Shown: positions 1 through 51,589 of the stretch, one piece after another
Layout: the number at the start of each line of letters is the position of its first letter
Numbering within the stretch: position 1 is the stretch's first letter
DNA from: a virus
Taxonomy: Duplodnaviria > Caudoviricetes
DNA: 51,589 nucleotides
Virus record (IMG/VR): IMGVR_UViG_3300033141_002903
Location: 1 to 51,589 of that record
Reading direction: 5' to 3' (one strand)
Translations under genes and position numbers: made by a program
The notes under the pieces: model-generated
The model's database searches: none
The model's input: the letters and a program-made list of their open reading frames with translations, nothing else
Told to the model about the DNA's origin: nothing

Positions 1-114
1 TGTTGCTTCTCTTGGCTCAAGATATTACATGATTAATGATTCTTCTGGTATTGCTGATTATAAATTAACACAAACTACTGCATCTTCTGGAGCAGAGCAA
101 TCATTTAATAAATC
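1..114. repeat. Terminal direct repeat (circular assembly overlap), left copy
   Basis: Bases 1-114 are identical to 51476-51589. Confidence 0.97.
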
Positions 115-1144
115 TGGTTTATCTAATGATGACTACATACTTGGTTGGATTTCACCAAATCCAAATGAACCAAGCACATTAATTAAAGGAGTATATAGTT
201 GGAATATTTATGCTAAAAAAACAAGTGGAACAAAGGAGTTAAGGTTATATTGGAAATTAATAGAGAGACTATCAAATGGAACAGAAATTGTAATAGGAAC
301 ATCTGTTAATAGTAATGAGGTGTTAAATTATTATGAAGGAGATTCTGATTCTCACTGGGAAATCCCAACTAATTTGGAAGTATTATCAAGTCAATTTGTA
401 AATTTAGATGGTGATACTATGACTGGAGCATTAAATGTTTCATCTATTAATCCAGATAATTATGGTAATTTATTAATTGATTCAGGAACCTTTTTTATTG
501 ATTCTTCAAATAATAGGATTGGTATAGGAACAATAAATCCAAATCTTGGGAAAGTTCAAATAAATGGAAGTGTAAATGGAATTAGTTTATATGCAGAGCA
601 TAATATTTCAGCAGAAGATTATCTATATCATTCTCCTTTCCCTGATGAAAGCTACACAGATGAACAAGCACTTTTAGATTTAATTAAAATTAAGTCTGAT
701 GGAAAGGGGAAATTAAATCACTCTACAATTCCTTTTAATGCAAGAGTGAATATGATTAAGCCAATTTATAAAGATAAAGTAATTCAATATGAAGATTCTG
801 AGGAAATTTGCGAAGAAGTTCCATACAATATCACAGAAGACAATCAAACAATAACAGAGTATAAGTCAGTATGTCATATTGAAACAAGGGTTAAGAATAA
901 AACAATTCAAGAGAAAATAGGAGAAATAGAAGAGCCACAGACATCAGTAGGAATGATGCTTGGAAATATAATCAAATCAATTAGAAGAATATTTGAATGG
1001 AATACTCAACAAGACGAGAAACTAACCCAATTAGAAAACGAAGTAACAATTTTAAGAGCAGAAAATCAATTAATTAAACAAGAGCTTTGCAATAAGGATA
1101 ATACATATTCCTTTTGCATACAGGAGATAGAGATATTAAAATGA
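29..1144 (+). CDS. 3' part of the origin-spanning fibre-like protein, with a C-terminal chaperone-like/coiled-coil region
   Basis: GDTMTG and NRIGIGTINP motifs typical of tail-fibre-like proteins; C-terminal coiled coil; continues the ORF from 50715. Confidence 0.7.
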   Translation: MINDSSGIADYKLTQTTASSGAEQSFNKSGLSNDDYILGWISPNPNEPSTLIKGVYSWNIYAKKTSGTKELRLYWKLIERLSNGTEIVIGTSVNSNEVLNYYEGDSDSHWEIPTNLEVLSSQFVNLDGDTMTGALNVSSINPDNYGNLLIDSGTFFIDSSNNRIGIGTINPNLGKVQINGSVNGISLYAEHNISAEDYLYHSPFPDESYTDEQALLDLIKIKSDGKGKLNHSTIPFNARVNMIKPIYKDKVIQYEDSEEICEEVPYNITEDNQTITEYKSVCHIETRVKNKTIQEKIGEIEEPQTSVGMMLGNIIKSIRRIFEWNTQQDEKLTQLENEVTILRAENQLIKQELCNKDNTYSFCIQEIEILK

Positions 1145-1578
1145 ATTTAGATAAGACAAAAGTTGGATTAATAGGATTAATTACTCTCTTAGGAGTTCTT
1201 GGGGGAAACATATATCTTAGTCAAGACCAATTAGATAACGCCTATTATTGTACTGCAACAGAGGAAATAGGAATATTCTATGGTGGCATAAGTTCAACTG
1301 GTTTAACAGCCTACCCTTATGAGGAAAATCGTTCAGGTTATGTTAGGTGCCAAAAAGCTGGAATAAAAGGAGTATGGATACCACTACAAGAATATGCTAA
1401 AGAAAATAACATTGAGATATTTAAAATAATTAATAATGATACAAAAACATATATAGAAAACGCAACAAAAATCGTTACAATAGAATATCCTAATGGTAAA
1501 ATCTATGAATGTTATTTCCATAACGAATACGATAATAATACAATTAAATCAACTTCTGAATGCGTGTTAATAACATAA
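1141..1578 (+). CDS. Hypothetical secreted or membrane-anchored protein
   Basis: Start MNLDK overlaps the upstream stop (ATGA); hydrophobic N-terminus VGLIGLITLLGVLGG; several Cys. Confidence 0.65.
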   Translation: MNLDKTKVGLIGLITLLGVLGGNIYLSQDQLDNAYYCTATEEIGIFYGGISSTGLTAYPYEENRSGYVRCQKAGIKGVWIPLQEYAKENNIEIFKIINNDTKTYIENATKIVTIEYPNGKIYECYFHNEYDNNTIKSTSECVLIT

Positions 1579-1579
1579 G

Positions 1580-2188
1580 ATGGTAACTGAAAATTATAAT
1601 GGTTCTGATTGTACTGGAAATAGTGGAGATAAAAATAGGGTTTTGACATTGAATAATACTAGTGAGACAAGTTCATCTGGTTTTTTTGTGTATGTTTCTG
1701 GTTTATTACTTATAATTGATTCTGATTATACTGTCACTCACAATGAAACTGGAACAAAGGTAACCTTCCTCAATCCAATATGGGATGATATGCCAATAGT
1801 AGTTGTTTATGAAACAACAACTGCGTCTGGTACGGGCTCTAGTGTTAATCAGAACATTGTAGATAGGGCTATATCCAAATATGGGGAAAGTGCTACACTT
1901 ATAGTTGCGAGTCAAACAACATATTCTGACTATGGTGATTTTTCTCAGACAACATCAAGTTCTACAATAACAGTGGTTCATAATGACATTCAGGGAGATG
2001 AAGAGTTCAATAAGGATGGGAGATATAGACCTGGAGATAAAGTGTTTTTCGCTAAATCAGATGTTTCTGGATTGGCTGTCTCAAATAGAATAAAATTCAA
2101 CGGAGCAACATATGAAATTAAAGATGTTATAACACACCATATTCAAGGAAAAGATATGGTTCATGAAGTAAGATGTGGAAGAATATAA
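1580..2188 (+). CDS. Putative head-closure/head-tail joining protein with an extra N-terminal domain
   Basis: Position in the neck module; C-terminal 'GDKVFF...RIKFNGATYEIKDV' resembles head-closure proteins. Confidence 0.55.
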   Translation: MVTENYNGSDCTGNSGDKNRVLTLNNTSETSSSGFFVYVSGLLLIIDSDYTVTHNETGTKVTFLNPIWDDMPIVVVYETTTASGTGSSVNQNIVDRAISKYGESATLIVASQTTYSDYGDFSQTTSSSTITVVHNDIQGDEEFNKDGRYRPGDKVFFAKSDVSGLAVSNRIKFNGATYEIKDVITHHIQGKDMVHEVRCGRI

Positions 2189-2208
2189 TAATGTTTATAA
2201 ACTTATAA
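2184..2208 (+). promoter_or_regulatory. Late-promoter-like motif TATAATAATRTTTATAAACTT (third copy)
   Basis: One mismatch to the copy at 46380; contains an archaeal TATA-like TTTATAAA. Confidence 0.55.
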
Positions 2209-2251
2209 ACTTATATAAAGTAGTCAAGAGACAATATCTCAGGAGAGAATC

Positions 2252-2731
2252 ATGGCAGGAGCTGTAACAAAAAGCGAATTAGATAGTAGTATATGGCAGA
2301 ATTTTTATGATGTTTTAGTTAATGATGTAGTTGGTAAAAGCATAACTGACGCACATGGAAATACCCATACTCTTTCTAGGGCAACAAATTCTTTTCCAGA
2401 TACACAAATAGATAATAAATCAACTTACCCTATTTTAGTAATAGAATCTCCTGATTTATCAAGCGAATCATTCACCTTAGATAAAGAACAAATAAATGGA
2501 ACAATTACAATAGAAATATATTCTACAAGTTCTGAGGTTGCAAGTAAATTTTTTAATAAAATACTCGACTCAATTGAAACAAGCAAACCAGAATTTTCAG
2601 ATAATAATATTCACAACATTAAGATAGATTCTACTGACTCTGTTCATGTTCAAAGAAATCAAATTAAAGTTCATGTTAGAAGCGTAACATATAGTTTTGT
2701 TACAAGATACACTAAAACAGGTGGGCATTAA
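2252..2731 (+). CDS. Putative tail terminator/completion protein
   Basis: Synteny; 'YPILVI...ITIEIYS' pattern; AGGAG upstream. Confidence 0.55.
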   Translation: MAGAVTKSELDSSIWQNFYDVLVNDVVGKSITDAHGNTHTLSRATNSFPDTQIDNKSTYPILVIESPDLSSESFTLDKEQINGTITIEIYSTSSEVASKFFNKILDSIETSKPEFSDNNIHNIKIDSTDSVHVQRNQIKVHVRSVTYSFVTRYTKTGGH

Positions 2732-2732
2732 A

Positions 2733-3185
2733 ATGATACAAATTAAATTAATCGGAGGGAAAAGAGTAAGCAGAATGATGTTAAATTTAGGACCAGAATT
2801 AAATAAGATGATGAATAAGGCTGGTTTGGAATTTCTTAAATCTGTTAGACGTGGTGCAATGATTATGGCTCCAAAATTAACTGGTAATTTGTCAAATAGT
2901 ATAGTTATTAGAAAGAAACAAAATAAATATGTTTTTGCTGTTGAAAGTCCTTATGGTAGGTATGTTGAAATGGGATACAGACCACACCTTGTTAGTAGTT
3001 CTGCTTATGCTTATCCTGGAAAGACAATAGCACAAGTTTATGGTATACCAGAAGGAGTAACTTTGTTAGTTAGTGGTTCTAGGAGACCACATTTTGTTAG
3101 AGATGCTTTTCAAAATGCAATCGCTAGATTGCCACAGATAATTGAAAGGAGGGCTAAACAAGCAATACAAAATTCTAAAAAATGA
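2733..3185 (+). CDS. HK97 gp10-like neck/tail-completion protein
   Basis: 'APKLTGNLSNSI...PYGRYVEMG...PHFVRDAF' motifs; likely start MIQIK at 2733. Confidence 0.75.
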   Translation: MIQIKLIGGKRVSRMMLNLGPELNKMMNKAGLEFLKSVRRGAMIMAPKLTGNLSNSIVIRKKQNKYVFAVESPYGRYVEMGYRPHLVSSSAYAYPGKTIAQVYGIPEGVTLLVSGSRRPHFVRDAFQNAIARLPQIIERRAKQAIQNSKK

Positions 3186-3394
3186 GATTAAGAAATAAGA
3201 CAAAATCACCGAAGGAATTGAGAATTAAAGGGAAAGTTGTAGTGGTTAAGCCAAAGGAAATAATTGAAGCAGAAAAAGTTGTATATGATTCACGTTCATT
3301 CGAAAAGGTGGAAAAGAAAAGTGTCATTAGTAGGCACAAGAAAAGCAGTACCAGGTTACCTGGGAAGTTAATTAAAAAGGAGAAAATAAATTAA
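3182..3394 (+). CDS. Small basic hypothetical protein
   Basis: Coupled ORF within the operon. Confidence 0.6.
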   Translation: MRLRNKTKSPKELRIKGKVVVVKPKEIIEAEKVVYDSRSFEKVEKKSVISRHKKSSTRLPGKLIKKEKIN

Positions 3395-3395
3395 G

Positions 3396-3968
3396 ATGGC
3401 TTATGACACTTTTGGTGAAGGTTCCACATATCTGAGCATCGCTAAAAAAAACGGAAGTGATATTAATTTCAAAGCAATAATAGAGACTATTGATATCTCT
3501 GGTGGTGCAAAAGGATTTGATTCAATTGCAACAATCGCTGGTGGTAGATTGAAAAAACATACTCCTCAAGAAGACATAGAGATAACTCTTGAAGGATATG
3601 CTGTTGAAGTTGGAAGCACTAGCACTACTGGAAATGGTTTCTATGACTTGATGCATTCTCAAGATACAACTCAGCCACTTAGCATTAGCACAGATTACTC
3701 AAGAAATGAATATAGAATGGTTATTCTTGCTACAGACAATACAAGTCAGACAGATGCTGTTAGTGCTACAAGTAGTGGTGATGACGCTATGAGATATGTA
3801 TTCCAAAACGGACATTTCACTAACGTTACAGCAAGTTTTACAGATGGTGTGTGGAAATTTAGTATAACCTATAAAGTTACACCTTTTGATAAAAATAAAA
3901 ACTCAAATGTGACATACGAATCTACTGATGGTTCAACTATATTGACTGCGGTTGATTCATATACATAA
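3396..3968 (+). CDS. Putative major tail tube protein
   Basis: 190 aa, Thr/Ser/Gly-rich, located upstream of the chaperone and tape-measure genes; AGGAG upstream. Confidence 0.65.
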   Translation: MAYDTFGEGSTYLSIAKKNGSDINFKAIIETIDISGGAKGFDSIATIAGGRLKKHTPQEDIEITLEGYAVEVGSTSTTGNGFYDLMHSQDTTQPLSISTDYSRNEYRMVILATDNTSQTDAVSATSSGDDAMRYVFQNGHFTNVTASFTDGVWKFSITYKVTPFDKNKNSNVTYESTDGSTILTAVDSYT

Positions 3969-3969
3969 A

Positions 3970-4272
3970 ATGAGTGAGATAAAAGATAGGATTGAAATTA
4001 GAGGGCTCGTAGTTAGCAGAATTCCTAGCTGGGCTAAGACTTACATAAAACAAAGAGCAAAAGAGGAATTCTGCGATGACTATGGAGCTCTTATTTCTTA
4101 TTTGATAAGGCAAGTAGAAGAATATGAGCTATTTAAATCAAAATTTCTAAATTCAGAGTTAATGATACAAATAGTTAATAATCCACAAAATGAAAAAACT
4201 GATGCTGGGGTACCCAGGTCTATTTGTGGAGAACCAATTAAATTTGGAGGTAAGAATGGGAAAGATAGATAA
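3970..4272 (+). CDS. Hypothetical protein, possibly ribbon-helix-helix-like
   Basis: Strand-helix-helix pattern 'LVVSRIPSWAKTYIKQRA...YGALISYLI'. Confidence 0.45.
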   Translation: MSEIKDRIEIRGLVVSRIPSWAKTYIKQRAKEEFCDDYGALISYLIRQVEEYELFKSKFLNSELMIQIVNNPQNEKTDAGVPRSICGEPIKFGGKNGKDR

Positions 4273-4585
4273 ATTTTTAGCCAAACCTGTTGAAGTAAGT
4301 ATTGGTGGAGAAAGGTTTTCCATTAGACCATTTACTGTTGAGGATATACCAATGCTTAATAGGATGGGTTCTAAAGATGTTTCAGTAAGTTCTGAGGCAA
4401 TCCAAGAAGCAGTATTCAAGGTTTGCAAACAAATTGACCCTGAGTGTACAAGAGAGCAGGTAAATAACATCTCTGTAGAACACCTTGAAGACTTTTTGAA
4501 CGCTATTGGAAAAGCCAATAATATGGATATTGGTGAAGCAAAGGCTAAATTATTGAAAGAAAATGAATCCATTACAAGAGCTTAA
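4256..4585 (+). CDS. Putative tail assembly chaperone
   Basis: 'VEVSIGGERFSIRPFTVED' pattern; GGAGG before the ATG at 4256; synteny. Confidence 0.65.
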   Translation: MGKIDKFLAKPVEVSIGGERFSIRPFTVEDIPMLNRMGSKDVSVSSEAIQEAVFKVCKQIDPECTREQVNNISVEHLEDFLNAIGKANNMDIGEAKAKLLKENESITRA

Positions 4586-4766
4586 AAGGATTGTAAAAGG
4601 GGACAATAATGAAGATGAACTTATTGAAACTTTTTATGTTTTAATGAAAACTTTTGGTTATACTCTGGATGAGCTTAAGAAAATACCTATACCAACCTTT
4701 AATTTATTGGTTAGAATGATAAATAAAGAAGAACAATTAAATAGGAAGGCTATAAGAAAGAGATAA
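4563..4766 (+). CDS. Second tail-assembly-chaperone-like ORF
   Basis: 'FGYTLDELKKIPIPTF' pattern directly before the tape measure. Confidence 0.6.
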   Translation: MNPLQELKRIVKGDNNEDELIETFYVLMKTFGYTLDELKKIPIPTFNLLVRMINKEEQLNRKAIRKR

Positions 4767-6265
4767 TGGCAATTCAATTAAATAATATTGTGAAAATAAC
4801 CACATTGTATAAGGCAATAGGTTTGGAAAAATTTAGTCGTGAAGCTCGTAAGGTTAGTGAAGCTATTACTAGAAAACAAAGGGCTATGCAGGATGCTACA
4901 AAAGGGGGTAGGAGATATAGGGAAACAATTGAAAACAACAGAATCGCACAAAAAGGATACTTTGATGTTATGAGAATGGATAGTGAGACGTTTGGGAAGT
5001 ATATCAGACAGAATAGAAAATTTGAAACAATAGGTGAAAGAATTGCTGGAACATTAAGGAGAATAACTCACGGTGCAGAGGGTTTTAGGATGGAAATACT
5101 TGGTATAATGTTCTTTGGGATGACATTAAATAGAACGCTTATGGGTCTAATTAAAACGTCTATGGATTGGATGGGTGTAACAGAAATATTTACACAGACA
5201 CTTGGAATTTTGTTTCTACCTGTTGCTGAACTTCTTTTAGATTGGTCATTGTATTTCCTTAAAGCAGTTACAAATCTTACAGATAAACAGAAAAAATGGA
5301 TTGGTATGTTGGTTTTGGGTGGTGCCATTCTTGGTGGATTCATTATGGTTGTTGGAACATTAGCATTAGGTATAGGTTCATTAATTATGGCTTTCGGTGC
5401 ATTGGCAACACCAATTATGTTGTTTTTTGGATTAATAGCTGGAATATCAGGATATTTCTTATTTAATGCTTGGTTAAAAAATTCAGCAGAGAATGTTGAT
5501 AAATTAAGAGAGGAAATGGTTAATTTTGGTGTATCTGGTGAAATGTTTGATTTAGTTAAAGAAAAATTAATTGGATTTGCTAACATTATTAGAGATAAAT
5601 TTATTGATATTAAAAGTAAGATTGGTGAATTTATAGGTGAAGTATTGCCAAAGATGATAGAATCTGGTGGAGATATTATTATGAGTTTAGTTAATGGTAT
5701 AGCAGCAAATGCTAATAAAATAAGTGAAGCTATTAAAAAGCTAATAAATAAAATTATATCTTGGATAGATGAAAATCTTGATTTAATAATAGATTCTGGA
5801 TTAAAGATACTTCAAGCAATAGTTGATGGTATTAGTGAAAATGTAGATAAAATTGGGTCTGCATTACAGAAATTATTAGAAAGAATGGGAACATGGGTTG
5901 GAGAGAATTCTGATAAAATTATAAATATCGGATTAACAATAGCTGGTTATATTATTGAGGGTGTTATTAATGGTCTTGGTAATCTTGGTGAGATTGTTGG
6001 AGAAAAAATCAGGAATGTAATAAATACTCAACTTGGAATAGAAGAAGGTTCTAGGTTAGAGTCTTTTATATGGGGACCAAAAATAGAGAAACCAGAAGTT
6101 ATAAAAAATCCTCTCCCTGGAACAGTTATTAGTACTCCTTATGGTGGTATGTCCATTGCTACCACTTATAATGTAAATGTATCAGATAAGAGGGATTTTA
6201 TTAGATGGCTTGAAGAAAGGGATAGGCAGTGGGTATTTGATGTTCAAAGGAGTGTAAGAACATAA
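4766..6265 (+). CDS. Tape measure protein
   Basis: 499 aa, helical, hydrophobic central segments, amphipathic repeats, canonical position. Confidence 0.8.
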   Translation: MAIQLNNIVKITTLYKAIGLEKFSREARKVSEAITRKQRAMQDATKGGRRYRETIENNRIAQKGYFDVMRMDSETFGKYIRQNRKFETIGERIAGTLRRITHGAEGFRMEILGIMFFGMTLNRTLMGLIKTSMDWMGVTEIFTQTLGILFLPVAELLLDWSLYFLKAVTNLTDKQKKWIGMLVLGGAILGGFIMVVGTLALGIGSLIMAFGALATPIMLFFGLIAGISGYFLFNAWLKNSAENVDKLREEMVNFGVSGEMFDLVKEKLIGFANIIRDKFIDIKSKIGEFIGEVLPKMIESGGDIIMSLVNGIAANANKISEAIKKLINKIISWIDENLDLIIDSGLKILQAIVDGISENVDKIGSALQKLLERMGTWVGENSDKIINIGLTIAGYIIEGVINGLGNLGEIVGEKIRNVINTQLGIEEGSRLESFIWGPKIEKPEVIKNPLPGTVISTPYGGMSIATTYNVNVSDKRDFIRWLEERDRQWVFDVQRSVRT

Positions 6266-6266
6266 A

Positions 6267-6755
6267 ATGACAAATGAAATAACAATCAGCAAGGGAAGTT
6301 ATCAAGTAACGCTTTATGGTGTTAATATTGCAGAGAATTATTCGAATAAAATATTTGTTATAACACCAGCAACATCCATAGCAAATCAGTCTAGTGGTGG
6401 AGAAAAATCTAAAATTGTAGATTTATTGAGAATAACACACCAAATAGTTATAAAAGGATATATTTGTGGAAGCGATACTTCAGATTCACAACCAGCTAAA
6501 CTCAATGGAGTTGCACAAAATTTAACTGCAAAACAAGTTAAAAATTATCTTGTAAAGATATTTGATGGGGGAGGTATCTCTGGGGGAACAGCAACATTAA
6601 CATTCGACCCTGGTGGAAGCGAGGAGGAATCATTTAACGGATATATTGAAAAATTAACCTTTGTAGAAGTATCAGAGGATGCTCCATCCTCATCAATTAA
6701 AGATGCTGCAAGATACGAGGTTGCATTAACATTTGTTGAAGGTATTCAAGTTTAA
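6267..6755 (+). CDS. Putative distal tail (Dit-like) protein
   Basis: Follows the tape measure; C-terminal 'YEVALTFVE'. Confidence 0.5.
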   Translation: MTNEITISKGSYQVTLYGVNIAENYSNKIFVITPATSIANQSSGGEKSKIVDLLRITHQIVIKGYICGSDTSDSQPAKLNGVAQNLTAKQVKNYLVKIFDGGGISGGTATLTFDPGGSEEESFNGYIEKLTFVEVSEDAPSSSIKDAARYEVALTFVEGIQV

Positions 6756-6756
6756 A

Positions 6757-9700
6757 ATGACAAGAAAAATATATGCCGAGAGTGTTAAAAAATGGGCAAA
6801 AGGTTCTGGAATTGTAGGGGGGACTTTAATTGGAATAATATTTATATATCTTTATACCACGGGGGCAATTAGTAATGTAAGTTATTCTGGAGATGTTATT
6901 TGTGCAGGAACAATTGAAGACCCTTGTTATGCTTATATTAACTTCACTGCAAATGAGGATATTTTTATTTATCCAACAGATTATGACCCATGGGGGAGAA
7001 ATACAATTTTTAATTTTGACCCAGCAATTAAATCTTGGAAATTAGAAAGAAGTTGGGGAAATGGTTGGCGAGAAATTCCATTAAATAAATCTTGTACAGG
7101 AACATGGTGTGGATTAAGTAATTCACAAGACGAAAGAAAGTTTAGTGTAGCATTTAGGGAAGGTAGAAATTATTCTTTAAGGATTACTGCCTATAAAAAC
7201 AATCCAAATGACGACATTAAATGGGGTGCTTTTTCAGGAGTTGATAAGATAGACCCTATTTTTTATGGGATAGAAAAATATAAAATTTATAATTCAGAAT
7301 TGAAAGAAGTTACAATAAGGGACAAGAATGTTAAAGAACTTGTAAAAATAAAACTTCTTACTCCTTTAAATAACTATGTTGGAAGAGGTTATCAAAAAGT
7401 TGCTGAATATGAAGTTAATTCTAAAAAAGAATTAAAGATTCTCGTTTCTAATATTGAATTATATGATAAAAATGATGGGATGAACCCAATAATCAGGCCT
7501 ATTGATTTTAAAATAAAAGGAATTGAACAAGTTGAGGTTAATGATTATGCAAGGGTTTGTGAGGAAATTTGGAATGATACAATAAATAATAATACCTTAA
7601 CTTGCACACAAAAATTAATTGGAAGTCATTATGAAGAGAGAATTATTTGGACAGATTTAAATAAAGTTGATTTTAAGGAAAATGAGAGTATAATTGTTGG
7701 TTTATTTACAAATGTTAAAAAAGGTGATAAAATTGAGTGGATTCCAACATTCCAAATAGGAAGTAAAGGTTTTAAAATTGAAGAATGGGCGACTTGGACA
7801 GAGGATTTAAATGCTGGTCTAGTAGCCTATTATAAATTAGATGAAACAACAGGAGATGTAATAGATGCAACAGGAAAATACAACGGAATTAATTATGGAG
7901 CAACAAGAGGTGTAACTGGGAAAATAAATAATGCTTATAGTTTTGACGGCTCAAATGATTACACAAACCATAGCAATCCAGCAGGATTACAATTAACAGA
8001 TTATTTTACTTTCAACGCATGGGTATATTGGGGCGGGGCAGGAAGTGCAAATCAAGATGTTATATTTTCAAGGTGGGAAAATTCAAATGAAAAATCTTAT
8101 GTATTTAATCTTAATAAAGATACAGGGAATTTACAGGCATATTTATCAAGTGATGGAACCACCACATCTTTTCCAGGGAAATGTAATACATCGTTTCCAA
8201 CTAATCAGTGGGCTATGGCTACAATAACTTACAATAAAACAGCTGGAGAAGTTATATTTTATATGAATGGTCAAAAATATAACACAGAATTTTTCAGTTC
8301 AAGTTTATATGTCGGAAATAGCAACTTCTTCTTAGGAAGATTCTATAATTCAGAATTTTTTAAGGGAACAATAGATGAAATTGGTATTTGGAATAGAACA
8401 TTAAATGATAGCGAAATTGTAGATTTATATAATGGAGGAGCAGGAATTACATGGACAGTTAATTATGCTCCAAACTCCCCAATTTTAAATGCTCCTTTAG
8501 ATGATGCAACAGGAGTTTCATTAAATCCTATATTAAATGTAACAGTTTCAGATCCAGATGGGGATGTAATGAATGTAACTTTTATTAAAAATTTAGACAA
8601 TTCAGTAATTTGCACAAATAATTCAATCTCAAATAATACTGTTGTAACTTGCACTTGGAGTGGATTAAGTGAATTAACTGATTATCAATGGTATGTTAAT
8701 GTTACAGATGGTTCATTGACAACTCAAAGTGATTTTTGGAATTTTACAACAGGAGATTTTACTAATCCAAAGTGGGAGCAAAACAAGACAAATATAACTA
8801 CAAAAACAGATTATTTAGATTCAGTTTATTTTAATATAACCTTAAATGATAGTAGTGCAGACTATTATATTTTTAGGTGGTATAATGGAACCGCTTGGGT
8901 AAATGACTCAGCAGTTAGTTATACAGACGGAGAGGAAGTTTCAGTAATAAAAACAATTAATGTTCTTTCGGATTCTTTTCAAATAAACTGGACATTCTAT
9001 TTTAACGACACATTTGGAAATTCTAATCAGTCAGATGAATGGAGTGTATCAATTGATAATTATAATCCAAGAATAGAATTCATTTCTCCGACATTAAGTA
9101 ATAATTCTGTAAAAGATAGAAATTGGATTTATGTTAATGTTTCAGTCACAGAAGCAAATTTTAGAGACATAGTTTTTAATCTTTATTGGAGCAACCAAAC
9201 AATCCTTAATTCAACAAATTACACATCAGGAATTTATGAAATAAATTGGACAGGATTATCTTACGGAAAATATTATTATAATGTTACAGTTTATGATACT
9301 TATTCACATTCAAATTCAACAGAAACAAGAATTCTTTATTTGTCAGATTTGAATTTATCTCTTGAAGGATTATACTCAAACATCAGCGTCGAGCTTAACA
9401 CACCGATAGATATTGTTGCTAATTCTTCAGTGGACTTTGGAGATATTTTTATTGACATAGTTTATCCTGGATACGGAATAAATTATACAAATGGAAGTTG
9501 GGGGGTCAGTTTAATCGATTTCTTAGTTTCTTATTTTAGAAAAAATGTATTAGCTGATGGTTCTACTAGCAAATTATTTAGTTTTTCTGGACTTTATGTT
9601 AATGATACTGGTTTGAAGATAAGTTCACATCAATATGACGAGGTTGTTGGTTTAAAATTGAACATAAGCTCGAATGATTCAGTTATTGACCCTGTTTTTT

Positions 9701-11985
9701 ATGGTTGTAATTCAACAGATTTTGACAGGGCTTATGATGGGTATTTGATAAACAATTTAATTTTCCTAAATTCAACCTATGATGGAAACGAACAAAATAA
9801 CGTTAGTTTTAGTACTGCTGGAACAGATTTCTTATATTTTTATTTAGATGATAATTCTACTATGAAAAAAATATCTTTTTTGGTAAGTGCAGATTCGTAT
9901 GGTTTTGATTATGAGAATGGTGAAATATTTGGGACCTTTGATAATTTTGACGATATAGATTCAACAGAAACAAATGCAACCCTTGAAGGGAATATAATCA
10001 CTCCAGGAGGAAATAATCCTCAAAGTTTTTATTATGATGATTTTGAAGATGCTTCTATTAATACAGCACTTTGGTATGTTTGGTTATCAAATGGTGCATA
10101 TGGTTCAAATCCAACCCCCGGAGATAGATACACCTATACAATAGATAATGATGAAACAGAGGGGTATTTTGAATTGGAAGTTCAAAATTTCCATGAAGAT
10201 TTTAATTTAGATAATGCTGGAACAGAAACTGCAAATAATTACTTTGAGTCAAATGATACAAATGTGTGGATTAATGCTTATACGGCAAGTAATGTTATTT
10301 TTGAATTAGATTATTATGGAGTAGGTTCAGAACAAGCAACAAATTCTAAATGTTCTTTTGAAAATAGAGTTTATTTTGCTGGAAAAAGTATTTGGAATAG
10401 TTCTTTTGATTACTGCACAAGAGAAACTTCTCCGGGAAGTTATTCAGATTGCACAGATAATGCAGAAGCTATAGAGAATATTGTTTTTAATTTAACAAGA
10501 AATACAAACAACACTTGGACTGTTAAAATATCTGGAGTAGAACAAACTACTGGATACTGGAATAGAGGAGGAGGATCTGCTGATTGTGGAATTTTTACTA
10601 AAACTTATAATTATACTGCTGGAAATTACACTTTAACTTATACTTCTGGGAGTTGTTCAAATTCAAGCGGAAGTTTAACAAATGAATTTTTAATAAATCC
10701 TTCACTTTATCACACAGACCAATTTTTAGTGAATCAATTTTTATCTGGGAACTTTGATGATTCTACAAATAAAGGTTGTTTAGATATAGATTTTTGGACA
10801 AGAATTTATTATGTTAATCAAACATTACTTAATAGAACAAACACAACAGTCATTTCAGAATCTGTTTTTGATTCAAGTGCAGACATCGTTGCTGCAACGC
10901 CTTATTTCAATGTTGCTGGACCAGAGGGAACATCAAGCACAGGATATTTAAGTGCAGATAATGGAGATAACTGGGAGAGTATAACAAATGGAGTAGAGCA
11001 TCATTTTACAAATACTGGAAGAAATGTTAAATTTAGATTAGACTTTGATGTAGGAGTAGGAGGATATGTGAATAAAACGCAAGTCTTTGATTACATAAAC
11101 ATCTCAACAGAAGAAGGAAATTTAAGTTATGTTACTTTTGACTTCGGGGATGATGGAACAATAGATTACACAATACCTGGAAATTTTACTTCAGATAACG
11201 GAACACTTAATATTGATTTAACAAATGCAGATTTATCAAACTCTTTTACAGAAGTTAGGGACTTGCATACTCACACATATAAAATTCCTCTTGAAATAGG
11301 TTCTAATTCACCAGGATTATTAAAAATTGATGCAATTAATATAACTTATGACCCAAACCCAGTGCATTTAAATCACTCTTATATACAAGATTACTTGGAT
11401 AATTATGGGGAAAACGAAACTAACTTTACAATTCCAATTGGAGGAACAAATGGAAGCATTAATGTAAGTGATATAAAGTATGACTATGCTGGAGGAAATG
11501 ATACAATTACAATTACTGCCCACAATGAAGATTACTCTCTTAAAATAATAAGACAAATTATTTATTATTATTCTAGATGGGATTATGCTTTTGGTCCAAC
11601 TTATGTTAATTATATAGAATTCATTCCATTATCCCCAACAAGTAAAAATGTGAATGCTTATGGACAAACAAGTTCAACACCAATTTTGAATATAACTAAT
11701 TATGGATATTACGGTATATCTTCTAATCTTTCAGTTTATATGAATGATACAGAAGATACGGGGTGTGTTAATATTACTCTTAGTTTGGATAATAATAAAT
11801 CTAATGGTTATCAAATAGGAGAATATTGGACAGACCTAAATAAGTCATTAGGTTATTTAGAAACCAATGGAGTTTGGTTATGGGCTGATTATGAATGCAA
11901 TTATACTAATTGGAGATTATTTAACCCATATATTTATTTTAGACAATGTGCAAATAATTCAGTATGTTCGGAGGAATTAGTATAA
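6757..11985 (+). CDS. Giant LamG/ConA-like adhesin or receptor-binding glycoprotein
   Basis: LamG motifs (GLVAYYKLDE, AYSFDG, FKGTIDEIGIWNRTL); Ig/FnIII-like segments; N-terminal TM; many N-x-S/T sequons. Confidence 0.8.
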   Translation: MTRKIYAESVKKWAKGSGIVGGTLIGIIFIYLYTTGAISNVSYSGDVICAGTIEDPCYAYINFTANEDIFIYPTDYDPWGRNTIFNFDPAIKSWKLERSWGNGWREIPLNKSCTGTWCGLSNSQDERKFSVAFREGRNYSLRITAYKNNPNDDIKWGAFSGVDKIDPIFYGIEKYKIYNSELKEVTIRDKNVKELVKIKLLTPLNNYVGRGYQKVAEYEVNSKKELKILVSNIELYDKNDGMNPIIRPIDFKIKGIEQVEVNDYARVCEEIWNDTINNNTLTCTQKLIGSHYEERIIWTDLNKVDFKENESIIVGLFTNVKKGDKIEWIPTFQIGSKGFKIEEWATWTEDLNAGLVAYYKLDETTGDVIDATGKYNGINYGATRGVTGKINNAYSFDGSNDYTNHSNPAGLQLTDYFTFNAWVYWGGAGSANQDVIFSRWENSNEKSYVFNLNKDTGNLQAYLSSDGTTTSFPGKCNTSFPTNQWAMATITYNKTAGEVIFYMNGQKYNTEFFSSSLYVGNSNFFLGRFYNSEFFKGTIDEIGIWNRTLNDSEIVDLYNGGAGITWTVNYAPNSPILNAPLDDATGVSLNPILNVTVSDPDGDVMNVTFIKNLDNSVICTNNSISNNTVVTCTWSGLSELTDYQWYVNVTDGSLTTQSDFWNFTTGDFTNPKWEQNKTNITTKTDYLDSVYFNITLNDSSADYYIFRWYNGTAWVNDSAVSYTDGEEVSVIKTINVLSDSFQINWTFYFNDTFGNSNQSDEWSVSIDNYNPRIEFISPTLSNNSVKDRNWIYVNVSVTEANFRDIVFNLYWSNQTILNSTNYTSGIYEINWTGLSYGKYYYNVTVYDTYSHSNSTETRILYLSDLNLSLEGLYSNISVELNTPIDIVANSSVDFGDIFIDIVYPGYGINYTNGSWGVSLIDFLVSYFRKNVLADGSTSKLFSFSGLYVNDTGLKISSHQYDEVVGLKLNISSNDSVIDPVFYGCNSTDFDRAYDGYLINNLIFLNSTYDGNEQNNVSFSTAGTDFLYFYLDDNSTMKKISFLVSADSYGFDYENGEIFGTFDNFDDIDSTETNATLEGNIITPGGNNPQSFYYDDFEDASINTALWYVWLSNGAYGSNPTPGDRYTYTIDNDETEGYFELEVQNFHEDFNLDNAGTETANNYFESNDTNVWINAYTASNVIFELDYYGVGSEQATNSKCSFENRVYFAGKSIWNSSFDYCTRETSPGSYSDCTDNAEAIENIVFNLTRNTNNTWTVKISGVEQTTGYWNRGGGSADCGIFTKTYNYTAGNYTLTYTSGSCSNSSGSLTNEFLINPSLYHTDQFLVNQFLSGNFDDSTNKGCLDIDFWTRIYYVNQTLLNRTNTTVISESVFDSSADIVAATPYFNVAGPEGTSSTGYLSADNGDNWESITNGVEHHFTNTGRNVKFRLDFDVGVGGYVNKTQVFDYINISTEEGNLSYVTFDFGDDGTIDYTIPGNFTSDNGTLNIDLTNADLSNSFTEVRDLHTHTYKIPLEIGSNSPGLLKIDAINITYDPNPVHLNHSYIQDYLDNYGENETNFTIPIGGTNGSINVSDIKYDYAGGNDTITITAHNEDYSLKIIRQIIYYYSRWDYAFGPTYVNYIEFIPLSPTSKNVNAYGQTSSTPILNITNYGYYGISSNLSVYMNDTEDTGCVNITLSLDNNKSNGYQIGEYWTDLNKSLGYLETNGVWLWADYECNYTNWRLFNPYIYFRQCANNSVCSEELV

Positions 11986-13457
11986 TGCCAGTCAGAAACA
12001 TCAGAAGTCTAGGAAATAGTAAGCCAATTCCAATATATGTTTGGATACCACCAATTTATAATCCCGTATATAAGATAGAAGTTGTAACTAGTTCAAATAC
12101 ATATGATATTACAAGTATCATGATTGAAGGTGAATATACTGATGGGATAACAGAAACCATAGGCTCTTTTGAATTTAAAATAGATAATTCTAGCGAAATT
12201 TATACAGACTTATTTAGCCCCTATGATAAGGTTAATATATATATGGATTATGGAGCAACTGCTACTACAAAAGTTTTCACTGGAAAAATAGAAAGAATTT
12301 CTAAAACAAATAATTCCCTTGTTTTAACTGGTAGAAGTTCTGCAATAAGGACGATAGGTAAAAATGTGACTTATTCAGTAACAAATACTAAAAGAAGTGA
12401 TGTTCTAAAGGCAATAATAAATAAGTATTTTGATTACATTACAACAAATAATCTAGAAGATGATGATACTTTAATAGATGTTGATTATGAAGAAAAACCT
12501 TTTTGGGAAGTTGTAGAGGAATTGTGTTTGGCTGCTGGATATGATGCTTATATTGACCAAGATTTTGATTTTCATTATTTTCAAAGCGGTTCAAGACAGA
12601 ATACTACTGAAGCTGTTGTGCATAATGCAAATATTGTTGATGTTGGGGATTTTAGTCCAGACCTACAATTAGTTTATAATAAAGTTAGAGTATATGGAAA
12701 AAGCATAAATGACTTACCAATTTTCGCTACAGCAGAAGATTCCTCTAGTCAGAGTCAATACGATGTTAAGGAATTAACAATTCACGATACAAGCATAAAT
12801 ACTGTTGAGCAAGCACAGGCAAGAGCAGACTATGAATTAAGTGTTAATAAAGACCCTCCAATAATAGGGAGTGTTTTATCTCTTGGATTGCCTACAATTA
12901 AACCAGGAGAGCAAATTAGAATATCTGACCCACAAAACGGACTTGAACCAAAATATTACACTATCCAAAAATTCACCCATAAATTCAGCAATGATGACCC
13001 CTTTATGACTGAATTGACTATTCAGAAAGAAAGAACAACTGTATCCCAAATCCTAAAAAAGAGAATTAAATTTGAATTTTCTAGCTCTGAAAAAAACAAT
13101 CCAAATGAGTTAGACCATTCTTATTTAATTACTTTTGATTCTGATTCAGGAACCCACACAAACACCGAAATTGACACAAATATTGGGGTTCTCAAGGTAG
13201 CTAGCGGAAGTTCTAGTGGTGTATGGATTAGTGATAATTATGAGGTTGATGAAAATATTACTGTTGCTGAAGTTAGATTGTCAGGAAATAATCTTGGTGG
13301 CTCAAGTGTATATATCAGTCTTACTGGTGGTGAGCCATATACTCCAATAACACTTAAACAAGCAAACGCACAGTCTGGAAACAATATCCGTATTAAGGTT
13401 GCTCTAGCAAATGCAAATGCAGAATTAAAAACAATCGCTGTTTATTATAAATACTAA
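11985..13457 (+). CDS. Baseplate hub/tail-tip (Tal/gpD-like) protein
   Basis: 'VFTGKIERISK', 'GYDAYIDQDFDFHY', 'YNKVRVYG', 'IKPGEQIRI' pattern. Confidence 0.7.
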   Translation: MPVRNIRSLGNSKPIPIYVWIPPIYNPVYKIEVVTSSNTYDITSIMIEGEYTDGITETIGSFEFKIDNSSEIYTDLFSPYDKVNIYMDYGATATTKVFTGKIERISKTNNSLVLTGRSSAIRTIGKNVTYSVTNTKRSDVLKAIINKYFDYITTNNLEDDDTLIDVDYEEKPFWEVVEELCLAAGYDAYIDQDFDFHYFQSGSRQNTTEAVVHNANIVDVGDFSPDLQLVYNKVRVYGKSINDLPIFATAEDSSSQSQYDVKELTIHDTSINTVEQAQARADYELSVNKDPPIIGSVLSLGLPTIKPGEQIRISDPQNGLEPKYYTIQKFTHKFSNDDPFMTELTIQKERTTVSQILKKRIKFEFSSSEKNNPNELDHSYLITFDSDSGTHTNTEIDTNIGVLKVASGSSSGVWISDNYEVDENITVAEVRLSGNNLGGSSVYISLTGGEPYTPITLKQANAQSGNNIRIKVALANANAELKTIAVYYKY

Positions 13458-13458
13458 A

Positions 13459-13731
13459 ATGTTTTTGATATGTTGGTTTAAATTTTATTGTATGATAATG
13501 TTTGCTATGTGTATAGACAATCTTTTCTGGATTTCTTCAAGTCCAGAATATAGAACTTTTAAGAAATTATTGTGGTTTAGAAAATCTTCTGTAAAAATTA
13601 TGATTAATGGAAAAATTTATAATACAAAAATACATTATATAATAAATTACAGAATTAAATCTGTAATAACTTGCTGGAGGGATATTTTACCAGCAGTTAT
13701 TGTATCATTGATTTTAGCAATATGTGGATAG
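13459..13731 (+). CDS. Small membrane protein
   Basis: Hydrophobic ends. Confidence 0.5.
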   Translation: MFLICWFKFYCMIMFAMCIDNLFWISSSPEYRTFKKLLWFRKSSVKIMINGKIYNTKIHYIINYRIKSVITCWRDILPAVIVSLILAICG

Positions 13732-13934
13732 AAAAAGAAATTATTGGATTAAAGAAAGAAGTTGATATTATAAATGAGAATATAGAAAATATTGAAAAAA
13801 AGTTAAAATCTAATGATATATCGGGGATGATTAAGAGAATTTCAGAGATAAATTCCCGTTTAACTGAAATAGAAAAGAATTTAAATCATAAAAACGTTGG
13901 ATTTTTAACTAAAATTTGGAGGAAAATATGGTAG
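13722..13934 (+). CDS. Coiled-coil protein
   Basis: Heptad pattern; likely start MWIEK. Confidence 0.5.
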   Translation: MWIEKEIIGLKKEVDIINENIENIEKKLKSNDISGMIKRISEINSRLTEIEKNLNHKNVGFLTKIWRKIW

Positions 13935-14095
13935 AAGGATATTGTATCCACTGCAAGTCAAGGGTTAAAATTCTTGATTTAGAGTTTGTTAGAAGAAGCC
14001 CACGGAATGGGATACTCTGTTATAGGGGAAAATGCTCTGTGTGTGGTGGTGGTGTTGGAAAACTTTCAACACAAGAATTAAATTTGGAGGAATAA
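13928..14095 (+). CDS. Zinc-ribbon protein (DUF5679-like), missed by the ORF track
   Basis: MVEGYCIHCKSRV...NG..YRGKCSVCGG, two CxxC pairs, 55 aa. Confidence 0.65.
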   Translation: MVEGYCIHCKSRVKILDLEFVRRSPRNGILCYRGKCSVCGGGVGKLSTQELNLEE

Positions 14096-14096
14096 A

Positions 14097-14312
14097 ATGG
14101 CTAGGATAAAAAGTCCACGTATGAGCCTTAAAGGTTGGAGTTTTGGACAATGGTTGAAAGGTAATTGGAAAACCATTAAGGAACTCTTGAAGGTAGGGCT
14201 TCCATTAGTTGCTTCAATGAACTTATTTGACCCTGTATGGGCAGAGTTCATATCAACTATTTTAGGTAAGTTCCTTTTAGACACAGGCGAATACTTTTTT
14301 AAAAAATATTAA
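14097..14312 (+). CDS. Small membrane protein, holin-like
   Basis: GGAGG upstream; amphipathic/hydrophobic; at the end of the late operon. Confidence 0.5.
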   Translation: MARIKSPRMSLKGWSFGQWLKGNWKTIKELLKVGLPLVASMNLFDPVWAEFISTILGKFLLDTGEYFFKKY

Positions 14313-14313
14313 A

Positions 14314-14451
14314 ATGCCAGAGGCATTAGATAGAATTTACAGGAAAGTTGTAGAGCAAGTTAGAGAAGCTCATCCAAATTGGTCTAATGATAAGATAGTT
14401 GAAACTGCTTGGAAGATTTCTTGGAGCATATATAAGAGAAAATATAAGTAA
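14314..14451 (+). CDS. ChaB-like small protein, missed by the ORF track
   Basis: MPEALDRIYRKV...ETAWKISWSIYKRKYK resembles the ChaB pattern. Confidence 0.5.
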   Translation: MPEALDRIYRKVVEQVREAHPNWSNDKIVETAWKISWSIYKRKYK

Positions 14452-14462
14452 TTTTTTTAAAA

Positions 14463-14522
14463 CCCTGCCAGGTTACTCAGAACTCAATTTAGAATCAATG
14501 GAGTTCTTTTCACCTGGTGGGG
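14463..14522 (+). other. Long imperfect hairpin at the end of the late operon
   Basis: CCCTGCCAGGT/ACCTGGTGGGG and AGAACTC/GAGTTCT pair, with G.U wobbles on the + strand. Confidence 0.55.
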
Positions 14523-14583
14523 AAAAAGAGGTGATATTATGATAATATAAATAGCATATATAAATGTTTCTATAAGAAATAAA

Positions 14584-14600
14584 TGGGGCATAAAGCCCCA
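14584..14600. terminator. Hairpin at the convergence of the two arms
   Basis: TGGGGC-ATAAA-GCCCCA flanked by A-rich sequence, 13 nt beyond the stop of the S-layer-like gene. Confidence 0.55.
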
Positions 14601-14613
14601 AAAATTAAGGAAA

Positions 14614-16080
14614 TTAAATCAACGTAATTGTTGATTCTAATTTTTCTTCAGGGACAACAATATTGATTTCTTGGTCATCAACAGAATCTTCTGGATTCTT
14701 TATAAGGACTCCATAATCTGTTAGATAGTCGTCCTCATTAGATGAAATATCTGTTCCACTAACCTTTATGGATGTTAAATCCATTGGGAACTCGATATTA
14801 TCTATTCTAATATTACCAGAAACCAATTTTAGTGACAAGTCAGAATCTCCCAATTCTGCTTCTGTTCCAATTAACTCGAAATCCTTGTCATAGATTCCAG
14901 TATCATTGATATAAACTTTTTCATAATCGTTTATACCAGATAGGAACAATCCACGAGCCTCAACATAATCTACACCATTTCTTGTATCTAATTCAAAAGA
15001 ATAATCTTCTGAATCTTCTTCAAGAACTCCATCATATCTTACACAAACATAATCGTTTGGAAGACATAATTTTTCAGATGCAGCAAGAGGCTTGTATTCA
15101 TCGTCCAATTCCATAAATTCTTCATTAAGAACAATTCCGATGGAATTAGCACTTATCTTCCATTCCCAGATACTGTCTTCTTCATATTCGTCTCCGTTTT
15201 CTACAGTTTTTTCAACCTCATCACCCAAGACAACGATAGCCTTAAGGACAGGTCCAACTTCACTATAGATAACATTCTTGACTTCGATTTCGAGTCCATT
15301 AACCTTCTTTGTTTCACCTTCTTCTATTTCCTTAGTATCACCATTAACACTAATGAAAATAGAATTTTCCATGACATGAAGTAGTTTGAACTCTTTGTCA
15401 CCAACAACCTTCACTTCACCCTCAGACATCAAGGATTCTTCTCCTTGTGTAAAGGTTACTTTATCACCATCCCATTCAGAAACTTCAACCTCCTTACCTA
15501 ATAATGTGAAAACAAGGGTTTCCTCATCATCGATAAGTGAGGTATCTAAATCAGAATCGAATACCATTTTGTATTCGATTCCCTCGAAAGGGATTGTAAG
15601 GTATGGTACTCCCTTGAAATCATCTTCGTTTGCCAAAACCTCTAATCCAGATAAGATTAAAGATTCTTCAGCATCATACCTATCACCATCAAAATCGACT
15701 TTTCCATCAAATAGGGTCTTTATTTCTCTATCTGAAAATTCATCATCAATTGATGTTGATAAGAAGATTTTATCAAGCAAGTATCCTACAATAGAAGATT
15801 CATCTGTACCTTCTGTTGATTGTTTGGTTGTTGCCTCTGCAAGTTTAGTGGTCAATTCATTAATGGTTGCGTCCTTAGAATCCAACTTTGCCTGAAATTC
15901 AGATGCTTGTTCTGAAAGGGCTTTGTTAAGTTCAGATTCATATTCTGCTTGTAGTTTTCCACCCATATCGTTCAATTTGATGTATGCACCAAAAGAGAAC
16001 AATACGAATAGAACAGCCATTATTCCTAAGAACCACTTAAAACCATTGTTTATTCTTACAGAATTTTTTGCTTGAACCAT
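14614..16080 (-). CDS. S-layer-like protein (acidic, N-terminal TM plus coiled coil)
   Basis: GGAGG before MVQAK; TM FLGIMAVLFVLFSFGAY; 'FTLLGKEVEV...EGEVKVV...ISVNGDTKEIEEGETKKVNGLEIEV' resembles archaeal S-layer proteins. Confidence 0.7.
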   Translation of the reverse strand: MVQAKNSVRINNGFKWFLGIMAVLFVLFSFGAYIKLNDMGGKLQAEYESELNKALSEQASEFQAKLDSKDATINELTTKLAEATTKQSTEGTDESSIVGYLLDKIFLSTSIDDEFSDREIKTLFDGKVDFDGDRYDAEESLILSGLEVLANEDDFKGVPYLTIPFEGIEYKMVFDSDLDTSLIDDEETLVFTLLGKEVEVSEWDGDKVTFTQGEESLMSEGEVKVVGDKEFKLLHVMENSIFISVNGDTKEIEEGETKKVNGLEIEVKNVIYSEVGPVLKAIVVLGDEVEKTVENGDEYEEDSIWEWKISANSIGIVLNEEFMELDDEYKPLAASEKLCLPNDYVCVRYDGVLEEDSEDYSFELDTRNGVDYVEARGLFLSGINDYEKVYINDTGIYDKDFELIGTEAELGDSDLSLKLVSGNIRIDNIEFPMDLTSIKVSGTDISSNEDDYLTDYGVLIKNPEDSVDDQEINIVVPEEKLESTITLI

Positions 16081-16199
16081 CTTGTTACTTTTACCTCCTT
16101 TCAGCTCTATAAAAAAAGTACTCCTTGAGTATCTCAAGAGTATTATTTCTAGCCACCAAATCCATAATTTTTAATGGATTTTATCCTTTTTAAGTGTTT

Positions 16200-16613
16200 C
16201 TATAATCCAAGAATTTCTTCTGCGTTGTTTATATTCCATTCTTCAACACGAATAGGAACAATATCTGTAATATCTTTTGGATAATATTCTAATTTATTTA
16301 GAAACATATCTTTTGTTTCTGATTTCAGGACTTCGATTATCCAAGCCATACCATTACCAATACATAAAATATCTGCCCTTCCAGAATCATTAAATTCAAC
16401 TTCTGTAAAAACTTTGTATCCTTTATTAACAAGATACCATACAATATCAGACATAACCCTAAAATGTTCATAACTTACACCCTTCCAACATTTCACAAAA
16501 CCAATTTTGCTTCCAGACCTAGAACTATATTTAATTGATTGCAAGATTCTATATTCAAATTCTTTTTTTTGTTGGGAATTCATTTTAATTTCTTTATCAT
16601 AATATAAGAGCAA
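16200..16613 (-). CDS. PD-(D/E)xK-like nuclease
   Basis: 'GYKVFTEVEF..GRADIL...IIEVLK'. Confidence 0.6.
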   Translation of the reverse strand: MLLYYDKEIKMNSQQKKEFEYRILQSIKYSSRSGSKIGFVKCWKGVSYEHFRVMSDIVWYLVNKGYKVFTEVEFNDSGRADILCIGNGMAWIIEVLKSETKDMFLNKLEYYPKDITDIVPIRVEEWNINNAEEILGL

Positions 16614-16691
16614 GGATTTCTAGCCTTACATTTAACAATAAGTTCATTATTGCGTATAAATCTAATTGCTGTTTTTCCACAACGAGGGCAT

Positions 16692-16961
16692 TTAATTTTC
16701 TTTGAATACGATTCCATTTTCTTTCAATATTCTAATTGCCTCTTTCTTGTGCTTACATAATGGGTTCTTATTAATCATAGTATCCTTACAAGTGCAATCA
16801 GTATCAACTAAAATTTCATTTATTTCATCTATTTTTATTTCAGTTATATGTAGTCCGTCTTTTGGATTTGTTGGTTTAAAGTTAAATTCATATATTCTAT
16901 TCCATCTTCTGTCTAATCTAGTTCTATATGGAATTATCTTTATTCCCATTTGAAAAAGCAT
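16692..16961 (-). CDS. SWIM-type zinc-finger protein
   Basis: CTC...CKH motif. Confidence 0.7.
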   Translation of the reverse strand: MLFQMGIKIIPYRTRLDRRWNRIYEFNFKPTNPKDGLHITEIKIDEINEILVDTDCTCKDTMINKNPLCKHKKEAIRILKENGIVFKEN

Positions 16962-17199
16962 CCATCTTTTTTGTTAGTTGTTTAAGCAACTCCAATCCTT
17001 TTTTAGTTAGGTTTATTTTCTTGAATTTTCCAACATATTCGTATCGAATAAGACCTTTTTTCTTTAATTTACCTAATACAATTAGCCCATATGATTTTGT
17101 ACATATACCCCTACATATATTGGCTGCGTGATTTATTTTTTTTGTAGATGCTGATAACAATATCTTTCTTTCTGTTAATGATAATTTAACCTCATTCAT
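16924..17199 (-). CDS. Winged-helix DNA-binding protein
   Basis: 'LGKLKKKGLIRYE...INLTKKGLELL'. Confidence 0.7.
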   Translation of the reverse strand: MNEVKLSLTERKILLSASTKKINHAANICRGICTKSYGLIVLGKLKKKGLIRYEYVGKFKKINLTKKGLELLKQLTKKMDAFSNGNKDNSI

Positions 17200-17614
17200 T
17201 AGTTCTGATTACACCCTCCCTTATTTGTTTTTCTAAAGGTCTAACCATATAATTCTCATTATGCCATATTCTATGTTGTAATTGCTTTATTTGGGCTCTA
17301 ACCCTTTTCATAGGCATATCCATTTTTATAAATTCTTCTTGTGTTGCAATTTCAACCTTAAGCGATTCCTTTTCTATGTCTTCTAGTTCCTTTCCTTCAG
17401 CTGTTTTTCCACTCTTAAGTTGCTCTTTCAAATTTTTTAGATTTTGCTCTGCAAGTTTATGGTCCAACCTTATTTCTAATCTTTTTTCGAGGTTCTTTAT
17501 GCTAAGCTTATCTTCTTCTATTTGTTGTTTGATTTCAGATAGTTTAGCCTTTTTCATTATTATGTCTCTTTCACTAAGTTCAATAACTCTATTCATTTTT
17601 TCACCTCCTTTCAC
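17192..17614 (-). CDS. Coiled-coil hypothetical protein
   Basis: E/K-rich heptads with an internal repeat. Confidence 0.65.
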   Translation of the reverse strand: MKGGEKMNRVIELSERDIIMKKAKLSEIKQQIEEDKLSIKNLEKRLEIRLDHKLAEQNLKNLKEQLKSGKTAEGKELEDIEKESLKVEIATQEEFIKMDMPMKRVRAQIKQLQHRIWHNENYMVRPLEKQIREGVIRTNE

Positions 17615-18186
17615 TTATCTAAATCTAATGGTTTAATTATTTTAATGTATCCTTCACGATGCAATCTTGTAAGAGCAACGTTCAGGTGTTTATTCAGGTC
17701 AGATAATGTTGGCATACTTTTTTTCATTTCTAATGTTATTTTGCCTTGTTCCTCTCTTAAAAAAGCTATTTGGTCCTTAATTTCCCTAACTATTTGAACT
17801 ATTGCTGGAACTGTTCTGATAAATTTTAAATAAGTTCTAATATCGTCTATATCTTCTTTTTCTATGTTATCTAATGTTTTTTTTGCTAAATCATGCAACC
17901 TGTCCATTGTTTCAACTATTTCATTAAATCTATTGTCCATAGCCTTAATGTGTTCTTTAAAATGATTTCCATGTTTCTTACTTACTGTTAGACTTAAAGC
18001 CATTTCGTCTTGATATAATTTTTTAACAGTAGGAACAGATAATTTGACATCTTGTGCTATTTCGTCCCAAGTTTTTCCTTTACCCCTTAATAGAATTATT
18101 TTTTGTCTTTCTTTCAGGTGTCTTGATTCAGATGCCTTGCCGTCTATTTTTAGTCTGGGATTTATAGTAACTTTTTTCTTTTTCAT
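17611..18186 (-). CDS. HTH protein, possibly terminase small subunit-like
   Basis: 'GKTWDEIAQDVKLSVPTVKK' HTH followed by a helical region. Confidence 0.55.
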   Translation of the reverse strand: MKKKKVTINPRLKIDGKASESRHLKERQKIILLRGKGKTWDEIAQDVKLSVPTVKKLYQDEMALSLTVSKKHGNHFKEHIKAMDNRFNEIVETMDRLHDLAKKTLDNIEKEDIDDIRTYLKFIRTVPAIVQIVREIKDQIAFLREEQGKITLEMKKSMPTLSDLNKHLNVALTRLHREGYIKIIKPLDLDK

Positions 18187-19184
18187 ATGAAACCAATTCT
18201 CCTGCTTTTACTTTCCTTAAATGATTTTTTATGATTTAAGACTGCTTTTTCTAATGAATTCTGCTTTATAAATCCTCCTGTTGTTATTATGTCTCCGTTT
18301 TCATTATAAATCATATCCTTTACTTTTTGTCTTATGGCACATTCTACTGATTGGAAAATATCTGCATAATTGAATCCTTCTGACATTTCAGCCAATATAT
18401 TGGTATCATAACCTCTAATTACCTTGTGTTTAGCTTTATAATTTATTTTACTTATTGCTTTAGCAAATGCTGTAACTCTTTCATAATAAGTAGGAAGTTT
18501 TAATTCTATCCTTCTATCTATCCTGCCAGCCCTTAAAGCAGCCTCATCACATAACTCAGGCAAGTTACTCATCAATACAGTATAGACATTTTTTGTATCG
18601 TGAGCTATTTGCATATTTTTCATAATAGTCTCTAAAACTTTTCTATCTTCTATATGGGAATGTAACCCACCTTTCCTAGAAGATAATAATGCATCAGCTT
18701 CATCTATTGAAACCAAACAATCTTTACCGAGTGTAGCAAAAAAGAATACTCTATCAAAGAATTTTTGCACAATTCTGCTTCCAATATTTATATAAGCTGT
18801 CCCATATCTTCCTATATCATACTCAAATAATAATAAATCCATTTCCCCTAAGTCACAAGTCATTGGTTTTATTTCACCATTTTCTTCTATATCGTTTTCT
18901 GCATAATTCCTTATATAATCTTTCAATCTAAATGCAACACCAATGTTTTTTGTGTTATTCAAAGCCTTGATACACATAGTCTTTCCAACACCAGGAGGAC
19001 CTGTTAAAACATATGATTTATCTGGTGAGATTCCCATGTTAGAGAAAATTTCCTTGTTATCTATATTTATGCTTATATCTTCTAAAAATTCTCTTGCTTC
19101 TCCAACAACATCATTTTTTAAAGGAGATATATCTGGAGTTGTTGGATTAAATTCTGGAACTTTCGAACCCATTTTATAAACCAA
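18183..19184 (-). CDS. Classical AAA ATPase (CDC48/PAN-like single module)
   Basis: Walker A GPPGVGKT; Walker B SIDEAD; SRH 'SNLPELCDEAALRAGRIDR'; 'SEGFNYADI'. Confidence 0.9.
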   Translation of the reverse strand: MVYKMGSKVPEFNPTTPDISPLKNDVVGEAREFLEDISINIDNKEIFSNMGISPDKSYVLTGPPGVGKTMCIKALNNTKNIGVAFRLKDYIRNYAENDIEENGEIKPMTCDLGEMDLLLFEYDIGRYGTAYINIGSRIVQKFFDRVFFFATLGKDCLVSIDEADALLSSRKGGLHSHIEDRKVLETIMKNMQIAHDTKNVYTVLMSNLPELCDEAALRAGRIDRRIELKLPTYYERVTAFAKAISKINYKAKHKVIRGYDTNILAEMSEGFNYADIFQSVECAIRQKVKDMIYNENGDIITTGGFIKQNSLEKAVLNHKKSFKESKSRRIGFI

Positions 19185-19428
19185 AAAACCATTTAAGGAA
19201 AGCTAATAAAATAATAACTTGCCTATTTTTAATTGTTTCTGGAACCTTAAATTGTAATTTTCCAGATTCTAATATACCAACTATTTTAATGTATTCTGGA
19301 TTGATGTCTGGATTATGCTTTAAAATATCTGATATGTTGAATAAAGCATGTTTTCTTAAGGTGTATTCTGAATAATAATTTATTCCATTTATTATTTTAT
19401 CTGGCTTTATCTCATTTAGGTTTTTCAT
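19174..19428 (-). CDS. Hypothetical protein
   Basis: Coupled ORF. Confidence 0.55.
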   Translation of the reverse strand: MKNLNEIKPDKIINGINYYSEYTLRKHALFNISDILKHNPDINPEYIKIVGILESGKLQFKVPETIKNRQVIILLAFLKWFFGL

Positions 19429-19742
19429 TTAGCCCTCCATAATTCCATCTCTCTATATTTACCAAAAGGAATTACTAATTTTTCAACTTTTCTATTGTCT
19501 GTCAAATATTGTAATTGTCTTTCAGCAGTATTATAATTGCAACCAACATTTCTTTTGACTTGATGAGTATTCTGCCATGTTTTTTTTTCCCTTAAAAAAT
19601 CTAGAATTTTTTTACGATAGATATTTTTCTGGTGTGATGGTATTTCATCTTCAAAATTTAAATCTAGTCCTTTATCCATTTTAAAACAGTAGCTGGGGTG
19701 GTCGTCACCAATGCCCAGCTGAAGGAAAGTCTGTAAAGACAT
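19425..19742 (-). CDS. Winged-helix protein
   Basis: 'KILDFLREK..NTHQVKRNVGCNYNTAERQLQYL'; likely ATG start MSLQT. Confidence 0.6.
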   Translation of the reverse strand: MSLQTFLQLGIGDDHPSYCFKMDKGLDLNFEDEIPSHQKNIYRKKILDFLREKKTWQNTHQVKRNVGCNYNTAERQLQYLTDNRKVEKLVIPFGKYREMELWRAK

Positions 19743-19782
19743 AATAATAAGGTATAAAGGTTTTATAAACTTTTCTACATCT

Positions 19783-20232
19783 CTAAATTCCTTTATTATT
19801 AACCAAATCCATTGATTCCTTAAGCAATTCAAGAGAAGATACACCAGAAATTCTTTGCCATACTTTGCTCAATCTTTCTGCTTCTTCAAATTCCTTATGT
19901 AATAATTTTCTACTTATTATCTTTATTGCTTGTTCTTTTTTCCCTTGCTTTTGTTTTTGTAGTTCATTATAATATTTAATATATCCCATATGTTGTTTTA
20001 TTTCCATATCTAATTTAGTTAATTTCTGGTTAAGTTCTTCTCTTTCTTTTAGAAGGCTATTCAATTTTTCATTTGGGTCTATTCCAATATCCCAATTATG
20101 AACTAAGAAAGAAATTAATTCGCTTTGGCTCATATTTTCAAATTCAGCAATTTTCTTTATTTTATGTCTTGTTTCTTTCTCAAGAACATATGTTGCTCTT
20201 TCCCATTCCCTTAATGATTTTTTTCTTGGCAT
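19783..20232 (-). CDS. Ribbon-helix-helix plus coiled-coil regulator
   Basis: 'RATYVLEKETRHKIKKIAEFENMSQSELISFLV'. Confidence 0.65.
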   Translation of the reverse strand: MPRKKSLREWERATYVLEKETRHKIKKIAEFENMSQSELISFLVHNWDIGIDPNEKLNSLLKEREELNQKLTKLDMEIKQHMGYIKYYNELQKQKQGKKEQAIKIISRKLLHKEFEEAERLSKVWQRISGVSSLELLKESMDLVNNKGI

Positions 20233-20393
20233 TTTTTGAATTTGTTAATAAATGATTTATGTATCAGTGCTTCTATAAACGCTGATTTATTTTTAGTTAA
20301 TTTAGTTAATTTAGATAACTTATTTATTGCATCATAAGACAGATAGACATTCACTCTTTTTCCAAACTTTAATTTTTTCTTCATTTTATTCAT
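20211..20393 (-). CDS. Ribbon-helix-helix regulator
   Basis: 'KRVNVYLSYDAINKL...NKSAFIEALI'. Confidence 0.65.
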   Translation of the reverse strand: MNKMKKKLKFGKRVNVYLSYDAINKLSKLTKLTKNKSAFIEALIHKSFINKFKKCQEKNH

Positions 20394-20430
20394 AAATTAC
20401 ACAACTTTTAAATCCTTCTATTTTGAGTTG

Positions 20431-20468
20431 TTATTACATTATTACATAATATGTAATAATTATTACAT
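20431..20468. promoter_or_regulatory. Operator-like array of TTATTACAT boxes
   Basis: TTATTACAT at 20431, 20439 and 20460, plus the inverted ATGTAATAA at 20451, upstream of two RHH genes. Confidence 0.55.
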
Positions 20469-20555
20469 AAAACAAAATATATAATATATATAAATTACAC
20501 AATTTATGATTATCATACATGGTGTTTAGCATATAAACCATAGCATTTAACATTT

Positions 20556-21245
20556 TTATGGATGGTATTTAACCTCACCCCTATCAACATATAAGGATTC
20601 TCCTGTGCAATGGGGAAATGATTCTGAACTATCTAAATAAATTGGAATTCCTGCATTATTCAATTTGTAGCAAAAATTAACATCACCACCACGTATTTCT
20701 GGACCATCATTTAATATAATCTGCTCAAAATAAGGAAATTTTAATTTATCAAGCACATCAACATTGATGCACATTCCAACAGGTCCAGTTACACCAATTT
20801 TTATTAGCCCATCATTTTTATTTGGTTTTACAAGATTATCTTCTTCCTTAAACCCAATTCCCTTAAGTTCCTTATATTGTGTTTGTTTATATGGTGGTGT
20901 TCTTTGGCTAGTGCAACCAACAACTACAGGAAGATTATAAGAAATGAATTTATTTATGAAATTTGGAGAATAAATATGGTCGTCATCCAACATAACAATA
21001 TAATCAAACCTAAATCCCCTAGCCTCTTTTCCTTTATTTTGGGCTATCAGACAAGCCCTGTTTCTCATATAATTCACATCACAGCTGGAAACATTGATTA
21101 ACTCTATATTATGCTCTTTTCTTGTATTATTTACCAATTCTATTAAACTTAGACTAAAATGTTTAGGAAAATAACCCCTATTACTTATTATTGTAATGAG
21201 AACTTTTTTCTTGTCTTTTTTCTTTTCTGATATTTCAACAGGCAT
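20556..21245 (-). CDS. GT-A fold (GT2-like) glycosyltransferase
   Basis: 'MRNRAC...DYIVMLDDD', 'GGDVNFC'. Confidence 0.75.
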   Translation of the reverse strand: MPVEISEKKKDKKKVLITIISNRGYFPKHFSLSLIELVNNTRKEHNIELINVSSCDVNYMRNRACLIAQNKGKEARGFRFDYIVMLDDDHIYSPNFINKFISYNLPVVVGCTSQRTPPYKQTQYKELKGIGFKEEDNLVKPNKNDGLIKIGVTGPVGMCINVDVLDKLKFPYFEQIILNDGPEIRGGDVNFCYKLNNAGIPIYLDSSESFPHCTGESLYVDRGEVKYHP

Positions 21246-21246
21246 C

Positions 21247-21459
21247 TTATTTGCTTTTTTTTATGTTTGTAGTATTCGGTGATTTTACTTCATAAGTTTT
21301 TTTAGCGTGAGAATTTATCTCTCCATTATACTTTACTTCTATCCCTTTTGAATTTATGAACAATTCTGTTTCATCTCTACATCCATCTTTACTTTTTACT
21401 TTTCTTGTTCTGCTTTTATAAAAGATTGGTCTATGTTTTATTTCTACCGATTTCGCCAT
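21247..21459 (-). CDS. Small hypothetical protein
   Basis: Coupled ORF within the cluster. Confidence 0.45.
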   Translation of the reverse strand: MAKSVEIKHRPIFYKSRTRKVKSKDGCRDETELFINSKGIEVKYNGEINSHAKKTYEVKSPNTTNIKKSK

Positions 21460-22316
21460 TTTACATCAAATGATTGTATTGGTATGTTTTTTGAAATTAT
21501 AAATTGTTTAATTTCTTCCAACATTTTAAGCCTTTTATCCTGAAGATTTTGGTATTCTTCGTTCCAATGAGTCCATAATCTTATGAATTTTTCTTGTGAT
21601 GGTTTTTCTTCTCCCCACGGTTTATTTGAGTATATAATTCCATTCAATATCTTTTCTGTGTTATAATGCGACTTCTCAATGCGAATGAATCTTGCCCTCT
21701 CCCTCATTTCCTCTGGAAGATTATCTTCTTTTTTTGGATGTTCCTGATGATACATTGGAAGATTAATATCAATTAGTCTGCAATTATCAAATAATGCCCT
21801 TTGATATAGGTCGTTATCTACAGCACCCCACAGAATTAAATTTTCATCATATCCACCAACAGAATAAATCCATTTTCTAGAAAATACTTGGATTCCGCCA
21901 TTTGCCTTGGAATTTATCCTTTTTAGGTTATTGTTATCCTCATACCAACCCCATGATTTATTCCATTTACCTATGTCTTTTGCGTTAATCCTTTTAACAT
22001 TGGTGTTTATTATGAATGTTTTTTCTCCAAGAGATTTTAACACACGCTCCATAACCTCTTTTGTTACAATAATATCACAATCAATAGTCATAATATAGTC
22101 CCCATTGCTTTTTTTAATCCCATAATTTAAACCATGGGATTTATTCCATACATTATTCTTATCATACCTTATTATTTTGGCATTATTGACTTTAACTGGT
22201 TTCTTACTACCATAATCTATAACAATAATTTCATCTACAAAATTTTTTATTGCATTGATGCAGTTCTGTATTCTCCTGTTACTTCTATCCCTTACAACAG
22301 TTATTGCTGAAATCAT
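21444..22316 (-). CDS. GT2 glycosyltransferase with a GT7-like C-terminal motif
   Basis: 'IIVIDYGS', 'DYIMTIDCD', 'GGYDENLILWGAVDNDL'. Confidence 0.85.
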   Translation of the reverse strand: MISAITVVRDRSNRRIQNCINAIKNFVDEIIVIDYGSKKPVKVNNAKIIRYDKNNVWNKSHGLNYGIKKSNGDYIMTIDCDIIVTKEVMERVLKSLGEKTFIINTNVKRINAKDIGKWNKSWGWYEDNNNLKRINSKANGGIQVFSRKWIYSVGGYDENLILWGAVDNDLYQRALFDNCRLIDINLPMYHQEHPKKEDNLPEEMRERARFIRIEKSHYNTEKILNGIIYSNKPWGEEKPSQEKFIRLWTHWNEEYQNLQDKRLKMLEEIKQFIISKNIPIQSFDVKWRNR

Positions 22317-22975
22317 TTGTAATTAAGAAATTTTAGTTCAAAATCAAGTGATTCTTCTAATTTTCTAGCCTGTTCTATTGTTAAATATTTTCTGTATTCC
22401 CCAATATTTGGTGTTCCTATATGCATTGCGTGTATGTGGTCGCTTTTGTCATAATGACCAAAATCGTGTTTTTCTCTCATTAGTTTTATTGACTTTTTCT
22501 TATTGTTTTCTAGACTTACTTTTTCCATTACTTCTGCTCTTTTTTTTACATTAATAGGAATAAAGAATTCCATCTCAATTATATCCAATAAATGTTCAAC
22601 ATTATTGAAGAAATCCTCGTATCTTAAAATTATTATTTCTTCATCACGATAATATGTAAGATAAGTGTAAAAAGTCATTAGTCTGTTTTTAACAGAATCA
22701 ACACAACCAAGTAAATCTTTTGTATTTGGTCTATTAAGAAGATTTCCGTTTTTATCATGTTTTCCAAAATATATTCTCCAATGAGAGAATGCTATTTCTC
22801 TAGGGTCTCTTACAACAAGAAAAATTTTATATCCTTCTAAATTTTTTACAAATCGGTGTGTCTGTGGTGGAATTGGTCCTCCTTCTGGAGTAAGTAAGAA
22901 CTCTCTAAATACCTGCCATACTAATGTTCCACCGCTTCGTGGTATCCCGTATAAATGGACCTTTACTTTATTCAT
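22313..22975 (-). CDS. Sulfotransferase
   Basis: PAPS-binding 'GIPRSGGT', 'VVRDPRE', 'LRYEDF'. Confidence 0.85.
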   Translation of the reverse strand: MNKVKVHLYGIPRSGGTLVWQVFREFLLTPEGGPIPPQTHRFVKNLEGYKIFLVVRDPREIAFSHWRIYFGKHDKNGNLLNRPNTKDLLGCVDSVKNRLMTFYTYLTYYRDEEIIILRYEDFFNNVEHLLDIIEMEFFIPINVKKRAEVMEKVSLENNKKKSIKLMREKHDFGHYDKSDHIHAMHIGTPNIGEYRKYLTIEQARKLEESLDFELKFLNYK

Positions 22976-23883
22976 TTTAAAATAATGTCAATAATCTTAT
23001 TTGTGAGTAAATCCCGATAATACTCATATTTTCCATGAGACGTTTCCCGAAATTTTCTTGCATTTTTAATAATCTCATCATATTCTTCTTGTGTTATGTT
23101 CTTTAAATAATTTCCTAATCCATTCAAATCAAATTCTTTTGTTTTTGGATTAAACCATTTTCTTAAATCAATGAAACAATTTGTTGGTATATGGTGTTCT
23201 ATTCTAGAATCACCTAAATAAAGGGTAACCCTGTCTGTAGCAAATCCATCCCAGATTTTTTCGTATAAATAATTTGGATAAATTGTATTTTCCAATGCAA
23301 GAACAAAATCGCATTTGGATTCAATTATTTTCTTTTGTTTATCCTCTCTCCAATTAGGAACTTTAGTAATCTGACCATGCCATCCCCTACCAATCATAAT
23401 GCTTTCTTGGAATCTTTTTTCTAAATATTCTCCTATCAATCTTCTCAAATAAGTTATGTTTATTCCACCACAAGAATCTGGAATTTTATCATAGAATCCA
23501 ATCATTCCAGCATAAAAAACACCCCGAGACATAATAGTGGTATCTTTTCTGGTAATGAAGGGGAATGGGTCTGGTCTTGTTGGATAATATTGTGGGCAGT
23601 CATCAGGAGTAAATGGAATTTGATTATCTTTTTTTATATCAGCCCAATGACACACAACAGTATGAAATTTATCAAAATTTCTATAACACCATACACGATG
23701 GTCTGCAAGTGGTGGCTCTACTGCAATATAGATTGTTTTGTTCATATGCTCTGGAAAACTGCAAGTTGATTGCGATATTAGAAAATCTGCTTCATGCGGA
23801 TTATTTACCAATTCTATTTCTGGATTATTTTTTATGAGTTTCTCGTTCAAATTAGTTCTTGTTGTTATAAAGACCTTTCTCAT
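22972..23883 (-). CDS. GT10 (alpha-1,3-fucosyltransferase-like) glycosyltransferase
   Basis: 'VEPP' and the GT10 motif 'FVLALENTIYPNYLYEKIWDGF...LYLG'. Confidence 0.85.
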   Translation of the reverse strand: MRKVFITTRTNLNEKLIKNNPEIELVNNPHEADFLISQSTCSFPEHMNKTIYIAVEPPLADHRVWCYRNFDKFHTVVCHWADIKKDNQIPFTPDDCPQYYPTRPDPFPFITRKDTTIMSRGVFYAGMIGFYDKIPDSCGGINITYLRRLIGEYLEKRFQESIMIGRGWHGQITKVPNWREDKQKKIIESKCDFVLALENTIYPNYLYEKIWDGFATDRVTLYLGDSRIEHHIPTNCFIDLRKWFNPKTKEFDLNGLGNYLKNITQEEYDEIIKNARKFRETSHGKYEYYRDLLTNKIIDIILK

Positions 23884-24383
23884 TTTTTTGCTATTGCTAT
23901 TATCTCTGATTTGTTTGTATTTTTTAATTTAACTTTTTTTAATTGTAATATTTCAAATCCAACATGTCCTAGAAAAAGTTTTAGGGTTGTTAGTGTGAAT
24001 AAAGTCTTATGGCACATCATACTATCCCCTAAATCACGATAATCACAGCATTCACCATCTGGTACAGATATTCCTATTTTTCCACCAACCTTCAATATCC
24101 TTCTCCATTCCTTCAATACCCCAATAGTGTTATTTGTATGTTCAAGAACATGACTAGCGACTATAAAATCTAAAGAATTATCTTTTATGGGTATGTTGTG
24201 CATATCACAAAGATAATCTGGATTATAGTCTGGATTTATGTCAAGTGTTTTAGCATTATCAGAAATTGGTCTATCCGCACTACCAATATCTATTCCATTT
24301 CCAACACATATTTCTTTTAATATTTTCCTTCCTTCTTCATCAAAAGTCCTATTTTTAAATGATATTGCCATTTTTATTATCAC
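23880..24383 (-). CDS. SAM-dependent methyltransferase (type 11)
   Basis: 'GIDIGS', 'DFIVASHVLEH', 'RILKVGG'. Confidence 0.85.
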   Translation of the reverse strand: MIIKMAISFKNRTFDEEGRKILKEICVGNGIDIGSADRPISDNAKTLDINPDYNPDYLCDMHNIPIKDNSLDFIVASHVLEHTNNTIGVLKEWRRILKVGGKIGISVPDGECCDYRDLGDSMMCHKTLFTLTTLKLFLGHVGFEILQLKKVKLKNTNKSEIIAIAKK

Positions 24384-24750
24384 TTCCTTTATTTATTTCA
24401 TCTACAATTTTTCTCAGTTTTTCATCATATTTGTTTTTGTCCGATGCTGGAACACCCCATTCAATTATTATACTGTCTTCTTTAGCCACAAACATATGTG
24501 GTGTATTTGGTGGTATCAATGAATGCTCGCCTTTAACATAACCAATAGAGTTAATTTTATGACCTTCTTTCCATATAAATTCACCAAATCCTTCAATTAT
24601 ACAAAAATCCTCTGCAATAGAATGAATGCAACCACCAATAGCCTTGCCTTTATTTAATTTAATTATGGTAAATTCCTTATTATTCTTAAGTAGATTTTCT
24701 ATCAAATAGATAGTTCTTCTTTCATCTGAATGTATCTTTTTAATTTCCAT
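24355..24750 (-). CDS. Cupin (sugar isomerase/epimerase-like)
   Basis: 'DERR', 'GGCIH...E', 'IPPNTPH'. Confidence 0.7.
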   Translation of the reverse strand: MEIKKIHSDERRTIYLIENLLKNNKEFTIIKLNKGKAIGGCIHSIAEDFCIIEGFGEFIWKEGHKINSIGYVKGEHSLIPPNTPHMFVAKEDSIIIEWGVPASDKNKYDEKLRKIVDEINKGSDNKNGNII

Positions 24751-25750
24751 CGTAAAATTCTTTTATTTTATTTATTACTTCATTTTGGTCATTTTTAGAT
24801 AATCCACCACCATTAGGCAACCAGATACAAGTCTTATAATAAAATTTTGCATTTGGAAGCCCCTTAAATGGTTTCCAAGGAATCCTTACTTCTACGTTAT
24901 TCTTTTTCAAAAATTCAATTAATTCGTTTCTTTTTTCTTTTGGAAAGAATTCAACCCATAAGGGTACTTCTCCATCATGAAATTCTATAAATGAGCCATA
25001 ACCTTGTAATTCTTTTTTATATGTAAGATATTGTTCTATATGTAATTTCTTTCTTTCTTCAAGTTTTTCTAATTGACCAAGAACAATAGAAGCAAGAATA
25101 TCATTAAATTTAAAATTAAACCCAGAAGTACCATTCTCTTCTTTCTTGTTCCTTCCAAAGTCTTTTAGTCTTCTTATCATGTATGCATATAAATCATTAT
25201 CAGTAGCACAAAATCCCCCTTGCCCACAACTTATCAATTTGTTTGCTTGAAGTGAATAGCAACCAACCAATCCATTATTTACTTTTGAACCAAGACATCC
25301 AGCATTATCGCATATAACTGTTGTGATTGTTGGAAAAACGTCCCAAGCATTTCTACCAAGAAGATTAACAGGAATTATAATCCTTGCTGGCGGAAAAATA
25401 CCTCTAACTAAACAATATCTTTTTTGAGAAACATCAAATATATTTGGATTAAGACCAGCAAGTTCAACAGCATTTTTAGTGGAAACAAACGTTAAGTCTG
25501 GGATAATTACTTCTCCAGAATTATACTCTCTTATTCTTTTATCTGCTTCAATAGCAAGATAAAGAGCAGCAGTGCAACTAGTAGTCATAATAACATGTTT
25601 AGTTCCAACAATTTTAGCAAGTTTTTCTTCTAGTTCTTTTGTTTTTGGACCTTCACTAACATAACCTGATTCCAATACTTTTGTTACTAATTCTTTTTCC
25701 TTCTCTCCAAATACTGGGGTATTCCATTTAATTACCATTTTGTTAGCCAA
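24740..25750 (-). CDS. DegT/DnrJ/EryC1/StrS aminotransferase (perosamine synthase-like)
   Basis: 'GPKTKELE', 'SCTAAL', 'SLQANKLISCGQGG' (PLP lysine), 'GFNFK'. Confidence 0.9.
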   Translation of the reverse strand: MANKMVIKWNTPVFGEKEKELVTKVLESGYVSEGPKTKELEEKLAKIVGTKHVIMTTSCTAALYLAIEADKRIREYNSGEVIIPDLTFVSTKNAVELAGLNPNIFDVSQKRYCLVRGIFPPARIIIPVNLLGRNAWDVFPTITTVICDNAGCLGSKVNNGLVGCYSLQANKLISCGQGGFCATDNDLYAYMIRRLKDFGRNKKEENGTSGFNFKFNDILASIVLGQLEKLEERKKLHIEQYLTYKKELQGYGSFIEFHDGEVPLWVEFFPKEKRNELIEFLKKNNVEVRIPWKPFKGLPNAKFYYKTCIWLPNGGGLSKNDQNEVINKIKEFYDGN

Positions 25751-25760
25751 ATTATTTTGT

Positions 25761-27788
25761 TCATTTCATCTTCTCCTTTGCTTCTTCAATGGTTAAACCA
25801 GCAATTTCTTTTAAATCGTGTTCTAGCATTTCTTTGATTATTTCTTTATAAGTGTATTTTGGCTCCCATCCAAGAGTATTTCTAATTTTAGTTGAGTCCC
25901 CTAGCAATGCTGGAACTTCTGCAGGTCTAAAATATTTCTCGCTTACTTCAACATATTTTTTCCAGTCAAGACCAATCATATCAAAAGCATCTTTTAAGAA
26001 TTCTCTAATAGAATGTGTTTCATTTGTGCTAACAACAAAATCATCTGGTTTATCGTGTGTAATAATCAGATACATCGCCTTAATGTAGTCTAAACTATGA
26101 CCCCAATCCCTTGTAGCATTCAAATTGCCCAAAATCAATTTATCTTGTTTTCCAGCAACTATCCTTGCTATACCTCTTGTTATTTTCCTTGTAACAAAAT
26201 TAACTGTTCTTCTTGGAGAATTATGGACATGAATATTTCCAATACCCGCAATAAACTCCCCACTTTCAGTTTCTAAATCATAAAACCACCCCTTATAATT
26301 GGACATGTCAATAGTTTTTGTTACCTCTGCAAAAGGTTTTGATAAATGAGATTTTATTCCTTTTGGGCTATTTAGGTTAATACAATATATAATTGAACCT
26401 GTTTTTCCTGTTGTTGTATAAAAAGTCTTTCTTTGGGTTGGTAATAAAATATCTGTTAAATACCACAATCCCTGTGCTAATGTTGCAGAATTAGTTTTAA
26501 AAGCCTTAAACTCATAAACACATTTATCTTTTTTTAAGCCATCACAATTATTGTAACCTCTTAAAAAGGACATTTGGGCTTCTTTATTAGCATTTAAAAT
26601 TCTCTTTGGAATTCTTTTATATCTTTCAGAAGTGTACAAATCTAATTCTTTTGTCCAATTATTTCCAGTAAAATATATTTGTTTAACAGTATTACCTTTC
26701 TTAAATCCACTTGATGTATCTTGCTCGTAAGTATGAGTTCCAACAATTTTATTCCACAATTCTAAAAATCTCTTTCTAATTTTTTCATCATTTTTTGTAA
26801 ATTTACCCATATTTCCTTTTTTATTTATATACCCATCAGCAACTAACATCCCTATTAATTCTGCTTCCTCATTAGAAACAAAATCAGAAACATTTTTAAT
26901 TATATTCAGATTAACTAATTCAAATCTATCTCCTTTAGAAATTTCTCTTGTTTTTTTTTCTTCTCCTTCCATAAATGCGACATGGTCACCAGTAGCCATA
27001 TATCCCCCGCATCTTCCAGAAATGAATTTTGGGTCTTTATTGTTCTCTAAATCATGTGGATAGCCTGAAGCATATTTAACCTTAACCCACCCTTTTTTAC
27101 CCAAAATTTCCAAATCTGATATTTCTTTGTGTTGATATTTTTTATTAGATTTATCTATAAATGTTAAAACATCTGTAAGAGGTTTAATATCAAATTTATT
27201 TCCTTCTTTTACAAAAATAGGCATAAAATCTGCCATTGTCTCATGATTAAAACAAATAGAATTACAAGCAAATATCCCATAAGCATTCCTGTAAAGTTTA
27301 ACCAGATGATACGCACCAAGTTTTGCTATTCCATAAGGGCTTACTGGTAGCATTTTAGTATCTTCTTTTTGTGGTGGGGGGCTAATTCCAAACATTTCAC
27401 TAGAACTACATTGTAAAAATCTTGTCTTAGGAGAGAAGTTTTTAATTGCTTCAAGTATTCTCAAAACACCAAGAAGATTATAATTTAAAGTAGATTCTGG
27501 AGTTTTAAAACTAATACTAACGTGGCTCATAGCAGAAGTGTTGATAAAATAATCTGGTTTATGTTTTTTTATTAATTCATTGATATTACAAGCATCAGAA
27601 AGGTCAAAATACTCCATTTTAAAGTTCTGGTTTTCATCTTCTAATGAGCAAAGCAATTCATATCTTTCAGAATTTGGACAAGCATTTCTCCTAATAAGAC
27701 CAATTACTTTTTCACCCCTATTTAGCAGAAATTCTATTAGATTACTTCCATCCATTCCTGTTGCACCAGAAATCATCCATAAACTCAT
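25761..27788 (-). CDS. gmd: GDP-mannose 4,6-dehydratase containing an intein
   Basis: 'GATGMDG', 'AMSHV', 'SSSEMFG', 'YGIAK', FNHE|SPRR split by an insert, 'RDWGH', 'RPAEV'. Confidence 0.93.
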   Translation of the reverse strand: MSLWMISGATGMDGSNLIEFLLNRGEKVIGLIRRNACPNSERYELLCSLEDENQNFKMEYFDLSDACNINELIKKHKPDYFINTSAMSHVSISFKTPESTLNYNLLGVLRILEAIKNFSPKTRFLQCSSSEMFGISPPPQKEDTKMLPVSPYGIAKLGAYHLVKLYRNAYGIFACNSICFNHETMADFMPIFVKEGNKFDIKPLTDVLTFIDKSNKKYQHKEISDLEILGKKGWVKVKYASGYPHDLENNKDPKFISGRCGGYMATGDHVAFMEGEEKKTREISKGDRFELVNLNIIKNVSDFVSNEEAELIGMLVADGYINKKGNMGKFTKNDEKIRKRFLELWNKIVGTHTYEQDTSSGFKKGNTVKQIYFTGNNWTKELDLYTSERYKRIPKRILNANKEAQMSFLRGYNNCDGLKKDKCVYEFKAFKTNSATLAQGLWYLTDILLPTQRKTFYTTTGKTGSIIYCINLNSPKGIKSHLSKPFAEVTKTIDMSNYKGWFYDLETESGEFIAGIGNIHVHNSPRRTVNFVTRKITRGIARIVAGKQDKLILGNLNATRDWGHSLDYIKAMYLIITHDKPDDFVVSTNETHSIREFLKDAFDMIGLDWKKYVEVSEKYFRPAEVPALLGDSTKIRNTLGWEPKYTYKEIIKEMLEHDLKEIAGLTIEEAKEKMK
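26220..27239 (-). mobile_element. LAGLIDADG intein (340 aa) in gmd, starting with Thr
   Basis: Insert TMADF...VHN between NHE and SPRR; block B 'ATGDH'; 'LIGMLVADG' and 'FLRGYNNCDG'; block F 'FYDLET'. Confidence 0.9.
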
Positions 27789-27839
27789 TTTTTACTATCT
27801 TTTCATTATTTTTAAATCTTTACTATAATTTGAAAGTGA

Positions 27840-28424
27840 TTATTTTTCACAAGAGATATTCAAACTTATTAATTCTCCTTCTATTTTGGCATGAGAGTGG
27901 TCATCATATTTTCCCCATTCAACTTCAGAATGCTTCCATGGTTCTATTCTTTTAAACCCAATAAACCTAAGCAAATCCCCAAGTCTAGCATAATCATAAA
28001 CTGTTTTATGATAAATTATTTTTTTATTTGATTCCATTCTCCCATATAGTGGTCCAAGAAATTTATGTAATGGAACGCCCTTTAAATAAAGTTCAGAAAT
28101 TTTCTTAAAATCTGGAACAGAAAGATAAATTTTCCCACCTTCTTTCAATGCATATTTCCAAAATAGAAGCAATCGAATAACTTCTCTTTCATCAAAATAT
28201 TCCAAGAAATGACTAGCATATATTAAATCAACTGTATTAGTTTTAATATTAGTAAGATAAATATCGTCTGAATGAATGTGATTAAATTTGGCAATATCAA
28301 CATTATACCACCCCTTCCAATTTCTTTTTCCACAACCCATGTGTATTTTCATTTTTCTCATTCTCTTTGATATATTTATATCATCTAATCTAATTATCTT
28401 GTGTGTTTTTTTGATTTTTGTCAT
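27840..28424 (-). CDS. SAM-dependent methyltransferase
   Basis: 'KIHMGCG..GWYNVD', 'IYASHFLEY', 'LKEGG..LSVPD'; the true start may be downstream. Confidence 0.85.
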   Translation of the reverse strand: MTKIKKTHKIIRLDDINISKRMRKMKIHMGCGKRNWKGWYNVDIAKFNHIHSDDIYLTNIKTNTVDLIYASHFLEYFDEREVIRLLLFWKYALKEGGKIYLSVPDFKKISELYLKGVPLHKFLGPLYGRMESNKKIIYHKTVYDYARLGDLLRFIGFKRIEPWKHSEVEWGKYDDHSHAKIEGELISLNISCEK

Positions 28425-28433
28425 GTTAGTTTA

Positions 28434-28504
28434 TTGGTCTGCGTGGAATTGAACCACGACTAAAGGGTTATGAGCCCAGTGTGCTACCTTTACACTACAG
28501 ACCA
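28434..28504 (-). tRNA. tRNA-Met(CAT), initiator-like, no encoded CCA
   Basis: TGGTCTG/CAGACCA acceptor stem; GTGT/GCAC D stem; CTCATAA anticodon loop with GGG/CCC; CGTGG-TTCAATT-CCACG T arm. Confidence 0.85.
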
Positions 28505-28528
28505 TTTCTTGTTTCATTTTCTAAAAAT

Positions 28529-28644
28529 GTCAGCGTGAGTATCCTCTCCAAACAGGCATACGCTATTGTAATTTTCTTCCCCTGTGGAGATTCGTGTCTC
28601 CAGATAAACCCCCAATAGCAAAGATTTATCCTTTTTTCGCTGAC
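28529..28644 (-). ncRNA. Putative structured RNA immediately upstream of the tRNA
   Basis: Nested stems GUCAGCG/CGCUGAC, GCUAUUG/CAAUAGC, UGGAGA/UCUCCA, GUAU/AUAC. Confidence 0.4.
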
Positions 28645-28815
28645 TATTTGGTACATCTTGGTATATTGAGGTACATTGCTAATTTAATTCGTTTTCTCTA
28701 ACTTTTTTGTCCGAAATCATCTGAAGTGTGTAGTTTTTGAAAATGTTAAGCATATTCTATTAACTTCCAAAAAAGATTATCCTCCTTTATTTTACATTTC
28801 TCTGGATGTTCTTTT

Positions 28816-29097
28816 TCATCTAACTCTTTCTGAACATCCTTTCTTGAATATAACTTTTTTGGGTATCTTATTATTTTCATTTTCATTTTCTTTCCATACT
28901 TGTTCAAAAGAAACATCTTCTCCTTTTCCTTTTCTAAAAAATGTTTCAGCTACCCGCCACAAAACTGCATCTGAAGACATTATTGGTTGTTGTTTTGCAA
29001 GACTAATATCTTTAGAACATTTTCTACACAAACATCCTTTTGAACAACCCATAATTCCTCCTGTTATTTTTTGTTGGCATAATTTACAATTTGTCAT
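28816..29097 (-). CDS. Cys-rich (Zn-finger-like) hypothetical protein
   Basis: CKLC...CLCRKC; GGGAG before MTNC. Confidence 0.6.
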   Translation of the reverse strand: MTNCKLCQQKITGGIMGCSKGCLCRKCSKDISLAKQQPIMSSDAVLWRVAETFFRKGKGEDVSFEQVWKENENENNKIPKKVIFKKGCSERVR

Positions 29098-29260
29098 TAG
29101 TTTCTCCCAACTTTGGAGCAAAATCCAAAATTTCGTTTAATATTGGGATTAAGGAGAGTTTTTACAGAGTAAAAATTCGGGCAGTCGTTAGACTGCTCTT
29201 TAATCCATATTAAACTCTCCGTAGGAAAACCCGAAGGGTTTAGTTCCGTCCCAAATCGTT

Positions 29261-29524
29261 TCATATTAATCGCCTATTTACTTTAATTTTGTCCATAATC
29301 TTTAGATTTTTTCCAGTTTCATAAGGTATAACAAATGATTCATCAACACCAAAATTGGAAACAGTAATTCTTAAACTAATGGGGAGATGTTTTCCTCCCA
29401 CAAAAATTTGGGTTTGTTCAACATTTATCCCAGTTATTACATTTTCTGTTTCAAATTCCAGTTTCTCATTTGTTCTATTGAAAAATCTTTTCTCTTCTTT
29501 TTGGACACTGACTTTTTTGCTCAT
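29261..29524 (-). CDS. Hypothetical protein looped out of junction 1
   Basis: AGGAGG SD; enclosed by the 29242-29257/29562-29577 stem. Confidence 0.7.
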   Translation of the reverse strand: MSKKVSVQKEEKRFFNRTNEKLEFETENVITGINVEQTQIFVGGKHLPISLRITVSNFGVDESFVIPYETGKNLKIMDKIKVNRRLI

Positions 29525-29698
29525 TTTAAACCTCCTGAGTTTAGCTGAACCCCGCCCACAAGATTTGGGACGGAATTGAGTTTAATGTATGCGGATAAGT
29601 TCTCCGTAAGGAAAAAATCCGCAGGATTTTTAGTTTTATGAGCGAAGCGAATAAAATTGAATTTATCCGCTATTATGTTCCCTGCATTAGCAGGTTGA

Positions 29699-29848
29699 TT
29701 AATCGGCATCATCATCTTTACCTTCTATTTTTAACCAATTCTTAGCATTCTCTTTATCAAATATATCTTCAAACCCTTGATTATTCCTTATCTGATTTTT
29801 TAAATCTTGTATCTCAAATTCATTTTCTGGTTCTTTCCACATTTTCAT
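29699..29848 (-). CDS. 49-aa acidic protein looped out of junction 3, missed by the ORF track
   Basis: AAGGAGGT SD; MKMWKEPENEFEIQDLK...DDDAD*; the stop codon lies inside the stem. Confidence 0.65.
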   Translation of the reverse strand: MKMWKEPENEFEIQDLKNQIRNNQGFEDIFDKENAKNWLKIEGKDDDAD

Positions 29849-30021
29849 TACCTCCTTATAGCCGATTAATCAAAGTTTTCCGTCAGGAAAATTGAACATA
29901 ATATCTGCGATTATGGAAAGTTTGTCGTTAAACAAATTTGGGGAGTTCGTTAGAACTCCTCTATAATCGCTATTAATCGCCCCGTAGGGCGTTGCGTAGC
30001 AACGAGTAAAGGAGAGTGCGG

Positions 30022-30342
30022 TCATTCTTCCCCCCTACATTTTTTTAAATGGGCGTAAAGTTTTGGAGCAGTTTCACAATCTCTTTCTTCATCATATAGT
30101 TTCATTAAAGTATCCCATTCTTCTGCAATTCCTTTCCAAATAGGATATTTCTTTGATAAATCAATTATTAAATCTCTGACTTTATGTTTATGATATTCTA
30201 AACAATCAAATAATAAATGAATACATCTCTGAAAGTCAGATGGGTCTCTTGGAATTGCAGGTCTTTCTTTTTCAATACCTAAGATAAATGAAACTATTGT
30301 TAAACTGCTTTCTCCATAATCAGACCATTTAATTTTTTCCAT
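30022..30342 (-). CDS. Phage-type hypothetical protein looped out of junction 4
   Basis: 'GESSLTI...PRDPSDFQRC..LL...W' pattern; its SD (AAAGGAG) lies within the closing stem. Confidence 0.75.
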   Translation of the reverse strand: MEKIKWSDYGESSLTIVSFILGIEKERPAIPRDPSDFQRCIHLLFDCLEYHKHKVRDLIIDLSKKYPIWKGIAEEWDTLMKLYDEERDCETAPKLYAHLKKCRGEE

Positions 30343-30420
30343 TTTACAAGCACTCTCCTTTATTGCGATTAATACCCTTTAATCGAACTTTCCACATGAA
30401 GTCTTGGTTAAGTTTATTTA

Positions 30421-30573
30421 TCATTTTTTATTTAATTTAATTTTACTTAATCTAAGTTTCATTTTTATATAGCATCCAGCAGGACTATTATCATAATACA
30501 TTCCTCTTGTTTTATTGCATGTGTTTGAGTTTGCATCATAATTCTCACAAGTTTTCCAATATTTGCATTTCAT
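30421..30573 (-). CDS. Small Cys-rich protein
   Basis: MKCKYWKTC..., coupled by ATGA to the upstream gene. Confidence 0.55.
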   Translation of the reverse strand: MKCKYWKTCENYDANSNTCNKTRGMYYDNSPAGCYIKMKLRLSKIKLNKK

Positions 30574-30821
30574 TCTAACTCCTTAAATCCTGCTTTTTGT
30601 TTGATTATCTCTCTATCAACCATATAACTAACCTTAACATTTCTTTCATTAATTAAATCTAAAATATCTTGTGGTAAATCATTTAGTTTAATGCAAGATA
30701 AATCTGAATCTAAAATTTCTTTAAAGCATTGTTTAACGTCTTCTTCATAATATGCTGTATTATAATCTCGGCTGTTTGGGTCTAATTCAAATCCTTTTTC
30801 ACTCAATGTTTTTTCTTTCAT
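30570..30821 (-). CDS. Hypothetical protein, paralogue of 32906..33262
   Basis: Shares TLSEK, DVKQ..KEILD and IIKQKAGFKELE. Confidence 0.7.
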   Translation of the reverse strand: MKEKTLSEKGFELDPNSRDYNTAYYEEDVKQCFKEILDSDLSCIKLNDLPQDILDLINERNVKVSYMVDREIIKQKAGFKELE

Positions 30822-30979
30822 TCTATTTTCCATTTGACATTTCTTAATTTATCCAATACACCATCTTTATTTGTTAAAATATTATAAGTAATTTCAAATG
30901 CTTTTAGTACTTCTTTTACTTTTTCAAAGTCCCTCATATTATTAAATTCTTCTTCAGTTGCTAATTTTATTTTATTCAT
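30818..30979 (-). CDS. Small hypothetical protein
   Basis: MNKIKLATEEE..., coupled to its neighbours. Confidence 0.5.
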   Translation of the reverse strand: MNKIKLATEEEFNNMRDFEKVKEVLKAFEITYNILTNKDGVLDKLRNVKWKIE

Positions 30980-31223
30980 GTTTCAACTCCTCCACATTTT
31001 GTTTTATTTCCTCGGTTACATTCATTAAAATTAATCCATAACCAATATTTTCTATCTCACTACAAAATTTTGTTTCTGTGTCTATTATTTCCTCCCATAC
31101 ACTTCCAATATATCCTTGAAAAAATAAATTAAGTAAATGTTCTAACCAAAATGGATTTACAATTATTCCTACAGCGATGTTACTATCTGGAAATTCTTTA
31201 AATTTTGGTATTTCTATTTTCAT
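30972..31223 (-). CDS. Hypothetical protein
   Basis: Coupled ORF. Confidence 0.6.
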   Translation of the reverse strand: MKIEIPKFKEFPDSNIAVGIIVNPFWLEHLLNLFFQGYIGSVWEEIIDTETKFCSEIENIGYGLILMNVTEEIKQNVEELKHE

Positions 31224-31717
31224 TCTAACTCTATGAAATTGTTATGTCCGCAGACACGACATTTAAAATATTTTACCTTTCTATTTGAGTTTTCCAATAT
31301 CTTTCTAATGGAATGCTGGAGCATTGATACTCCTCTTGGTGTGTCTCCACGTAAATATATAAGGGTGGGGCTAAGGAAATCCCTTTCCAGCATACCCAAG
31401 TTATACGCCATGTATAAGTATTTACTTTTACATTGTTTATCAAGGTTACTTAAATAAAAACCAAAACGAGAATAATTCAATCCATAAAATCCAAGTGTTA
31501 ACATGTTTAAGATTTTAAATTTCTTAGAATTCTTAATTTCCTTATATCTTTTGTATAAATTATCTAAAACCTCTCCACACAATTTATCTTTTTTCTTTGT
31601 TTCTTCCAATAACTTCTCATACTTCGCTATTAGTTCTTTGTTTTTCCTAATATTCTTTAATCTTGCATCATTTATTGCATTACAATTTTTACATATTATT
31701 TTCATCTTAATCATCAA
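31220..31717 (-). CDS. Split zinc-ribbon protein
   Basis: CKNC at the N-terminus and CRVC at the C-terminus. Confidence 0.6.
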   Translation of the reverse strand: MMIKMKIICKNCNAINDARLKNIRKNKELIAKYEKLLEETKKKDKLCGEVLDNLYKRYKEIKNSKKFKILNMLTLGFYGLNYSRFGFYLSNLDKQCKSKYLYMAYNLGMLERDFLSPTLIYLRGDTPRGVSMLQHSIRKILENSNRKVKYFKCRVCGHNNFIELE

Positions 31718-31895
31718 GCATCTTAAGTGATTTAGGTATTTTAATGTTAAGTCTTATCCTTTTCGCATTATCCCATCTTATTCTTTCAAAACACCTTCCA
31801 CATACAGGATATGTTCTAATGTATCCAACAGCTTTTCTATCACACATGGAACATTTTACTTTTTTTTTAAATAGTATTGGTTTATTTTTTTCCAT
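31707..31895 (-). CDS. Small Zn-finger protein
   Basis: CSMC...CGRC; likely start MEKNK. Confidence 0.55.
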   Translation of the reverse strand: MEKNKPILFKKKVKCSMCDRKAVGYIRTYPVCGRCFERIRWDNAKRIRLNIKIPKSLKMLDD

Positions 31896-32151
31896 ATTTG
31901 CTCCTGCATTCATAACATTTAACATAAAATTTAATTTGTTTGAATTTCCTCTTTCCATCAGGATAAATAATTGTTGGATTAACTTTCTTACCGCAATCAA
32001 TACATAAACCCCTCTTTTTCCTAAATTCTACCACTTCTTTTCTTTTACGTTTATAATAACAAGATGTGCATAAACCACTTTTATTTGTTGGAGAAAGATT
32101 TCTTATTTTGCATTCAGAGCAAACTTTCCTTTTACTTGTAGTCCTTGCCAT
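31882..32151 (-). CDS. Zn-finger protein, first gene of the leftward arm
   Basis: Four CxxC pairs. Confidence 0.65.
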   Translation of the reverse strand: MARTTSKRKVCSECKIRNLSPTNKSGLCTSCYYKRKRKEVVEFRKKRGLCIDCGKKVNPTIIYPDGKRKFKQIKFYVKCYECRSKYGKK

Positions 32152-32268
32152 AAAAAGAGAAAAGACTTGCCTTTAAAAGAATTTCTAATCATATTAAAGT
32201 GATAACAATTAAATTATTAATTCTATAGTTAATACAAACATTTAAATAATCAATTTTAGTTTATTTTT

Positions 32269-32451
32269 ATGGTTACATTAAATCAAATAAGAAAAGAGAT
32301 TAATCAAATTGAGTTACTTATCGTCGCTACGTTTTGTGCAAATATAGGAATAATTATAGAGTTAAATACTAAAAAAATAATAAGTGAATTTTTTGGATTG
32401 CTTTTAATATTAATCGGGGTGGGTGTTTATTTTACTAAAAAAGGTAGTTAA
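32269..32451 (+). CDS. Small two-TM membrane protein
   Basis: Two hydrophobic stretches; TTTAAATA about 20 nt upstream. Confidence 0.55.
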   Translation: MVTLNQIRKEINQIELLIVATFCANIGIIIELNTKKIISEFFGLLLILIGVGVYFTKKGS

Positions 32452-32455
32452 AAAA

Positions 32456-32902
32456 ATGAAAATAGATTTTAACGAAGTTGCTGAAGAAATAAAAAAACTG
32501 AATGAAAAGGAAAAGACAAAAGGAATTTGTCCTATATGTAATAAAAAGCTCCCAGAAGATTCCCACCCTGCTAGAAAATATCACCCAGAATGTTCTATAA
32601 AGGTAGCCAAAGCAAGAATGAGAATTTGCAGTAGAAAATATGGGTTGGATAAAAATCAAAAGAAAAGGATTTGGATATACAATATGATAAAGAGAAATGA
32701 GGAAAATCCACAGTGCAATTATTTTCAAGGTGGTAGATGTGTAAGAAAATCTATAAAATTTGAGGGCATGCTTTTTTATCCACATGGTGGAAAGTGTGAA
32801 TTTAAACCAAGAGATAAATGTCCATCTTTTAAACCAAAATATCCAGATATTTATGAATTAATTAAAAAAATAAAGAAAAATGAAAACAAAACAACTAATT
32901 GA
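32456..32902 (+). CDS. Cys-rich Zn-binding protein
   Basis: CPIC...KYHPEC and further Cys. Confidence 0.6.
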   Translation: MKIDFNEVAEEIKKLNEKEKTKGICPICNKKLPEDSHPARKYHPECSIKVAKARMRICSRKYGLDKNQKKRIWIYNMIKRNEENPQCNYFQGGRCVRKSIKFEGMLFYPHGGKCEFKPRDKCPSFKPKYPDIYELIKKIKKNENKTTN

Positions 32903-32905
32903 AGA

Positions 32906-33262
32906 ATGAAAAAAGAAAATACTTTGAGTGAGAAAGAAATGAAAATGGGCAGACATTTAAGACCAGTTTACGCTAAAAAAGATGTCAAACAATTCATAAA
33001 AGAGATTTTAGATGAGATTGATAATTTAATTGAAGATAATAAAATAGATTTATTCCGTAAGAAGTTTGGTAAGAAAGTTTTTGGAAAATATGATTTTAGA
33101 TTTTTAATGGGATGTTCAAATTGTGTAGAGAACAAAAAAATGCTTAATGATTTAATGAAGGATAAAGAATTAATTTTGATACAGGAAAAGGCTCAATTAA
33201 AAATAATAAAAGAAATCAAACAAATAATTAAACAAAAAGCAGGATTTAAGGAGTTAGAATGA
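32906..33262 (+). CDS. Hypothetical protein, paralogue of 30570..30821
   Basis: Shared N- and C-terminal blocks. Confidence 0.7.
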   Translation: MKKENTLSEKEMKMGRHLRPVYAKKDVKQFIKEILDEIDNLIEDNKIDLFRKKFGKKVFGKYDFRFLMGCSNCVENKKMLNDLMKDKELILIQEKAQLKIIKEIKQIIKQKAGFKELE

Positions 33263-33477
33263 AAAAACTATATTACGACACAGAAGAATTGAAGGAATTG
33301 TTAGAGATGTTGAATCCAATAGAAGATTGGTATTTTTTTACTGACGGAGAAGATAGGATATTTCTTTATTTATTTTGTGGTTTAATGTCAATAGGAATTA
33401 CCTTGCTTTTTTGGTTATTCATACCAATACTTTTATTATTTCCAATTAAATTTACAAATAGAGCTGAAAGGAGGTAA
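33259..33477 (+). CDS. Small membrane protein
   Basis: Long hydrophobic stretch; ATGA coupling. Confidence 0.6.
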   Translation: MKKLYYDTEELKELLEMLNPIEDWYFFTDGEDRIFLYLFCGLMSIGITLLFWLFIPILLLFPIKFTNRAERR

Positions 33478-33482
33478 GTAAA

Positions 33483-33962
33483 ATGGAGAGATTGAAAATA
33501 AAGAGAACAACAAAATATGGTGTTGAATTGGTTGAGCCAAAGGAAGATGGAGGTCCTAATTATAGGAATACCACAGAAGCTGTTAGGAATTTTCTATCAA
33601 AACAATGTCCTTGTGAGGTAGAAGTTCAGGAAATGGAAGGAAATGAAATTAGCAGGGTTAAGGTTATAAATAAAGGGAATCAAGGACCCTTTAAACAAAC
33701 AGAAGTAATTCCTGCTGATAAATGTAGTGATGAAAACTCTTATTGGAATTGGAGAACAGATTTTGAATTGCAAAAGCAGAAAAAGATTGAACAACAATTC
33801 TATGAGAGAGAAGCCCTTAAAACAATTGAAATCGCCTTAAAGATGATTGAGTTAAATAATTCAATTCCAGAAAGGGAAAAGATTATTCCAACAGCATCAT
33901 CAATTTTGGATACAACCAAAGTATTGCAAGGAATTATTGAAGAAATAAAGAAAAAGGAGTAA
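33483..33962 (+). CDS. Hypothetical protein (beta-rich N-terminal domain; possibly ssDNA-binding)
   Basis: Strong AAGGAGGT SD; the function is speculative. Confidence 0.55.
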   Translation: MERLKIKRTTKYGVELVEPKEDGGPNYRNTTEAVRNFLSKQCPCEVEVQEMEGNEISRVKVINKGNQGPFKQTEVIPADKCSDENSYWNWRTDFELQKQKKIEQQFYEREALKTIEIALKMIELNNSIPEREKIIPTASSILDTTKVLQGIIEEIKKKE

Positions 33963-34901
33963 TATAATGGAGCGAGAACATCTTGAAATACTCCAAACAG
34001 CAATTTTCTTACTTGAGGGTGTATCTGATGCTGATTTAATGCTTAGATACAATCTTTTACATAGAAAGAAGAAAGCAGAAAAGATAGTGGATATTTTAAA
34101 AAGTTAATTTTTTTTGCATTTTTTTAGAATATTTTTTGCATTTTTTTTAGGATTTTTTTGAATTATGTCTTTGTTTCTTCTCTTGCTGTCATACTTTTTC
34201 ATATAAGGTATATTCAATTTATAATAATGCAATCTTTTTTAAGTTCTTCTTCGTTCATTCTAACACCCCATTTATTTTTAACTCATCAAATATATTTTTT
34301 AAATCACCCTCATCTAAAAAAATACTTGCTTTAAGTAAATTATTTACCTGATAATTAAGAGTAACCCCTCTTTCTTCTATTTCTATCCATAAGTCACGAT
34401 CACCTTTTATTTTAATAAAAATTATTTTGGATATGTTCATTTTAACAAATTTTACCCTCCTGTTTAGTTAAATAAATATTTATACAATCCTTTACACCCC
34501 CCCAACCAACCACATAAATATAATATAGTAAATATAATAAACCAAATAAAAAAGGGCTTTTTTTAAGAGAAAACCCTGAAACTCTTTTAATTTTAGAAAA
34601 GCCACTACTGACTATTAATGAATTTTCTTTTCTTGATTCTTTGTTTGTTTTTCTTATTGATTCGTTTATTTCTTTTTTTATTTCTTTTTTTAGTTCTTCA
34701 CATAACAACACCATTTTTAATCACCCTACCAGAATAAAAGACAGGGTATTTAAATAATTTTCTATTAACTTATTAATAGTTACAATCTTATAATTTTGAA
34801 GAAAAATCTGAAATTGAAGATTGGTTAAATGAAAATGTGGATAAATGGTATGAATAAGTTTAGTTACTAAACTTAAAAATTAAATTAGGAGGAAAAACAA
34901 G

Positions 34902-35198
34902 ATGTTAGCAAATGTTACACATATAGCAGATTTTAGTAGTGCTGTTGAGTTTTTTGAAGAACAACCTTATTTAACTTTAAATGGGCTTTGTGAATTGTTT
35001 AATTTAGAGTTAGATGATATAAAAGGTTATGCAGAAACTAATGAAGTAAGTAATGAAATGGCTATCTTTGAACTTCTTAATGAAAAAGGCATAAGTGATG
35101 AAGAAATGATTGAAGAAGTTTTGAAGAATGAGAAAGAAAGTTATTTTGTTACTTATAACGACACAACAGACGATTTTAGCGTTTATCGTATAGATTAA
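34902..35198 (+). CDS. Acidic hypothetical protein
   Basis: AGGAGG SD; very D/E-rich. Confidence 0.7.
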   Translation: MLANVTHIADFSSAVEFFEEQPYLTLNGLCELFNLELDDIKGYAETNEVSNEMAIFELLNEKGISDEEMIEEVLKNEKESYFVTYNDTTDDFSVYRID

Positions 35199-35421
35199 AG
35201 AATAGTTACTATTCTTAATAATTAAATAGGAGAAAATTGAAAATGAAAAAAGTAGATTTGGATTTAGAGTTTGAAAGGTGGAAACAAGACAACGAAGAAC
35301 ACCTTAGAGAGAAGTTTTTGGAAATCCATAACTTTCAAGAATATCTGGAAGAAGCGTGGAGAGAATACCAGAACGAAAATGGATTAATTGATAAATCCAA
35401 TATTTAAGGTTACTTATTAAG

Positions 35422-35455
35422 GGGTAGTTATAAAATTATAATAATGTAACTACCC
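35422..35455. promoter_or_regulatory. Palindromic operator-like site
   Basis: GGGTAGTTA-N16-TAACTACCC in AT-rich intergenic DNA. Confidence 0.5.
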
Positions 35456-35643
35456 AATAGTTTAAAGATAAATATATAAATACTAAATGTTTTAAAAAAT
35501 TAAGATGGAACTTAAAAAAAGAGAAGAAAAGGAAATAAGGAAAAAGTGGGAAAAATTATCAGATGGTGAAAAATGCAGGTTTAATGGATATAAGGATTTT
35601 GTATCTGTTGAACTATTAAGGAGGAAATTGGATACAGAATAAA

Positions 35644-35913
35644 ATGGGATTTTCAACAATAGGAATAAAACCAGAAACAAAGAAAAAACTTAATGAATTT
35701 AAGGACTATTTAAAGGGAGAAATCAAGATAAGAAGTGATGATGATTTAATAAATTATCTGATTAAAAGTAACCTAAAATATCTTGAAATGGATTATAATA
35801 AGAAGAAAATTAAGTGGGAGAGAGAATATTTGGAATTGTGCAGGAAAAATAAACCCAAAATGTCATTTGAAGAATTTAAACAGAAAAAAATAACAGCAGA
35901 ATTAAAATGTTAA
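35644..35913 (+). CDS. RHH/antitoxin-like DNA-binding protein
   Basis: 'STIGIKPETKKKL...SDDDLINYLI' resembles archaeal RHH proteins. Confidence 0.55.
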   Translation: MGFSTIGIKPETKKKLNEFKDYLKGEIKIRSDDDLINYLIKSNLKYLEMDYNKKKIKWEREYLELCRKNKPKMSFEEFKQKKITAELKC

Positions 35914-36104
35914 TTGATGAGTTGAATTTAAAAGACGAATTAAAGGAGTTTATTCGTAAAGAATTTGGTGAGGTTGAAAGTCTTAAAATTATCAAGAATA
36001 CAAAGGGATTTAATTGGGAATTTAAATTGGTTGGGAAAGTTGAAGAGCAAATAAAGAGAATAATCAAAATAAACGAGGAGTTAGAAACTATCTTGAGATG
36101 TTGA
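35907..36104 (+). CDS. Hypothetical protein
   Basis: Coupled ORF. Confidence 0.55.
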   Translation: MLIDELNLKDELKEFIRKEFGEVESLKIIKNTKGFNWEFKLVGKVEEQIKRIIKINEELETILRC

Positions 36105-36227
36105 AATGAACAAAGAAATTAAGGTAAGTTTTGAACAGATTAAAAGGAAATGCAAGACGATTAAAGATTTAAGGGATTTATACTCTAATATAGAGAAAAT
36201 GAGACAGGTGAAAGGAGGGGTTAAAAA

Positions 36228-36659
36228 ATGAGTGCTTTTTTAATGAGTTTTCAAAGTTTAAGCAATCTTACAAATTGGTTTTATTTTGAAAATGACACAC
36301 ACGGAACTTTTAAAGGTTGTAAAAGAGAAATTTTTAAATTATTTCCAGAATTTGAGAAAGCAAAGTTTAAAGATAATTGGAATAAAGTTTTAGCAGAAGA
36401 ACTTTATAAATTAAATTGTTATTCTTTAAACCAAAGATACGGAGATGATTTAAAGAGTTTTCCAGAATTTGAACATAAAGAACCCGAAAAAATAGATATT
36501 TTTCAGTGTTTAAAATCTGTTCAGTGTTGGCTTTATCAAAGTTGCGAGGGAGACGCAGACACAAAACCACTTTATAAGATGATGCGAAGAATTGAGAAGG
36601 TTCTTTTAAATGCGATAGTAAATAGTTTAGAAGAATATAAAATCGCAAAGTGGGAATAA
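36228..36659 (+). CDS. Phage-type hypothetical protein
   Basis: AAGGAGG SD; 'LN..SLNQRYGD...LKSVQCWLYQSCEG'. Confidence 0.7.
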   Translation: MSAFLMSFQSLSNLTNWFYFENDTHGTFKGCKREIFKLFPEFEKAKFKDNWNKVLAEELYKLNCYSLNQRYGDDLKSFPEFEHKEPEKIDIFQCLKSVQCWLYQSCEGDADTKPLYKMMRRIEKVLLNAIVNSLEEYKIAKWE

Positions 36660-37238
36660 TATTTTTTTATTTTTTTTAAAAAGTGAGGGGTTACCCCAAG
36701 AGCAAGGAATTAAATATAAGATAAGTAAAATGAAAGAAGAAATAGTTTGTATAGATGATGTGCAAGATGGAAGTGTCTTAAAGTGGTTCGGAGTTGATTT
36801 AACTTTTAAAGGCAAAAAACAGGCACATTTGAGTATTTGCACAAGTTACCACACAAATCCAGATTTTTTGGAAATATCTGAAATCAATTTTTTAGAAGAT
36901 AGAGATTAAGAAATAAATACTAAGTGTTTATGTGTTTATGGTTTATTTTTAAAAACTCTTCCTATGGGCAAATTATTCGGTATTAGATTTTAGATAAGGT
37001 TCATTTTGTCACTTGTTTTGATTTTTGATATGGGGATAGTGTTGACAATTTAATAAATATTTAATTTGACAGTTTAATAAATGTATCAATTTAAAAATCA
37101 ATCACGGCTTTTTCTTAAGGATATTTCTAAGTTAAAAAAAATTCTGAAAAAAATTTTTGATAGATTAAAAATACAAGTGTTTGTTATTACTAAATAATTT
37201 ATAGAAAAATATTTAAAGGTTAAAATGTTGGGAAATTT

Positions 37239-37466
37239 ATGAGTTTGGGTCCTTGGAAAAAGTATAAGGAGAAAGTAATAAGAGGTGTTGATGGAAAAAG
37301 AGGATATATTTTTCATAAGAGGGTTGCTAAGGATTCTAATGGTGGTGGTTTAATTTGTGTTCCTAGAAGGTTTGTTGGTAAGAAAGTAACCTTAGTTATC
37401 ATGGATTATGGAGAAGAAGTTGATTTGTTAAATAGAGATATTGAAGAGGTGGATTTGTTCAAATGA
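37239..37466 (+). CDS. DUF2080/AbrB-like small protein
   Basis: 'KRVAKDSNGGGLICVPRRFVGKKVTLVI'. Confidence 0.6.
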   Translation: MSLGPWKKYKEKVIRGVDGKRGYIFHKRVAKDSNGGGLICVPRRFVGKKVTLVIMDYGEEVDLLNRDIEEVDLFK

Positions 37467-37559
37467 GTTATTGTAAATATCATTGTTGTTATTATAATGA
37501 ATGTTCGAATTATGAGATGAAAAGATGTAAAATTTATCGTAGGTTGGAGAAGTTATTGC

Positions 37560-37862
37560 ATGATTCAAATGGAAAAAACAAAGTGCGTTTGGAGAAACAT
37601 CCTTGATGCAAATAAGAACAGGTATAAAAAAGCTATGGAGTATTGTAGTGGTTGTGATGGCTATAATTTAGATTGCCCTGCACATCAAGATTATATCCAA
37701 AAAAATGAAAATTCAAGAAAGTTAGTACTTTTACTTAGAGATGGAATAACTGTTGAAATAAATAAGTGGTATAGGGATTCTGTTAAAGAAATACTTCCTG
37801 TAACAGAGGTGCAAAAATTGAAGAGAAAAGTAAATAGGCTATTAGAGTGGATTGTAAAATGA
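37560..37862 (+). CDS. Cys-containing hypothetical protein
   Basis: CSGCDG...C. Confidence 0.55.
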   Translation: MIQMEKTKCVWRNILDANKNRYKKAMEYCSGCDGYNLDCPAHQDYIQKNENSRKLVLLLRDGITVEINKWYRDSVKEILPVTEVQKLKRKVNRLLEWIVK

Positions 37863-38353
37863 AATTGAGGAAAACATATTGGGTTAAGCAAGAGAATAGA
37901 AGAAAAGGATATTGGTATGTTCAGTGTCCGAATACTGATTTACCAAGAGGAAATACAACTAAGTTAATTAGTCAGTGTAAAAAATGTCCAGATTATTTTG
38001 GAATGATTGTTGATGAAGATGTTGGAAGATATGTTAAATGTGATTATAGTGTTCCAAAAAAGATGCTTGAAAGCAGAGTAATCACTATGGAAGATAAGCC
38101 CTTTTATATAAATCATAAGCTAATGCATTCTTTGGTTTATTTTAATATTCATCCTAAAGATTTTGAAACAAAAGGTTTGTCTGGTGTAAAAAAAGAGGTA
38201 AAATCAATTTATCGTTCATTGCTAAAGACATTTCATCCAGATACTACTAAACTACCATTAGGAAGGGCAAAAAACGAATTAAGGCGGTTGAGAAGCCACT
38301 ATAATCGTATAAATAAATTGAGAATTAGTCCAAATGAGGATTTTATACAATGA
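37847..38353 (+). CDS. Protein with a C-terminal J-domain-like region
   Basis: 'VKSIYRSLLKTFHPD' HPD motif; Cys-rich N-terminus. Confidence 0.6.
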   Translation: MDCKMKLRKTYWVKQENRRKGYWYVQCPNTDLPRGNTTKLISQCKKCPDYFGMIVDEDVGRYVKCDYSVPKKMLESRVITMEDKPFYINHKLMHSLVYFNIHPKDFETKGLSGVKKEVKSIYRSLLKTFHPDTTKLPLGRAKNELRRLRSHYNRINKLRISPNEDFIQ

Positions 38354-38775
38354 AGTTATATTTAGCACACCCATATGAGCATTTGCATGAAATAAGGGAG
38401 TGGGAATTAGATTTTGAGAAAAGAAGTGGAATAGAGTTAATTAATCCTTTCTTTGATGTAGAAGATAGAGCAGTTCCAGAAATTGATATGCCTACAGATG
38501 ATAGAAGGAAACTAACATCAAAGTTTTATAAAAAAATAGTCACTGTAGATTTGAGGGAAATACTCATGTCTGATGGTGTTGTAGCAAGATTAAAAGGTCA
38601 TAAAATGTGCGGGACATATATGGAAATGGTTAATGCTACTATGATGAAGAAACCTGTTTATTCTATGATTGAAAATGACATGGATAGACACCCTTGGATA
38701 AAATATTATTCAACTGAAATATTTACAAAATTAAAGGAACTTGAAGATTTTCTTATTAATGTTAAAAATGGTTGA
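38350..38775 (+). CDS. Nucleoside 2-deoxyribosyltransferase/dNMP N-glycosidase-like protein
   Basis: 'KLYLAHPY', 'INPF', 'DL..I..SDGVVA', 'GTYME', 'KPVY'. Confidence 0.75.
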   Translation: MKLYLAHPYEHLHEIREWELDFEKRSGIELINPFFDVEDRAVPEIDMPTDDRRKLTSKFYKKIVTVDLREILMSDGVVARLKGHKMCGTYMEMVNATMMKKPVYSMIENDMDRHPWIKYYSTEIFTKLKELEDFLINVKNG

Positions 38776-39235
38776 TTACAAAAAACAAGGAAAAAGAAAT
38801 CGTGCTGCTGGAGCAAGATTTGAAAAGAAGGTAAGAGAAGATTTAGAAAAAAAAGGTTGGATAGTTAGTAGATGGTGTAATAATGTTGAGTGTATAAAAT
38901 ATAATAAAGAAAGCTGTAAAGACCCAGAAGATTGGGGAGAACTAAAATTAATTCCAGCAAAACACCAGTATAGAGGACCAGGTATTCCAATGTCTATAGG
39001 AACAGGATTTCCAGATTTTGTTTGTTTTAGACAACATAGAGAACCATATTATTTAGATAATAACTATGGATATTTATATGGGGTTATAGGAGTAGAATGT
39101 AAAACAAATGGTTACCTATCTAAAGAAGAAAAAGAAAAATGTAAATGGTTATTAGAAAATAACGTATTTAGTAAAATACTCATTGCTAAAAAAGGAAAAA
39201 AGAGAGGAGAGATAGTTTATACTGAGTTCAAATGA
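38768..39235 (+). CDS. hjc: Hjc-like Holliday junction resolvase (PD-(D/E)xK)
   Basis: 'GARFEKKVREDLEKKGWIVSR', 'GFPDF', 'GVECK'. Confidence 0.7.
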   Translation: MVDYKKQGKRNRAAGARFEKKVREDLEKKGWIVSRWCNNVECIKYNKESCKDPEDWGELKLIPAKHQYRGPGIPMSIGTGFPDFVCFRQHREPYYLDNNYGYLYGVIGVECKTNGYLSKEEKEKCKWLLENNVFSKILIAKKGKKRGEIVYTEFK

Positions 39236-39459
39236 CAAAAAGATTAGAAGAAAAAACAAAAAAATATTTGAAGGAAAATTATGTAGATGTATGTGTAGGA
39301 CCAATGACATTAGAAGAGATTGAATATGAAATAAGACATTACATAACTCAATATAAAGGATTAAAACAATTGGTTATAGATATAAATCAAAAAGAAAATA
39401 TATATCAAACTGCAATTTATATGAGAAAATCGGATTTTAAAAGAAAATGGGACAAATAA
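39232..39459 (+). CDS. Hypothetical protein
   Basis: Coupled ORF. Confidence 0.55.
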   Translation: MTKRLEEKTKKYLKENYVDVCVGPMTLEEIEYEIRHYITQYKGLKQLVIDINQKENIYQTAIYMRKSDFKRKWDK

Positions 39460-39833
39460 GAAGATTTAAAACTGGAGCAACAAGAGATACAGACGAGAAC
39501 AAGAATGACTACGAAGGTTTCCTTAGTCCTTTAGTTATTCAAAGATTTGGTGATTATATGACTAAACATAGAAAACAATCTGATGGAAGTATTAGAGATT
39601 CTGATAATTGGCAGAAGGGAATTCCTAAGGAAGAATATATTAAATCAGCATGGAGGCATTTTCTTGATTGGTGGTTAGAACATAGAGGACATAAATCAAG
39701 AGAAGGGATAGAAGATGCACTTTGTGCTTTGATTTTTAATGTTCAGGGATATTTACATGAAATATTAAAAGAAAATGAAAAATGGAGGATTAATTATGCC
39801 ATACATAGAACAAGAAAAAAGAAGAATGTATGA
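39447..39833 (+). CDS. dATP/dGTP diphosphohydrolase-like protein (DUF5664-like)
   Basis: 'FKTGATRD', 'DNWQKGIP', 'SAWRH', 'ALIFN'. Confidence 0.75.
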   Translation: MGQIRRFKTGATRDTDENKNDYEGFLSPLVIQRFGDYMTKHRKQSDGSIRDSDNWQKGIPKEEYIKSAWRHFLDWWLEHRGHKSREGIEDALCALIFNVQGYLHEILKENEKWRINYAIHRTRKKKNV

Positions 39834-40062
39834 ACCAGAATTGTCTAGTTTGAAAGATAAATTAGACGTAGAAAGCAAAGGAGATTTAACATATTTGGTT
39901 TTTTGTCTTGGATTAGAATATTTCAATAGGAAAGGGGTTTCATACACTTCTATCTCGAATGCTATAAGTTGTTTGACTGATGCTGCAGAAGAAATTAGAA
40001 GAAAGCATTTAATTCCTTATGAGAATCTAAAGATAAAGGAGAATGGAGATATATACAGATGA
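39796..40062 (+). CDS. DUF6899-like hypothetical protein
   Basis: 'MPYI...GDLTY...PYE..KI.ENGD'; GGAGG SD. Confidence 0.65.
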   Translation: MPYIEQEKRRMYEPELSSLKDKLDVESKGDLTYLVFCLGLEYFNRKGVSYTSISNAISCLTDAAEEIRRKHLIPYENLKIKENGDIYR

Positions 40063-40385
40063 AAAAAAGACAAGAAACTCTTAGTTTGAAAGACGCAATA
40101 GAAACCTTAGTTACTTATGACATTAAACACTGTCTATTCCCACATAATTATATTGCAGAAGTAATGGAAGAAATTCCAATAGTTCGTGGATTGGCAATGG
40201 ATGACAGGAAATTAATTTTACTTGATTCTGAACAAGGTATGGAGGAAATGAGGGAAACAATAATCCATGAATTAATTCATACTAAATATTACAGATTAGG
40301 AAATTTGAGGAGTAGGAATGTAGAGAGAAAGGTCATAGACGAAACGATTAGAACGTATAAAAAGCTCTATGGAGTAAAACCATAA
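40059..40385 (+). CDS. HExxH zinc metallopeptidase (ImmA/IrrE-like)
   Basis: 'RETIIHELIH'. Confidence 0.7.
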   Translation: MKKRQETLSLKDAIETLVTYDIKHCLFPHNYIAEVMEEIPIVRGLAMDDRKLILLDSEQGMEEMRETIIHELIHTKYYRLGNLRSRNVERKVIDETIRTYKKLYGVKP

Positions 40386-40421
40386 AATATAAATAGTCTA
40401 TTATCTTTAATATTTTAGAAA

Positions 40422-41189
40422 ATGGAAGAGAAAAAAGACAAGAAAGGGAAGGGAATAAGTCGTAGAGACTTCTTGCTTACTACAGGTCTATGTCTTACTA
40501 GTGGCAAATTAATCTACGATTCTCTTATAAATTTATACAAGAAAGAACAAATAAATAGGATTTTTAATGAGCTTCCTAACTATGTATATTTAGCAGAATA
40601 TAGTGGCGAGGATGAAGACGGGAATATTAGAACATCCAAGGGATATGGTATTGTATTAGATAGAAAGTATATCTCTGTTAGCCATATAATTGATATGGTG
40701 GGAAAATTCTTTTTACCAACTCCTTTTGGGTTGTTAGAAAAGAAGATTGATATAAAAAATAAGAAGTGTATGGTAAAAGGTAAAGAGTTAGAGATACTTG
40801 TTGAAGATATTCCAAATGATGTATTCATTGCTGATGTTAGCTGTTATGATAAAGATACTTTTGCTGATTTTCCATGTAAACCTACAACTAAAAGAAAACT
40901 TGGGGATACTGTTTATATGATAGGAAATCCACAACTTAAAGGAACAAATATCAGAAAGGGAATAATAAGTGACTTGGATACATTTGGTGATGATAGATTA
41001 ACTAAAAATTGTTTTGGAATCGACATTGGAGCAATTGGTGGTGATTCTGGAACTCCTTGTGTTAATGAAGATTTTGAATTGTTGGGTTTAGTGAGAAGCA
41101 GTGTTGGAAATGTATTAGGGTATGTAATTGGTATAGAACATTTTTTAAAAAAATTAGATTACCTTAATAATAAAAAATATGAACCTTGA
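40422..41189 (+). CDS. Trypsin-like serine protease with a Tat-like signal
   Basis: 'SRRDFLL' twin-Arg; candidate triad VSH / ND / GGDSG. Confidence 0.8.
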   Translation: MEEKKDKKGKGISRRDFLLTTGLCLTSGKLIYDSLINLYKKEQINRIFNELPNYVYLAEYSGEDEDGNIRTSKGYGIVLDRKYISVSHIIDMVGKFFLPTPFGLLEKKIDIKNKKCMVKGKELEILVEDIPNDVFIADVSCYDKDTFADFPCKPTTKRKLGDTVYMIGNPQLKGTNIRKGIISDLDTFGDDRLTKNCFGIDIGAIGGDSGTPCVNEDFELLGLVRSSVGNVLGYVIGIEHFLKKLDYLNNKKYEP

Positions 41190-41367
41190 GAAACTTGCAG
41201 AATTTGAACATATTTACAACCCACAACACCTTTATTGTAGATTACGTGATATGGGTATAGATAAGAAATATTCAAAGTCATTGATAGAGAGGTATGAAAA
41301 AGAGATTTATGCTCCTTTACTAAGATACATTCAAAATGAAAGGAAAAACATTACAGGAGAACATTAA
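41179..41367 (+). CDS. Hypothetical protein
   Basis: Coupled ORF. Confidence 0.55.
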   Translation: MNLEKLAEFEHIYNPQHLYCRLRDMGIDKKYSKSLIERYEKEIYAPLLRYIQNERKNITGEH

Positions 41368-43150
41368 AGAAAAATCAGATTGGCAGAGCATTCCAGTTGA
41401 TGAGAGAAAAAAATCCAACATTCTTAATCTTAAGTATGATAGTGATAAAACTACAATTGTTGTTATGGGTGATGAACATATTGGCTCACGATTTTATGAT
41501 GAAGATACCCACAAGAGGAATGTTGAATGGTGTTATGAAAATGATGTACCAATAATTTTAATGGGGGATGAATTAGAATGTATGGATATGGAAACGCAAA
41601 TTCTAACAGAAAAGGGTTGGAAATTTTTTTGGGAATTGGGGAATTTAAAAGTTGCTACATATAATATTGAAAGAGATGAAATAGAATATCAAAAACCAAT
41701 AAAAAAAGTTTATTATAAATATAAGGGGAAAATGTATCACTTTCTTAATAAAAAATTAGATATGTTTGTTACACCAAACCATAGAATTTTATGCAGGCAT
41801 CATAAAGACAAATTAGAAGTTAGGAGGGCGGATAAATTTACAATAAAATCTGCAAAAGCACGTTGTTGGAATGTTCCTTGCTCTGCATCTTGGAATAAGG
41901 GGCTTGAAGAATATGGTATTTCTGATGATGAGATAAAATTAATTGCGTGGATAATTACAGAGGGTTGGATAGAAAAAAGAGGATTAAGTTATAGGTATTA
42001 TACTTCTCAAAAAAACGGAACAAAAGAATCAGTAGAAATTAATAAAATTTTTAATAAACTTAATATAAAACCACATATAAAGTATAACAAACAAACAAAT
42101 GTTTTAACTTGGAGATTTACAGATAAAAACGGAAAATTTAAAAAATTAATCGGTAAAAAAACAAAAAGAATAACGAGAGAAATTCTTAATAAATTTAGTG
42201 AAAGGCAATTAAAAATTTTATACAAAATACTATTAAAAGGTGATGGTGGAAAAAGAGGGGAGTTTTTTACAATTAGCAAACAATTAAAAGATGATTTTTT
42301 GGAACTATGCTGTAAAATCGGTTTAGTTACTTCTGTAACAAAAACAAAAACAACAAAAGGACCAAATTCTAATGATAAATGGAAACCAAGAGATTTTTGG
42401 ATTATATATACTGGCAATGGAAAAGGAAATAAAAAAACAAAAAAAATGAAACACAAAACAATAACAGATTTGGATATTGTAGATTTTGATGGTGAAGTAT
42501 GGTGTGTTTCTGTTCCAAATAGTTTTTTAGTTGTTAAAAGAAATGATAGAGTATTCATTACAGGAAATACGGCTACAAGAGATTCTGTTGGTGCTGGTGT
42601 TTTTGAACAAGATGAAATAGTTCAGGAACAATTAGAACACGCAGAAAGGATTTATAAGCCTCTTGCTGAAAAAGGATTAATTTTAGGAAATCATATAGGC
42701 AACCATGAGGCAAGAGTATATAATCACTCTGGAGCAAATCTATCAAAAATCTTGGCAAAGTTGTTAGATATAAAGTATCTTGGTGTTGGTGCAATAACAA
42801 ACATAAAAGTTGGAAAAAATAATTATACTTTATATACTACACATGGTTCTTCTGGCTCTAGACTTCCACATACAAAAATTAAGGCTGTGTTGGATTTAGC
42901 AAATATGATTGATGTAGATATTTATGCAATGGGCCATCTTCATGCTCTTGACCACCATGTTAGAAATATGTATTATTTTGATAAAAGGAATAAAACAATA
43001 AAGGAAAAACAAAAACACTTTATTCTTACTGGAAGTTATTTAAAGCATTGGGGAAGTTATGCTCATATTAAGGGAATGGAACCAGCAAGAATAGGTAGCC
43101 CAAAAATAAAGCTGTCTGGATTGGAGAGAAGAATAAGGGTAAGTTTATAA
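41336..43150 (+). CDS. Calcineurin-like metallophosphoesterase containing an intein
   Basis: GDEHIG, MGD, GNHE, THG and GHLH motifs. Confidence 0.9.
   Translation: MKGKTLQENIKEKSDWQSIPVDERKKSNILNLKYDSDKTTIVVMGDEHIGSRFYDEDTHKRNVEWCYENDVPIILMGDELECMDMETQILTEKGWKFFWELGNLKVATYNIERDEIEYQKPIKKVYYKYKGKMYHFLNKKLDMFVTPNHRILCRHHKDKLEVRRADKFTIKSAKARCWNVPCSASWNKGLEEYGISDDEIKLIAWIITEGWIEKRGLSYRYYTSQKNGTKESVEINKIFNKLNIKPHIKYNKQTNVLTWRFTDKNGKFKKLIGKKTKRITREILNKFSERQLKILYKILLKGDGGKRGEFFTISKQLKDDFLELCCKIGLVTSVTKTKTTKGPNSNDKWKPRDFWIIYTGNGKGNKKTKKMKHKTITDLDIVDFDGEVWCVSVPNSFLVVKRNDRVFITGNTATRDSVGAGVFEQDEIVQEQLEHAERIYKPLAEKGLILGNHIGNHEARVYNHSGANLSKILAKLLDIKYLGVGAITNIKVGKNNYTLYTTHGSSGSRLPHTKIKAVLDLANMIDVDIYAMGHLHALDHHVRNMYYFDKRNKTIKEKQKHFILTGSYLKHWGSYAHIKGMEPARIGSPKIKLSGLERRIRVSL
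41579..42568 (+). mobile_element. LAGLIDADG intein (330 aa), Cys1...GN|Thr
   Basis: CMDMETQILTEKGWK; block B 'VTPNH'; 'LIAWIITEG' and 'LLKGDG'; 'VWCVSV...ITGN'. Confidence 0.92.
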
Positions 43151-43173
43151 ACTAAATTTTCTTATTAATTTTT

Positions 43174-44625
43174 ATGAAAACAGAAGAGGAAATACTTCAG
43201 GGAATGGATTATGTTTCTTTTTTGACTAGGTGCAAGGTTGATTTTAAATTCTTTTGCGAGAGGTTATTAGAAATAACAGAGTATGGTGGAATACATAAAT
43301 TTCAAATGGATTGGTTTTATCTAATCCAGAATAGTAAAGTTAGCGTTATAGAAGCTGCTGCTGGACATTCTAAAACAGAAATAGTTGGTGTTGCCTATAC
43401 TCTTTATTATGTTCTTAATCACCCAAACTCAAAAGTTCTTTTGATTTCTAAAGCTATGAAACAAGCGGAAACCAATCTTTTAGAAAGGATAAAAAATTAC
43501 ATTCATTTAAATGAAATAACTAAAAAATTGTTTAAACCAGAAAAAGAAACAACATGGAATAAGACACAAATTAAATTGGCAGACGGCTCTCTTATAACAA
43601 ATGTTCCTTATAATATTAATGTAAGGTCCTATAGGGCAAATTTAATTATTTGTGATGAAGCAGATACATATGATGACCCAGACCTATATTTTTCAGAAGT
43701 TACAAGTAGGTTGATTCCTGGTGGAAAGATTTGTTTAATAAGCACACCAAATGGTGTAACTAAATTGATAGGACAATTGAAAGCAAGGAGACCAACAGGA
43801 TACCAATTTTTAGTAACTCCAGCATTAGTTGATTTAGATGGAAATAGGGCAAAGCCACCATACGAGAAGGATAAAATTCGTTCAATTTGGGAGGAAAGAT
43901 TTAGTGTTGATTATCTTCTAACAGAGAGAGAGGCTATTGGGGATACTGCTTTTGAATTGGTTTATCAATGTAATGTAATTGAAGGCGAAGATGCAATATT
44001 CTCCATAAAAACCATTACAGAATGTTTTGATGAGACTATTGGATTTGATTACACAGTAAATGAAAAAGCACAATATTTTATTTCAGCAGATTTTGCTACA
44101 AGTAAGGGACCAAAGGCTGACTATGATGCATTCGTCGTTATAGAGAAGTTAGGGGAATATATCACAATTAAACATATTGAGATATGGAAGGGTAAGTTGG
44201 TTCCATTTAAGGAAAAGAGGCTTCTTGGATTATATGACATCTTTCAAAATGGTAGGACTGTTAAACTTATTATAGACCCAAATAATGTTGGTGAGGAGGT
44301 TGCTCGTAGATTACGTTCTTATGGATGCACAACAATTTTCCAAAAGTTTGACCATCAATCAAGGAAGGGTTTGCTAACAACTTTATCAAATGTCTTTGAA
44401 AGCAGAACAATAAGGATTCCTAGGAGTCCATCAGATGACAAAGCACTAAAATTAACTGATTTATTAATTGAACAAGCAATAGGATTTAAAAGAAAAAAGT
44501 CTGAAAGTGGAAATGAGGTTTTTTTATCAACAGCACCACATGATGATATTTTAATGTCATTGGCTATGGCTATTAATCATGCTTGTAAGGTTAGAAGTGC
44601 AAGTTTGGTTGGGATGAGCAAGTAA
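43174..44625 (+). CDS. terL: Terminase large subunit
   Basis: Walker A-like 'AAAGHSKT'; Walker B 'IICDEA'; 'ISTP'; nuclease 'ISADFA' and 'HDD'. Confidence 0.9.
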   Translation: MKTEEEILQGMDYVSFLTRCKVDFKFFCERLLEITEYGGIHKFQMDWFYLIQNSKVSVIEAAAGHSKTEIVGVAYTLYYVLNHPNSKVLLISKAMKQAETNLLERIKNYIHLNEITKKLFKPEKETTWNKTQIKLADGSLITNVPYNINVRSYRANLIICDEADTYDDPDLYFSEVTSRLIPGGKICLISTPNGVTKLIGQLKARRPTGYQFLVTPALVDLDGNRAKPPYEKDKIRSIWEERFSVDYLLTEREAIGDTAFELVYQCNVIEGEDAIFSIKTITECFDETIGFDYTVNEKAQYFISADFATSKGPKADYDAFVVIEKLGEYITIKHIEIWKGKLVPFKEKRLLGLYDIFQNGRTVKLIIDPNNVGEEVARRLRSYGCTTIFQKFDHQSRKGLLTTLSNVFESRTIRIPRSPSDDKALKLTDLLIEQAIGFKRKKSESGNEVFLSTAPHDDILMSLAMAINHACKVRSASLVGMSK

Positions 44626-44647
44626 CTATAATAATATTTATAAACTT
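44622..44647 (+). promoter_or_regulatory. 26-nt late-promoter repeat, copy 1
   Basis: GTAACTATAATAATATTTATAAACTT, identical to 46380-46405; TTTATAAA 21 nt before the ATG. Confidence 0.7.
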
Positions 44648-44665
44648 GTAAATTCATTTATTTTT

Positions 44666-44986
44666 ATGAAAATTTCCGAAATTTTTGAAAAATTAGTGGA
44701 ATATAACAAAAATAAGAAAAATTTTCCACAAAAGTTTAAAGGATTTTTAAAAAAAACATTGTTTTTTTTTGGAAAAATTAAGAATGTAAGGTTAGATAGC
44801 CAGGATAAAGAAGCTTTAATTCATCTTGTTGGTCAAGTTATTTTCTTTGGTTCTATGACTAATTTTGCTTTTTTTGTTATATTCTCGCTACCTTTTACAT
44901 CTTATTCGTGGATTGGATATGGTTTTGCCGTATATGTAATAGAAAAAAAACTAATTAAATGGTGTAGGGCAATCAGGTTTAAATAA
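44666..44986 (+). CDS. Two-TM membrane protein
   Basis: Hydrophobic segments; lies between terL and the portal gene. Confidence 0.65.
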   Translation: MKISEIFEKLVEYNKNKKNFPQKFKGFLKKTLFFFGKIKNVRLDSQDKEALIHLVGQVIFFGSMTNFAFFVIFSLPFTSYSWIGYGFAVYVIEKKLIKWCRAIRFK

Positions 44987-46326
44987 TGGGATTTATTAGT
45001 AAAAGTCTTGGTGGTTTTCAGGCAGTTAATCTTGCTAGAAGCGAATCTGCTGGAAGACCTATTGGAATCCCTGTTGGTATAAAAGGAACAGATAGGGTAA
45101 AAAGAGAACTCCTAGAAATGGATTATAGGTTTGACCCAATAACTTTTAATATTATCAATAAACAAATACAACTTATTCTACGTGCTGGATTTAAGATAAA
45201 AGCAAAAAAAGCCAGATGGCAGAAATGGTGGGACTCCTTCTTTGAGGATATAGGATATGTTGGAGAGGAAATAACAAAGGAAGAGCTTGTTGAATATATT
45301 CTTCAAGATATGTTAATGTATGGTAACGCTTTTGTTGAATTAATTTATGATTCTAGTGATAAAAAAGTTGTTGACCTTAAGATTATTCCAGAGAAGAAAA
45401 TGAATTATGCTATGAATAATAATAAAGAGATTGCTGTCGATAGGTATGGAAAGCCAATAGGATATGTTATGACGCTTCCATTTGGCTATTCTGCTGAAGG
45501 TAAGGGTGATGAGATACCGCAAGAATATAAAAGTAAAGTTAGTATTAGTTCAAATGAAGTTTTCTTTTTACCTAAACGCATAGCTCATTTTAAATTACAT
45601 ACTTATGGAGATAGGTTTTATGGAATTGGACTAATAGAACCATCACACCAATCAACACATAGGAAACTTCTGATTGAAGAATCAAGAACAAATGAGATAT
45701 ATACCCGTGGTGCAAACACTATAATTGCTAATGTTGGTGACGAAAATCACGAACCAGATACACAGGAAATTTCAGATGTGCTAGACCAAATAGCAAATTT
45801 TAAGCATAATAGATATTTTAGTTTTCCATACTGGGTAAAATTGATGACTCTTCCAATACAAGAAACAAAAATTGTAGATGATACATTATCATACTTGAAA
45901 TTAAATCAGACTGCAAGTTCTGGTATGCCTATGGCTATGGCTACTGGTGAAGGGGAAACAGCAAATAAGCAAACATTAGAAACTATGCAACTGTCTTTGG
46001 AGTTGAGTTTAGAGCATATTGTAAAGAAATTTTCAAGTTCTTTTAAAAAATATGTTTTGAGAAGAATAGCTATAACAAATAAAATACCAGATATTCCAGA
46101 CATAGTCTTTGGTGATATAATTGCCGAGGAAAAAAATTCAAAGAATGATAGGCTAATGGCTGCTGTTAGAAATGGTGTTTTGGCTCCAGAAGAGGTTAGA
46201 CCATATATTCTTGCTGCGGAGGACCTTGAGGAAAATCAGAAAGCATATGAAGAGTTTAGAAATACAGCTAAGGCAAAGCCAAAAAAAATACCTAGTGCTC
46301 CATTCCCTCAAGAAGACGATAATTAA
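44986..46326 (+). CDS. Portal protein
   Basis: Position; 'YGNAFVEL', 'IAHFK...FYGIGLIEP'. Confidence 0.85.
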   Translation: MGFISKSLGGFQAVNLARSESAGRPIGIPVGIKGTDRVKRELLEMDYRFDPITFNIINKQIQLILRAGFKIKAKKARWQKWWDSFFEDIGYVGEEITKEELVEYILQDMLMYGNAFVELIYDSSDKKVVDLKIIPEKKMNYAMNNNKEIAVDRYGKPIGYVMTLPFGYSAEGKGDEIPQEYKSKVSISSNEVFFLPKRIAHFKLHTYGDRFYGIGLIEPSHQSTHRKLLIEESRTNEIYTRGANTIIANVGDENHEPDTQEISDVLDQIANFKHNRYFSFPYWVKLMTLPIQETKIVDDTLSYLKLNQTASSGMPMAMATGEGETANKQTLETMQLSLELSLEHIVKKFSSSFKKYVLRRIAITNKIPDIPDIVFGDIIAEEKNSKNDRLMAAVRNGVLAPEEVRPYILAAEDLEENQKAYEEFRNTAKAKPKKIPSAPFPQEDDN

Positions 46327-46379
46327 TTTTATCAACTACCCAATAAATTTTTTAGTTAATAAAGATTTATTATAAATTT

Positions 46380-46405
46380 GTAACTATAATAATATTTATA
46401 AACTT
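46380..46405 (+). promoter_or_regulatory. 26-nt late-promoter repeat, copy 2
   Basis: Identical to 44622-44647; TTTATAAA 21 nt before the ATG at 46424. Confidence 0.7.
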
Positions 46406-46423
46406 ATAATTATTATCTCTTTT

Positions 46424-47827
46424 ATGAGAGAAGTTTCATTAGCTATGCAAGAAATTGGAATGGATAGCCCTATTAATGAATTGAAACTACCAGTAATTCT
46501 AAAAAATAAAATTCTTCTTACTCCTGGAAAATGGAATGGATTGGTTTTTACTGAGGAATCAATTAGAGAAGGATATGAATTGACAGACTGGGACAATAAA
46601 GAGAATTATGCATTAATTTATGACCATGACGAGAGGGCAATAAATTGGCTAGGTCACGTTAAGAATGTTAGGTTAGAAAAAGGTAATCTCGTTGGAGATT
46701 TAGAAATATGGGACAGGTCTTTAGCAGAGAAGCTTGTTCTTGCTGGAGCAAAACTTGGAATAAGTGCAAGGGTTCTTGGAATTGAAGACGAACAAGGATT
46801 ATTTCATATTAAAAGATTTGCAAATTTTTCAATAGTGTATGACCCTGCCTGCAAGAATGCTTATATTAATTTATCTGGTCGTGCATTGAATAAAGAATCT
46901 CTTTTGAGATTAAAGCCTGTTGATTTGTCTGTTACTAGTTCCACAGAAGTAAGCGGTGATGAAATAGGTGGTAATGCTAATGAGAAAAAATATTACGGAA
47001 AAAAGAAAAAGAAAAAAGAAGATATGTCTTCTAAAAGATGTCCTCATTGTGGGGAGGAACTTGACGATGAAGATAATGAATTTGATTTTTTAGACGATGA
47101 TGAGGAGTTAAAGCAAATTACAGGAATGGAAAAAGAGAGAAAGAGAAGAAAAATGTCTGTAGATGAATTCTATGCAGTTCCAAGGGACCCACCAAGTAGT
47201 TCTGCATTACCAATATTCGACGAGGCTCATGTAAGGAATGCTATGGCTAGATTCAATCAGACTAAATTTAAGTCATCTGAGGAAAGAGCTAAGGCTAAAA
47301 GGGCAATTATTCGTGCAGCAAAAAAATTCGGTATTAATATAAAAAATTTTGAAAAATTATCATCACAATCACATTCCTCAAATAGGAATATAGAGCTGAA
47401 AGGAGGTAATGATTTAACAGATAACATGGATGAAAACGAGAAAAAAGATGTTGTTGAACAAAACTCTGAAACTGTTGAAGAGAAGACAGATGAACAGCAA
47501 GAAACAAAGGATGAAAGTCCTGAGGAAACTGCTGATGAAAATAAAGAGTCTGTCGAATCAGAAGACAGTGCAGAAGAGTTGAGTTCAAAACTAAATCTCG
47601 TCCTAAGCGAACTCAGAGCTCTCAATGAGAGAATAGCTAAACTTGAGGAATCCAAAGATGAATCACCAAGTGAGGAATCAGAGGAAACCCAAGAGGAAAA
47701 GCTTTCACAGAAGAAAAAAGACGTAAAGTCTTTATCAACTGTTGAAATGCTAAAAGTTCCTAAAGGCTATTCTAAAGGAGACGTAGAGTTTGCTGAAATG
47801 CTGTTGAGTCAAGCAAAATTAAGATGA
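46424..47827 (+). CDS. Prohead protease / DUF6582-like domain / acidic scaffold fusion
   Basis: 'PGKWNG', 'YDH', 'GIS', 'SIVYDPA'; 'LPIFDEAHVRNAMARFNQ'; acidic coiled-coil tail. Confidence 0.8.
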   Translation: MREVSLAMQEIGMDSPINELKLPVILKNKILLTPGKWNGLVFTEESIREGYELTDWDNKENYALIYDHDERAINWLGHVKNVRLEKGNLVGDLEIWDRSLAEKLVLAGAKLGISARVLGIEDEQGLFHIKRFANFSIVYDPACKNAYINLSGRALNKESLLRLKPVDLSVTSSTEVSGDEIGGNANEKKYYGKKKKKKEDMSSKRCPHCGEELDDEDNEFDFLDDDEELKQITGMEKERKRRKMSVDEFYAVPRDPPSSSALPIFDEAHVRNAMARFNQTKFKSSEERAKAKRAIIRAAKKFGINIKNFEKLSSQSHSSNRNIELKGGNDLTDNMDENEKKDVVEQNSETVEEKTDEQQETKDESPEETADENKESVESEDSAEELSSKLNLVLSELRALNERIAKLEESKDESPSEESEETQEEKLSQKKKDVKSLSTVEMLKVPKGYSKGDVEFAEMLLSQAKLR

Positions 47828-48885
47828 GTGAACAAAAGTTTATAGGCTTATCTAATGAGACTCAGGCATCTACTGTGCGAGGTACAGCTATTTCAAATGC
47901 ATATACCAACCACCCTATTTTGTTCGCAGAAGAAGTAATGGATGCTGCAAAGAAAAGATTCTTCTTTGCAAATTTCATTAACATTGTCTATCTTCCACAA
48001 GGTCACCATGACTATATTGTGAAGAAAAGAACAAAATATTTGGGTAGTAGTGGTGTGACATTTGATACAAGTGAAGCTACTTCAAGCGACATTTCAAATA
48101 CTAGTTTAAGTACCCTCACAGGTGTTCAGCTAACTCCAAGTGTAGTTACAGCAAGATTCACTGTTACAAATTATGCGATTAGAACAAACGCATTCAATGT
48201 TGTCAGTGAAGCAAAAGCTGAATTATCCGAAGCAATCGGTGATAGGGTTGATAAGGCAATTGCAACTACAATGGGTGACGCAACAAGTTCTGGAGATACA
48301 ACTCAGGGAGCATTAACCCTTTACGGTGGAGATGCTACTGGTACTGACTCCTTATCAAGTGGCGACATCCTAACTACAGACTTGATTGCTAAGGCTGCAA
48401 GATACCTTAAAGATTCTGATATGTGGTATTGGAACTCAGGTACATTTACTAAGGCTACAAGCAAAAAGAATCCATGGTCAAACACACCAGATGACCCATT
48501 TGTCTTGTTTATTGGACCAGCTCAAGAGATGGCACTTAGGCAAGATTCACAATTTACTAACGCTTCTGAATATGGAGGTAATGAAGTTGTGCAAAATGGG
48601 GAAATTGGTAAGTACCTTGGAATCAGAGTTGTAGTTACAGATAATGTTGAGAGAACAGCATCTGGAAGTACTGCACCTGATGGAAATACTGCTGCTGTTG
48701 ATACAACAAGATGTATCTTATGTAAGCCAAAGAAAGCTGTAACATTGTGTTGGGGACAGGAACCTGTAATTGATATGGCTCCTATCCAATGGAGAAAACA
48801 AACATCAATCGTCCTTGAATGTGCTTACGACATCAAAGTTGTACATGATGATGCTATTGTTTTCCTAGATGTCGCAGACGAGTAA
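47824..48885 (+). CDS. Major capsid protein (HK97 fold)
   Basis: 353 aa directly after the protease; 'GEIGKYLGIRVVVTD'. Confidence 0.88.
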   Translation: MSEQKFIGLSNETQASTVRGTAISNAYTNHPILFAEEVMDAAKKRFFFANFINIVYLPQGHHDYIVKKRTKYLGSSGVTFDTSEATSSDISNTSLSTLTGVQLTPSVVTARFTVTNYAIRTNAFNVVSEAKAELSEAIGDRVDKAIATTMGDATSSGDTTQGALTLYGGDATGTDSLSSGDILTTDLIAKAARYLKDSDMWYWNSGTFTKATSKKNPWSNTPDDPFVLFIGPAQEMALRQDSQFTNASEYGGNEVVQNGEIGKYLGIRVVVTDNVERTASGSTAPDGNTAAVDTTRCILCKPKKAVTLCWGQEPVIDMAPIQWRKQTSIVLECAYDIKVVHDDAIVFLDVADE

Positions 48886-48886
48886 A

Positions 48887-48991
48887 TTTAATTTGTTTTT
48901 TTGATTGTCTTCAATTTGTTTTTTTCAGAAGACGCAAAGCAAATTGAATGTGGGAGACCCTTTTGGGTTGGCTTGGGGGTTACCTCCAAGT
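48887..48991 (+). other. Structured intergenic leader/terminator after the capsid gene
   Basis: GTCTTC/GAAGAC, CAATTTG/CAAATTG, GACCC-TTTT-GGGTT, GCTTGGGGG-TTA-CCTCCAAGT; T-tracts. Confidence 0.5.
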
Positions 48992-49024
48992 AACATTTCA
49001 ATTAAATATAACGGAGAAAAAACC

Positions 49025-49324
49025 ATGGGAAGATATGGATTACACTCGGGTTATGGAAAGTTCCAGAATATCCAGTCTGGTAAAGCCACAGTTACACTGG
49101 ATAGTAACGGTGATGGAACAAAAGCCGTAACTTTCAAAAGAAAGTTCAAAAATATTCCAGCTATAACTGTGAGTGCAGCAACACAAGACGATACCATAAC
49201 TGTTAATTATGGAAATCCAACAGTTAGCGGATTTACAATTCATTGTGATGGTGCTACTGTAACTGGAACAGATATAACTGTGAGTTATATAGCTATGGAT
49301 GACCCAGCTACTGGGTTTGCTTAA
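49025..49324 (+). CDS. H-type-lectin-like small structural/decoration protein
   Basis: 'IQSG...VTFKRKFKNIPAITVS...SGFTI...VSYIA'; GGAG before MGRYG. Confidence 0.65.
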   Translation: MGRYGLHSGYGKFQNIQSGKATVTLDSNGDGTKAVTFKRKFKNIPAITVSAATQDDTITVNYGNPTVSGFTIHCDGATVTGTDITVSYIAMDDPATGFA

Positions 49325-49346
49325 TTAAAATAAGGATTGAAAGAGA

Positions 49347-49643
49347 ATGAGAAAATCTGAACTTAAAACCAAATATAAAAACTTAGTTAGGCAAGGACAT
49401 CTTAGTGAGGCAGAAAAAGTTCTCAATATCCTAAGAGGTTTTTCTAGAGGAATAAAACCTAGTTCAGTTGCTAAAGTTACGAAAAAGAATATTAAGCAAG
49501 AGGATAACGAGAAGGATAAAACCTTCACTAAAGAAGATTTATTGAAACTAAGCTTCTCTGAATTGAAAAAACTTGCTAAGAAGTTTGGGGAAACTGGAAG
49601 AAGCAAGAAAGGACTTATTAGAGACATCCTTAAACATTTATAA
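49347..49643 (+). CDS. Basic protein with a Rho-N/HeH-like C-terminal domain
   Basis: 'FTKEDLLKLSFSELKKLAKKFG...KKGLIRDIL'. Confidence 0.65.
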   Translation: MRKSELKTKYKNLVRQGHLSEAEKVLNILRGFSRGIKPSSVAKVTKKNIKQEDNEKDKTFTKEDLLKLSFSELKKLAKKFGETGRSKKGLIRDILKHL

Positions 49644-49659
49644 TCAGAGGAATTAAAAA

Positions 49660-49836
49660 ATGACTGTAAGCAAAACAACAAAAGGTAGGTATAACATTTA
49701 TACTAGTAGTGCTGCTACTACATCAAATGTTATTTCTGAACTTGTACAGGCTTTAAATGATGACAGTATGCACGCAGTAAGTGTTATCTACTTTAATACA
49801 ACAGACAAGACAGCAGTAGCAGAAGTTGGGAGGTAA
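49660..49836 (+). CDS. Small hypothetical virion-module protein, missed by the ORF track
   Basis: MTVSKTTKG..., 58 aa; GAGG SD; fills the gap in the operon. Confidence 0.6.
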   Translation: MTVSKTTKGRYNIYTSSAATTSNVISELVQALNDDSMHAVSVIYFNTTDKTAVAEVGR

Positions 49837-49838
49837 AA

Positions 49839-50492
49839 ATGGCTCTGACAACTGTTTCAGATGTTCGTCTTATCTCCAATATTACTAGTAGTGAGGTTTC
49901 TGATTCAAATATAACTAGCTTAATATCTCAGGCAACAAAGGAGATTATGAGTAAGATAAATATTAAAGTAATTCGTGAGAGAATAGAGTATATTGATAAT
50001 ACAAGGGAGAATAAGATAGATGGTTCAAATAAAACATATTATGTTAAGAATTGGAAAGGAAAATATATTGGTGATTTAAATTTAGATGGAACAATAGATA
50101 CAGATGATGTCATAGTATATGCTGTTGATTCTGATGGTACAGAGACAAAAGCAACAGTAAGTTCTGTTACATTCGATGAAGGAAAATTTGTTTTGAGTTC
50201 AGCATACAATTCAAGTTACGAATTATATGTTACTTATGCTTACACGTTTATTGACCCATCAACACCAGACCCTTTGTTAGGGTTGGCTACAGCATACTTG
50301 GTTAGTGCATATGCATATCTTAAGAGAGATTCTGGAATTGATGGCTCTGTTAAATTTGGAAACGTTACTATATCTCAAAAATTGAGTGCTTCTTATGGGG
50401 AATATTATAAAAAATATGAAGAAATAATGAGAAAACTTTTATCATATTCTGAATTAAAAGAAAATTGGAGGGAGGCATATGTCCAAATCTAA
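49839..50492 (+). CDS. Head-tail connector/adaptor protein
   Basis: 'TTVSDVR', 'LISQAT', 'VKFGNVTIS'; GGAGG SD; synteny. Confidence 0.65.
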   Translation: MALTTVSDVRLISNITSSEVSDSNITSLISQATKEIMSKINIKVIRERIEYIDNTRENKIDGSNKTYYVKNWKGKYIGDLNLDGTIDTDDVIVYAVDSDGTETKATVSSVTFDEGKFVLSSAYNSSYELYVTYAYTFIDPSTPDPLLGLATAYLVSAYAYLKRDSGIDGSVKFGNVTISQKLSASYGEYYKKYEEIMRKLLSYSELKENWREAYVQI

Positions 50493-50718
50493 TAGTGGTT
50501 GTGCTTATGGTAAGGTTACAAGAACTATTGTTGAAAATATGGTTAATGAATTCAAGGAGTTTAAAACAGACATTAAATCAGAATTCATTACATTGAGAAA
50601 AACCAATGAAGATTTATATAATCATTTATCAAATCGCTTACCACCATGGGCATCAATATTATTTGCTCTAGCAAGCAGTCTCATAACAGGTTTAGCAATA
50701 TACCTTGTTTCAAAATGA
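50479..50718 (+). CDS. Coiled coil plus C-terminal TM protein
   Basis: 'RLPPWASILFALASSLITGLAIYL'. Confidence 0.6.
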   Translation: MSKSNSGCAYGKVTRTIVENMVNEFKEFKTDIKSEFITLRKTNEDLYNHLSNRLPPWASILFALASSLITGLAIYLVSK

Positions 50719-51589
50719 AATACATAGTTTTATTATCTTTTATAGTAATGCTTACAGGATTGGTAGTTGCAACAGACTTCACACCACAAGGAAATATCAA
50801 TTTAAGAGATTATTACAATATAACTGGAGCACAATATGTTAATGCTACAATTTACTATGGTAATGGAAGTCAACTAACAGGAGTAATAGGAAATGCAAAT
50901 AGTTCTGATTATTGGGATGGTCTAGATACTTATAATTCAACCCAAATGGAAAATAATGGAGGAATATTGAGTATTGTTATCTCTTGGTTTGAAAGCAAAT
51001 TTGATAGTCTCTTTAGTGGAAAAACAACAGATGATTTGACAGAAGGTTCAACTAACCTATATGATAATCAAAGTTGGAATGAATCACACGCCAATACCTT
51101 ATACATTCTTCAATCAAGCGAGTCAAATCTAAATGTTAATTCATCTAATTATTGGGACAACTTAAACACTCCAGCAGATATCCTCGGAAGTCAAATAAAT
51201 AATGACCTAAATTGGATAAATGCGACTTATGGGAATGCAACTTATATTTTACAGGCTGATGAATCAAATCTAAATGTCAATTCATCTGATTTCTGGGATG
51301 GTTTAAATTCTCCGAGCGATATTTATATTGGAAATTTAACAGATGATAATACATATGTAAGAGTTGATGGAGATAATATGACAGGTAATTTAGATAATAT
51401 GACAGGTAATTTAACATTGGCAAATGACCCAAGTGATTTATTTCAAGCAGCAACAAAAGGTTATGTAGATATGGCTGTTGCTTCTCTTGGCTCAAGATAT
51501 TACATGATTAATGATTCTTCTGGTATTGCTGATTATAAATTAACACAAACTACTGCATCTTCTGGAGCAGAGCAATCATTTAATAAATC
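50715..51589 (+). CDS. 5' part of a ~634-aa fibre/surface protein that wraps across the origin into 29..1144
   Basis: ATG at 50715 (MKYIVLLSFIVMLTGLVVA, signal-peptide-like); no stop before the end; in frame with the ATG at 51504 (= position 29); internal repeats such as LNVNSSxxWD. Confidence 0.85.
   Translation, partial: MKYIVLLSFIVMLTGLVVATDFTPQGNINLRDYYNITGAQYVNATIYYGNGSQLTGVIGNANSSDYWDGLDTYNSTQMENNGGILSIVISWFESKFDSLFSGKTTDDLTEGSTNLYDNQSWNESHANTLYILQSSESNLNVNSSNYWDNLNTPADILGSQINNDLNWINATYGNATYILQADESNLNVNSSDFWDGLNSPSDIYIGNLTDDNTYVRVDGDNMTGNLDNMTGNLTLANDPSDLFQAATKGYVDMAVASLGSRYYMINDSSGIADYKLTQTTASSGAEQSFNK
51476..51589. repeat. Terminal direct repeat, right copy
   Basis: Identical to 1-114; an ORF reads through the junction in frame. 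Confidence 0.97.

Follow-up and report, generated by a model that had tools for sequence, protein, structure and literature searches.

The segment 29146-30374 of a 51.6-kb phage genome is an array of discrete structured modules, three of which hold a whole gene inside one arm. As the same scaffolds carry different genes in related phages, the module looks like an undescribed swappable gene cassette. The DNA analysed (the window, 51,589 nucleotides) is positions 1-51,589 of IMG/VR record IMGVR_UViG_3300033141_002903 (Duplodnaviria; Caudoviricetes), a complete tailed-phage record. The reading preferred here is that the modules are junction-bounded cassettes which move or recombine as single-stranded DNA (ssDNA); it is held tentatively, with somewhat less than even confidence, and the function is not proven. 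A preliminary description, made from the letters alone, had seen a selected modular structure without a known match, and this is supported by the arrays with different cargo, by compensatory changes and by the lack of an Rfam match.

Architecture of the array

Folding and a junction scanner, the latter accepting only perfect stacks composed of an outer stem, two to three branches and at most one long-range arm, recovered in place every element of the six junctions that had been listed for 29146-30374, and all six modules are present in the DNA minimum-free-energy fold of this segment (+ strand). The four four-way junctions (4WJ) had been described as lacking any unpaired base at the branch point, which the scanner reproduces on the + strand, and the junction with three hairpins and no cargo was recovered by both methods. 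The features, including the two three-way junctions (3WJ), are as follows.

29133..29142, + strand: solitary decamer TCGTTTAATA, resembling the right half of a module (outer R), after ..AAATT and directly left of the array; a partner was searched for and none was found
29146..29206, + strand: 3WJ-a (fold and scanner; two unpaired bases; R1 model match 58.5 bits), with a 10-bp outer stem, hairpin 1 of 10 bp (GAGTT..AATTC, with a G.T pair), GG unpaired between the hairpins, and hairpin 2 of 6 bp with a GTTA loop
29207..29588, + strand: 4WJ-1, no unpaired bases; outer stem 29207-17/29578-88, hairpins 29218-26 (TCC-GTA-GGA) and 29227-41 (AAACCC-GAA-GGGTTT), cargo arm 29242-57/29562-77 (AGTT../..AATT)
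29261..29524, - strand: cargo gene 1, 87 aa, AGGAGG ribosome-binding site, without family match
29591..29670, + strand: 4WJ-2, cloverleaf without cargo; its third hairpin (29632-58) has the AGTT../..AATT arm signature and closes with a GAA loop
29671..29903, + strand: 4WJ-3, outer stem 29671-80/29894-903 (TATTATGTTC/GAACATAATA), hairpin 29681-94, cargo arm 29695-707/29861-73, and hairpin 29874-93, an empty AGTT..AATT arm with a GTCA loop
29699..29848, - strand: cargo gene 2, a 49-aa ORF with an AAGGAGG site, its last codons overlapping the arm
29907..29970, + strand: 3WJ-b (fold and scanner; R1 model match 72.3 bits), with an 11-bp outer stem, hairpin 1 AAGTT..AATTT, unpaired GG, and hairpin 2 with a GTTA loop
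29971..30374, + strand: 4WJ-4, a scaffold common to the related record L021; outer stem 29971-80/30365-74, hairpins 29981-89 and 29990-30004, cargo arm 30005-19/30350-64, which includes the AAGGAGAG ribosome-binding site of the gene
30022..30342, - strand: cargo gene 3, 106 aa, phrog_1229 (unknown function)
30375..30394, + strand: conserved motif at the array end nearest the promoter, TTAA-n-CGAACTTT with CCA often following, that resembles the first half of a 3WJ

The modules follow a common grammar. A cassette extends from a conserved TATTA to a conserved TAATA, which pair as an outer stem of 10-11 bp and close a perfect 4WJ; within it lie two mini-hairpins and, around the cargo, an arm of 15-16 bp that starts with AGT and ends with A(A/T)TT, giving a conserved G.T wobble at its second pair. 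Each cassette is adjoined by a 3WJ on the side downstream of the gene, without any spacer in the case of 3WJ-b and 4WJ-4. Perfect inverted repeats of 14, 13 and 13 nt in the arms flank the minus-strand ORFs of 87, 49 and 106 aa, respectively. The enclosed gene has a ribosome-binding site only and no promoter-like site, and a consensus scan for sigma-70 promoters and intrinsic terminators gave nothing convincing inside the modules. Since the third hairpin of 4WJ-2 has the arm signature, it is read as an empty acceptor arm. A single large inverted repeat around the whole array was tested and rejected.

Departure from chance and the strand that folds

The four 4WJs score 84, 69, 84 and 83 in the scanner, the best score elsewhere in the window being 59 and the maxima of four dinucleotide-shuffled windows 61, 67, 65 and 62. 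Both 3WJs score 51 and are not above background by this crude measure alone, so that their support comes from folding and covariation. A high-scoring stretch in another record (L055:2959-3089) is an unrelated GC-rich nested palindrome. Both the region and the cargo-free modules fold far better than shuffles: the whole region has z values of -11.0 (RNA parameters, + strand), -9.1 (RNA, - strand) and -10.4 (DNA, + strand) with 25 shuffles each, and the three cargo-free modules reach -4.7 to -7.4 on the + strand and -4.0 to -5.9 on the - strand, none of 200 shuffles being as stable in any of the 12 folds. Across the window, GC-containing small hairpins are clustered in the array region only; exact inverted repeats are not discriminating in this AT-rich genome (110 observed versus about 103 expected). 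The earlier suggestion of internal covariation, with stems differing between modules while pairing is kept, is borne out by compensatory changes in the 3WJs, in which 96.9% of the cells are paired and both partners have changed in 19 of 23 pairs. The covariation score of 0.664, reached by none of 500 shuffles, compares with 0.240 in shuffles and with 0.08-0.16 in controls whose partners were shifted by 1-3 columns.

The strand that folds is inferred, from the letters only, to be the one antisense to the cargo genes, as marked by G·T wobbles, loops and model scores. When G.T and A.C are allowed equally, 36 G.T stand against 4 A.C in 21 clean modules (78 against 30 across all 27 rows), and the G.U at the third pair of 3WJ hairpin 1 is kept in 12 of 13 rows. 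The 3WJ model gives 18-26 bits on the reverse strand versus 58-70 for the same elements, and the minus-strand junctions have four unpaired bases. Among 51 distinct small hairpins, 33 have G..A loops (GTA 12, GTTA 9, GAA 8), 31 of them closed by a C.G pair. GCGNAGC/GCGNNAGC is described, in the accessible part of the source, as a mini-hairpin DNA motif (PMC13037366), and the C-G(N)NA-G loops of the array are of this motif and of DNA type. The folding molecule is probably ssDNA, a question between DNA and RNA that sequence cannot settle; the former label of ssDNA-type junctions is thus favoured by loop type and strand asymmetry and remains short of proof.

Elements acting at the RNA level are considered improbable in comparison. 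These could be stems of the polycistronic minus-strand mRNA that pair the 5' and 3' flanks of a cistron and so allow RNase III-type processing, stabilise the message or mask the ribosome-binding site; the folded molecule could also be an antisense RNA of the + strand. RNA parameters give both strands far better folds than shuffles, the 4WJ-4 arm contains a ribosome-binding site, G.U wobbles fit a + strand RNA, and the gene-flanking stems are reminiscent of those in rRNA processing and of T7 RNase III sites. On the mRNA strand, however, the conserved wobbles turn into A.C mismatches (36 versus 4), the junctions lose their perfect stacking and 4WJ-2 refolds differently, and the ribosome-binding site of other modules is located beyond the arm. 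The loops GTA, GAA and GTTA are not of the usual RNA types GNRA and UNCG, and there is neither a + strand promoter-like site near the array nor an Rfam match.

Relatives, cargo and the exchange of modules

The grammar is found in eight other public records (L021, L024, L025, L026, L099, L194, G001:C8 and L238) and on one contig of the sequencing run X1, and related contigs are binned in a Paceibacterota (bacterial) and a Woesearchaeota (archaeal) metagenome-assembled genome. The scanner counts 18 cargo modules in seven records, namely the window, L021, L024, L025, L099, L194 and C8; L238 is outside this count, and L026 was scanned without a module above the cut-off. The arm signature, as a regular expression, matches 16 of the 18 modules, and TATTA is present in the outer stem of 16 (17 by eye in either case). 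The cassette-pattern scan gave one true case out of six in viral contigs (L238) and two out of 38 in genome contigs. A 3WJ pattern scan of viral contigs matched at least 115 stretches, with four matches in the fetched loci flagged as junction-like and L099 the only family member among the matches listed; an array-end motif scan also matched at least 115, none with module context among the matches listed. The homologous arrays differ in cargo genes, module numbers and module order, and these lend support to the gene-cassette logic that the preliminary description had offered as its first option, the recombination role itself being unproven and a priming or promoter scaffold or a decoy still being possible in its place.

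The model of the 106-aa cargo protein is all-helical (pLDDT 90), without a match at E <=0.001 in a fold search against the PDB. No relatives were obtained when viral contigs were searched singly with the 106-aa and 87-aa proteins or by a protein search of genome contigs, and blastn of 28400-31000 against a phage collection gave no match. Distant homologues of the 106-aa protein (29-49% identity) occur at 19 viral loci without flanking inverted repeats, so the stems belong to the cassette scaffold and not to the gene family. Of ten cargo proteins tested from relatives, six match N6_N4_Mtase and two C-5 DNA_methylase, two being without match; judged from these family matches, eight of the ten are orphan DNA methyltransferases.

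This cargo bears on the possibility that the hairpins or junctions of the template strand are single-strand initiation signals, either promoters (N4 virion RNA polymerase, Frpo) or priming sites (ssiA, G4 origin), which start early expression or complementary-strand synthesis, a possibility regarded as unlikely but not negligible. The folding strand is indeed the template strand of the cargo genes. In the accessible parts of the sources, C-GNA-G mini-hairpins, the type seen in the array, are known to characterise the G4 origin, ssiA/RepB' and the N4 promoter (PMC13037366, PMC4496689), and methyltransferase and anti-defence genes lie behind ssDNA promoters on the transferred strand of plasmids (PMC11541004). 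Methyltransferases also make up most of the tested cargo. By inference only, the conserved TATTA(A/T) with which outer L begins would be located, on the non-template partner, about 7 nt ahead of both the junction and the G.T mismatch, which also fits. Compared with Frpo and ssi, the element lies on the template strand of adjacent methyltransferase genes as it should, but an upstream hairpin that rebuilds a -35/-10 is missing: within a unit every hairpin comes downstream of the cargo gene, no hairpin precedes the first cassette, the one nearest the promoter, and no -35/-10 pair was seen in the modules by consensus scan. N4-type promoters are template-strand hairpins with a stem of 5-7 bp and a loop of 3 nt, read by a virion polymerase of about 3500 aa; hairpins of this type are present here, but such a giant polymerase is absent, the largest ORF having 1750 aa and a Laminin_G_3 match only. 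Initiation would also leave unexplained why arms enclose genes and why modules are exchanged.

Exchange between phages takes the module as its unit. In the window, the 49-aa gene lies within the outer stem TATTATGTTC/GAACATAATA, which in L021 encloses a C-5 methylase and in L025 an N6_N4 methylase, and TATTAAACTC/GAGTTTAATA is found with at least five different cargoes, while the array-bearing contigs have almost no other proteins in common. The 33-kb genome G001:C8 contains two alleles of one cassette beside 6,595 nt that are 99.97% identical; the two mismatches are read as falling within outer R, with compensation in outer L, on the basis of the outer-stem sequences and the start of the identical block and without a base-by-base alignment. 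Contigs of run X1 break off where hairpin A meets hairpin B, and one of them goes on to another hairpin B with another arm. Ordinary homologous mosaicism within methylase genes accounts for part of the variation, and breakpoints at module borders could also come from selection removing recombinants in which pairing is broken. The sequencing runs listed with the region comprise one DNA run and no RNA; this single run (contigs only, 0.05 share of words) showed neither an excised circle nor an empty site nor a joint.

Exchange of this kind might involve duplex DNA alone, with MITE-like or mobile-insertion-cassette-like elements moved in trans by an ordinary transposase, or PeSL-like linkers guiding homologous or microhomology recombination, and a fold without any role; this is considered improbable. 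The outer stems have the conserved, inverted termini TATTA..TAATA, a two-unit block in L024 that is absent from L099 has the bounds ATATT..AATAT next to TA (by eye), single units occur in C8, and modular shuffling in phages has, in the accessible parts of the sources, a precedent in PeSL cassettes (PMC2839356, PMC4122927). Terminal-repeat transposition, however, has no need of nested pairing, perfect junctions or internal hairpins with compensatory changes. Recognition of duplex DNA would not predict strand-specific features such as the invariant G.T wobble and the C-G(N)NA-G loops confined to one side, and no transposase was found in the 55 window ORFs tested. The AT-rich palindromic ends (TA, TATTA) hide any target duplication and make exact crossover points unreadable.

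If the cassettes instead move as ssDNA, the template strand of the cargo genes would fold while single-stranded and the fold would bring both ends of a unit together where the conserved TATTA and TAATA form the end of the duplex. An unidentified enzyme supplied in trans, perhaps a structure-specific recombinase, resolvase or transposase, may cut and rejoin there; alternatively, a polymerase stalled at the junction may switch templates. By either route whole cassettes would be excised, inserted or swapped, and the arrays would be integron-like without an on-board integrase, gathering anti-restriction methyltransferases and small accessory genes in the early region of the phage. No integrase, HUH/Rep, transposase, reverse transcriptase or resolvase was detected by Pfam in the 55 window ORFs tested, a set that left out seven structural-region ORFs of at least 130 aa and many small ORFs; a Resolvase + HTH_7 ORF is present in G001:C8, where its position was not placed, and none was found in the window. 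Tailed dsDNA phages are not known to pass through an obligatory ssDNA stage, which leaves the timing of strand folding unexplained. It is conceivable, and put forward with more reserve, that these arrays represent a new class of mobile cassette in phages of ultra-small bacteria or archaea: integrase-less, integron-like anti-restriction arrays whose substrate is a pre-formed one-strand four-way DNA junction with the gene in one arm and a companion 3WJ, acted on by an unknown structure-specific enzyme.

Comparison with known systems

Over the window, tRNA-Met at 28434-28504 alone passes the Rfam gathering threshold; no family does so within the array, the best scores in 29000-30500 being 16-19 bits against thresholds of 40-90. 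A literature search found nothing resembling the gene-enclosing architecture of the junction modules. N4 promoters, the G4 origin, ssiA and Frpo likewise use hairpins of the C-GNA-G type, formed on the template strand or on a single strand (PMC13037366, PMC4496689, PMC11541004), and Frpo shares the association with methyltransferase and anti-defence genes (PMC11541004). In the accessible parts of these papers, however, such signals consist of a single hairpin, or of one long one, placed upstream of a start site, and none encloses genes, forms a perfect 4WJ or acts as an exchangeable cassette border. Even if the modules serve priming or promotion, gene-carrying perfect 4WJs with covariation and a strand signature would be a new structured-DNA motif.

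PeSLs of T4-type phages are direct repeats of an early sigma-70-type promoter and a terminator stem-loop (PMC2839356, PMC4122927). As far as the accessible parts of these sources go, they too are short conserved motifs flanking variable accessory genes in plastic phage regions, for which modular shuffling is proposed, whereas the flanks described here are inverted, nested, branched and strand-specific, without a promoter match. The grammar could provide a sequence handle for accessory and anti-defence genes in uncultured phages.

IS200/IS605 elements rely on strand-specific recognition of ssDNA hairpins by a Y1 HUH transposase, their subterminal end hairpins not pairing with each other, and mobile insertion cassettes are inverted-repeat-flanked passenger genes moved in trans. 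The strand-specific ssDNA hairpins of the former and their transposase-less derivatives, and the flanked passenger genes of the latter, resemble the phage units. Neither has an internal junction architecture, however, and, unlike in IS200/IS605, the left and right ends of the phage unit pair together and no HUH domain or TnpA was found in the 55 window ORFs tested.

As in integron attC arrays, co-oriented promoterless genes are each followed by a structured site, the sequence of the site varies while its fold is kept, and the bottom strand, complementary to the mRNA, is the one that folds. The phage array is without IntI, attI and Pc (Pfam, 55 window ORFs tested); cassette clusters lacking an integrase are known for integrons. 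Sequence and fold comparison shows no RYYYAAC/GTTRRRY core boxes, but arms of the form AGT(T/A)...A(A/T)TT; attC is a single bulged hairpin, whereas the phage sites are three- and four-way junctions, and the gene that in integrons lies beside the attC structure is here inside an arm of it. Should the phage structures be ssDNA recombination sites, they would constitute a second, independent answer to the integron problem of capturing and shuffling promoterless genes, one located in viruses that employs branched DNA instead of a bulged hairpin, points to an unknown junction-specific enzyme and explains how phages build up batteries of orphan methyltransferases against restriction.

The branched array and its setting in the phage genome

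The preliminary description had proposed that positions 29146-30374 of the window fold, on the + strand, into six contiguous modules: two three-way junctions (3WJ-a and 3WJ-b) and four four-way junctions (4WJ-1 to 4WJ-4), three of which enclose minus-strand cargo genes of 87 aa (4WJ-1), 49 aa (4WJ-3) and 106 aa (4WJ-4). The DNA minimum-free-energy fold of this region reproduces all six exactly, and their coordinates were recovered on the + strand by a purpose-written junction scanner. It admits only perfectly stacked helices (Watson-Crick plus G.T) arranged as an outer stem closing two to three branches, of which no more than one may be a long-range arm and which may be separated by no more than two unpaired bases. 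The scanner likewise found no unpaired base at the branch point of any of the four 4WJs, which score 84, 69, 84 and 83; both 3WJs, with two unpaired G, score 51 each. Peaks in four dinucleotide-shuffled windows are 61, 67, 65 and 62, and the best junction-like match outside the array is the following:

13948-14049, + strand: three hairpins, score 59, next-best match in the window

This match is situated at the convergent border of the plus- and minus-strand gene blocks, and its score falls inside the shuffled-control range.

The three cargo-free modules have fold z values from -4.0 to -7.4 (both strands, DNA and RNA parameters), with 0 of 200 shuffles as stable in each of the 12 folds, and their + strand is always the more stable (e.g. 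3WJ-a as RNA, -26.3 vs -17.6 kcal/mol). For the whole array z is -11.0 (RNA, +), -9.1 (RNA, -) and -10.4 (DNA, +), each against 25 shuffles. GC-containing small hairpins are clustered nowhere else in the window. The comparison with shuffled controls, earlier named as a check, favours the array both in folding and in 4WJ scores (69-84 vs shuffle maxima of 61-67). As fold, scanner and shuffle results agree, the array of branched modules is genuine and far beyond chance.

The IMG/VR record (51,589 bp, G+C content about 30%) is a complete virus and has direct terminal repeats. It is a tailed dsDNA phage, since it codes for a large terminase, a portal, a tape-measure-like protein, tail proteins and a capsid protein. 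The array lies within a minus-strand gene block (14.6-32.2 kb) which also contains a sugar-modification cluster, an AAA ATPase, a sigma-like HTH protein and many small Cys-rich ORFs.

Features of the minus-strand block
28816-29121, 30421-30573 and 31220-32151, minus strand: small CxxC-pair-rich proteins around the array, zinc-finger-like matches weak only
28434-28504, minus strand: tRNA-Met (CAT), some 640 nt away from the array; no other RNA gene called in the window
25761-27788, minus strand: GDP-mannose 4,6-dehydratase with an insert of about 340 aa, which has a LAGLIDADG_3 match

The insert splitting the dehydratase suggests an intein. The sugar-modification cluster (20.5-27.8 kb) includes this interrupted gene together with an aminotransferase, glycosyltransferases and a sulfotransferase. 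Pfam scans of 55 window ORFs identified no integrase, transposase, HUH/Rep protein, reverse transcriptase, resolvase or DNA polymerase, and no Pfam family was found for the three cargo proteins. The 106-aa protein is predicted to form a helical bundle (pLDDT 90) without a match in the PDB.

Covariation, folding strand and module grammar

A 3WJ covariance model built from seven seeds retrieved more copies in the window (two) and in public records carrying the same module grammar, namely L021 (three), L024 (at least seven), L025, L099 (three) and, weakly, L026. In an alignment of 13 rows fitted to the model (12 folding-strand, one reverse-strand), 96.9% of cells are paired and 19 of the 23 pairs show two-sided changes. 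The covariation score is 0.664 vs 0.240 in shuffles, with 0 of 500 shuffles reaching the observed value, and slid controls give 0.08-0.16. In the 3WJ, pairing is kept despite sequence change, as had been claimed for the modules from the window alone.

With both wobbles admitted on equal terms, 21 clean modules contain 36 G.T vs 4 A.C pairs (78 vs 30 in all 27 rows; the six rows set aside have at least eight wobble pairs each and low scores, and are probably spurious). Wobbles also recur at fixed positions: 16-17 of 18 cargo arms have one at the second pair, and 12 of 13 3WJ rows have G.U at the third pair of hairpin 1. Reverse-strand matches to the 3WJ model reach only 18-26 bits vs 58-70 bits, and minus-strand junctions have four unpaired bases. 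Among 51 distinct small hairpins, 42 have a C.G closing pair and 33 carry G..A loops (GTA 12, GTTA 9, GAA 8), 31 of the latter with 5'-C.G-3' closure. Four lines, i.e. wobble bias, wobble position, strand-specific model scores and junctions, and loop type, therefore point to the window + strand, the template strand of the cargo genes, as the putative folding strand.

The array folds stably with RNA parameters as well. However, as the loops are of the mini-hairpin DNA type and neither GTTA nor the triloops GTA and GAA belong to the stable loops usual in RNA, single-stranded DNA would be the probable folded molecule and RNA an improbable one, which sequence alone cannot prove. Roles at the RNA level are rated quite unlikely, and folding of the mRNA strand is the least likely case. 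C-GNA-G and C-GNNA-G constitute the "mini-hairpin DNA" motif (PMC13037366). It is known to occur in the G4 origin, in ssiA and in the promoter hairpin of N4 (PMC13037366, PMC4496689), the last forming on the template strand (PMC4496689).

Parts of a cassette along the folding strand
1. Outer-left stem: starts (A)TATTA, then five variable bases
2. Hairpin A: often TCC-GTA-GGA
3. Hairpin B: 5-8 bp, GNA or GNNA loop
4. Arm of 15-16 bp: AGT(T/A) start, cargo inside, A(A/T)TT end

The A(A/T)TT end directly adjoins outer-right, the other half of the outer stem, which terminates TAATA(T). Seven records (the window, L021, L024, L025, L099, L194 and G001:C8; L026 gave nothing above the cut-off and L238 was left out) yielded 18 cargo modules in the scanner; 16 of these satisfy the arm regex and 16 the TATTA criterion, against 17 in each case by eye. 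The enclosed cargo measures 153 to 1,345 nt, with one to five genes per cassette, and the arms fit so tightly round their ORFs that space is left only for a ribosome-binding site. The 3WJ, composed of an outer stem (8-11 bp), hairpin 1 (AAGTT..AATTT), an unpaired GG and hairpin 2, adjoins outer-left with a spacer of 0-1 nt and comes after its cassette along transcription. AGTT..AATT arms without cargo exist in the window (third hairpin of 4WJ-2, last hairpin of 4WJ-3), and in one L024 module of 3WJ type the arm of hairpin 1 houses the homologue of the 106-aa protein; this hairpin type is therefore read as the place where genes reside. After the promoter-proximal cassette comes a conserved motif, TTAA-n-CGAACTTT (often then CCA), in the window, L021, L024, L026 and G001:C8, with a variant in L025; its regex also matched four unrelated loci by chance. 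One further ORF spans the 3WJ-b and 4WJ-4 hairpins:

Window 29870-30025, minus strand, and L021 1254-1424, + strand: ORF of 51-56 aa, 72% identity

It is probably not a gene, its identity arising only because the underlying structured DNA is conserved.

Related arrays and the exchange of modules

The 106-aa cargo protein belongs to phrog_1229 and has homologues in metagenomes. Flanking inverted repeats are absent from distant homologues at 19 viral loci and present around the closest ones, on metagenome contigs. Modules of the same kind lie antisense to the genes in L021, L024, L025 and L026. When both strands of 74 loci (377 kb) were scanned, cargo junctions counted as perfect (a score of at least 83 and no unpaired base) occurred only in L021 (three), L024 (three) and L025 (one), all on the antisense strand. 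The sole exception, in the comparison locus L055 (2959-3089), is an unrelated GC-rich nested palindrome of 130 nt with repeated CTGTCGCAA units, folding equally on both strands (z about -14). DNA-pattern scans added at least five holders:

L099 and L238: IMG/VR contigs
L194: 3.5-kb contig binned in a Candidatus Paceibacterota MAG
G001:C8: 40-kb contig binned in a Candidatus Woesearchaeota MAG
Run X1: contig from a sediment sequencing run

The family looks rare among the matches listed. In L021 a 154-aa ORF (337-801, + strand), largely of WNI(K/E)A-type pentapeptide-like repeats, lies immediately upstream of the array. G001:C8 also carries a Resolvase+HTH_7 ORF (position not located), a DUF559/Vsr-like endonuclease and an intein fragment.

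Homologous arrays with different cargo and unit number, which the preliminary description had named as support, are seen in relatives including L021, L024, L025 and L099. Ten cargo proteins of relatives were tested, giving six N6_N4_Mtase, two C-5 DNA_methylase and two without a match. Hairpins, arms and cargo inside the outer stem TATTATGTTC/GAACATAATA differ between the window (49-aa cargo), L021 (C-5 methylase) and L025 (N6_N4 methylase), the left sides having only the 10-nt stem in common, and TATTAAACTC/GAGTTTAATA was found around five or more cargoes. The 40,111-bp contig G001:C8 (L233-L235) has a 6,595-bp terminal repeat, whose copies at 658-7252 and 33517-40111 show 99.97% identity, and the cassettes adjoining the two copies differ in cargo (91 aa vs 87 aa), hairpins and arms. 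Judging from where the identical block starts and from the sequences of the outer stems, the two mismatches of the repeat would lie in outer-right and be compensated in outer-left; the contig is taken to be one genome of about 33 kb whose cassette exists as two alleles in the population. Contigs of run X1 end at the hairpin A/hairpin B border, and one contig continues from 3WJ-b, outer-left and hairpin A into another hairpin B and another arm. Read by eye, L024 has two units more than L099, placed between neighbours that both records share. Array-bearing contigs have almost nothing else in common with each other or with the window. L024 and L099 also share one scaffold with both gene ends (84-96% identity) around a diverged methylase middle, which is ordinary mosaicism; the variation is thus not all at module borders.

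Possible mechanism and known systems

These data show that a conserved, covarying, strand-specific structure bounds exchangeable cassettes without promoter-like sites. The 3WJ and 4WJ outer stems may stack end to end, whereby the two ends of one unit would come together at the conserved TATTA/TAATA duplex end. An enzyme specific for junctions or ends could act there, as could a polymerase that stalls at the junction and switches template, and the unit would be excised, inserted or swapped exactly at the helix borders. A weak point of this scheme is that the AT-rich palindromic unit ends mask the crossover points. Integron-like cassette behaviour without an integrase in a phage is put forward as a tentative reading, a real possibility still short of an even chance. 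It is weakened in that no enzyme for cassette exchange was identified among the 55 window ORFs tested with Pfam, that neither an excised circle nor an empty site was seen in run X1 (contigs only), and that tailed phages are not known to have an obligatory single-stranded DNA stage. Repeat or linker elements working solely as duplex are very doubtful and rank lowest of the named readings. The remaining probability covers unknown functions.

Single-stranded DNA promoter or priming signals are unlikely, if less so than RNA-level roles. Mini-hairpins and template-strand logic are common to the array and the N4, ssi and Frpo signals, whereas position and form are not. With PeSLs the idea of modular shuffling is shared, but not the anatomy. 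For integron-like cassette behaviour, the closest parallel in working is the integron cassette array, of which the defining features are lacking (no IntI among the 55 window ORFs, no core boxes, a different fold). Neither Rfam nor the literature searched yielded a match to the modules or such an architecture. Among the systems compared and the matches listed, the junction-bounded cassette array would be a new category of element.

Follow-up and report, generated by a model that had tools for sequence, protein, structure and literature searches.

The window analysed here – the whole stretch of 51,589 nt, a tailed-phage genome that assembles as a circle – carries, between positions 29146 and 30374, six structured modules that lie back to back in the order three-way junction (3WJ), three four-way junctions (4WJs), a second 3WJ and a last 4WJ (Table 1). 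The junctions of all four 4WJs are linker-free, with zero unpaired bases, and in three of the four one arm encloses a small minus-strand gene, the ends of such a cassette pairing with each other over 25–27 bp. An unconstrained minimum-free-energy (MFE) fold of the plus strand (29130–30400) returns exactly the helices that had been named in an earlier note made from the sequence alone. The modular architecture appears in the plus-strand fold only and is missing from that of the minus strand, although the MFE of the whole region is near-identical for the two (–330.2 kcal/mol for plus, –330.8 for minus).

Table 1. Coordinates of the junction modules, cargo genes and bridge ORFs (positions in the window)
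Feature	Position	Strand	Remarks
Orphan 3' module half	29118..29143	+	arm 3' strand ending ATT, then outer 3' strand with an address of the TATTAAACGA class
3WJ-A	29146..29206	+	outer stem 29146-29155/29197-29206
3WJ-A hairpin 1	29156-29178	+	begins G-C, A-T, G·T, T-A
3WJ-A hairpin 2	29181-29196	+	GTTA loop; linker GG before hairpin
4WJ-1	29207..29588	+	outer stem 29207-29217/29578-29588
4WJ-1 mini-hairpin	29218-29226	+	GTA loop, 3 bp
4WJ-1 hairpin	29227-29241	+	GAA loop
4WJ-1 arm	29242-29257/29562-29577	+	A-T, G·T, T-A first; cargo inside
4WJ-2	29591..29670	+	cargo-free; outer stem 29591-29602/29659-29670
4WJ-2 mini-hairpin	29603-29612	+	GTAA loop, 3 bp; next hairpin with GCA loop
4WJ-2 arm	29632-29639/29651-29658	+	capped by GCGAAGC mini-hairpin
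4WJ-3	29671..29903	+	outer stem 29671-29680/29894-29903
4WJ-3 first hairpin	29681-29694	+	5 bp
4WJ-3 arm 2	29695-29707/29861-29873	+	cargo inside
4WJ-3 arm 3 hairpin	29874-29893	+	AGT...ATT, GTCA loop
3WJ-B	29907..29970	+	outer stem 29907-29917/29960-29970
3WJ-B hairpin 1	29918-29939	+	begins A-A-G·T
3WJ-B hairpin 2	29942-29959	+	GTTA loop; linker GG before hairpin
4WJ-4	29971..30374	+	outer stem 29971-29980/30365-30374
4WJ-4 mini-hairpin	29981-29989	+	GTA loop, 3 bp
4WJ-4 hairpin	29990-30004	+	GTA loop
4WJ-4 arm	30005-30019/30350-30364	+	cargo inside
Cargo gene, 87 aa	29261..29524	-	AGGAGG ribosome-binding site; in 4WJ-1
Cargo gene, 49 aa	29699..29848	-	AAGGAGG ribosome-binding site; in 4WJ-3
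Cargo gene, 106 aa	30022..30342	-	PHROG_1229 (function unknown); in 4WJ-4
Bridge ORF, 55 codons	29097..29264	-	through 4WJ-1 hairpins and 3WJ-A; start overlaps 87-aa stop (ATGA), stop overlaps next gene's start (TAATG)
Bridge ORF, 64 codons	29521..29715	-	through 4WJ-3 5' part, whole 4WJ-2 and 4WJ-1 3' strands; stop overlaps 87-aa gene start (ATGA)
Bridge ORF, 51 codons	29870..30025	-	through 4WJ-4 hairpins, 3WJ-B and 4WJ-3 3' part; start overlaps 106-aa gene stop (ATGA)
Bridge ORF, 26 codons	30344..30424	-	from 50-aa gene stop (ATGA overlap) to 2 nt before 106-aa start

The 87-aa cargo protein has no family match. The 106-aa protein is kept in metagenomes at 45–78% identity, and its predicted structure (pLDDT 90.1) gave no fold match in the PDB at E ≤ 0.001 among the 81 matches listed; close relatives of neither protein were found in IMG/VR. 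In related phages, the cargo consists mostly of orphan DNA methyltransferases, and genes of up to 1.4 kb occur in the arms. The orientation of the gene relative to the hairpins is constant in 13 of 13 cargo-bearing modules, which sets aside invertible segments.

The 4WJs share a core whose every element, as proposed in the earlier note, is borne out by the MFE fold. The outer stem closes with a C-G pair in all four (29217/29578, 29602/29659, 29680/29894 and 29980/30365), the first arm is a mini-hairpin of 3–5 bp (3, 3, 5 and 3 bp from 4WJ-1 to 4WJ-4), and the last arm begins A-T, G·T, T-A, with AGT at 29242, 29632, 29874 and 30005 and ATT ending at 29577, 29658, 29893 and 30364. The same motif recurs in both 3WJs, where hairpin 1 reads (G/A)AGT...ATT(C/T). 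Among relatives, C-G closure is found in 12 of 14 modules, the two A-T exceptions both being a one-hairpin 'CTTG' variant.

Several observations bear on whether chance could have produced the array. The three short modules fold on the plus strand with z-scores of –5.7 to –6.6, and none of 200 shuffles did equally well; the minus strand of the same modules also lies far above its shuffles (z = –6.0 to –6.7), yet the plus strand is the more stable in three of three RNA folds and five of five DNA folds. Inverted repeats of at least 11 nt are no more frequent in the whole genome than expected (34 against 32 ± 5 by chance). Perfect ones of 13–14 nt number seven genome-wide, and three of these are the repeats around the array ORFs, the other four being A+T-rich. 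A genome-wide scan for near-linkerless junctions returned 12 on the plus strand, four of them inside the 1.2 kb of the array, and three on the minus strand, none in the array; since it used 450-nt windows, the two longest modules were invisible to it. The modules are restricted to this one 1.2-kb stretch of the genome.

The same architecture is present in five other phage contigs (L001, L003, L004, L005 and L093), with orthologues of both 3WJ-B and 4WJ-4 in L001, where the hairpin differences of 3WJ-B are compensatory. Compensatory changes occur in every helix. In the 3WJs, 96.9% of cells are paired, against 73.3% in shuffles (0 of 500 reached the observed value), and 24 of 26 pairs show compensatory changes – both figures coming from an alignment that was fitted to the 3WJ covariance model, R1. 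In the 4WJs, address positions 1–5 and arm positions 4–8 each show two to five Watson–Crick pair types, with no unpaired cell in 14 modules. Model R1 scores 3WJ-A at 47.1 bits on the plus strand and 3WJ-B at 93.4 bits on the plus strand and 25.8 on the minus; it finds two sites in the whole 51.6-kb genome and 20 distinct sites altogether, all of which score best on the gene-antisense strand. Likewise, a strict module search of 55 metagenome loci gave 12 modules on the gene-antisense strand and none on the opposite one. Permissive scans return mostly chance matches, and the counts given here rest on strict or hairpin-bearing matches only. The IMG/VR contig L093 holds four further modules, one of them a one-hairpin variant. 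It also supplied the one true module among 110 stretches in an IMG/VR scan for TATTA, five bases and the commonest mini-hairpin: three of the 110 had a complementary address downstream, and the remaining matches we take for chance. Among 50,697 named phage records, blastn found no match to the array.

Which strand folds is indicated by the pairs that depart from Watson–Crick geometry. In the listed modules, read on the antisense strand, there are 36 G·T or T·G pairs and no A·C pair, 17 of the 36 lying in the 15 listed 4WJ-type modules and 19 (all G·T) in 13 3WJs; each such wobble on the antisense strand becomes an A·C mismatch in the sense mRNA. The strand that folds is the one antisense to the genes. 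The earlier note had called the wobble of the AGT/ATT arm invariant and proposed that free variation in homologues would speak against it. The wobble is in fact constant across independent contigs, at the same position in 15 of 15 4WJ-type modules (those of the window and further ones among the matches listed, with any isolated mismatch permitted) and in 13 of 13 3WJs, while the pairs that adjoin it covary freely. Only the parses behind these two counts, which also gave the 36 wobbles, were mismatch-agnostic. The module searches themselves permitted G·T; one candidate bearing C·A was set aside because it had no hairpins, and since the sequences share common descent, neither the modules nor the wobbles count as independent events. 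Most loops of the plus strand read G-N-A or G-N-N-A and close with C-G, a kind of loop found to form very stable DNA hairpins (PMC3201870, PMC13037366) and described, in the excerpts of the papers concerned, from the template single-stranded DNA (ssDNA) of phage N4 promoters (PMC4496689) and the overhang ssDNA of Streptomyces telomeres (PMC5449611).

The sequence also records exchange. The 10-bp address stem consists of a conserved TATTA and five variable bases, and one address may accompany different cargo: TATTATGTTC belongs to the 49-aa gene here, to a C5 methylase in L001 and to an N6/N4 methylase in L005. L005 and L006 share 94.7% identity over the 106-aa cassette only, the similarity breaking off at a 4WJ core and a 3WJ core, and in a contig from run X1 the 3WJ-B and the first hairpin of 4WJ-4 stand in a different neighbourhood, one break falling within the outer stem and another separating hairpin 1 from hairpin 2. 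Homology among the relatives breaks at helix boundaries, a pattern of mosaic exchange. The breakpoints vary in position, and this speaks against a unique site-specific cut; ordinary homologous recombination at conserved segments would also yield such exchange without any folding. In contigs of one DNA run (5% of sampled words), the parts of the stretch that were covered showed no joints.

On the best reading of these observations, to which we give somewhat less than an even chance, the modules would be strand-specific cassette boundaries that fold by themselves in ssDNA. They would delimit accessory-gene cassettes in a leftward operon of early genes, in a clade of tailed phages that are uncultured and low in GC, with a putative function as follows. 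The template (gene-antisense) strand would fold whenever it becomes single-stranded, for example as lagging-strand template or as a resected recombination intermediate. Each cassette would then close on itself, its two ends pairing through the 10-bp address stem and a 15–16-bp arm; two mini-hairpins would complete a four-way junction free of linkers, from which the gene loops out, and three-way junctions would form between cassettes. The A-T / G·T / T-A triplet at the junction, together with the C-G closure, might serve as a strand-specific mark, either read by a protein that binds or cuts junctions or acting as a spot of polymerase stalling and template switching. Cassettes could subsequently be gained, lost or swapped at helix boundaries, and the address bases would hold each cassette's own ends in register.

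The sequences show the folds with their covariation and strand asymmetry, a mosaic exchange of cassettes, and translation that passes through the modules; we infer that the folded molecule is ssDNA, that its core is read by a protein or a polymerase and that the fold causes the exchange. An invariant wobble on one strand, C-G-closed G-N-A loops and breaks at helix boundaries fit a strand-specific signal on folded ssDNA, and to that extent the suggestion of the earlier note that the core is recognised by a protein or nuclease gains partial support; a partner protein has not come to light, as no recombinase/integrase, transposase, HUH enzyme, resolvase or polymerase was matched (Pfam and/or PHROGs) among 57 ORFs of the window, a scan that covered ORFs of about 55 aa and longer, though not all of them. 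Also counting against an ssDNA fold is the fact that tailed phages inject double-stranded DNA.

The earlier note had likened the core to attC sites and to IS200/IS605 hairpins, and the logic of a strand-specific, folded ssDNA does fit both attC sites and IS200/IS605 ends, although the modules correspond to the definition of neither. Like attC arrays, the locus consists of tandem, same-oriented, promoter-less cassettes with a structured element in between; recognition would be by fold rather than sequence, with non-canonical positions setting the choice of strand. The recombinogenic attC fold is that of the strand complementary to the coding strand, which is the strand favoured here by the 36 wobbles, and some 3WJ outer stems (e.g. 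in L004 and L005) fit the R-box consensus. However, attC sites are single imperfect hairpins that combine R and L boxes with extrahelical bases, whereas the inter-cassette element here is a 3WJ of fully paired helices in which the G·T wobble takes the place of extrahelical bases, and only some of the outer stems contain words that resemble an R box. Moreover, the genes are also enclosed in a 4WJ by their own pairing ends, as attC arrays are not; the setting is a lytic-type tailed phage; and no IntI-type tyrosine recombinase is found among the 57 scanned ORFs. The ends of IS200/IS605 elements and of their gene-less derivatives likewise have subterminal, strand-specific ssDNA hairpins in which non-canonical pairs guide the enzyme, yet those ends do not pair mutually, as the cassette ends do here, and they need the Y1 HUH transposase TnpA.

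Another parallel is offered by the PeSLs (promoter-early stem-loops) of T4-type phages, in which an early promoter and a terminator hairpin bracket variable accessory ORFs (PMC4122927, excerpt). As with these short conserved intergenic stem-loop motifs, the modules described here mark points of exchange between otherwise unrelated sequences. However, PeSLs are read as patches of double-stranded homology, whereas the modules are multi-helix junctions with long-range pairing round a gene, strand asymmetry and variable address pairs. No promoter was recognised in a scan for sigma-70-type sites, which assigned none to a module but used a consensus that may not suit the host; of two terminator-like matches, one lies in 3WJ-A.

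A bolder version of our proposal, which we regard as doubtful, is a cassette system on folded ssDNA that resembles an integron yet runs without an integrase, every accessory gene being a mobile capsule whose ends close a Holliday-junction-like four-way junction, with a five-base address and a G·T guide to strand and exchange. The G·T would direct a stalled polymerase or an enzyme specific for junctions to the strand and the place of exchange, anti-restriction DNA methyltransferases would be notable among the mobile accessory genes, and the asymmetry of the wobble, together with the bridge ORFs, might have evolved so that the sequence leaves the mRNA unblocked.

It might have appeared that the structure acts in the sense mRNA, long-range stems looping out each cistron so as to steer RNA processing, make the message more stable or gate its translation, with the bridge ORFs opening the start of the next gene – much as do the stems round rRNAs and ORF-bearing 23S intervening sequences, or the RNase III sites of T7. 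The inverted repeats do bracket each cistron exactly, an arm contains the ribosome-binding site of the 106-aa gene, the unbroken chain of overlapping ORFs suggests translational coupling, and the minus strand, too, folds above its shuffles. Nonetheless, we consider this reading improbable. All 36 listed non-Watson–Crick pairs would be A·C in the mRNA, with no G·U among them, even though G·U is nearly neutral in RNA; the minus-strand fold is without the modular architecture and less stable in all eight comparisons; and loops in the mRNA would read U-N-C or U-N-N-C, sequences not known to form a stable class. The 23S intervening sequences and other RNase III processing stems likewise have a gene framed by inverted repeats that pair into a long stem, but they fold in sense RNA, whereas the wobbles place the fold here on the antisense strand. 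Furthermore, methylase ORFs in the relatives extend through the modules, and the 51-codon bridge ORF is kept in L001 (72.5% over 51 aa). By these reading frames, ribosomes read the sense mRNA through the modules, by way of bridge and methylase ORFs, so that a lasting sense-RNA structure is unlikely to be the point. An alternative genetic code as the source of the read-through ORFs was set aside, the large genes being intact under table 11.

Replication or protection signals on ssDNA – sites of priming or primosome loading, or 3' tail folds resistant to nucleases, with exchange as a side effect – would have models in the ssi/sso signals of plasmids and in the 'rabbit ears / clover leaves' of Streptomyces telomeres. 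The strand asymmetry and the loop types agree with this, and as far as the excerpted description goes (PMC5449611), the telomere offers a close match: a multi-branch ssDNA fold, bound by a specific protein, with G-N-A loops to which resistance against single-strand nucleases and binding of the priming protein are ascribed. However, telomere folds are terminal, non-coding and about 180 nt long and serve protein-primed end patching (PMC5449611, excerpt), whereas those of the phage are internal and carry genes. Signals of this kind would need to work with genes as long as 1.4 kb in their arms and would be confined to 1.2 kb of a 51.6-kb genome; the scanned ORFs gave no match to a primase, a terminal protein or a polymerase, and the variable address pairs would be left without a reason. 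We give this explanation little probability.

Less probable still are promoter or regulatory hairpins on the template strand. Plasmid leading regions reportedly use single-stranded promoters, termed Frpo, to drive anti-restriction genes, and the cargo of the relatives, DNA methyltransferases, is of the kind found in those regions. In N4, according to the excerpted source (PMC4496689), early genes have hairpins on their template strand that function as DNA and whose loops, of 3 nt, close with a sheared G:A – a loop type to which the C-G-closed GTA, GAA and GCA loops of the plus strand correspond. Those, however, are three isolated hairpins of 5–7 bp upstream of genes, served by an injected polymerase of 3500 aa (PMC4496689, excerpt), whereas dozens of hairpins are here built into three- and four-way junctions, and no N4-like or other phage RNA polymerase is matched among the scanned ORFs, the largest of which (1750 aa) matches only the lectin-like Laminin_G_3. 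In addition, long-range stems cannot extrude from duplex DNA, hairpins stand at inconstant positions relative to start codons, the chain of overlapping ORFs points to a single polycistronic message, and sigma-70-type sites are fewer than in shuffles (12 against 26.9), by a consensus that may not be the host's.

Finally, it is very improbable that the plus strand is transcribed as a long, structured antisense RNA by which the early cassette genes are regulated or silenced. Such an RNA would suit a folded strand that is antisense to the genes, the normality of G·U in RNA and the very stable RNA folds of that strand, but the sigma-70-type scan shows no promoter-like site upstream on the plus strand, Rfam gives no match, the RNA would bear whole antisense genes as loops, and the tetraloops GTTA and GTCA are not of the GNRA type.

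Whatever their function, the modules form a well-supported family of structured elements that covary, are strand-specific and lie outside every catalogued class. At the gathering score, only a tRNA-Met passes in an Rfam search of the window, and between 28400 and 30800 nothing else exceeds 22.5 bits at E ≤ 10. Cloverleaves of tRNA or tmRNA type were rejected, as ARAGORN and Rfam again give only the tRNA-Met and the junctions have neither linkers nor T/D-loop features; a hammerhead-type ribozyme core was sought by eye and none was seen. A literature search brought up no account of gene-enclosing junction modules in phages, and the wrapping of a gene in a four-armed DNA fold is apparently an undescribed way to organise swappable genes. 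If the favoured reading is true, it would constitute a new viral way of packaging and trading accessory genes and, after integrons, the second case of cassettes defined by folded ssDNA – one that, unlike integrons, does without an integrase and places the gene within the fold – and would explain the shuffling of anti-restriction methylases among uncultured phages. A single sequence would here be under two constraints, a DNA fold on one strand and a translatable RNA on the other, and it offers natural, sequence-programmable, linkerless three- and four-way DNA junctions with an address code. Even with another function, the structured family would stand, and it is directly testable with short oligonucleotides.

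Beside the array lies an orphan 3' half of a module (Table 1), upstream, in the sense of the genes, of a 101-aa ORF (28816–29121). No 5' partner was seen for it; the same design of address and arm recurs in L004, L005 and L093.

The unconstrained MFE fold of the + strand between 29130 and 30400 resolves into six three-way (3WJ) and four-way (4WJ) junction modules in an unbroken chain, the helices of the 4WJs being directly adjacent, with zero linker nucleotides. The C-G closures of the outer stems, the first arms of 3-5 bp and the AGT/ATT arm ends fall in this fold exactly where the earlier note, working from the sequence alone, had placed them. The short modules outdo shuffles by a wide margin: z lies between -5.7 and -6.6, and none of 200 shuffles does as well. 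It counts against a better-than-chance fold that the region's total MFE is the same on both strands (-330.2 vs -330.8 kcal/mol). Perfect inverted repeats of at least 11 nt are not enriched genome-wide (34 vs 32 +/- 5 expected); the three GC-containing 13-14-mer inverted repeats all flank cargo ORFs, the genes looped inside the 4WJs. A scan in 450-nt windows finds 12 near-linkerless junctions on the + strand (four in the array) and three on the - strand (none in the array).

Junction modules, cargo ORFs and neighbouring features of the window
Feature	Position	Strand	Remarks
3WJ-A	29146-29206	+	MFE fold
4WJ-1	29207-29588	+	MFE fold
4WJ-2	29591-29670	+	MFE fold
4WJ-3	29671-29903	+	MFE fold
3WJ-B	29907-29970	+	MFE fold
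4WJ-4	29971-30374	+	MFE fold
Cargo ORFs in three 4WJs		-	87, 49 and 106 aa; looped out, each with a good ribosome-binding site
106-aa cargo ORF	30022-30342	-	PHROG_1229
tRNA-Met	28434-28504		
Sugar-modification cluster	20556-28424	-	
GDP-mannose 4,6-dehydratase gene	25761-27788	-	interrupted
Interval after tRNA-Met	28505-28815		~300 nt
Inverted repeat	44699-44712 / 44871-44884		perfect, 14 nt, around 158 nt

Relatives were gathered through the 106-aa cargo protein (19 metagenome relatives, 45-78% identity), an alignment of 18 sequences leading to 55 loci. In the first 24 loci, scanned on the gene-antisense strand only, near-linkerless junctions occur in the closest relatives – L001, L004 and L005 with four each, L006 with two and L003 with one – and singly in L022 and L024, where they are probably unrelated; the other 17 have none. 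A strict descriptor (AGT/ATT and a combined outer-stem and arm length of 20 bp or more) matches 12 times on the gene-antisense strand of all 55 loci and never on their gene strand. Within the window there are five + strand matches, namely three modules (one matched twice) and 35316-36350, likely by chance, and three - strand matches, all without hairpins. An IMG/VR motif scan yielded one further true carrier, L093, with four modules.

The canonical unit consists of an outer stem (TATTA followed by five variable bases), a mini-hairpin, commonly of 3 bp and capped by a GTA loop, a second hairpin, a gene-enclosing arm whose first pairs are A-T, G·T and T-A, and the complementary outer strand with its TAATA end; in arrays, a 3WJ alternates with a 4WJ carrying a gene. 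A one-hairpin variant in L004, L005 and L093 has a CTTG linker, the outer-stem sequence, or address, TATTAAACGA and an A-T closure in place of C-G. Across 14 4WJ modules, found by a search that required AGT/ATT, outer-stem positions 1-5 show two to five pair types each with zero unpaired cells, positions 6-10 are conserved, and arm positions 4-8 are variable yet complementary. The wobble that the earlier note had called invariant is indeed fixed in homologues: in a mismatch-agnostic search, G·T occupies arm position 2 in every one of at least 15 hairpin-bearing modules among the matches listed. For the 3WJs, a covariance model built from two sequences finds 20 distinct sites, spread over eight sources and with just two of them in the window; each scores far higher on the gene-antisense strand (e.g. 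93.4 vs 25.8 bits). In its 13 best matches – sequences related by descent, in an alignment fitted to the model – 96.9% of cells are paired, vs 73.3% in shuffles and 37-58% with partners slid, and 24 of 26 pairs carry compensatory changes, a level of covariation reached by 0 of 500 shuffles. The signature proved real, invariant in homologues and strand-specific.

When parses allow any isolated mismatch, the accepted 4WJ-type modules hold 17 G·T or T·G and the 3WJs 19 G·T; other mismatches amount to two C·T at stem ends, one A·A and no A·C (4WJ-type counts are among the matches listed), and C·A is present in one dropped L004 candidate without hairpins. In the mRNA sense, each wobble becomes an A·C mismatch, with zero G·U. 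Stability is higher for the + strand in three of three RNA folds and five of five DNA folds. The loops are mostly G-N-A or G-N-N-A with a C-G closing pair, a combination that PMC3201870 and PMC13037366 associate with very stable DNA hairpins; the same class is described on single-stranded DNA (ssDNA) of N4 early promoters in PMC4496689, and of Streptomyces telomere overhangs in PMC5449611. In several 3WJs the second hairpin is a string of 2-bp GCGNAGC-type mini-hairpins, which make sense in DNA, not in RNA. From wobble asymmetry, fold stability and loop types we therefore infer that the folded species is the template strand as DNA.

Cargo varies from phage to phage. In the window, it consists of three small proteins without a family; in the 106-aa one (PHROG_1229), 24 residues are invariant, a C-x-H-x4-C cluster among them, and its six-helix model is confident (pLDDT 90.1), with no PDB fold match at E <= 0.001 among the matches listed. 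Relatives carry five N6/N4 DNA methylases, one C5 DNA methylase, a YopX protein and several proteins of no known function. Four methyltransferase ORFs (L001 1421-2200 and 2182-3093; L004 1078-1956 and 3767-4726) lack a stop codon behind the catalytic domain; they extend ~60 codons further, across the arm, the two hairpins, the outer stem and the 3WJ that follows, and end at or near the following ORF's start or ribosome-binding site. A near-identical leader, with an A-rich ribosome-binding site and ATG at its end, precedes unrelated genes in the window (29085-29125, -; a 101-aa ORF) and L001 (1385-1425, +; the C5 methylase), and a different leader motif, placed just within the arm, is common to three methylase cassettes of L004.

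Identical addresses enclose different cargo: the 10-bp TATTATGTTC accompanies the 49-aa gene in the window, the C5 methylase of L001 and, in L005, an N6/N4 methylase; with TATTAAACTC, the window has its 87-aa gene and L004 two methylases. Three comparisons place breaks in homology at helix boundaries: window vs L001 (a 79% alignment limited to 3WJ-B and 4WJ-4); L005 vs L006 (94.7% identity limited to the 106-aa cassette, with breaks at the arm start and, in the next 3WJ, where outer stem and hairpin 1 meet); and a DNA sequencing run, X1, where 3WJ-B and the first hairpin of 4WJ-4 have other neighbours in one contig of 216 nt: the left module, the second hairpin and the arm all differ. Breakpoints share no single fixed site. 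Since some recombinants (L005) have lost outer-stem pairing, exchange seems to be ongoing.

We tentatively favour a reading in which the modules would be cassette boundaries that fold as ssDNA, their junction core being read by a protein or a stalling polymerase. Architecture, covariation, strand asymmetry, mosaicism and read-through are all demonstrated, whereas the mechanism is inferred. A device acting in the sense mRNA is unlikely, as ribosomal read-through sits poorly with it: judging from the ORFs, ribosomes seem to translate across all the modules on the gene strand. Four small bridge ORFs (26-64 codons; one kept in L001) connect the genes by four ATGA overlaps, one TAATG and three joins abutting within ~20 nt, and methylase ORFs of relatives extend through modules as far as the start or ribosome-binding site that follows. 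This pattern speaks for a single polycistronic message with translational coupling and against persistent sense-RNA structure. An ssDNA fold serving priming or protection is equally hard to favour, promoter elements on the template strand are less probable again, and an antisense RNA is very improbable.

Rfam holds no matching family for the modules, and a literature search turned up no account of phages with gene-enclosing junction modules. Scans of 57 window ORFs against Pfam and/or PHROGs gave no integrase, transposase, HUH enzyme, resolvase, DNA polymerase or RNA polymerase. As for attC sites, IS200/IS605 ends, PeSLs, N4 promoters and RNase III/IVS stems, the modules share only part of the defining features of each.

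The 51,589-bp contig, of low GC (~30%), belongs to a tailed phage and encodes a large terminase, a portal, a major head protein, a tape-measure-like protein and baseplate proteins. It looks like a complete circular assembly, probably with one gene of ~695 aa across the joint, because a 3'-open ORF (50646-51587, +) runs in frame into a 5'-open ORF starting at base 2 (to 1144). The array lies inside a leftward block of - strand genes (~14 to 32.2 kb), where small zinc-finger-like ORFs precede it and tRNA-Met and the sugar-modification cluster lie further downstream. The latter, an operon unusual on a phage, combines glycosyltransferases, a sulfotransferase, a DegT-type aminotransferase and methyltransferases; related methyltransferases adjoin the array of L093. 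The GDP-mannose 4,6-dehydratase gene, matched by Pfam GDP_Man_Dehyd in two stretches, is interrupted by a ~330-aa insert with a LAGLIDADG-like domain, most likely an intein. Between tRNA-Met and the 56- and 101-aa ORFs lies an interval without a convincing ORF, with weak, sub-threshold Rfam matches only. The terminase-portal interval holds an inverted repeat that lacks the array's junction design.

Follow-up and report, generated by a model that had tools for sequence, protein, structure and literature searches.

The window analysed here, a stretch of 51,589 nt, is the complete 51.6-kb genome of a tailed virus. Its region 29146-30374 holds a copy of a conserved scaffold that, in uncultivated tailed viruses, stands between the members of an array of swappable accessory-gene cassettes. 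The modules of this scaffold form a widespread, strongly covarying nucleic-acid structure, whether DNA or RNA, and the scaffold folds on one strand only, which serves the cassette genes as template (antisense), a point that leaves hardly any room for doubt. Taken as a whole, the explanation that we tentatively prefer, with somewhat less than even confidence, is a conserved one-strand scaffold that acts as single-stranded DNA and rebuilds promoters on it. A literature search of main texts, covering few subscription journals, found no description of such a folded scaffold, and blastn of 29100-30420 against cultured phages returned zero matches. Of the Rfam covariance models, only tRNA-Met scored above its gathering threshold in the window, and the best E-values within 28500-30700 were 1.5 to 4.2, i.e., chance level.

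On the + strand, 372 of the 454 bases of 29146-30374 that lie outside ORFs are paired, and the region resolves into three- and four-way junction modules and three small minus-strand ORFs, each of which is enclosed by two tiers of long-range stems (Table 1). Every loop that the earlier note had named from the letters alone was present at its position, including the deviant AGA, ATTA and CGTTAA loops. When hairpins were counted with a perfect stem of at least 4 bp and a C-G closure, the 703 small hairpins of the entire window included seven c-GN(N)A-g hairpins, six of them within 29181-30004, and a single mirror hairpin (c-TN(N)C-g); in 2000 mononucleotide shuffles of 29146-30374 the mean was 0.05 c-GN(N)A-g hairpins and the maximum 2, so that none reached 6. 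At the left edge, the partner arm of the leftmost cassette was sought and none was found; the hairpin at 29112-29129 occupies the slot that a long-range-stem 3' arm fills in other cassettes, and so shows where the array ends on the left. Neither the three cargo ORFs nor the three frames that read through the modules had a Pfam match at E <=0.1, and a comparison of ORF3 with viral contigs found no relative.

Table 1. Folded elements, reading frames and small loops of the array copy, in window coordinates
Feature	Position	Strand	Partner or remark
Hairpin TTTGGA-GCAAAA-TCCAAA	29112..29129	+	local; distant partner arm searched, none found
X motif of module A, CGTTTAATATT, invariant TAATAT core	29134..29144	+	module alignments A2, A6
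Module A, three-way junction: outer stem, AGA-loop and GTTA-loop hairpins	29146..29206	+	z -7.10 (DNA), -6.69 (RNA) on +, - strand weaker; covariance-model score 78.9 bits
Y motif = 5' arm, outer long-range stem 1	29207..29217	+	partner 29578-29588; unconstrained folds 11/11 pairs (RNA), 9/11 (DNA)
Mini-hairpins TCC-GTA-GGA, AAACCC-GAA-GGGTTT	29218..29241	+	
5' arm, inner long-range stem 1, AGTTCCGTCCCAAATC	29242..29257	+	partner 29562-29577; 14-nt perfect inverted repeat; 16/16 pairs; identical arm in locus L251
Cargo ORF1, 87 aa, AGGAGG ribosome site	29261..29524	-	looped out by stem 1; interior fold z -0.42, structure not unusual
3' arms of inner and outer stems 1	29562..29588	+	
Domain B, four-way junction, zero unpaired junction bases	29591..29670	+	hairpin tips GTAA, GCA, GAGCGAAGCGA; third arm resembles cargo-less arm pair; z on + -4.72 (DNA), -5.96 (RNA)
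5' arm, outer stem 2	29671..29680	+	partner 29894-29903; 10/10 pairs; perfect inverted repeat
Hairpin CCTGC-ATTA-GCAGG	29681..29694	+	
5' arm, inner stem 2	29695..29707	+	partner 29861-29873; 13-nt perfect inverted repeat
Cargo ORF2, 49 aa	29699..29848	-	interior fold z +0.41
Inner-stem-2 3' arm, hairpin AGTTTTCC-GTCA-GGAAAATT, outer-stem-2 3' arm	29861..29903	+	
Module C2, three-way junction	29907..29970	+	module A paralogue; z on + -7.26 (DNA), -7.44 (RNA); covariance-model score 62.6 bits
5' arm, outer stem 3	29971..29980	+	partner 30365-30374; 10/10 pairs
Mini-hairpins CCC-GTA-GGG, CGTTGC-GTA-GCAACG	29981..30004	+	
5' arm, inner stem 3	30005..30019	+	partner 30350-30364; 13-nt perfect inverted repeat; 15/15 pairs
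Cargo ORF3, 106 aa	30022..30342	-	interior fold z -3.67
3' arms of inner and outer stems 3	30350..30374	+	
Open frame through module A, gene sense	29097..29264	-	start overlaps ORF1 stop (ATGA)
Open frame through domain B	29521..29715	-	stop overlaps ORF1 start (ATGA)
Open frame through C segment	29870..30025	-	start overlaps ORF3 stop (ATGA)
C-GTA-G loops, three	29218-26, 29981-89, 29990-30004	+	sequence
C-GAA-G loops, two	29227-41; GCGAAGC within GAGCGAAGCGA 29640-50	+	sequence
C-GCA-G loop	29613-31	+	sequence
C-GTAA-G loop	29603-12	+	sequence
C-GTTA-G loops, two	29181-96, 29942-59	+	sequence
C-GTCA-G loop	29876-91	+	sequence

Along the scaffold, three-way-junction modules alternate with domains that loop out one gene each, and unconstrained folding, under RNA as well as DNA parameters, reproduces all six long-range stems found in the window. 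The outer stem, of about 11 bp, combines an invariant ATATT/AATAT core with a covarying 6-nt address, and the inner arm, of about 16 bp (AGT.../...ATT), carries a conserved G.T pair and is followed by a conserved leader whose ribosome site is GAGGTG-like. Among the matches listed, 42 of 51 intervals, which span 215-1114 nt, contained a helix of 11 bp or more without interruption (most often 14-18 bp), compared with 29 of 293 mismatched controls. The best partner of the outer address lay in the next module in 32 of 40 intervals and was the local one, in its own module, in two, with a tie in six, and the distance from the core centre to the loop-side end of the arm was 23-24 nt in 32 of 39. Stems of 215-1114 nt span cannot form by cruciform extrusion and need a long single strand, and the extrusion that had originally been offered as one of two routes cannot account for them.

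The covariance model recovered at least 87 modules in at least 37 viral or metagenome loci. In the module alignment, 95.9% of the cells were paired among the matches listed (slid controls, 33-53%), and compensatory changes on both sides occurred at 25 of the 29 module pairs, figures that carry an ascertainment bias toward structure, as the search patterns demanded the cores and AGT and the alignments were model-fitted, and that count non-independent events in loci related by descent. This covariation, together with that across up to 1.1 kb, requires pairing within a single strand. Besides methyltransferases and structural genes, no gene common to all array-bearing loci, which would have been a candidate for a dedicated enzyme, was found.

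The wobble pairs identify the folding strand. With the interiors of the ORFs masked, the + strand fold has 186 pairs, 10 of them G.T, and only two A.C juxtapositions lie next to helices; the A.C cases, and a further pairing that by eye favours the minus strand (TTCTCC/GGAAAA at 29600-15), are the few exceptions that the earlier note left out when it placed the wobbles as G.T on the + strand. Across 86 distinct modules among the matches listed, the folding strand holds 184 G.T cells and 14 A.C cells, and one G.T pair is kept in 85 of the 86. Base composition predicts no such excess, since the + strand is C-/T-rich and (T/A)x(G/C) is about 0.94, and a mutational origin was rejected on this ground. 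The energy of the scaffold alone favours + over - (RNA, -203.5 vs -179.3; DNA, -115.1 vs -106.8 kcal/mol); over the whole 1.3 kb with ORF interiors included, the strands are not separated (RNA, -341.2 vs -340.8; DNA, -178.4 vs -182.4, the DNA value slightly favouring minus). Covariance scores on the reverse strand were much lower, e.g., 36.8 vs 97.2 bits, and among the matches listed none of 37 loci had modules on both strands and the longest frame ran opposite the folding strand in 45 of 51 intervals. Wobble counts, reverse scores, single-strand loci and opposite-strand genes thus strongly support the original reading of a fold on the + (template) strand and not in mRNA, and stems for mRNA processing or stability are ruled out by the wobble polarity.

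Between DNA and RNA we lean toward DNA, and that the active form of the scaffold is single-stranded + strand DNA rather than RNA we hold to be nearly an even chance. The loop chemistry leans toward DNA mini-hairpins over RNA tetraloops: of 87 scaffold hairpins among the matches listed, 52 have G...A loops (33 GNA and 19 GNYA, with neither GNRA nor mirror loops) and 35 have others, and the cGNAg/cGNNAg motif, which adds the C-G closure, is found in 46 (27 GNA, 19 GNYA). In PMC13037366, cGTTAg, cGAAg and GCGAAGC are given as known DNA mini-hairpins of single-strand origins and N4 promoters. The scaffold shares cGAAg, cGTAg, cGTTAg and GCGAAGC loops with the single-strand origins (G4, St-1/alpha3, ssiA) and N4 early promoters treated there; their priming or promoter sites have between one and three hairpins each, whereas here dozens stand in a covarying scaffold at cassette boundaries. 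The nearest-neighbour energies of the modules are larger for RNA than for DNA, which is not decisive because these models hold no mini-hairpin bonus. We know of no process by which, in a tailed virus with a double-stranded DNA genome, this strand would become single-stranded, and genome searches found no replication, rolling-circle or transfer gene implying a single-stranded stage.

A long, structured antisense RNA from the + strand, which would fold into the modules, loop out antisense gene segments and perhaps time or silence cassette expression, is an unlikely but serious alternative. The strand polarity fits it equally well, every stem is retained in an RNA fold, the 16-bp closing stems across up to 1.1 kb resemble the processing stems of long RNAs, and G.U pairs make up about 7% of cells, one of them near-invariant; G.U-rich helices, an invariant wobble and closing stems of long range are classic RNA traits. 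Against it, the 19 G..A tetraloops include 15 GTTA and no GNRA, no Rfam match was obtained, and a scan found no conserved + strand promoter or terminator. T runs of at least five occur about every 150 nt on the folding strand (253 in 38.4 kb, vs 109 A runs), and T runs of such length would terminate archaeal transcription. The RNA would, moreover, be made against co-oriented, apparently translated genes.

Another reading is that of folded single-stranded DNA recombination sites on the logic of the integron attC, with arms that juxtapose sites for the excision, capture and reshuffling of cassettes. In its favour, two loci agree over 4366 bp with 99.98% identity but part at the first arm, beyond which their cassettes are different; a 704-bp module-plus-cargo block, with 91.8% identity, is common to loci with different neighbours; identical arms surround unrelated cargo (a C5 and an MT-A70 methyltransferase, or ORF1 of the window and the cargo of locus L251); and cargo-less arm pairs exist, as in domain B and the hairpin at 29112-29129. 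As in integrons, the cassettes form a co-oriented array with structured bottom (template)-strand sites between them, ORFs run into the sites, and cassette content varies between close relatives. The attC site folds on the template (bottom) strand and has RYYYAAC...GTTRRRY cores and extrahelical bases. The module consensus (alignment A6) reads GTTTAATAT...ATATTAAAC, i.e., GTT on the 5' side and AAC on the 3' side, which is not the attC order; the RYYYAAC/GTTRRRY cores and the extrahelical bases are missing, and attC sites have neither three-way junctions nor stems that span a gene. Six-frame searches of two complete genomes found no tyrosine or serine recombinase, Y1 transposase or reverse transcriptase, while control genomes were matched (for PF00589, which covers the integron integrase and tyrosine recombinases, none in the two genomes and 14 of 14 in controls; for PF01797, the Y1 HUH transposase of the IS200/IS605-type test, none in the two genomes, a host-encoded enzyme being possible), and there were none among 50 cargo ORFs. 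The breakpoints vary, some falling where an arm begins and others within the X core, a pattern that ordinary homologous recombination between conserved modules would also give. A dedicated recombination site is improbable as the main function, and a role in recombination at these junctions would be compatible with the promoter reading. Invertible segments were also considered and rejected, all cargo having one orientation and arms differing from cassette to cassette.

Selfish palindromic repeats, or cassettes like the PeSLs of T4-like phages, could instead matter solely as duplex DNA or within the mRNA, with the strand bias a by-product of selection against mRNA folding. The gene-sense frame is stop-free in 66 of 86 modules (568 of 1720 shuffles) and apparently translated, and the palindromic elements of Rickettsia are translated as well. 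PeSLs, as PMC4122927 describes them, are short conserved elements that flank variable small ORFs and mark indel or replacement boundaries, and the scaffold repeats likewise flank variable ORFs. The PeSL is, however, a simple terminator on the mRNA strand beside an early promoter, and the scaffold is multi-branched, lies on the opposite strand and closes over each gene; a scan of the gene strand for a terminator-like T tail after the modules gave no match except one at 29196-29181. Given that arbitrary sequences covary over up to 1.1 kb, that 25 of 29 module pairs covary, and that the wobble counts place the fold opposite the mRNA, we regard this alternative as highly improbable.

The reading that we tentatively prefer, promoter rebuilding on single-stranded DNA, takes its cue from the geometry of the long-range stems, although the mechanism itself is, on its own, doubtful. 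The long-range pairing takes in about 28-30 bp, beginning at the invariant A/T core and ending at the opening bases of each gene's leader. On the single-stranded template, the promoter region of that gene would thereby become duplex again, with the gene itself left as a template loop, a logic like that of the plasmid Frpo single-strand promoters that precede anti-defence genes. The junction modules, together with the nuclease-resistant mini-hairpins, would set the register and shield neighbouring cassettes from one another. For plasmid leading regions, PMC11541004 describes methyltransferase and anti-defence genes made readable from the transferred strand by duplex-mimicking promoters. The scaffold resembles Frpo/ssi in folding on the template strand for co-oriented anti-defence genes, including orphan methyltransferases, and in an intrastrand pairing that imitates duplex ahead of the gene. 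It differs in that Frpo is a local stem-loop with sigma-70 -35/-10 boxes on DNA that enters single-stranded; in the scaffold, the strand pairs with a partner past the opposite end of the gene, and the carrier is a tailed virus without a known single-strand stage. A simple consensus scan of modules and arms on the gene strand for a sigma-70-like -35/-10 site found none, and the host may not use sigma-70.

The promoter reading presupposes an archaeal-type A/T box. By eye, the core agrees at only 5 of 8 positions with the TTTAWATA consensus given in PMC11065993. The metagenome bins of array loci are Bathyarchaeota, Thermoplasmatales and Pacearchaeota, and also Bacillota; the nearest cultured terminases are 22-26% identical and their hosts span several phyla and both domains, and a protein atlas assigns the capsid protein to 'Viruses' only. 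That these are tailed, possibly archaeal, viruses with an integron-like set of anti-restriction cassettes, joined by what amounts to single-stranded DNA origami and each storing the complement of its own promoter past its 3' end, is a speculative idea that we think distinctly unlikely; a complement stored there would make transcription from a bare template strand feasible. If true, a double-stranded DNA virus would exploit a partly single-stranded genome state, e.g., in end resection or strand-displacement replication, and single-strand promoters would gain a new class, the first besides those of conjugation and phage N4.

The N4 analogy that had been drawn at the outset, template-strand hairpin promoters for a virion RNA polymerase with supercoil-driven extrusion, did not survive and is now scarcely credible. 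In an N4 promoter, the template strand forms a 5-7 bp stem capped by three loop nucleotides with a purine in the middle, and this hairpin has its centre about 12 nt upstream of where the transcript of an early gene starts. Hairpins such as AAACCC-GAA-GGGTTT and CGTTGC-GTA-GCAACG have this stem and loop geometry, and 5-8 bp stems with GNA loops do stand on the template strand among probably early genes. The mini-hairpins, however, sit beyond gene 3' ends and not about 12 nt upstream of starts, and, just upstream of the genes, the 23-24 nt before each leader belong to one arm of a long-range stem, which cannot extrude from duplex, and not to a local hairpin. No N4-like virion RNA polymerase was found here: a 1750-aa ORF had no PHROG match and only a lectin-like/arabinanase-like PDB match, and, of the 28 Pfam families obtained for 60 ORFs, the 25 listed include no RNA polymerase family; a remote homologue recognisable by its fold alone may exist.

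Folded single-stranded DNA of a related shape is known elsewhere. The T- or Y-shaped terminal hairpins of parvoviruses and the telomere fold-backs of Streptomyces lie at genome ends and prime replication; like the modules, they have a stem with two small hairpins and almost no unpaired junction bases, and the Streptomyces triloops are GNA. The scaffold differs from these ends in being internal, repeated and gene-linked.

For the viruses that carry it, the scaffold marks islands of swappable orphan methyltransferases (at least 15 of the 50 cargo ORFs are DNA methyltransferases) and small uncharacterised genes whose content differs between near-identical viruses, and the family is therefore a practical beacon for new anti-defence genes. 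It is also a clean example of wobble polarity assigning a structure to the strand opposite the genes. If it acts as folded DNA, single-strand signals (promoters, priming and recombination sites), so far the province of conjugative plasmids, integrons, N4 and small single-stranded phages, would reach ordinary tailed viruses, and this would imply in them a single-stranded phase that nobody has sought.

With terminal repeats, a length of 51,589 bp and a G+C of 30.6%, the window is a complete viral record whose genes include those for terminase, portal, capsid and tail proteins, and its minus-strand gene block extends from 14.6 to 32.15 kb. At 29146-30374 the + strand carries a scaffold of pairing that involves 372 of the 454 bases outside three small minus-strand ORFs (ORF interiors masked), with almost no unpaired bases at its junctions. 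All six long-range stems were recovered by unconstrained folding, with RNA and DNA parameters alike, and the window's modules (the junction units A, B and C2) gave folding z scores of -4.7 to -7.4 relative to shuffles, while the interiors of ORF1 and ORF2 had ordinary foldability. The interior of ORF3 (30020-30349) is unusually foldable, with one long imperfect hairpin predicted (z -3.67, equalled by 0 of 100 shuffles).

Elements of the scaffold and its hairpin loops, in window coordinates
Feature	Position	Strand	Basis or arrangement
Module A, three-way junction	29146-29206	+	fold
Outer stem 1	29207-17/29578-88	+	closes domain with two mini-hairpins and inner stem 1
Inner stem 1	29242-57/29562-77	+	ORF1 looped out
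Domain B, four-way junction	29591-29670	+	fold
Outer stem 2	29671-80/29894-903	+	closes domain with inner stem 2
Inner stem 2	29695-707/29861-73	+	surrounds ORF2
Module C2	29907-29970	+	fold
Outer stem 3	29971-80/30365-74	+	closes domain with inner stem 3
Inner stem 3	30005-19/30350-64	+	surrounds ORF3
GTA-loop hairpins	29218-26, 29981-89, 29990-30004	+	sequence inspection
GAA-loop hairpins	29227-41; also within GAGCGAAGCGA at 29640-50	+	sequence inspection
GCA-loop hairpin	29613-31	+	sequence inspection
GTAA-loop hairpin	29603-12	+	sequence inspection
GTTA-loop hairpins	29181-96, 29942-59	+	sequence inspection
GTCA-loop hairpin	29876-91	+	sequence inspection

The loops that an earlier note had listed were all present where it placed them, including the deviant loops AGA, ATTA and CGTTAA. 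With the count limited to perfect, C-G-closed stems of 4 bp or longer, there are seven c-GN(N)A-g hairpins in the whole window, six of them within 29181-30004, and just one of the mirror type (703 small hairpins counted); shuffled versions of 29146-30374 (n = 2000) had a mean of 0.05 c-GN(N)A-g hairpins and a maximum of 2.

Terminase relatives (76% identity) led to G001, a complete related genome in which a C5 methyltransferase gene is flanked by two homologous modules. More members came from a shared-motif pattern run over viral contigs, which matched in 63 stretches (the 25 best-folding matches were inspected), and from a covariance model made from 11 modules, which gave 17 forward matches from 7 sources, including 6 absent from the model. 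A stricter pattern was then run on contigs from genomes and metagenomes, with the covariance model applied to the returned loci, giving matches in 4 of the 80 genome-contig loci listed and in 26 among the 80 metagenome loci listed (63 forward matches). The resulting family, gathered with patterns that required A/T cores and AGT, comprises at least 87 modules (86 distinct) aligned by the model over at least 37 loci. In the alignment of the 86 distinct modules from 37 loci, standard pairs make up 95.9% of 2468 cells and two-sided changes occur in 25 of 29 pairs, figures to be read knowing that the modules were fitted to the model and that the loci are related, so the cells are non-independent; with partners slid by 1-3 columns, 33-53% at most were paired. 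At another locus, two full modules have next to them a shorter and weaker match (L115 3643-3707, 27.7 bits), perhaps a minimal or degenerate version of the module.

The long-range stems recur across the family. In 42 of 51 inter-module intervals the ends of the cargo are joined by an unbroken helix of 11 bp or more, mostly 14-18 bp, spanning 215-1114 nt and always of the form AGT.../...ATT, with G.T as the second pair. Among 293 mismatched flank pairs, 29 also reached 11 bp, for the most part through the recurrence of some arm sequences. The 6-nt address beside the invariant core of the outer stem finds its partner in the next module across the cargo rather than in its own module: of 40 scored intervals, 32 favoured long-range pairing and 2 local pairing, with 6 ties (means of 5.8 vs 3.65 of 7 positions; 11 of the 51 intervals were dropped, their core being unlocated by a simple rule). 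For arbitrary sequences to pair across such spans, a long single strand is needed.

Within these arms the cargo is exchangeable, with unrelated cargo found within identical arms, and two loci that share 99.98% identity across 4366 bp thereafter differ in cassette content and order. At least 15 of 50 cargo ORFs encode DNA methyltransferases of four families (N6_N4, 9; C5, 3; Dam, 2; MT-A70, 1) and two are YopX; the remainder had no Pfam match. Neither of the two complete genomes encodes a tyrosine recombinase, serine recombinase, Y1 transposase or reverse transcriptase.

Several other features of these genomes were recorded. Directly downstream of the cassette array, in the gene sense, is a tRNA-Met (anticodon CAT; 28434-28504, minus strand). 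Also on the minus strand, a 675-aa ORF (25761-27788) has ends that resemble, by eye, an NAD-dependent sugar dehydratase of the GDP-mannose dehydratase type, and its large insert terminates in HNS, which suggests from the sequence a putative intein; its neighbours are aminotransferase, glycosyltransferase, sulfotransferase and methyltransferase genes. For a 191-aa ORF (17611-18186, minus strand) the PHROG match carries the annotation RNase E (E 3.4e-08), and a weak match to Sigma70_r4_2 (E 2.9e-4) came from one of 60 scanned ORFs; either may be relevant to RNA processing or promoter use. In the rightward operon, about 2.3 kb (33960-36230) holds very small ORFs only and has the genome's lowest G+C, 25.5%. 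Near-identical C-terminal peptides occur in several small neighbouring ORFs (window 30570-30833 and 32906-33262; G001 locus L015 11919-14078), with endings ...KQKAGFKELE in the window and ...ELEEKEE in G001, and probably reflect conservation of the stretch that serves as ribosome site for the following gene. The same G001 locus has a 298-aa ORF (L015 12645-13541, + strand) with a long run of the 7-residue repeat (V/A)(Y/C)GDA(E/K/R)V, underlain by a tandem DNA repeat.

That the wobble pairs are G.T on the + strand, as the earlier note had it, was borne out: G.T accounts for 10 of 186 pairs in the scaffold, and only two A.C juxtapositions, each equivalent to a G.T on the opposite strand, adjoin helices, a further minus-favouring case being seen by eye at 29600-15. 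Across the 86 modules, with the same cautions about pattern choice, model fitting and relatedness, there are 184 G.T cells on the folding strand vs 14 A.C and 86 other mismatches, an excess that local base composition did not predict, and a single G.T is near-invariant (85 of 86). Model scores on the reverse strand are much lower (e.g., 36.8 vs 97.2 bits forward), and none of 37 loci has modules on both strands. In energy, the window's modules gain 6-9 kcal/mol with RNA parameters and 2-3 kcal/mol with DNA parameters when folded on + instead of minus; the strands separate for the scaffold alone and not for the total of the whole 1.3 kb. Of 51 intervals, 45 have their longest open frame opposite the folding strand, the other 6 being short or ambiguous cases, and a stop-free frame crosses the module in the gene sense in 66 of 86 cases, in the folding sense in 40 of 86 and in shuffles in 568 of 1720. 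Methyltransferase frames continue straight through the module in relatives, whereas the window's modules are crossed by separate frames that overlap as ATGA.

Whether the strand acts as DNA or as RNA is a closer question. GNRA is the stable RNA tetraloop class, and among 87 scaffold hairpins there were no GNRA loops and no mirror types, with 33 GNA loops and 19 GNYA loops (15 of them GTTA). This loop chemistry counts for DNA, as does an excess of T runs of at least five over A runs on 38.4 kb of folding strand (253 vs 109, a difference that is partly base composition). cGNAg, GCGAAGC and GCGTTAGC are documented as DNA mini-hairpins of single-strand origins and N4 promoters (PMC13037366). Counting for a folded RNA are the wobble-rich helices, invariant G.U and long closing stems, all typical RNA features, and nearest-neighbour energies that are larger with RNA parameters, although the models include no bonus for mini-hairpins. 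On balance, we hold DNA as the active folded form only tentatively, at something near or slightly below an even chance.

If the strand is DNA, its geometry suggests a use. The distance from core centre to the loop-side end of the arm is 23-24 nt in 32 of 39 intervals, and the loop starts, in the gene sense, with TCC(C/A) in 21 of 39, followed by a conserved leader whose ribosome site resembles GAGGTG. Core, address and arm make a paired stretch of about 28-30 bp and would therefore cover everything between A/T box and transcript start if the cargo had a promoter of archaeal type. On a single-stranded template, we infer, arm pairing would restore the promoter as duplex while the gene itself would stay as a template loop. 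The proposed logic is that of the Frpo promoters of plasmid leading regions, where the genes for methyltransferases and anti-defence functions can all be read from the strand that is transferred (PMC11541004). The proposal is weakened by the core, which agrees with the consensus TTTAWATA (PMC11065993) at only 5 of 8 positions, and by the lack of any known route to single-stranded DNA for such a virus.

The earlier note's analogy with N4 promoters did not survive, as no polymerase was found and the hairpins are wrongly placed, and these are defining features of that system. No Rfam family was matched by the scaffold, nor did a literature search return a description of one like it. Features that define three further systems are missing too: it lacks the -35/-10 boxes of Frpo and the integrase and core sites of attC, and its fold is on the wrong strand by comparison with PeSLs (PMC4122927). 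With Frpo and attC it nevertheless has its logic in common, and with DNA mini-hairpins its loop chemistry, and we place it among the strand-specific single-strand signals found at gene-cassette boundaries.
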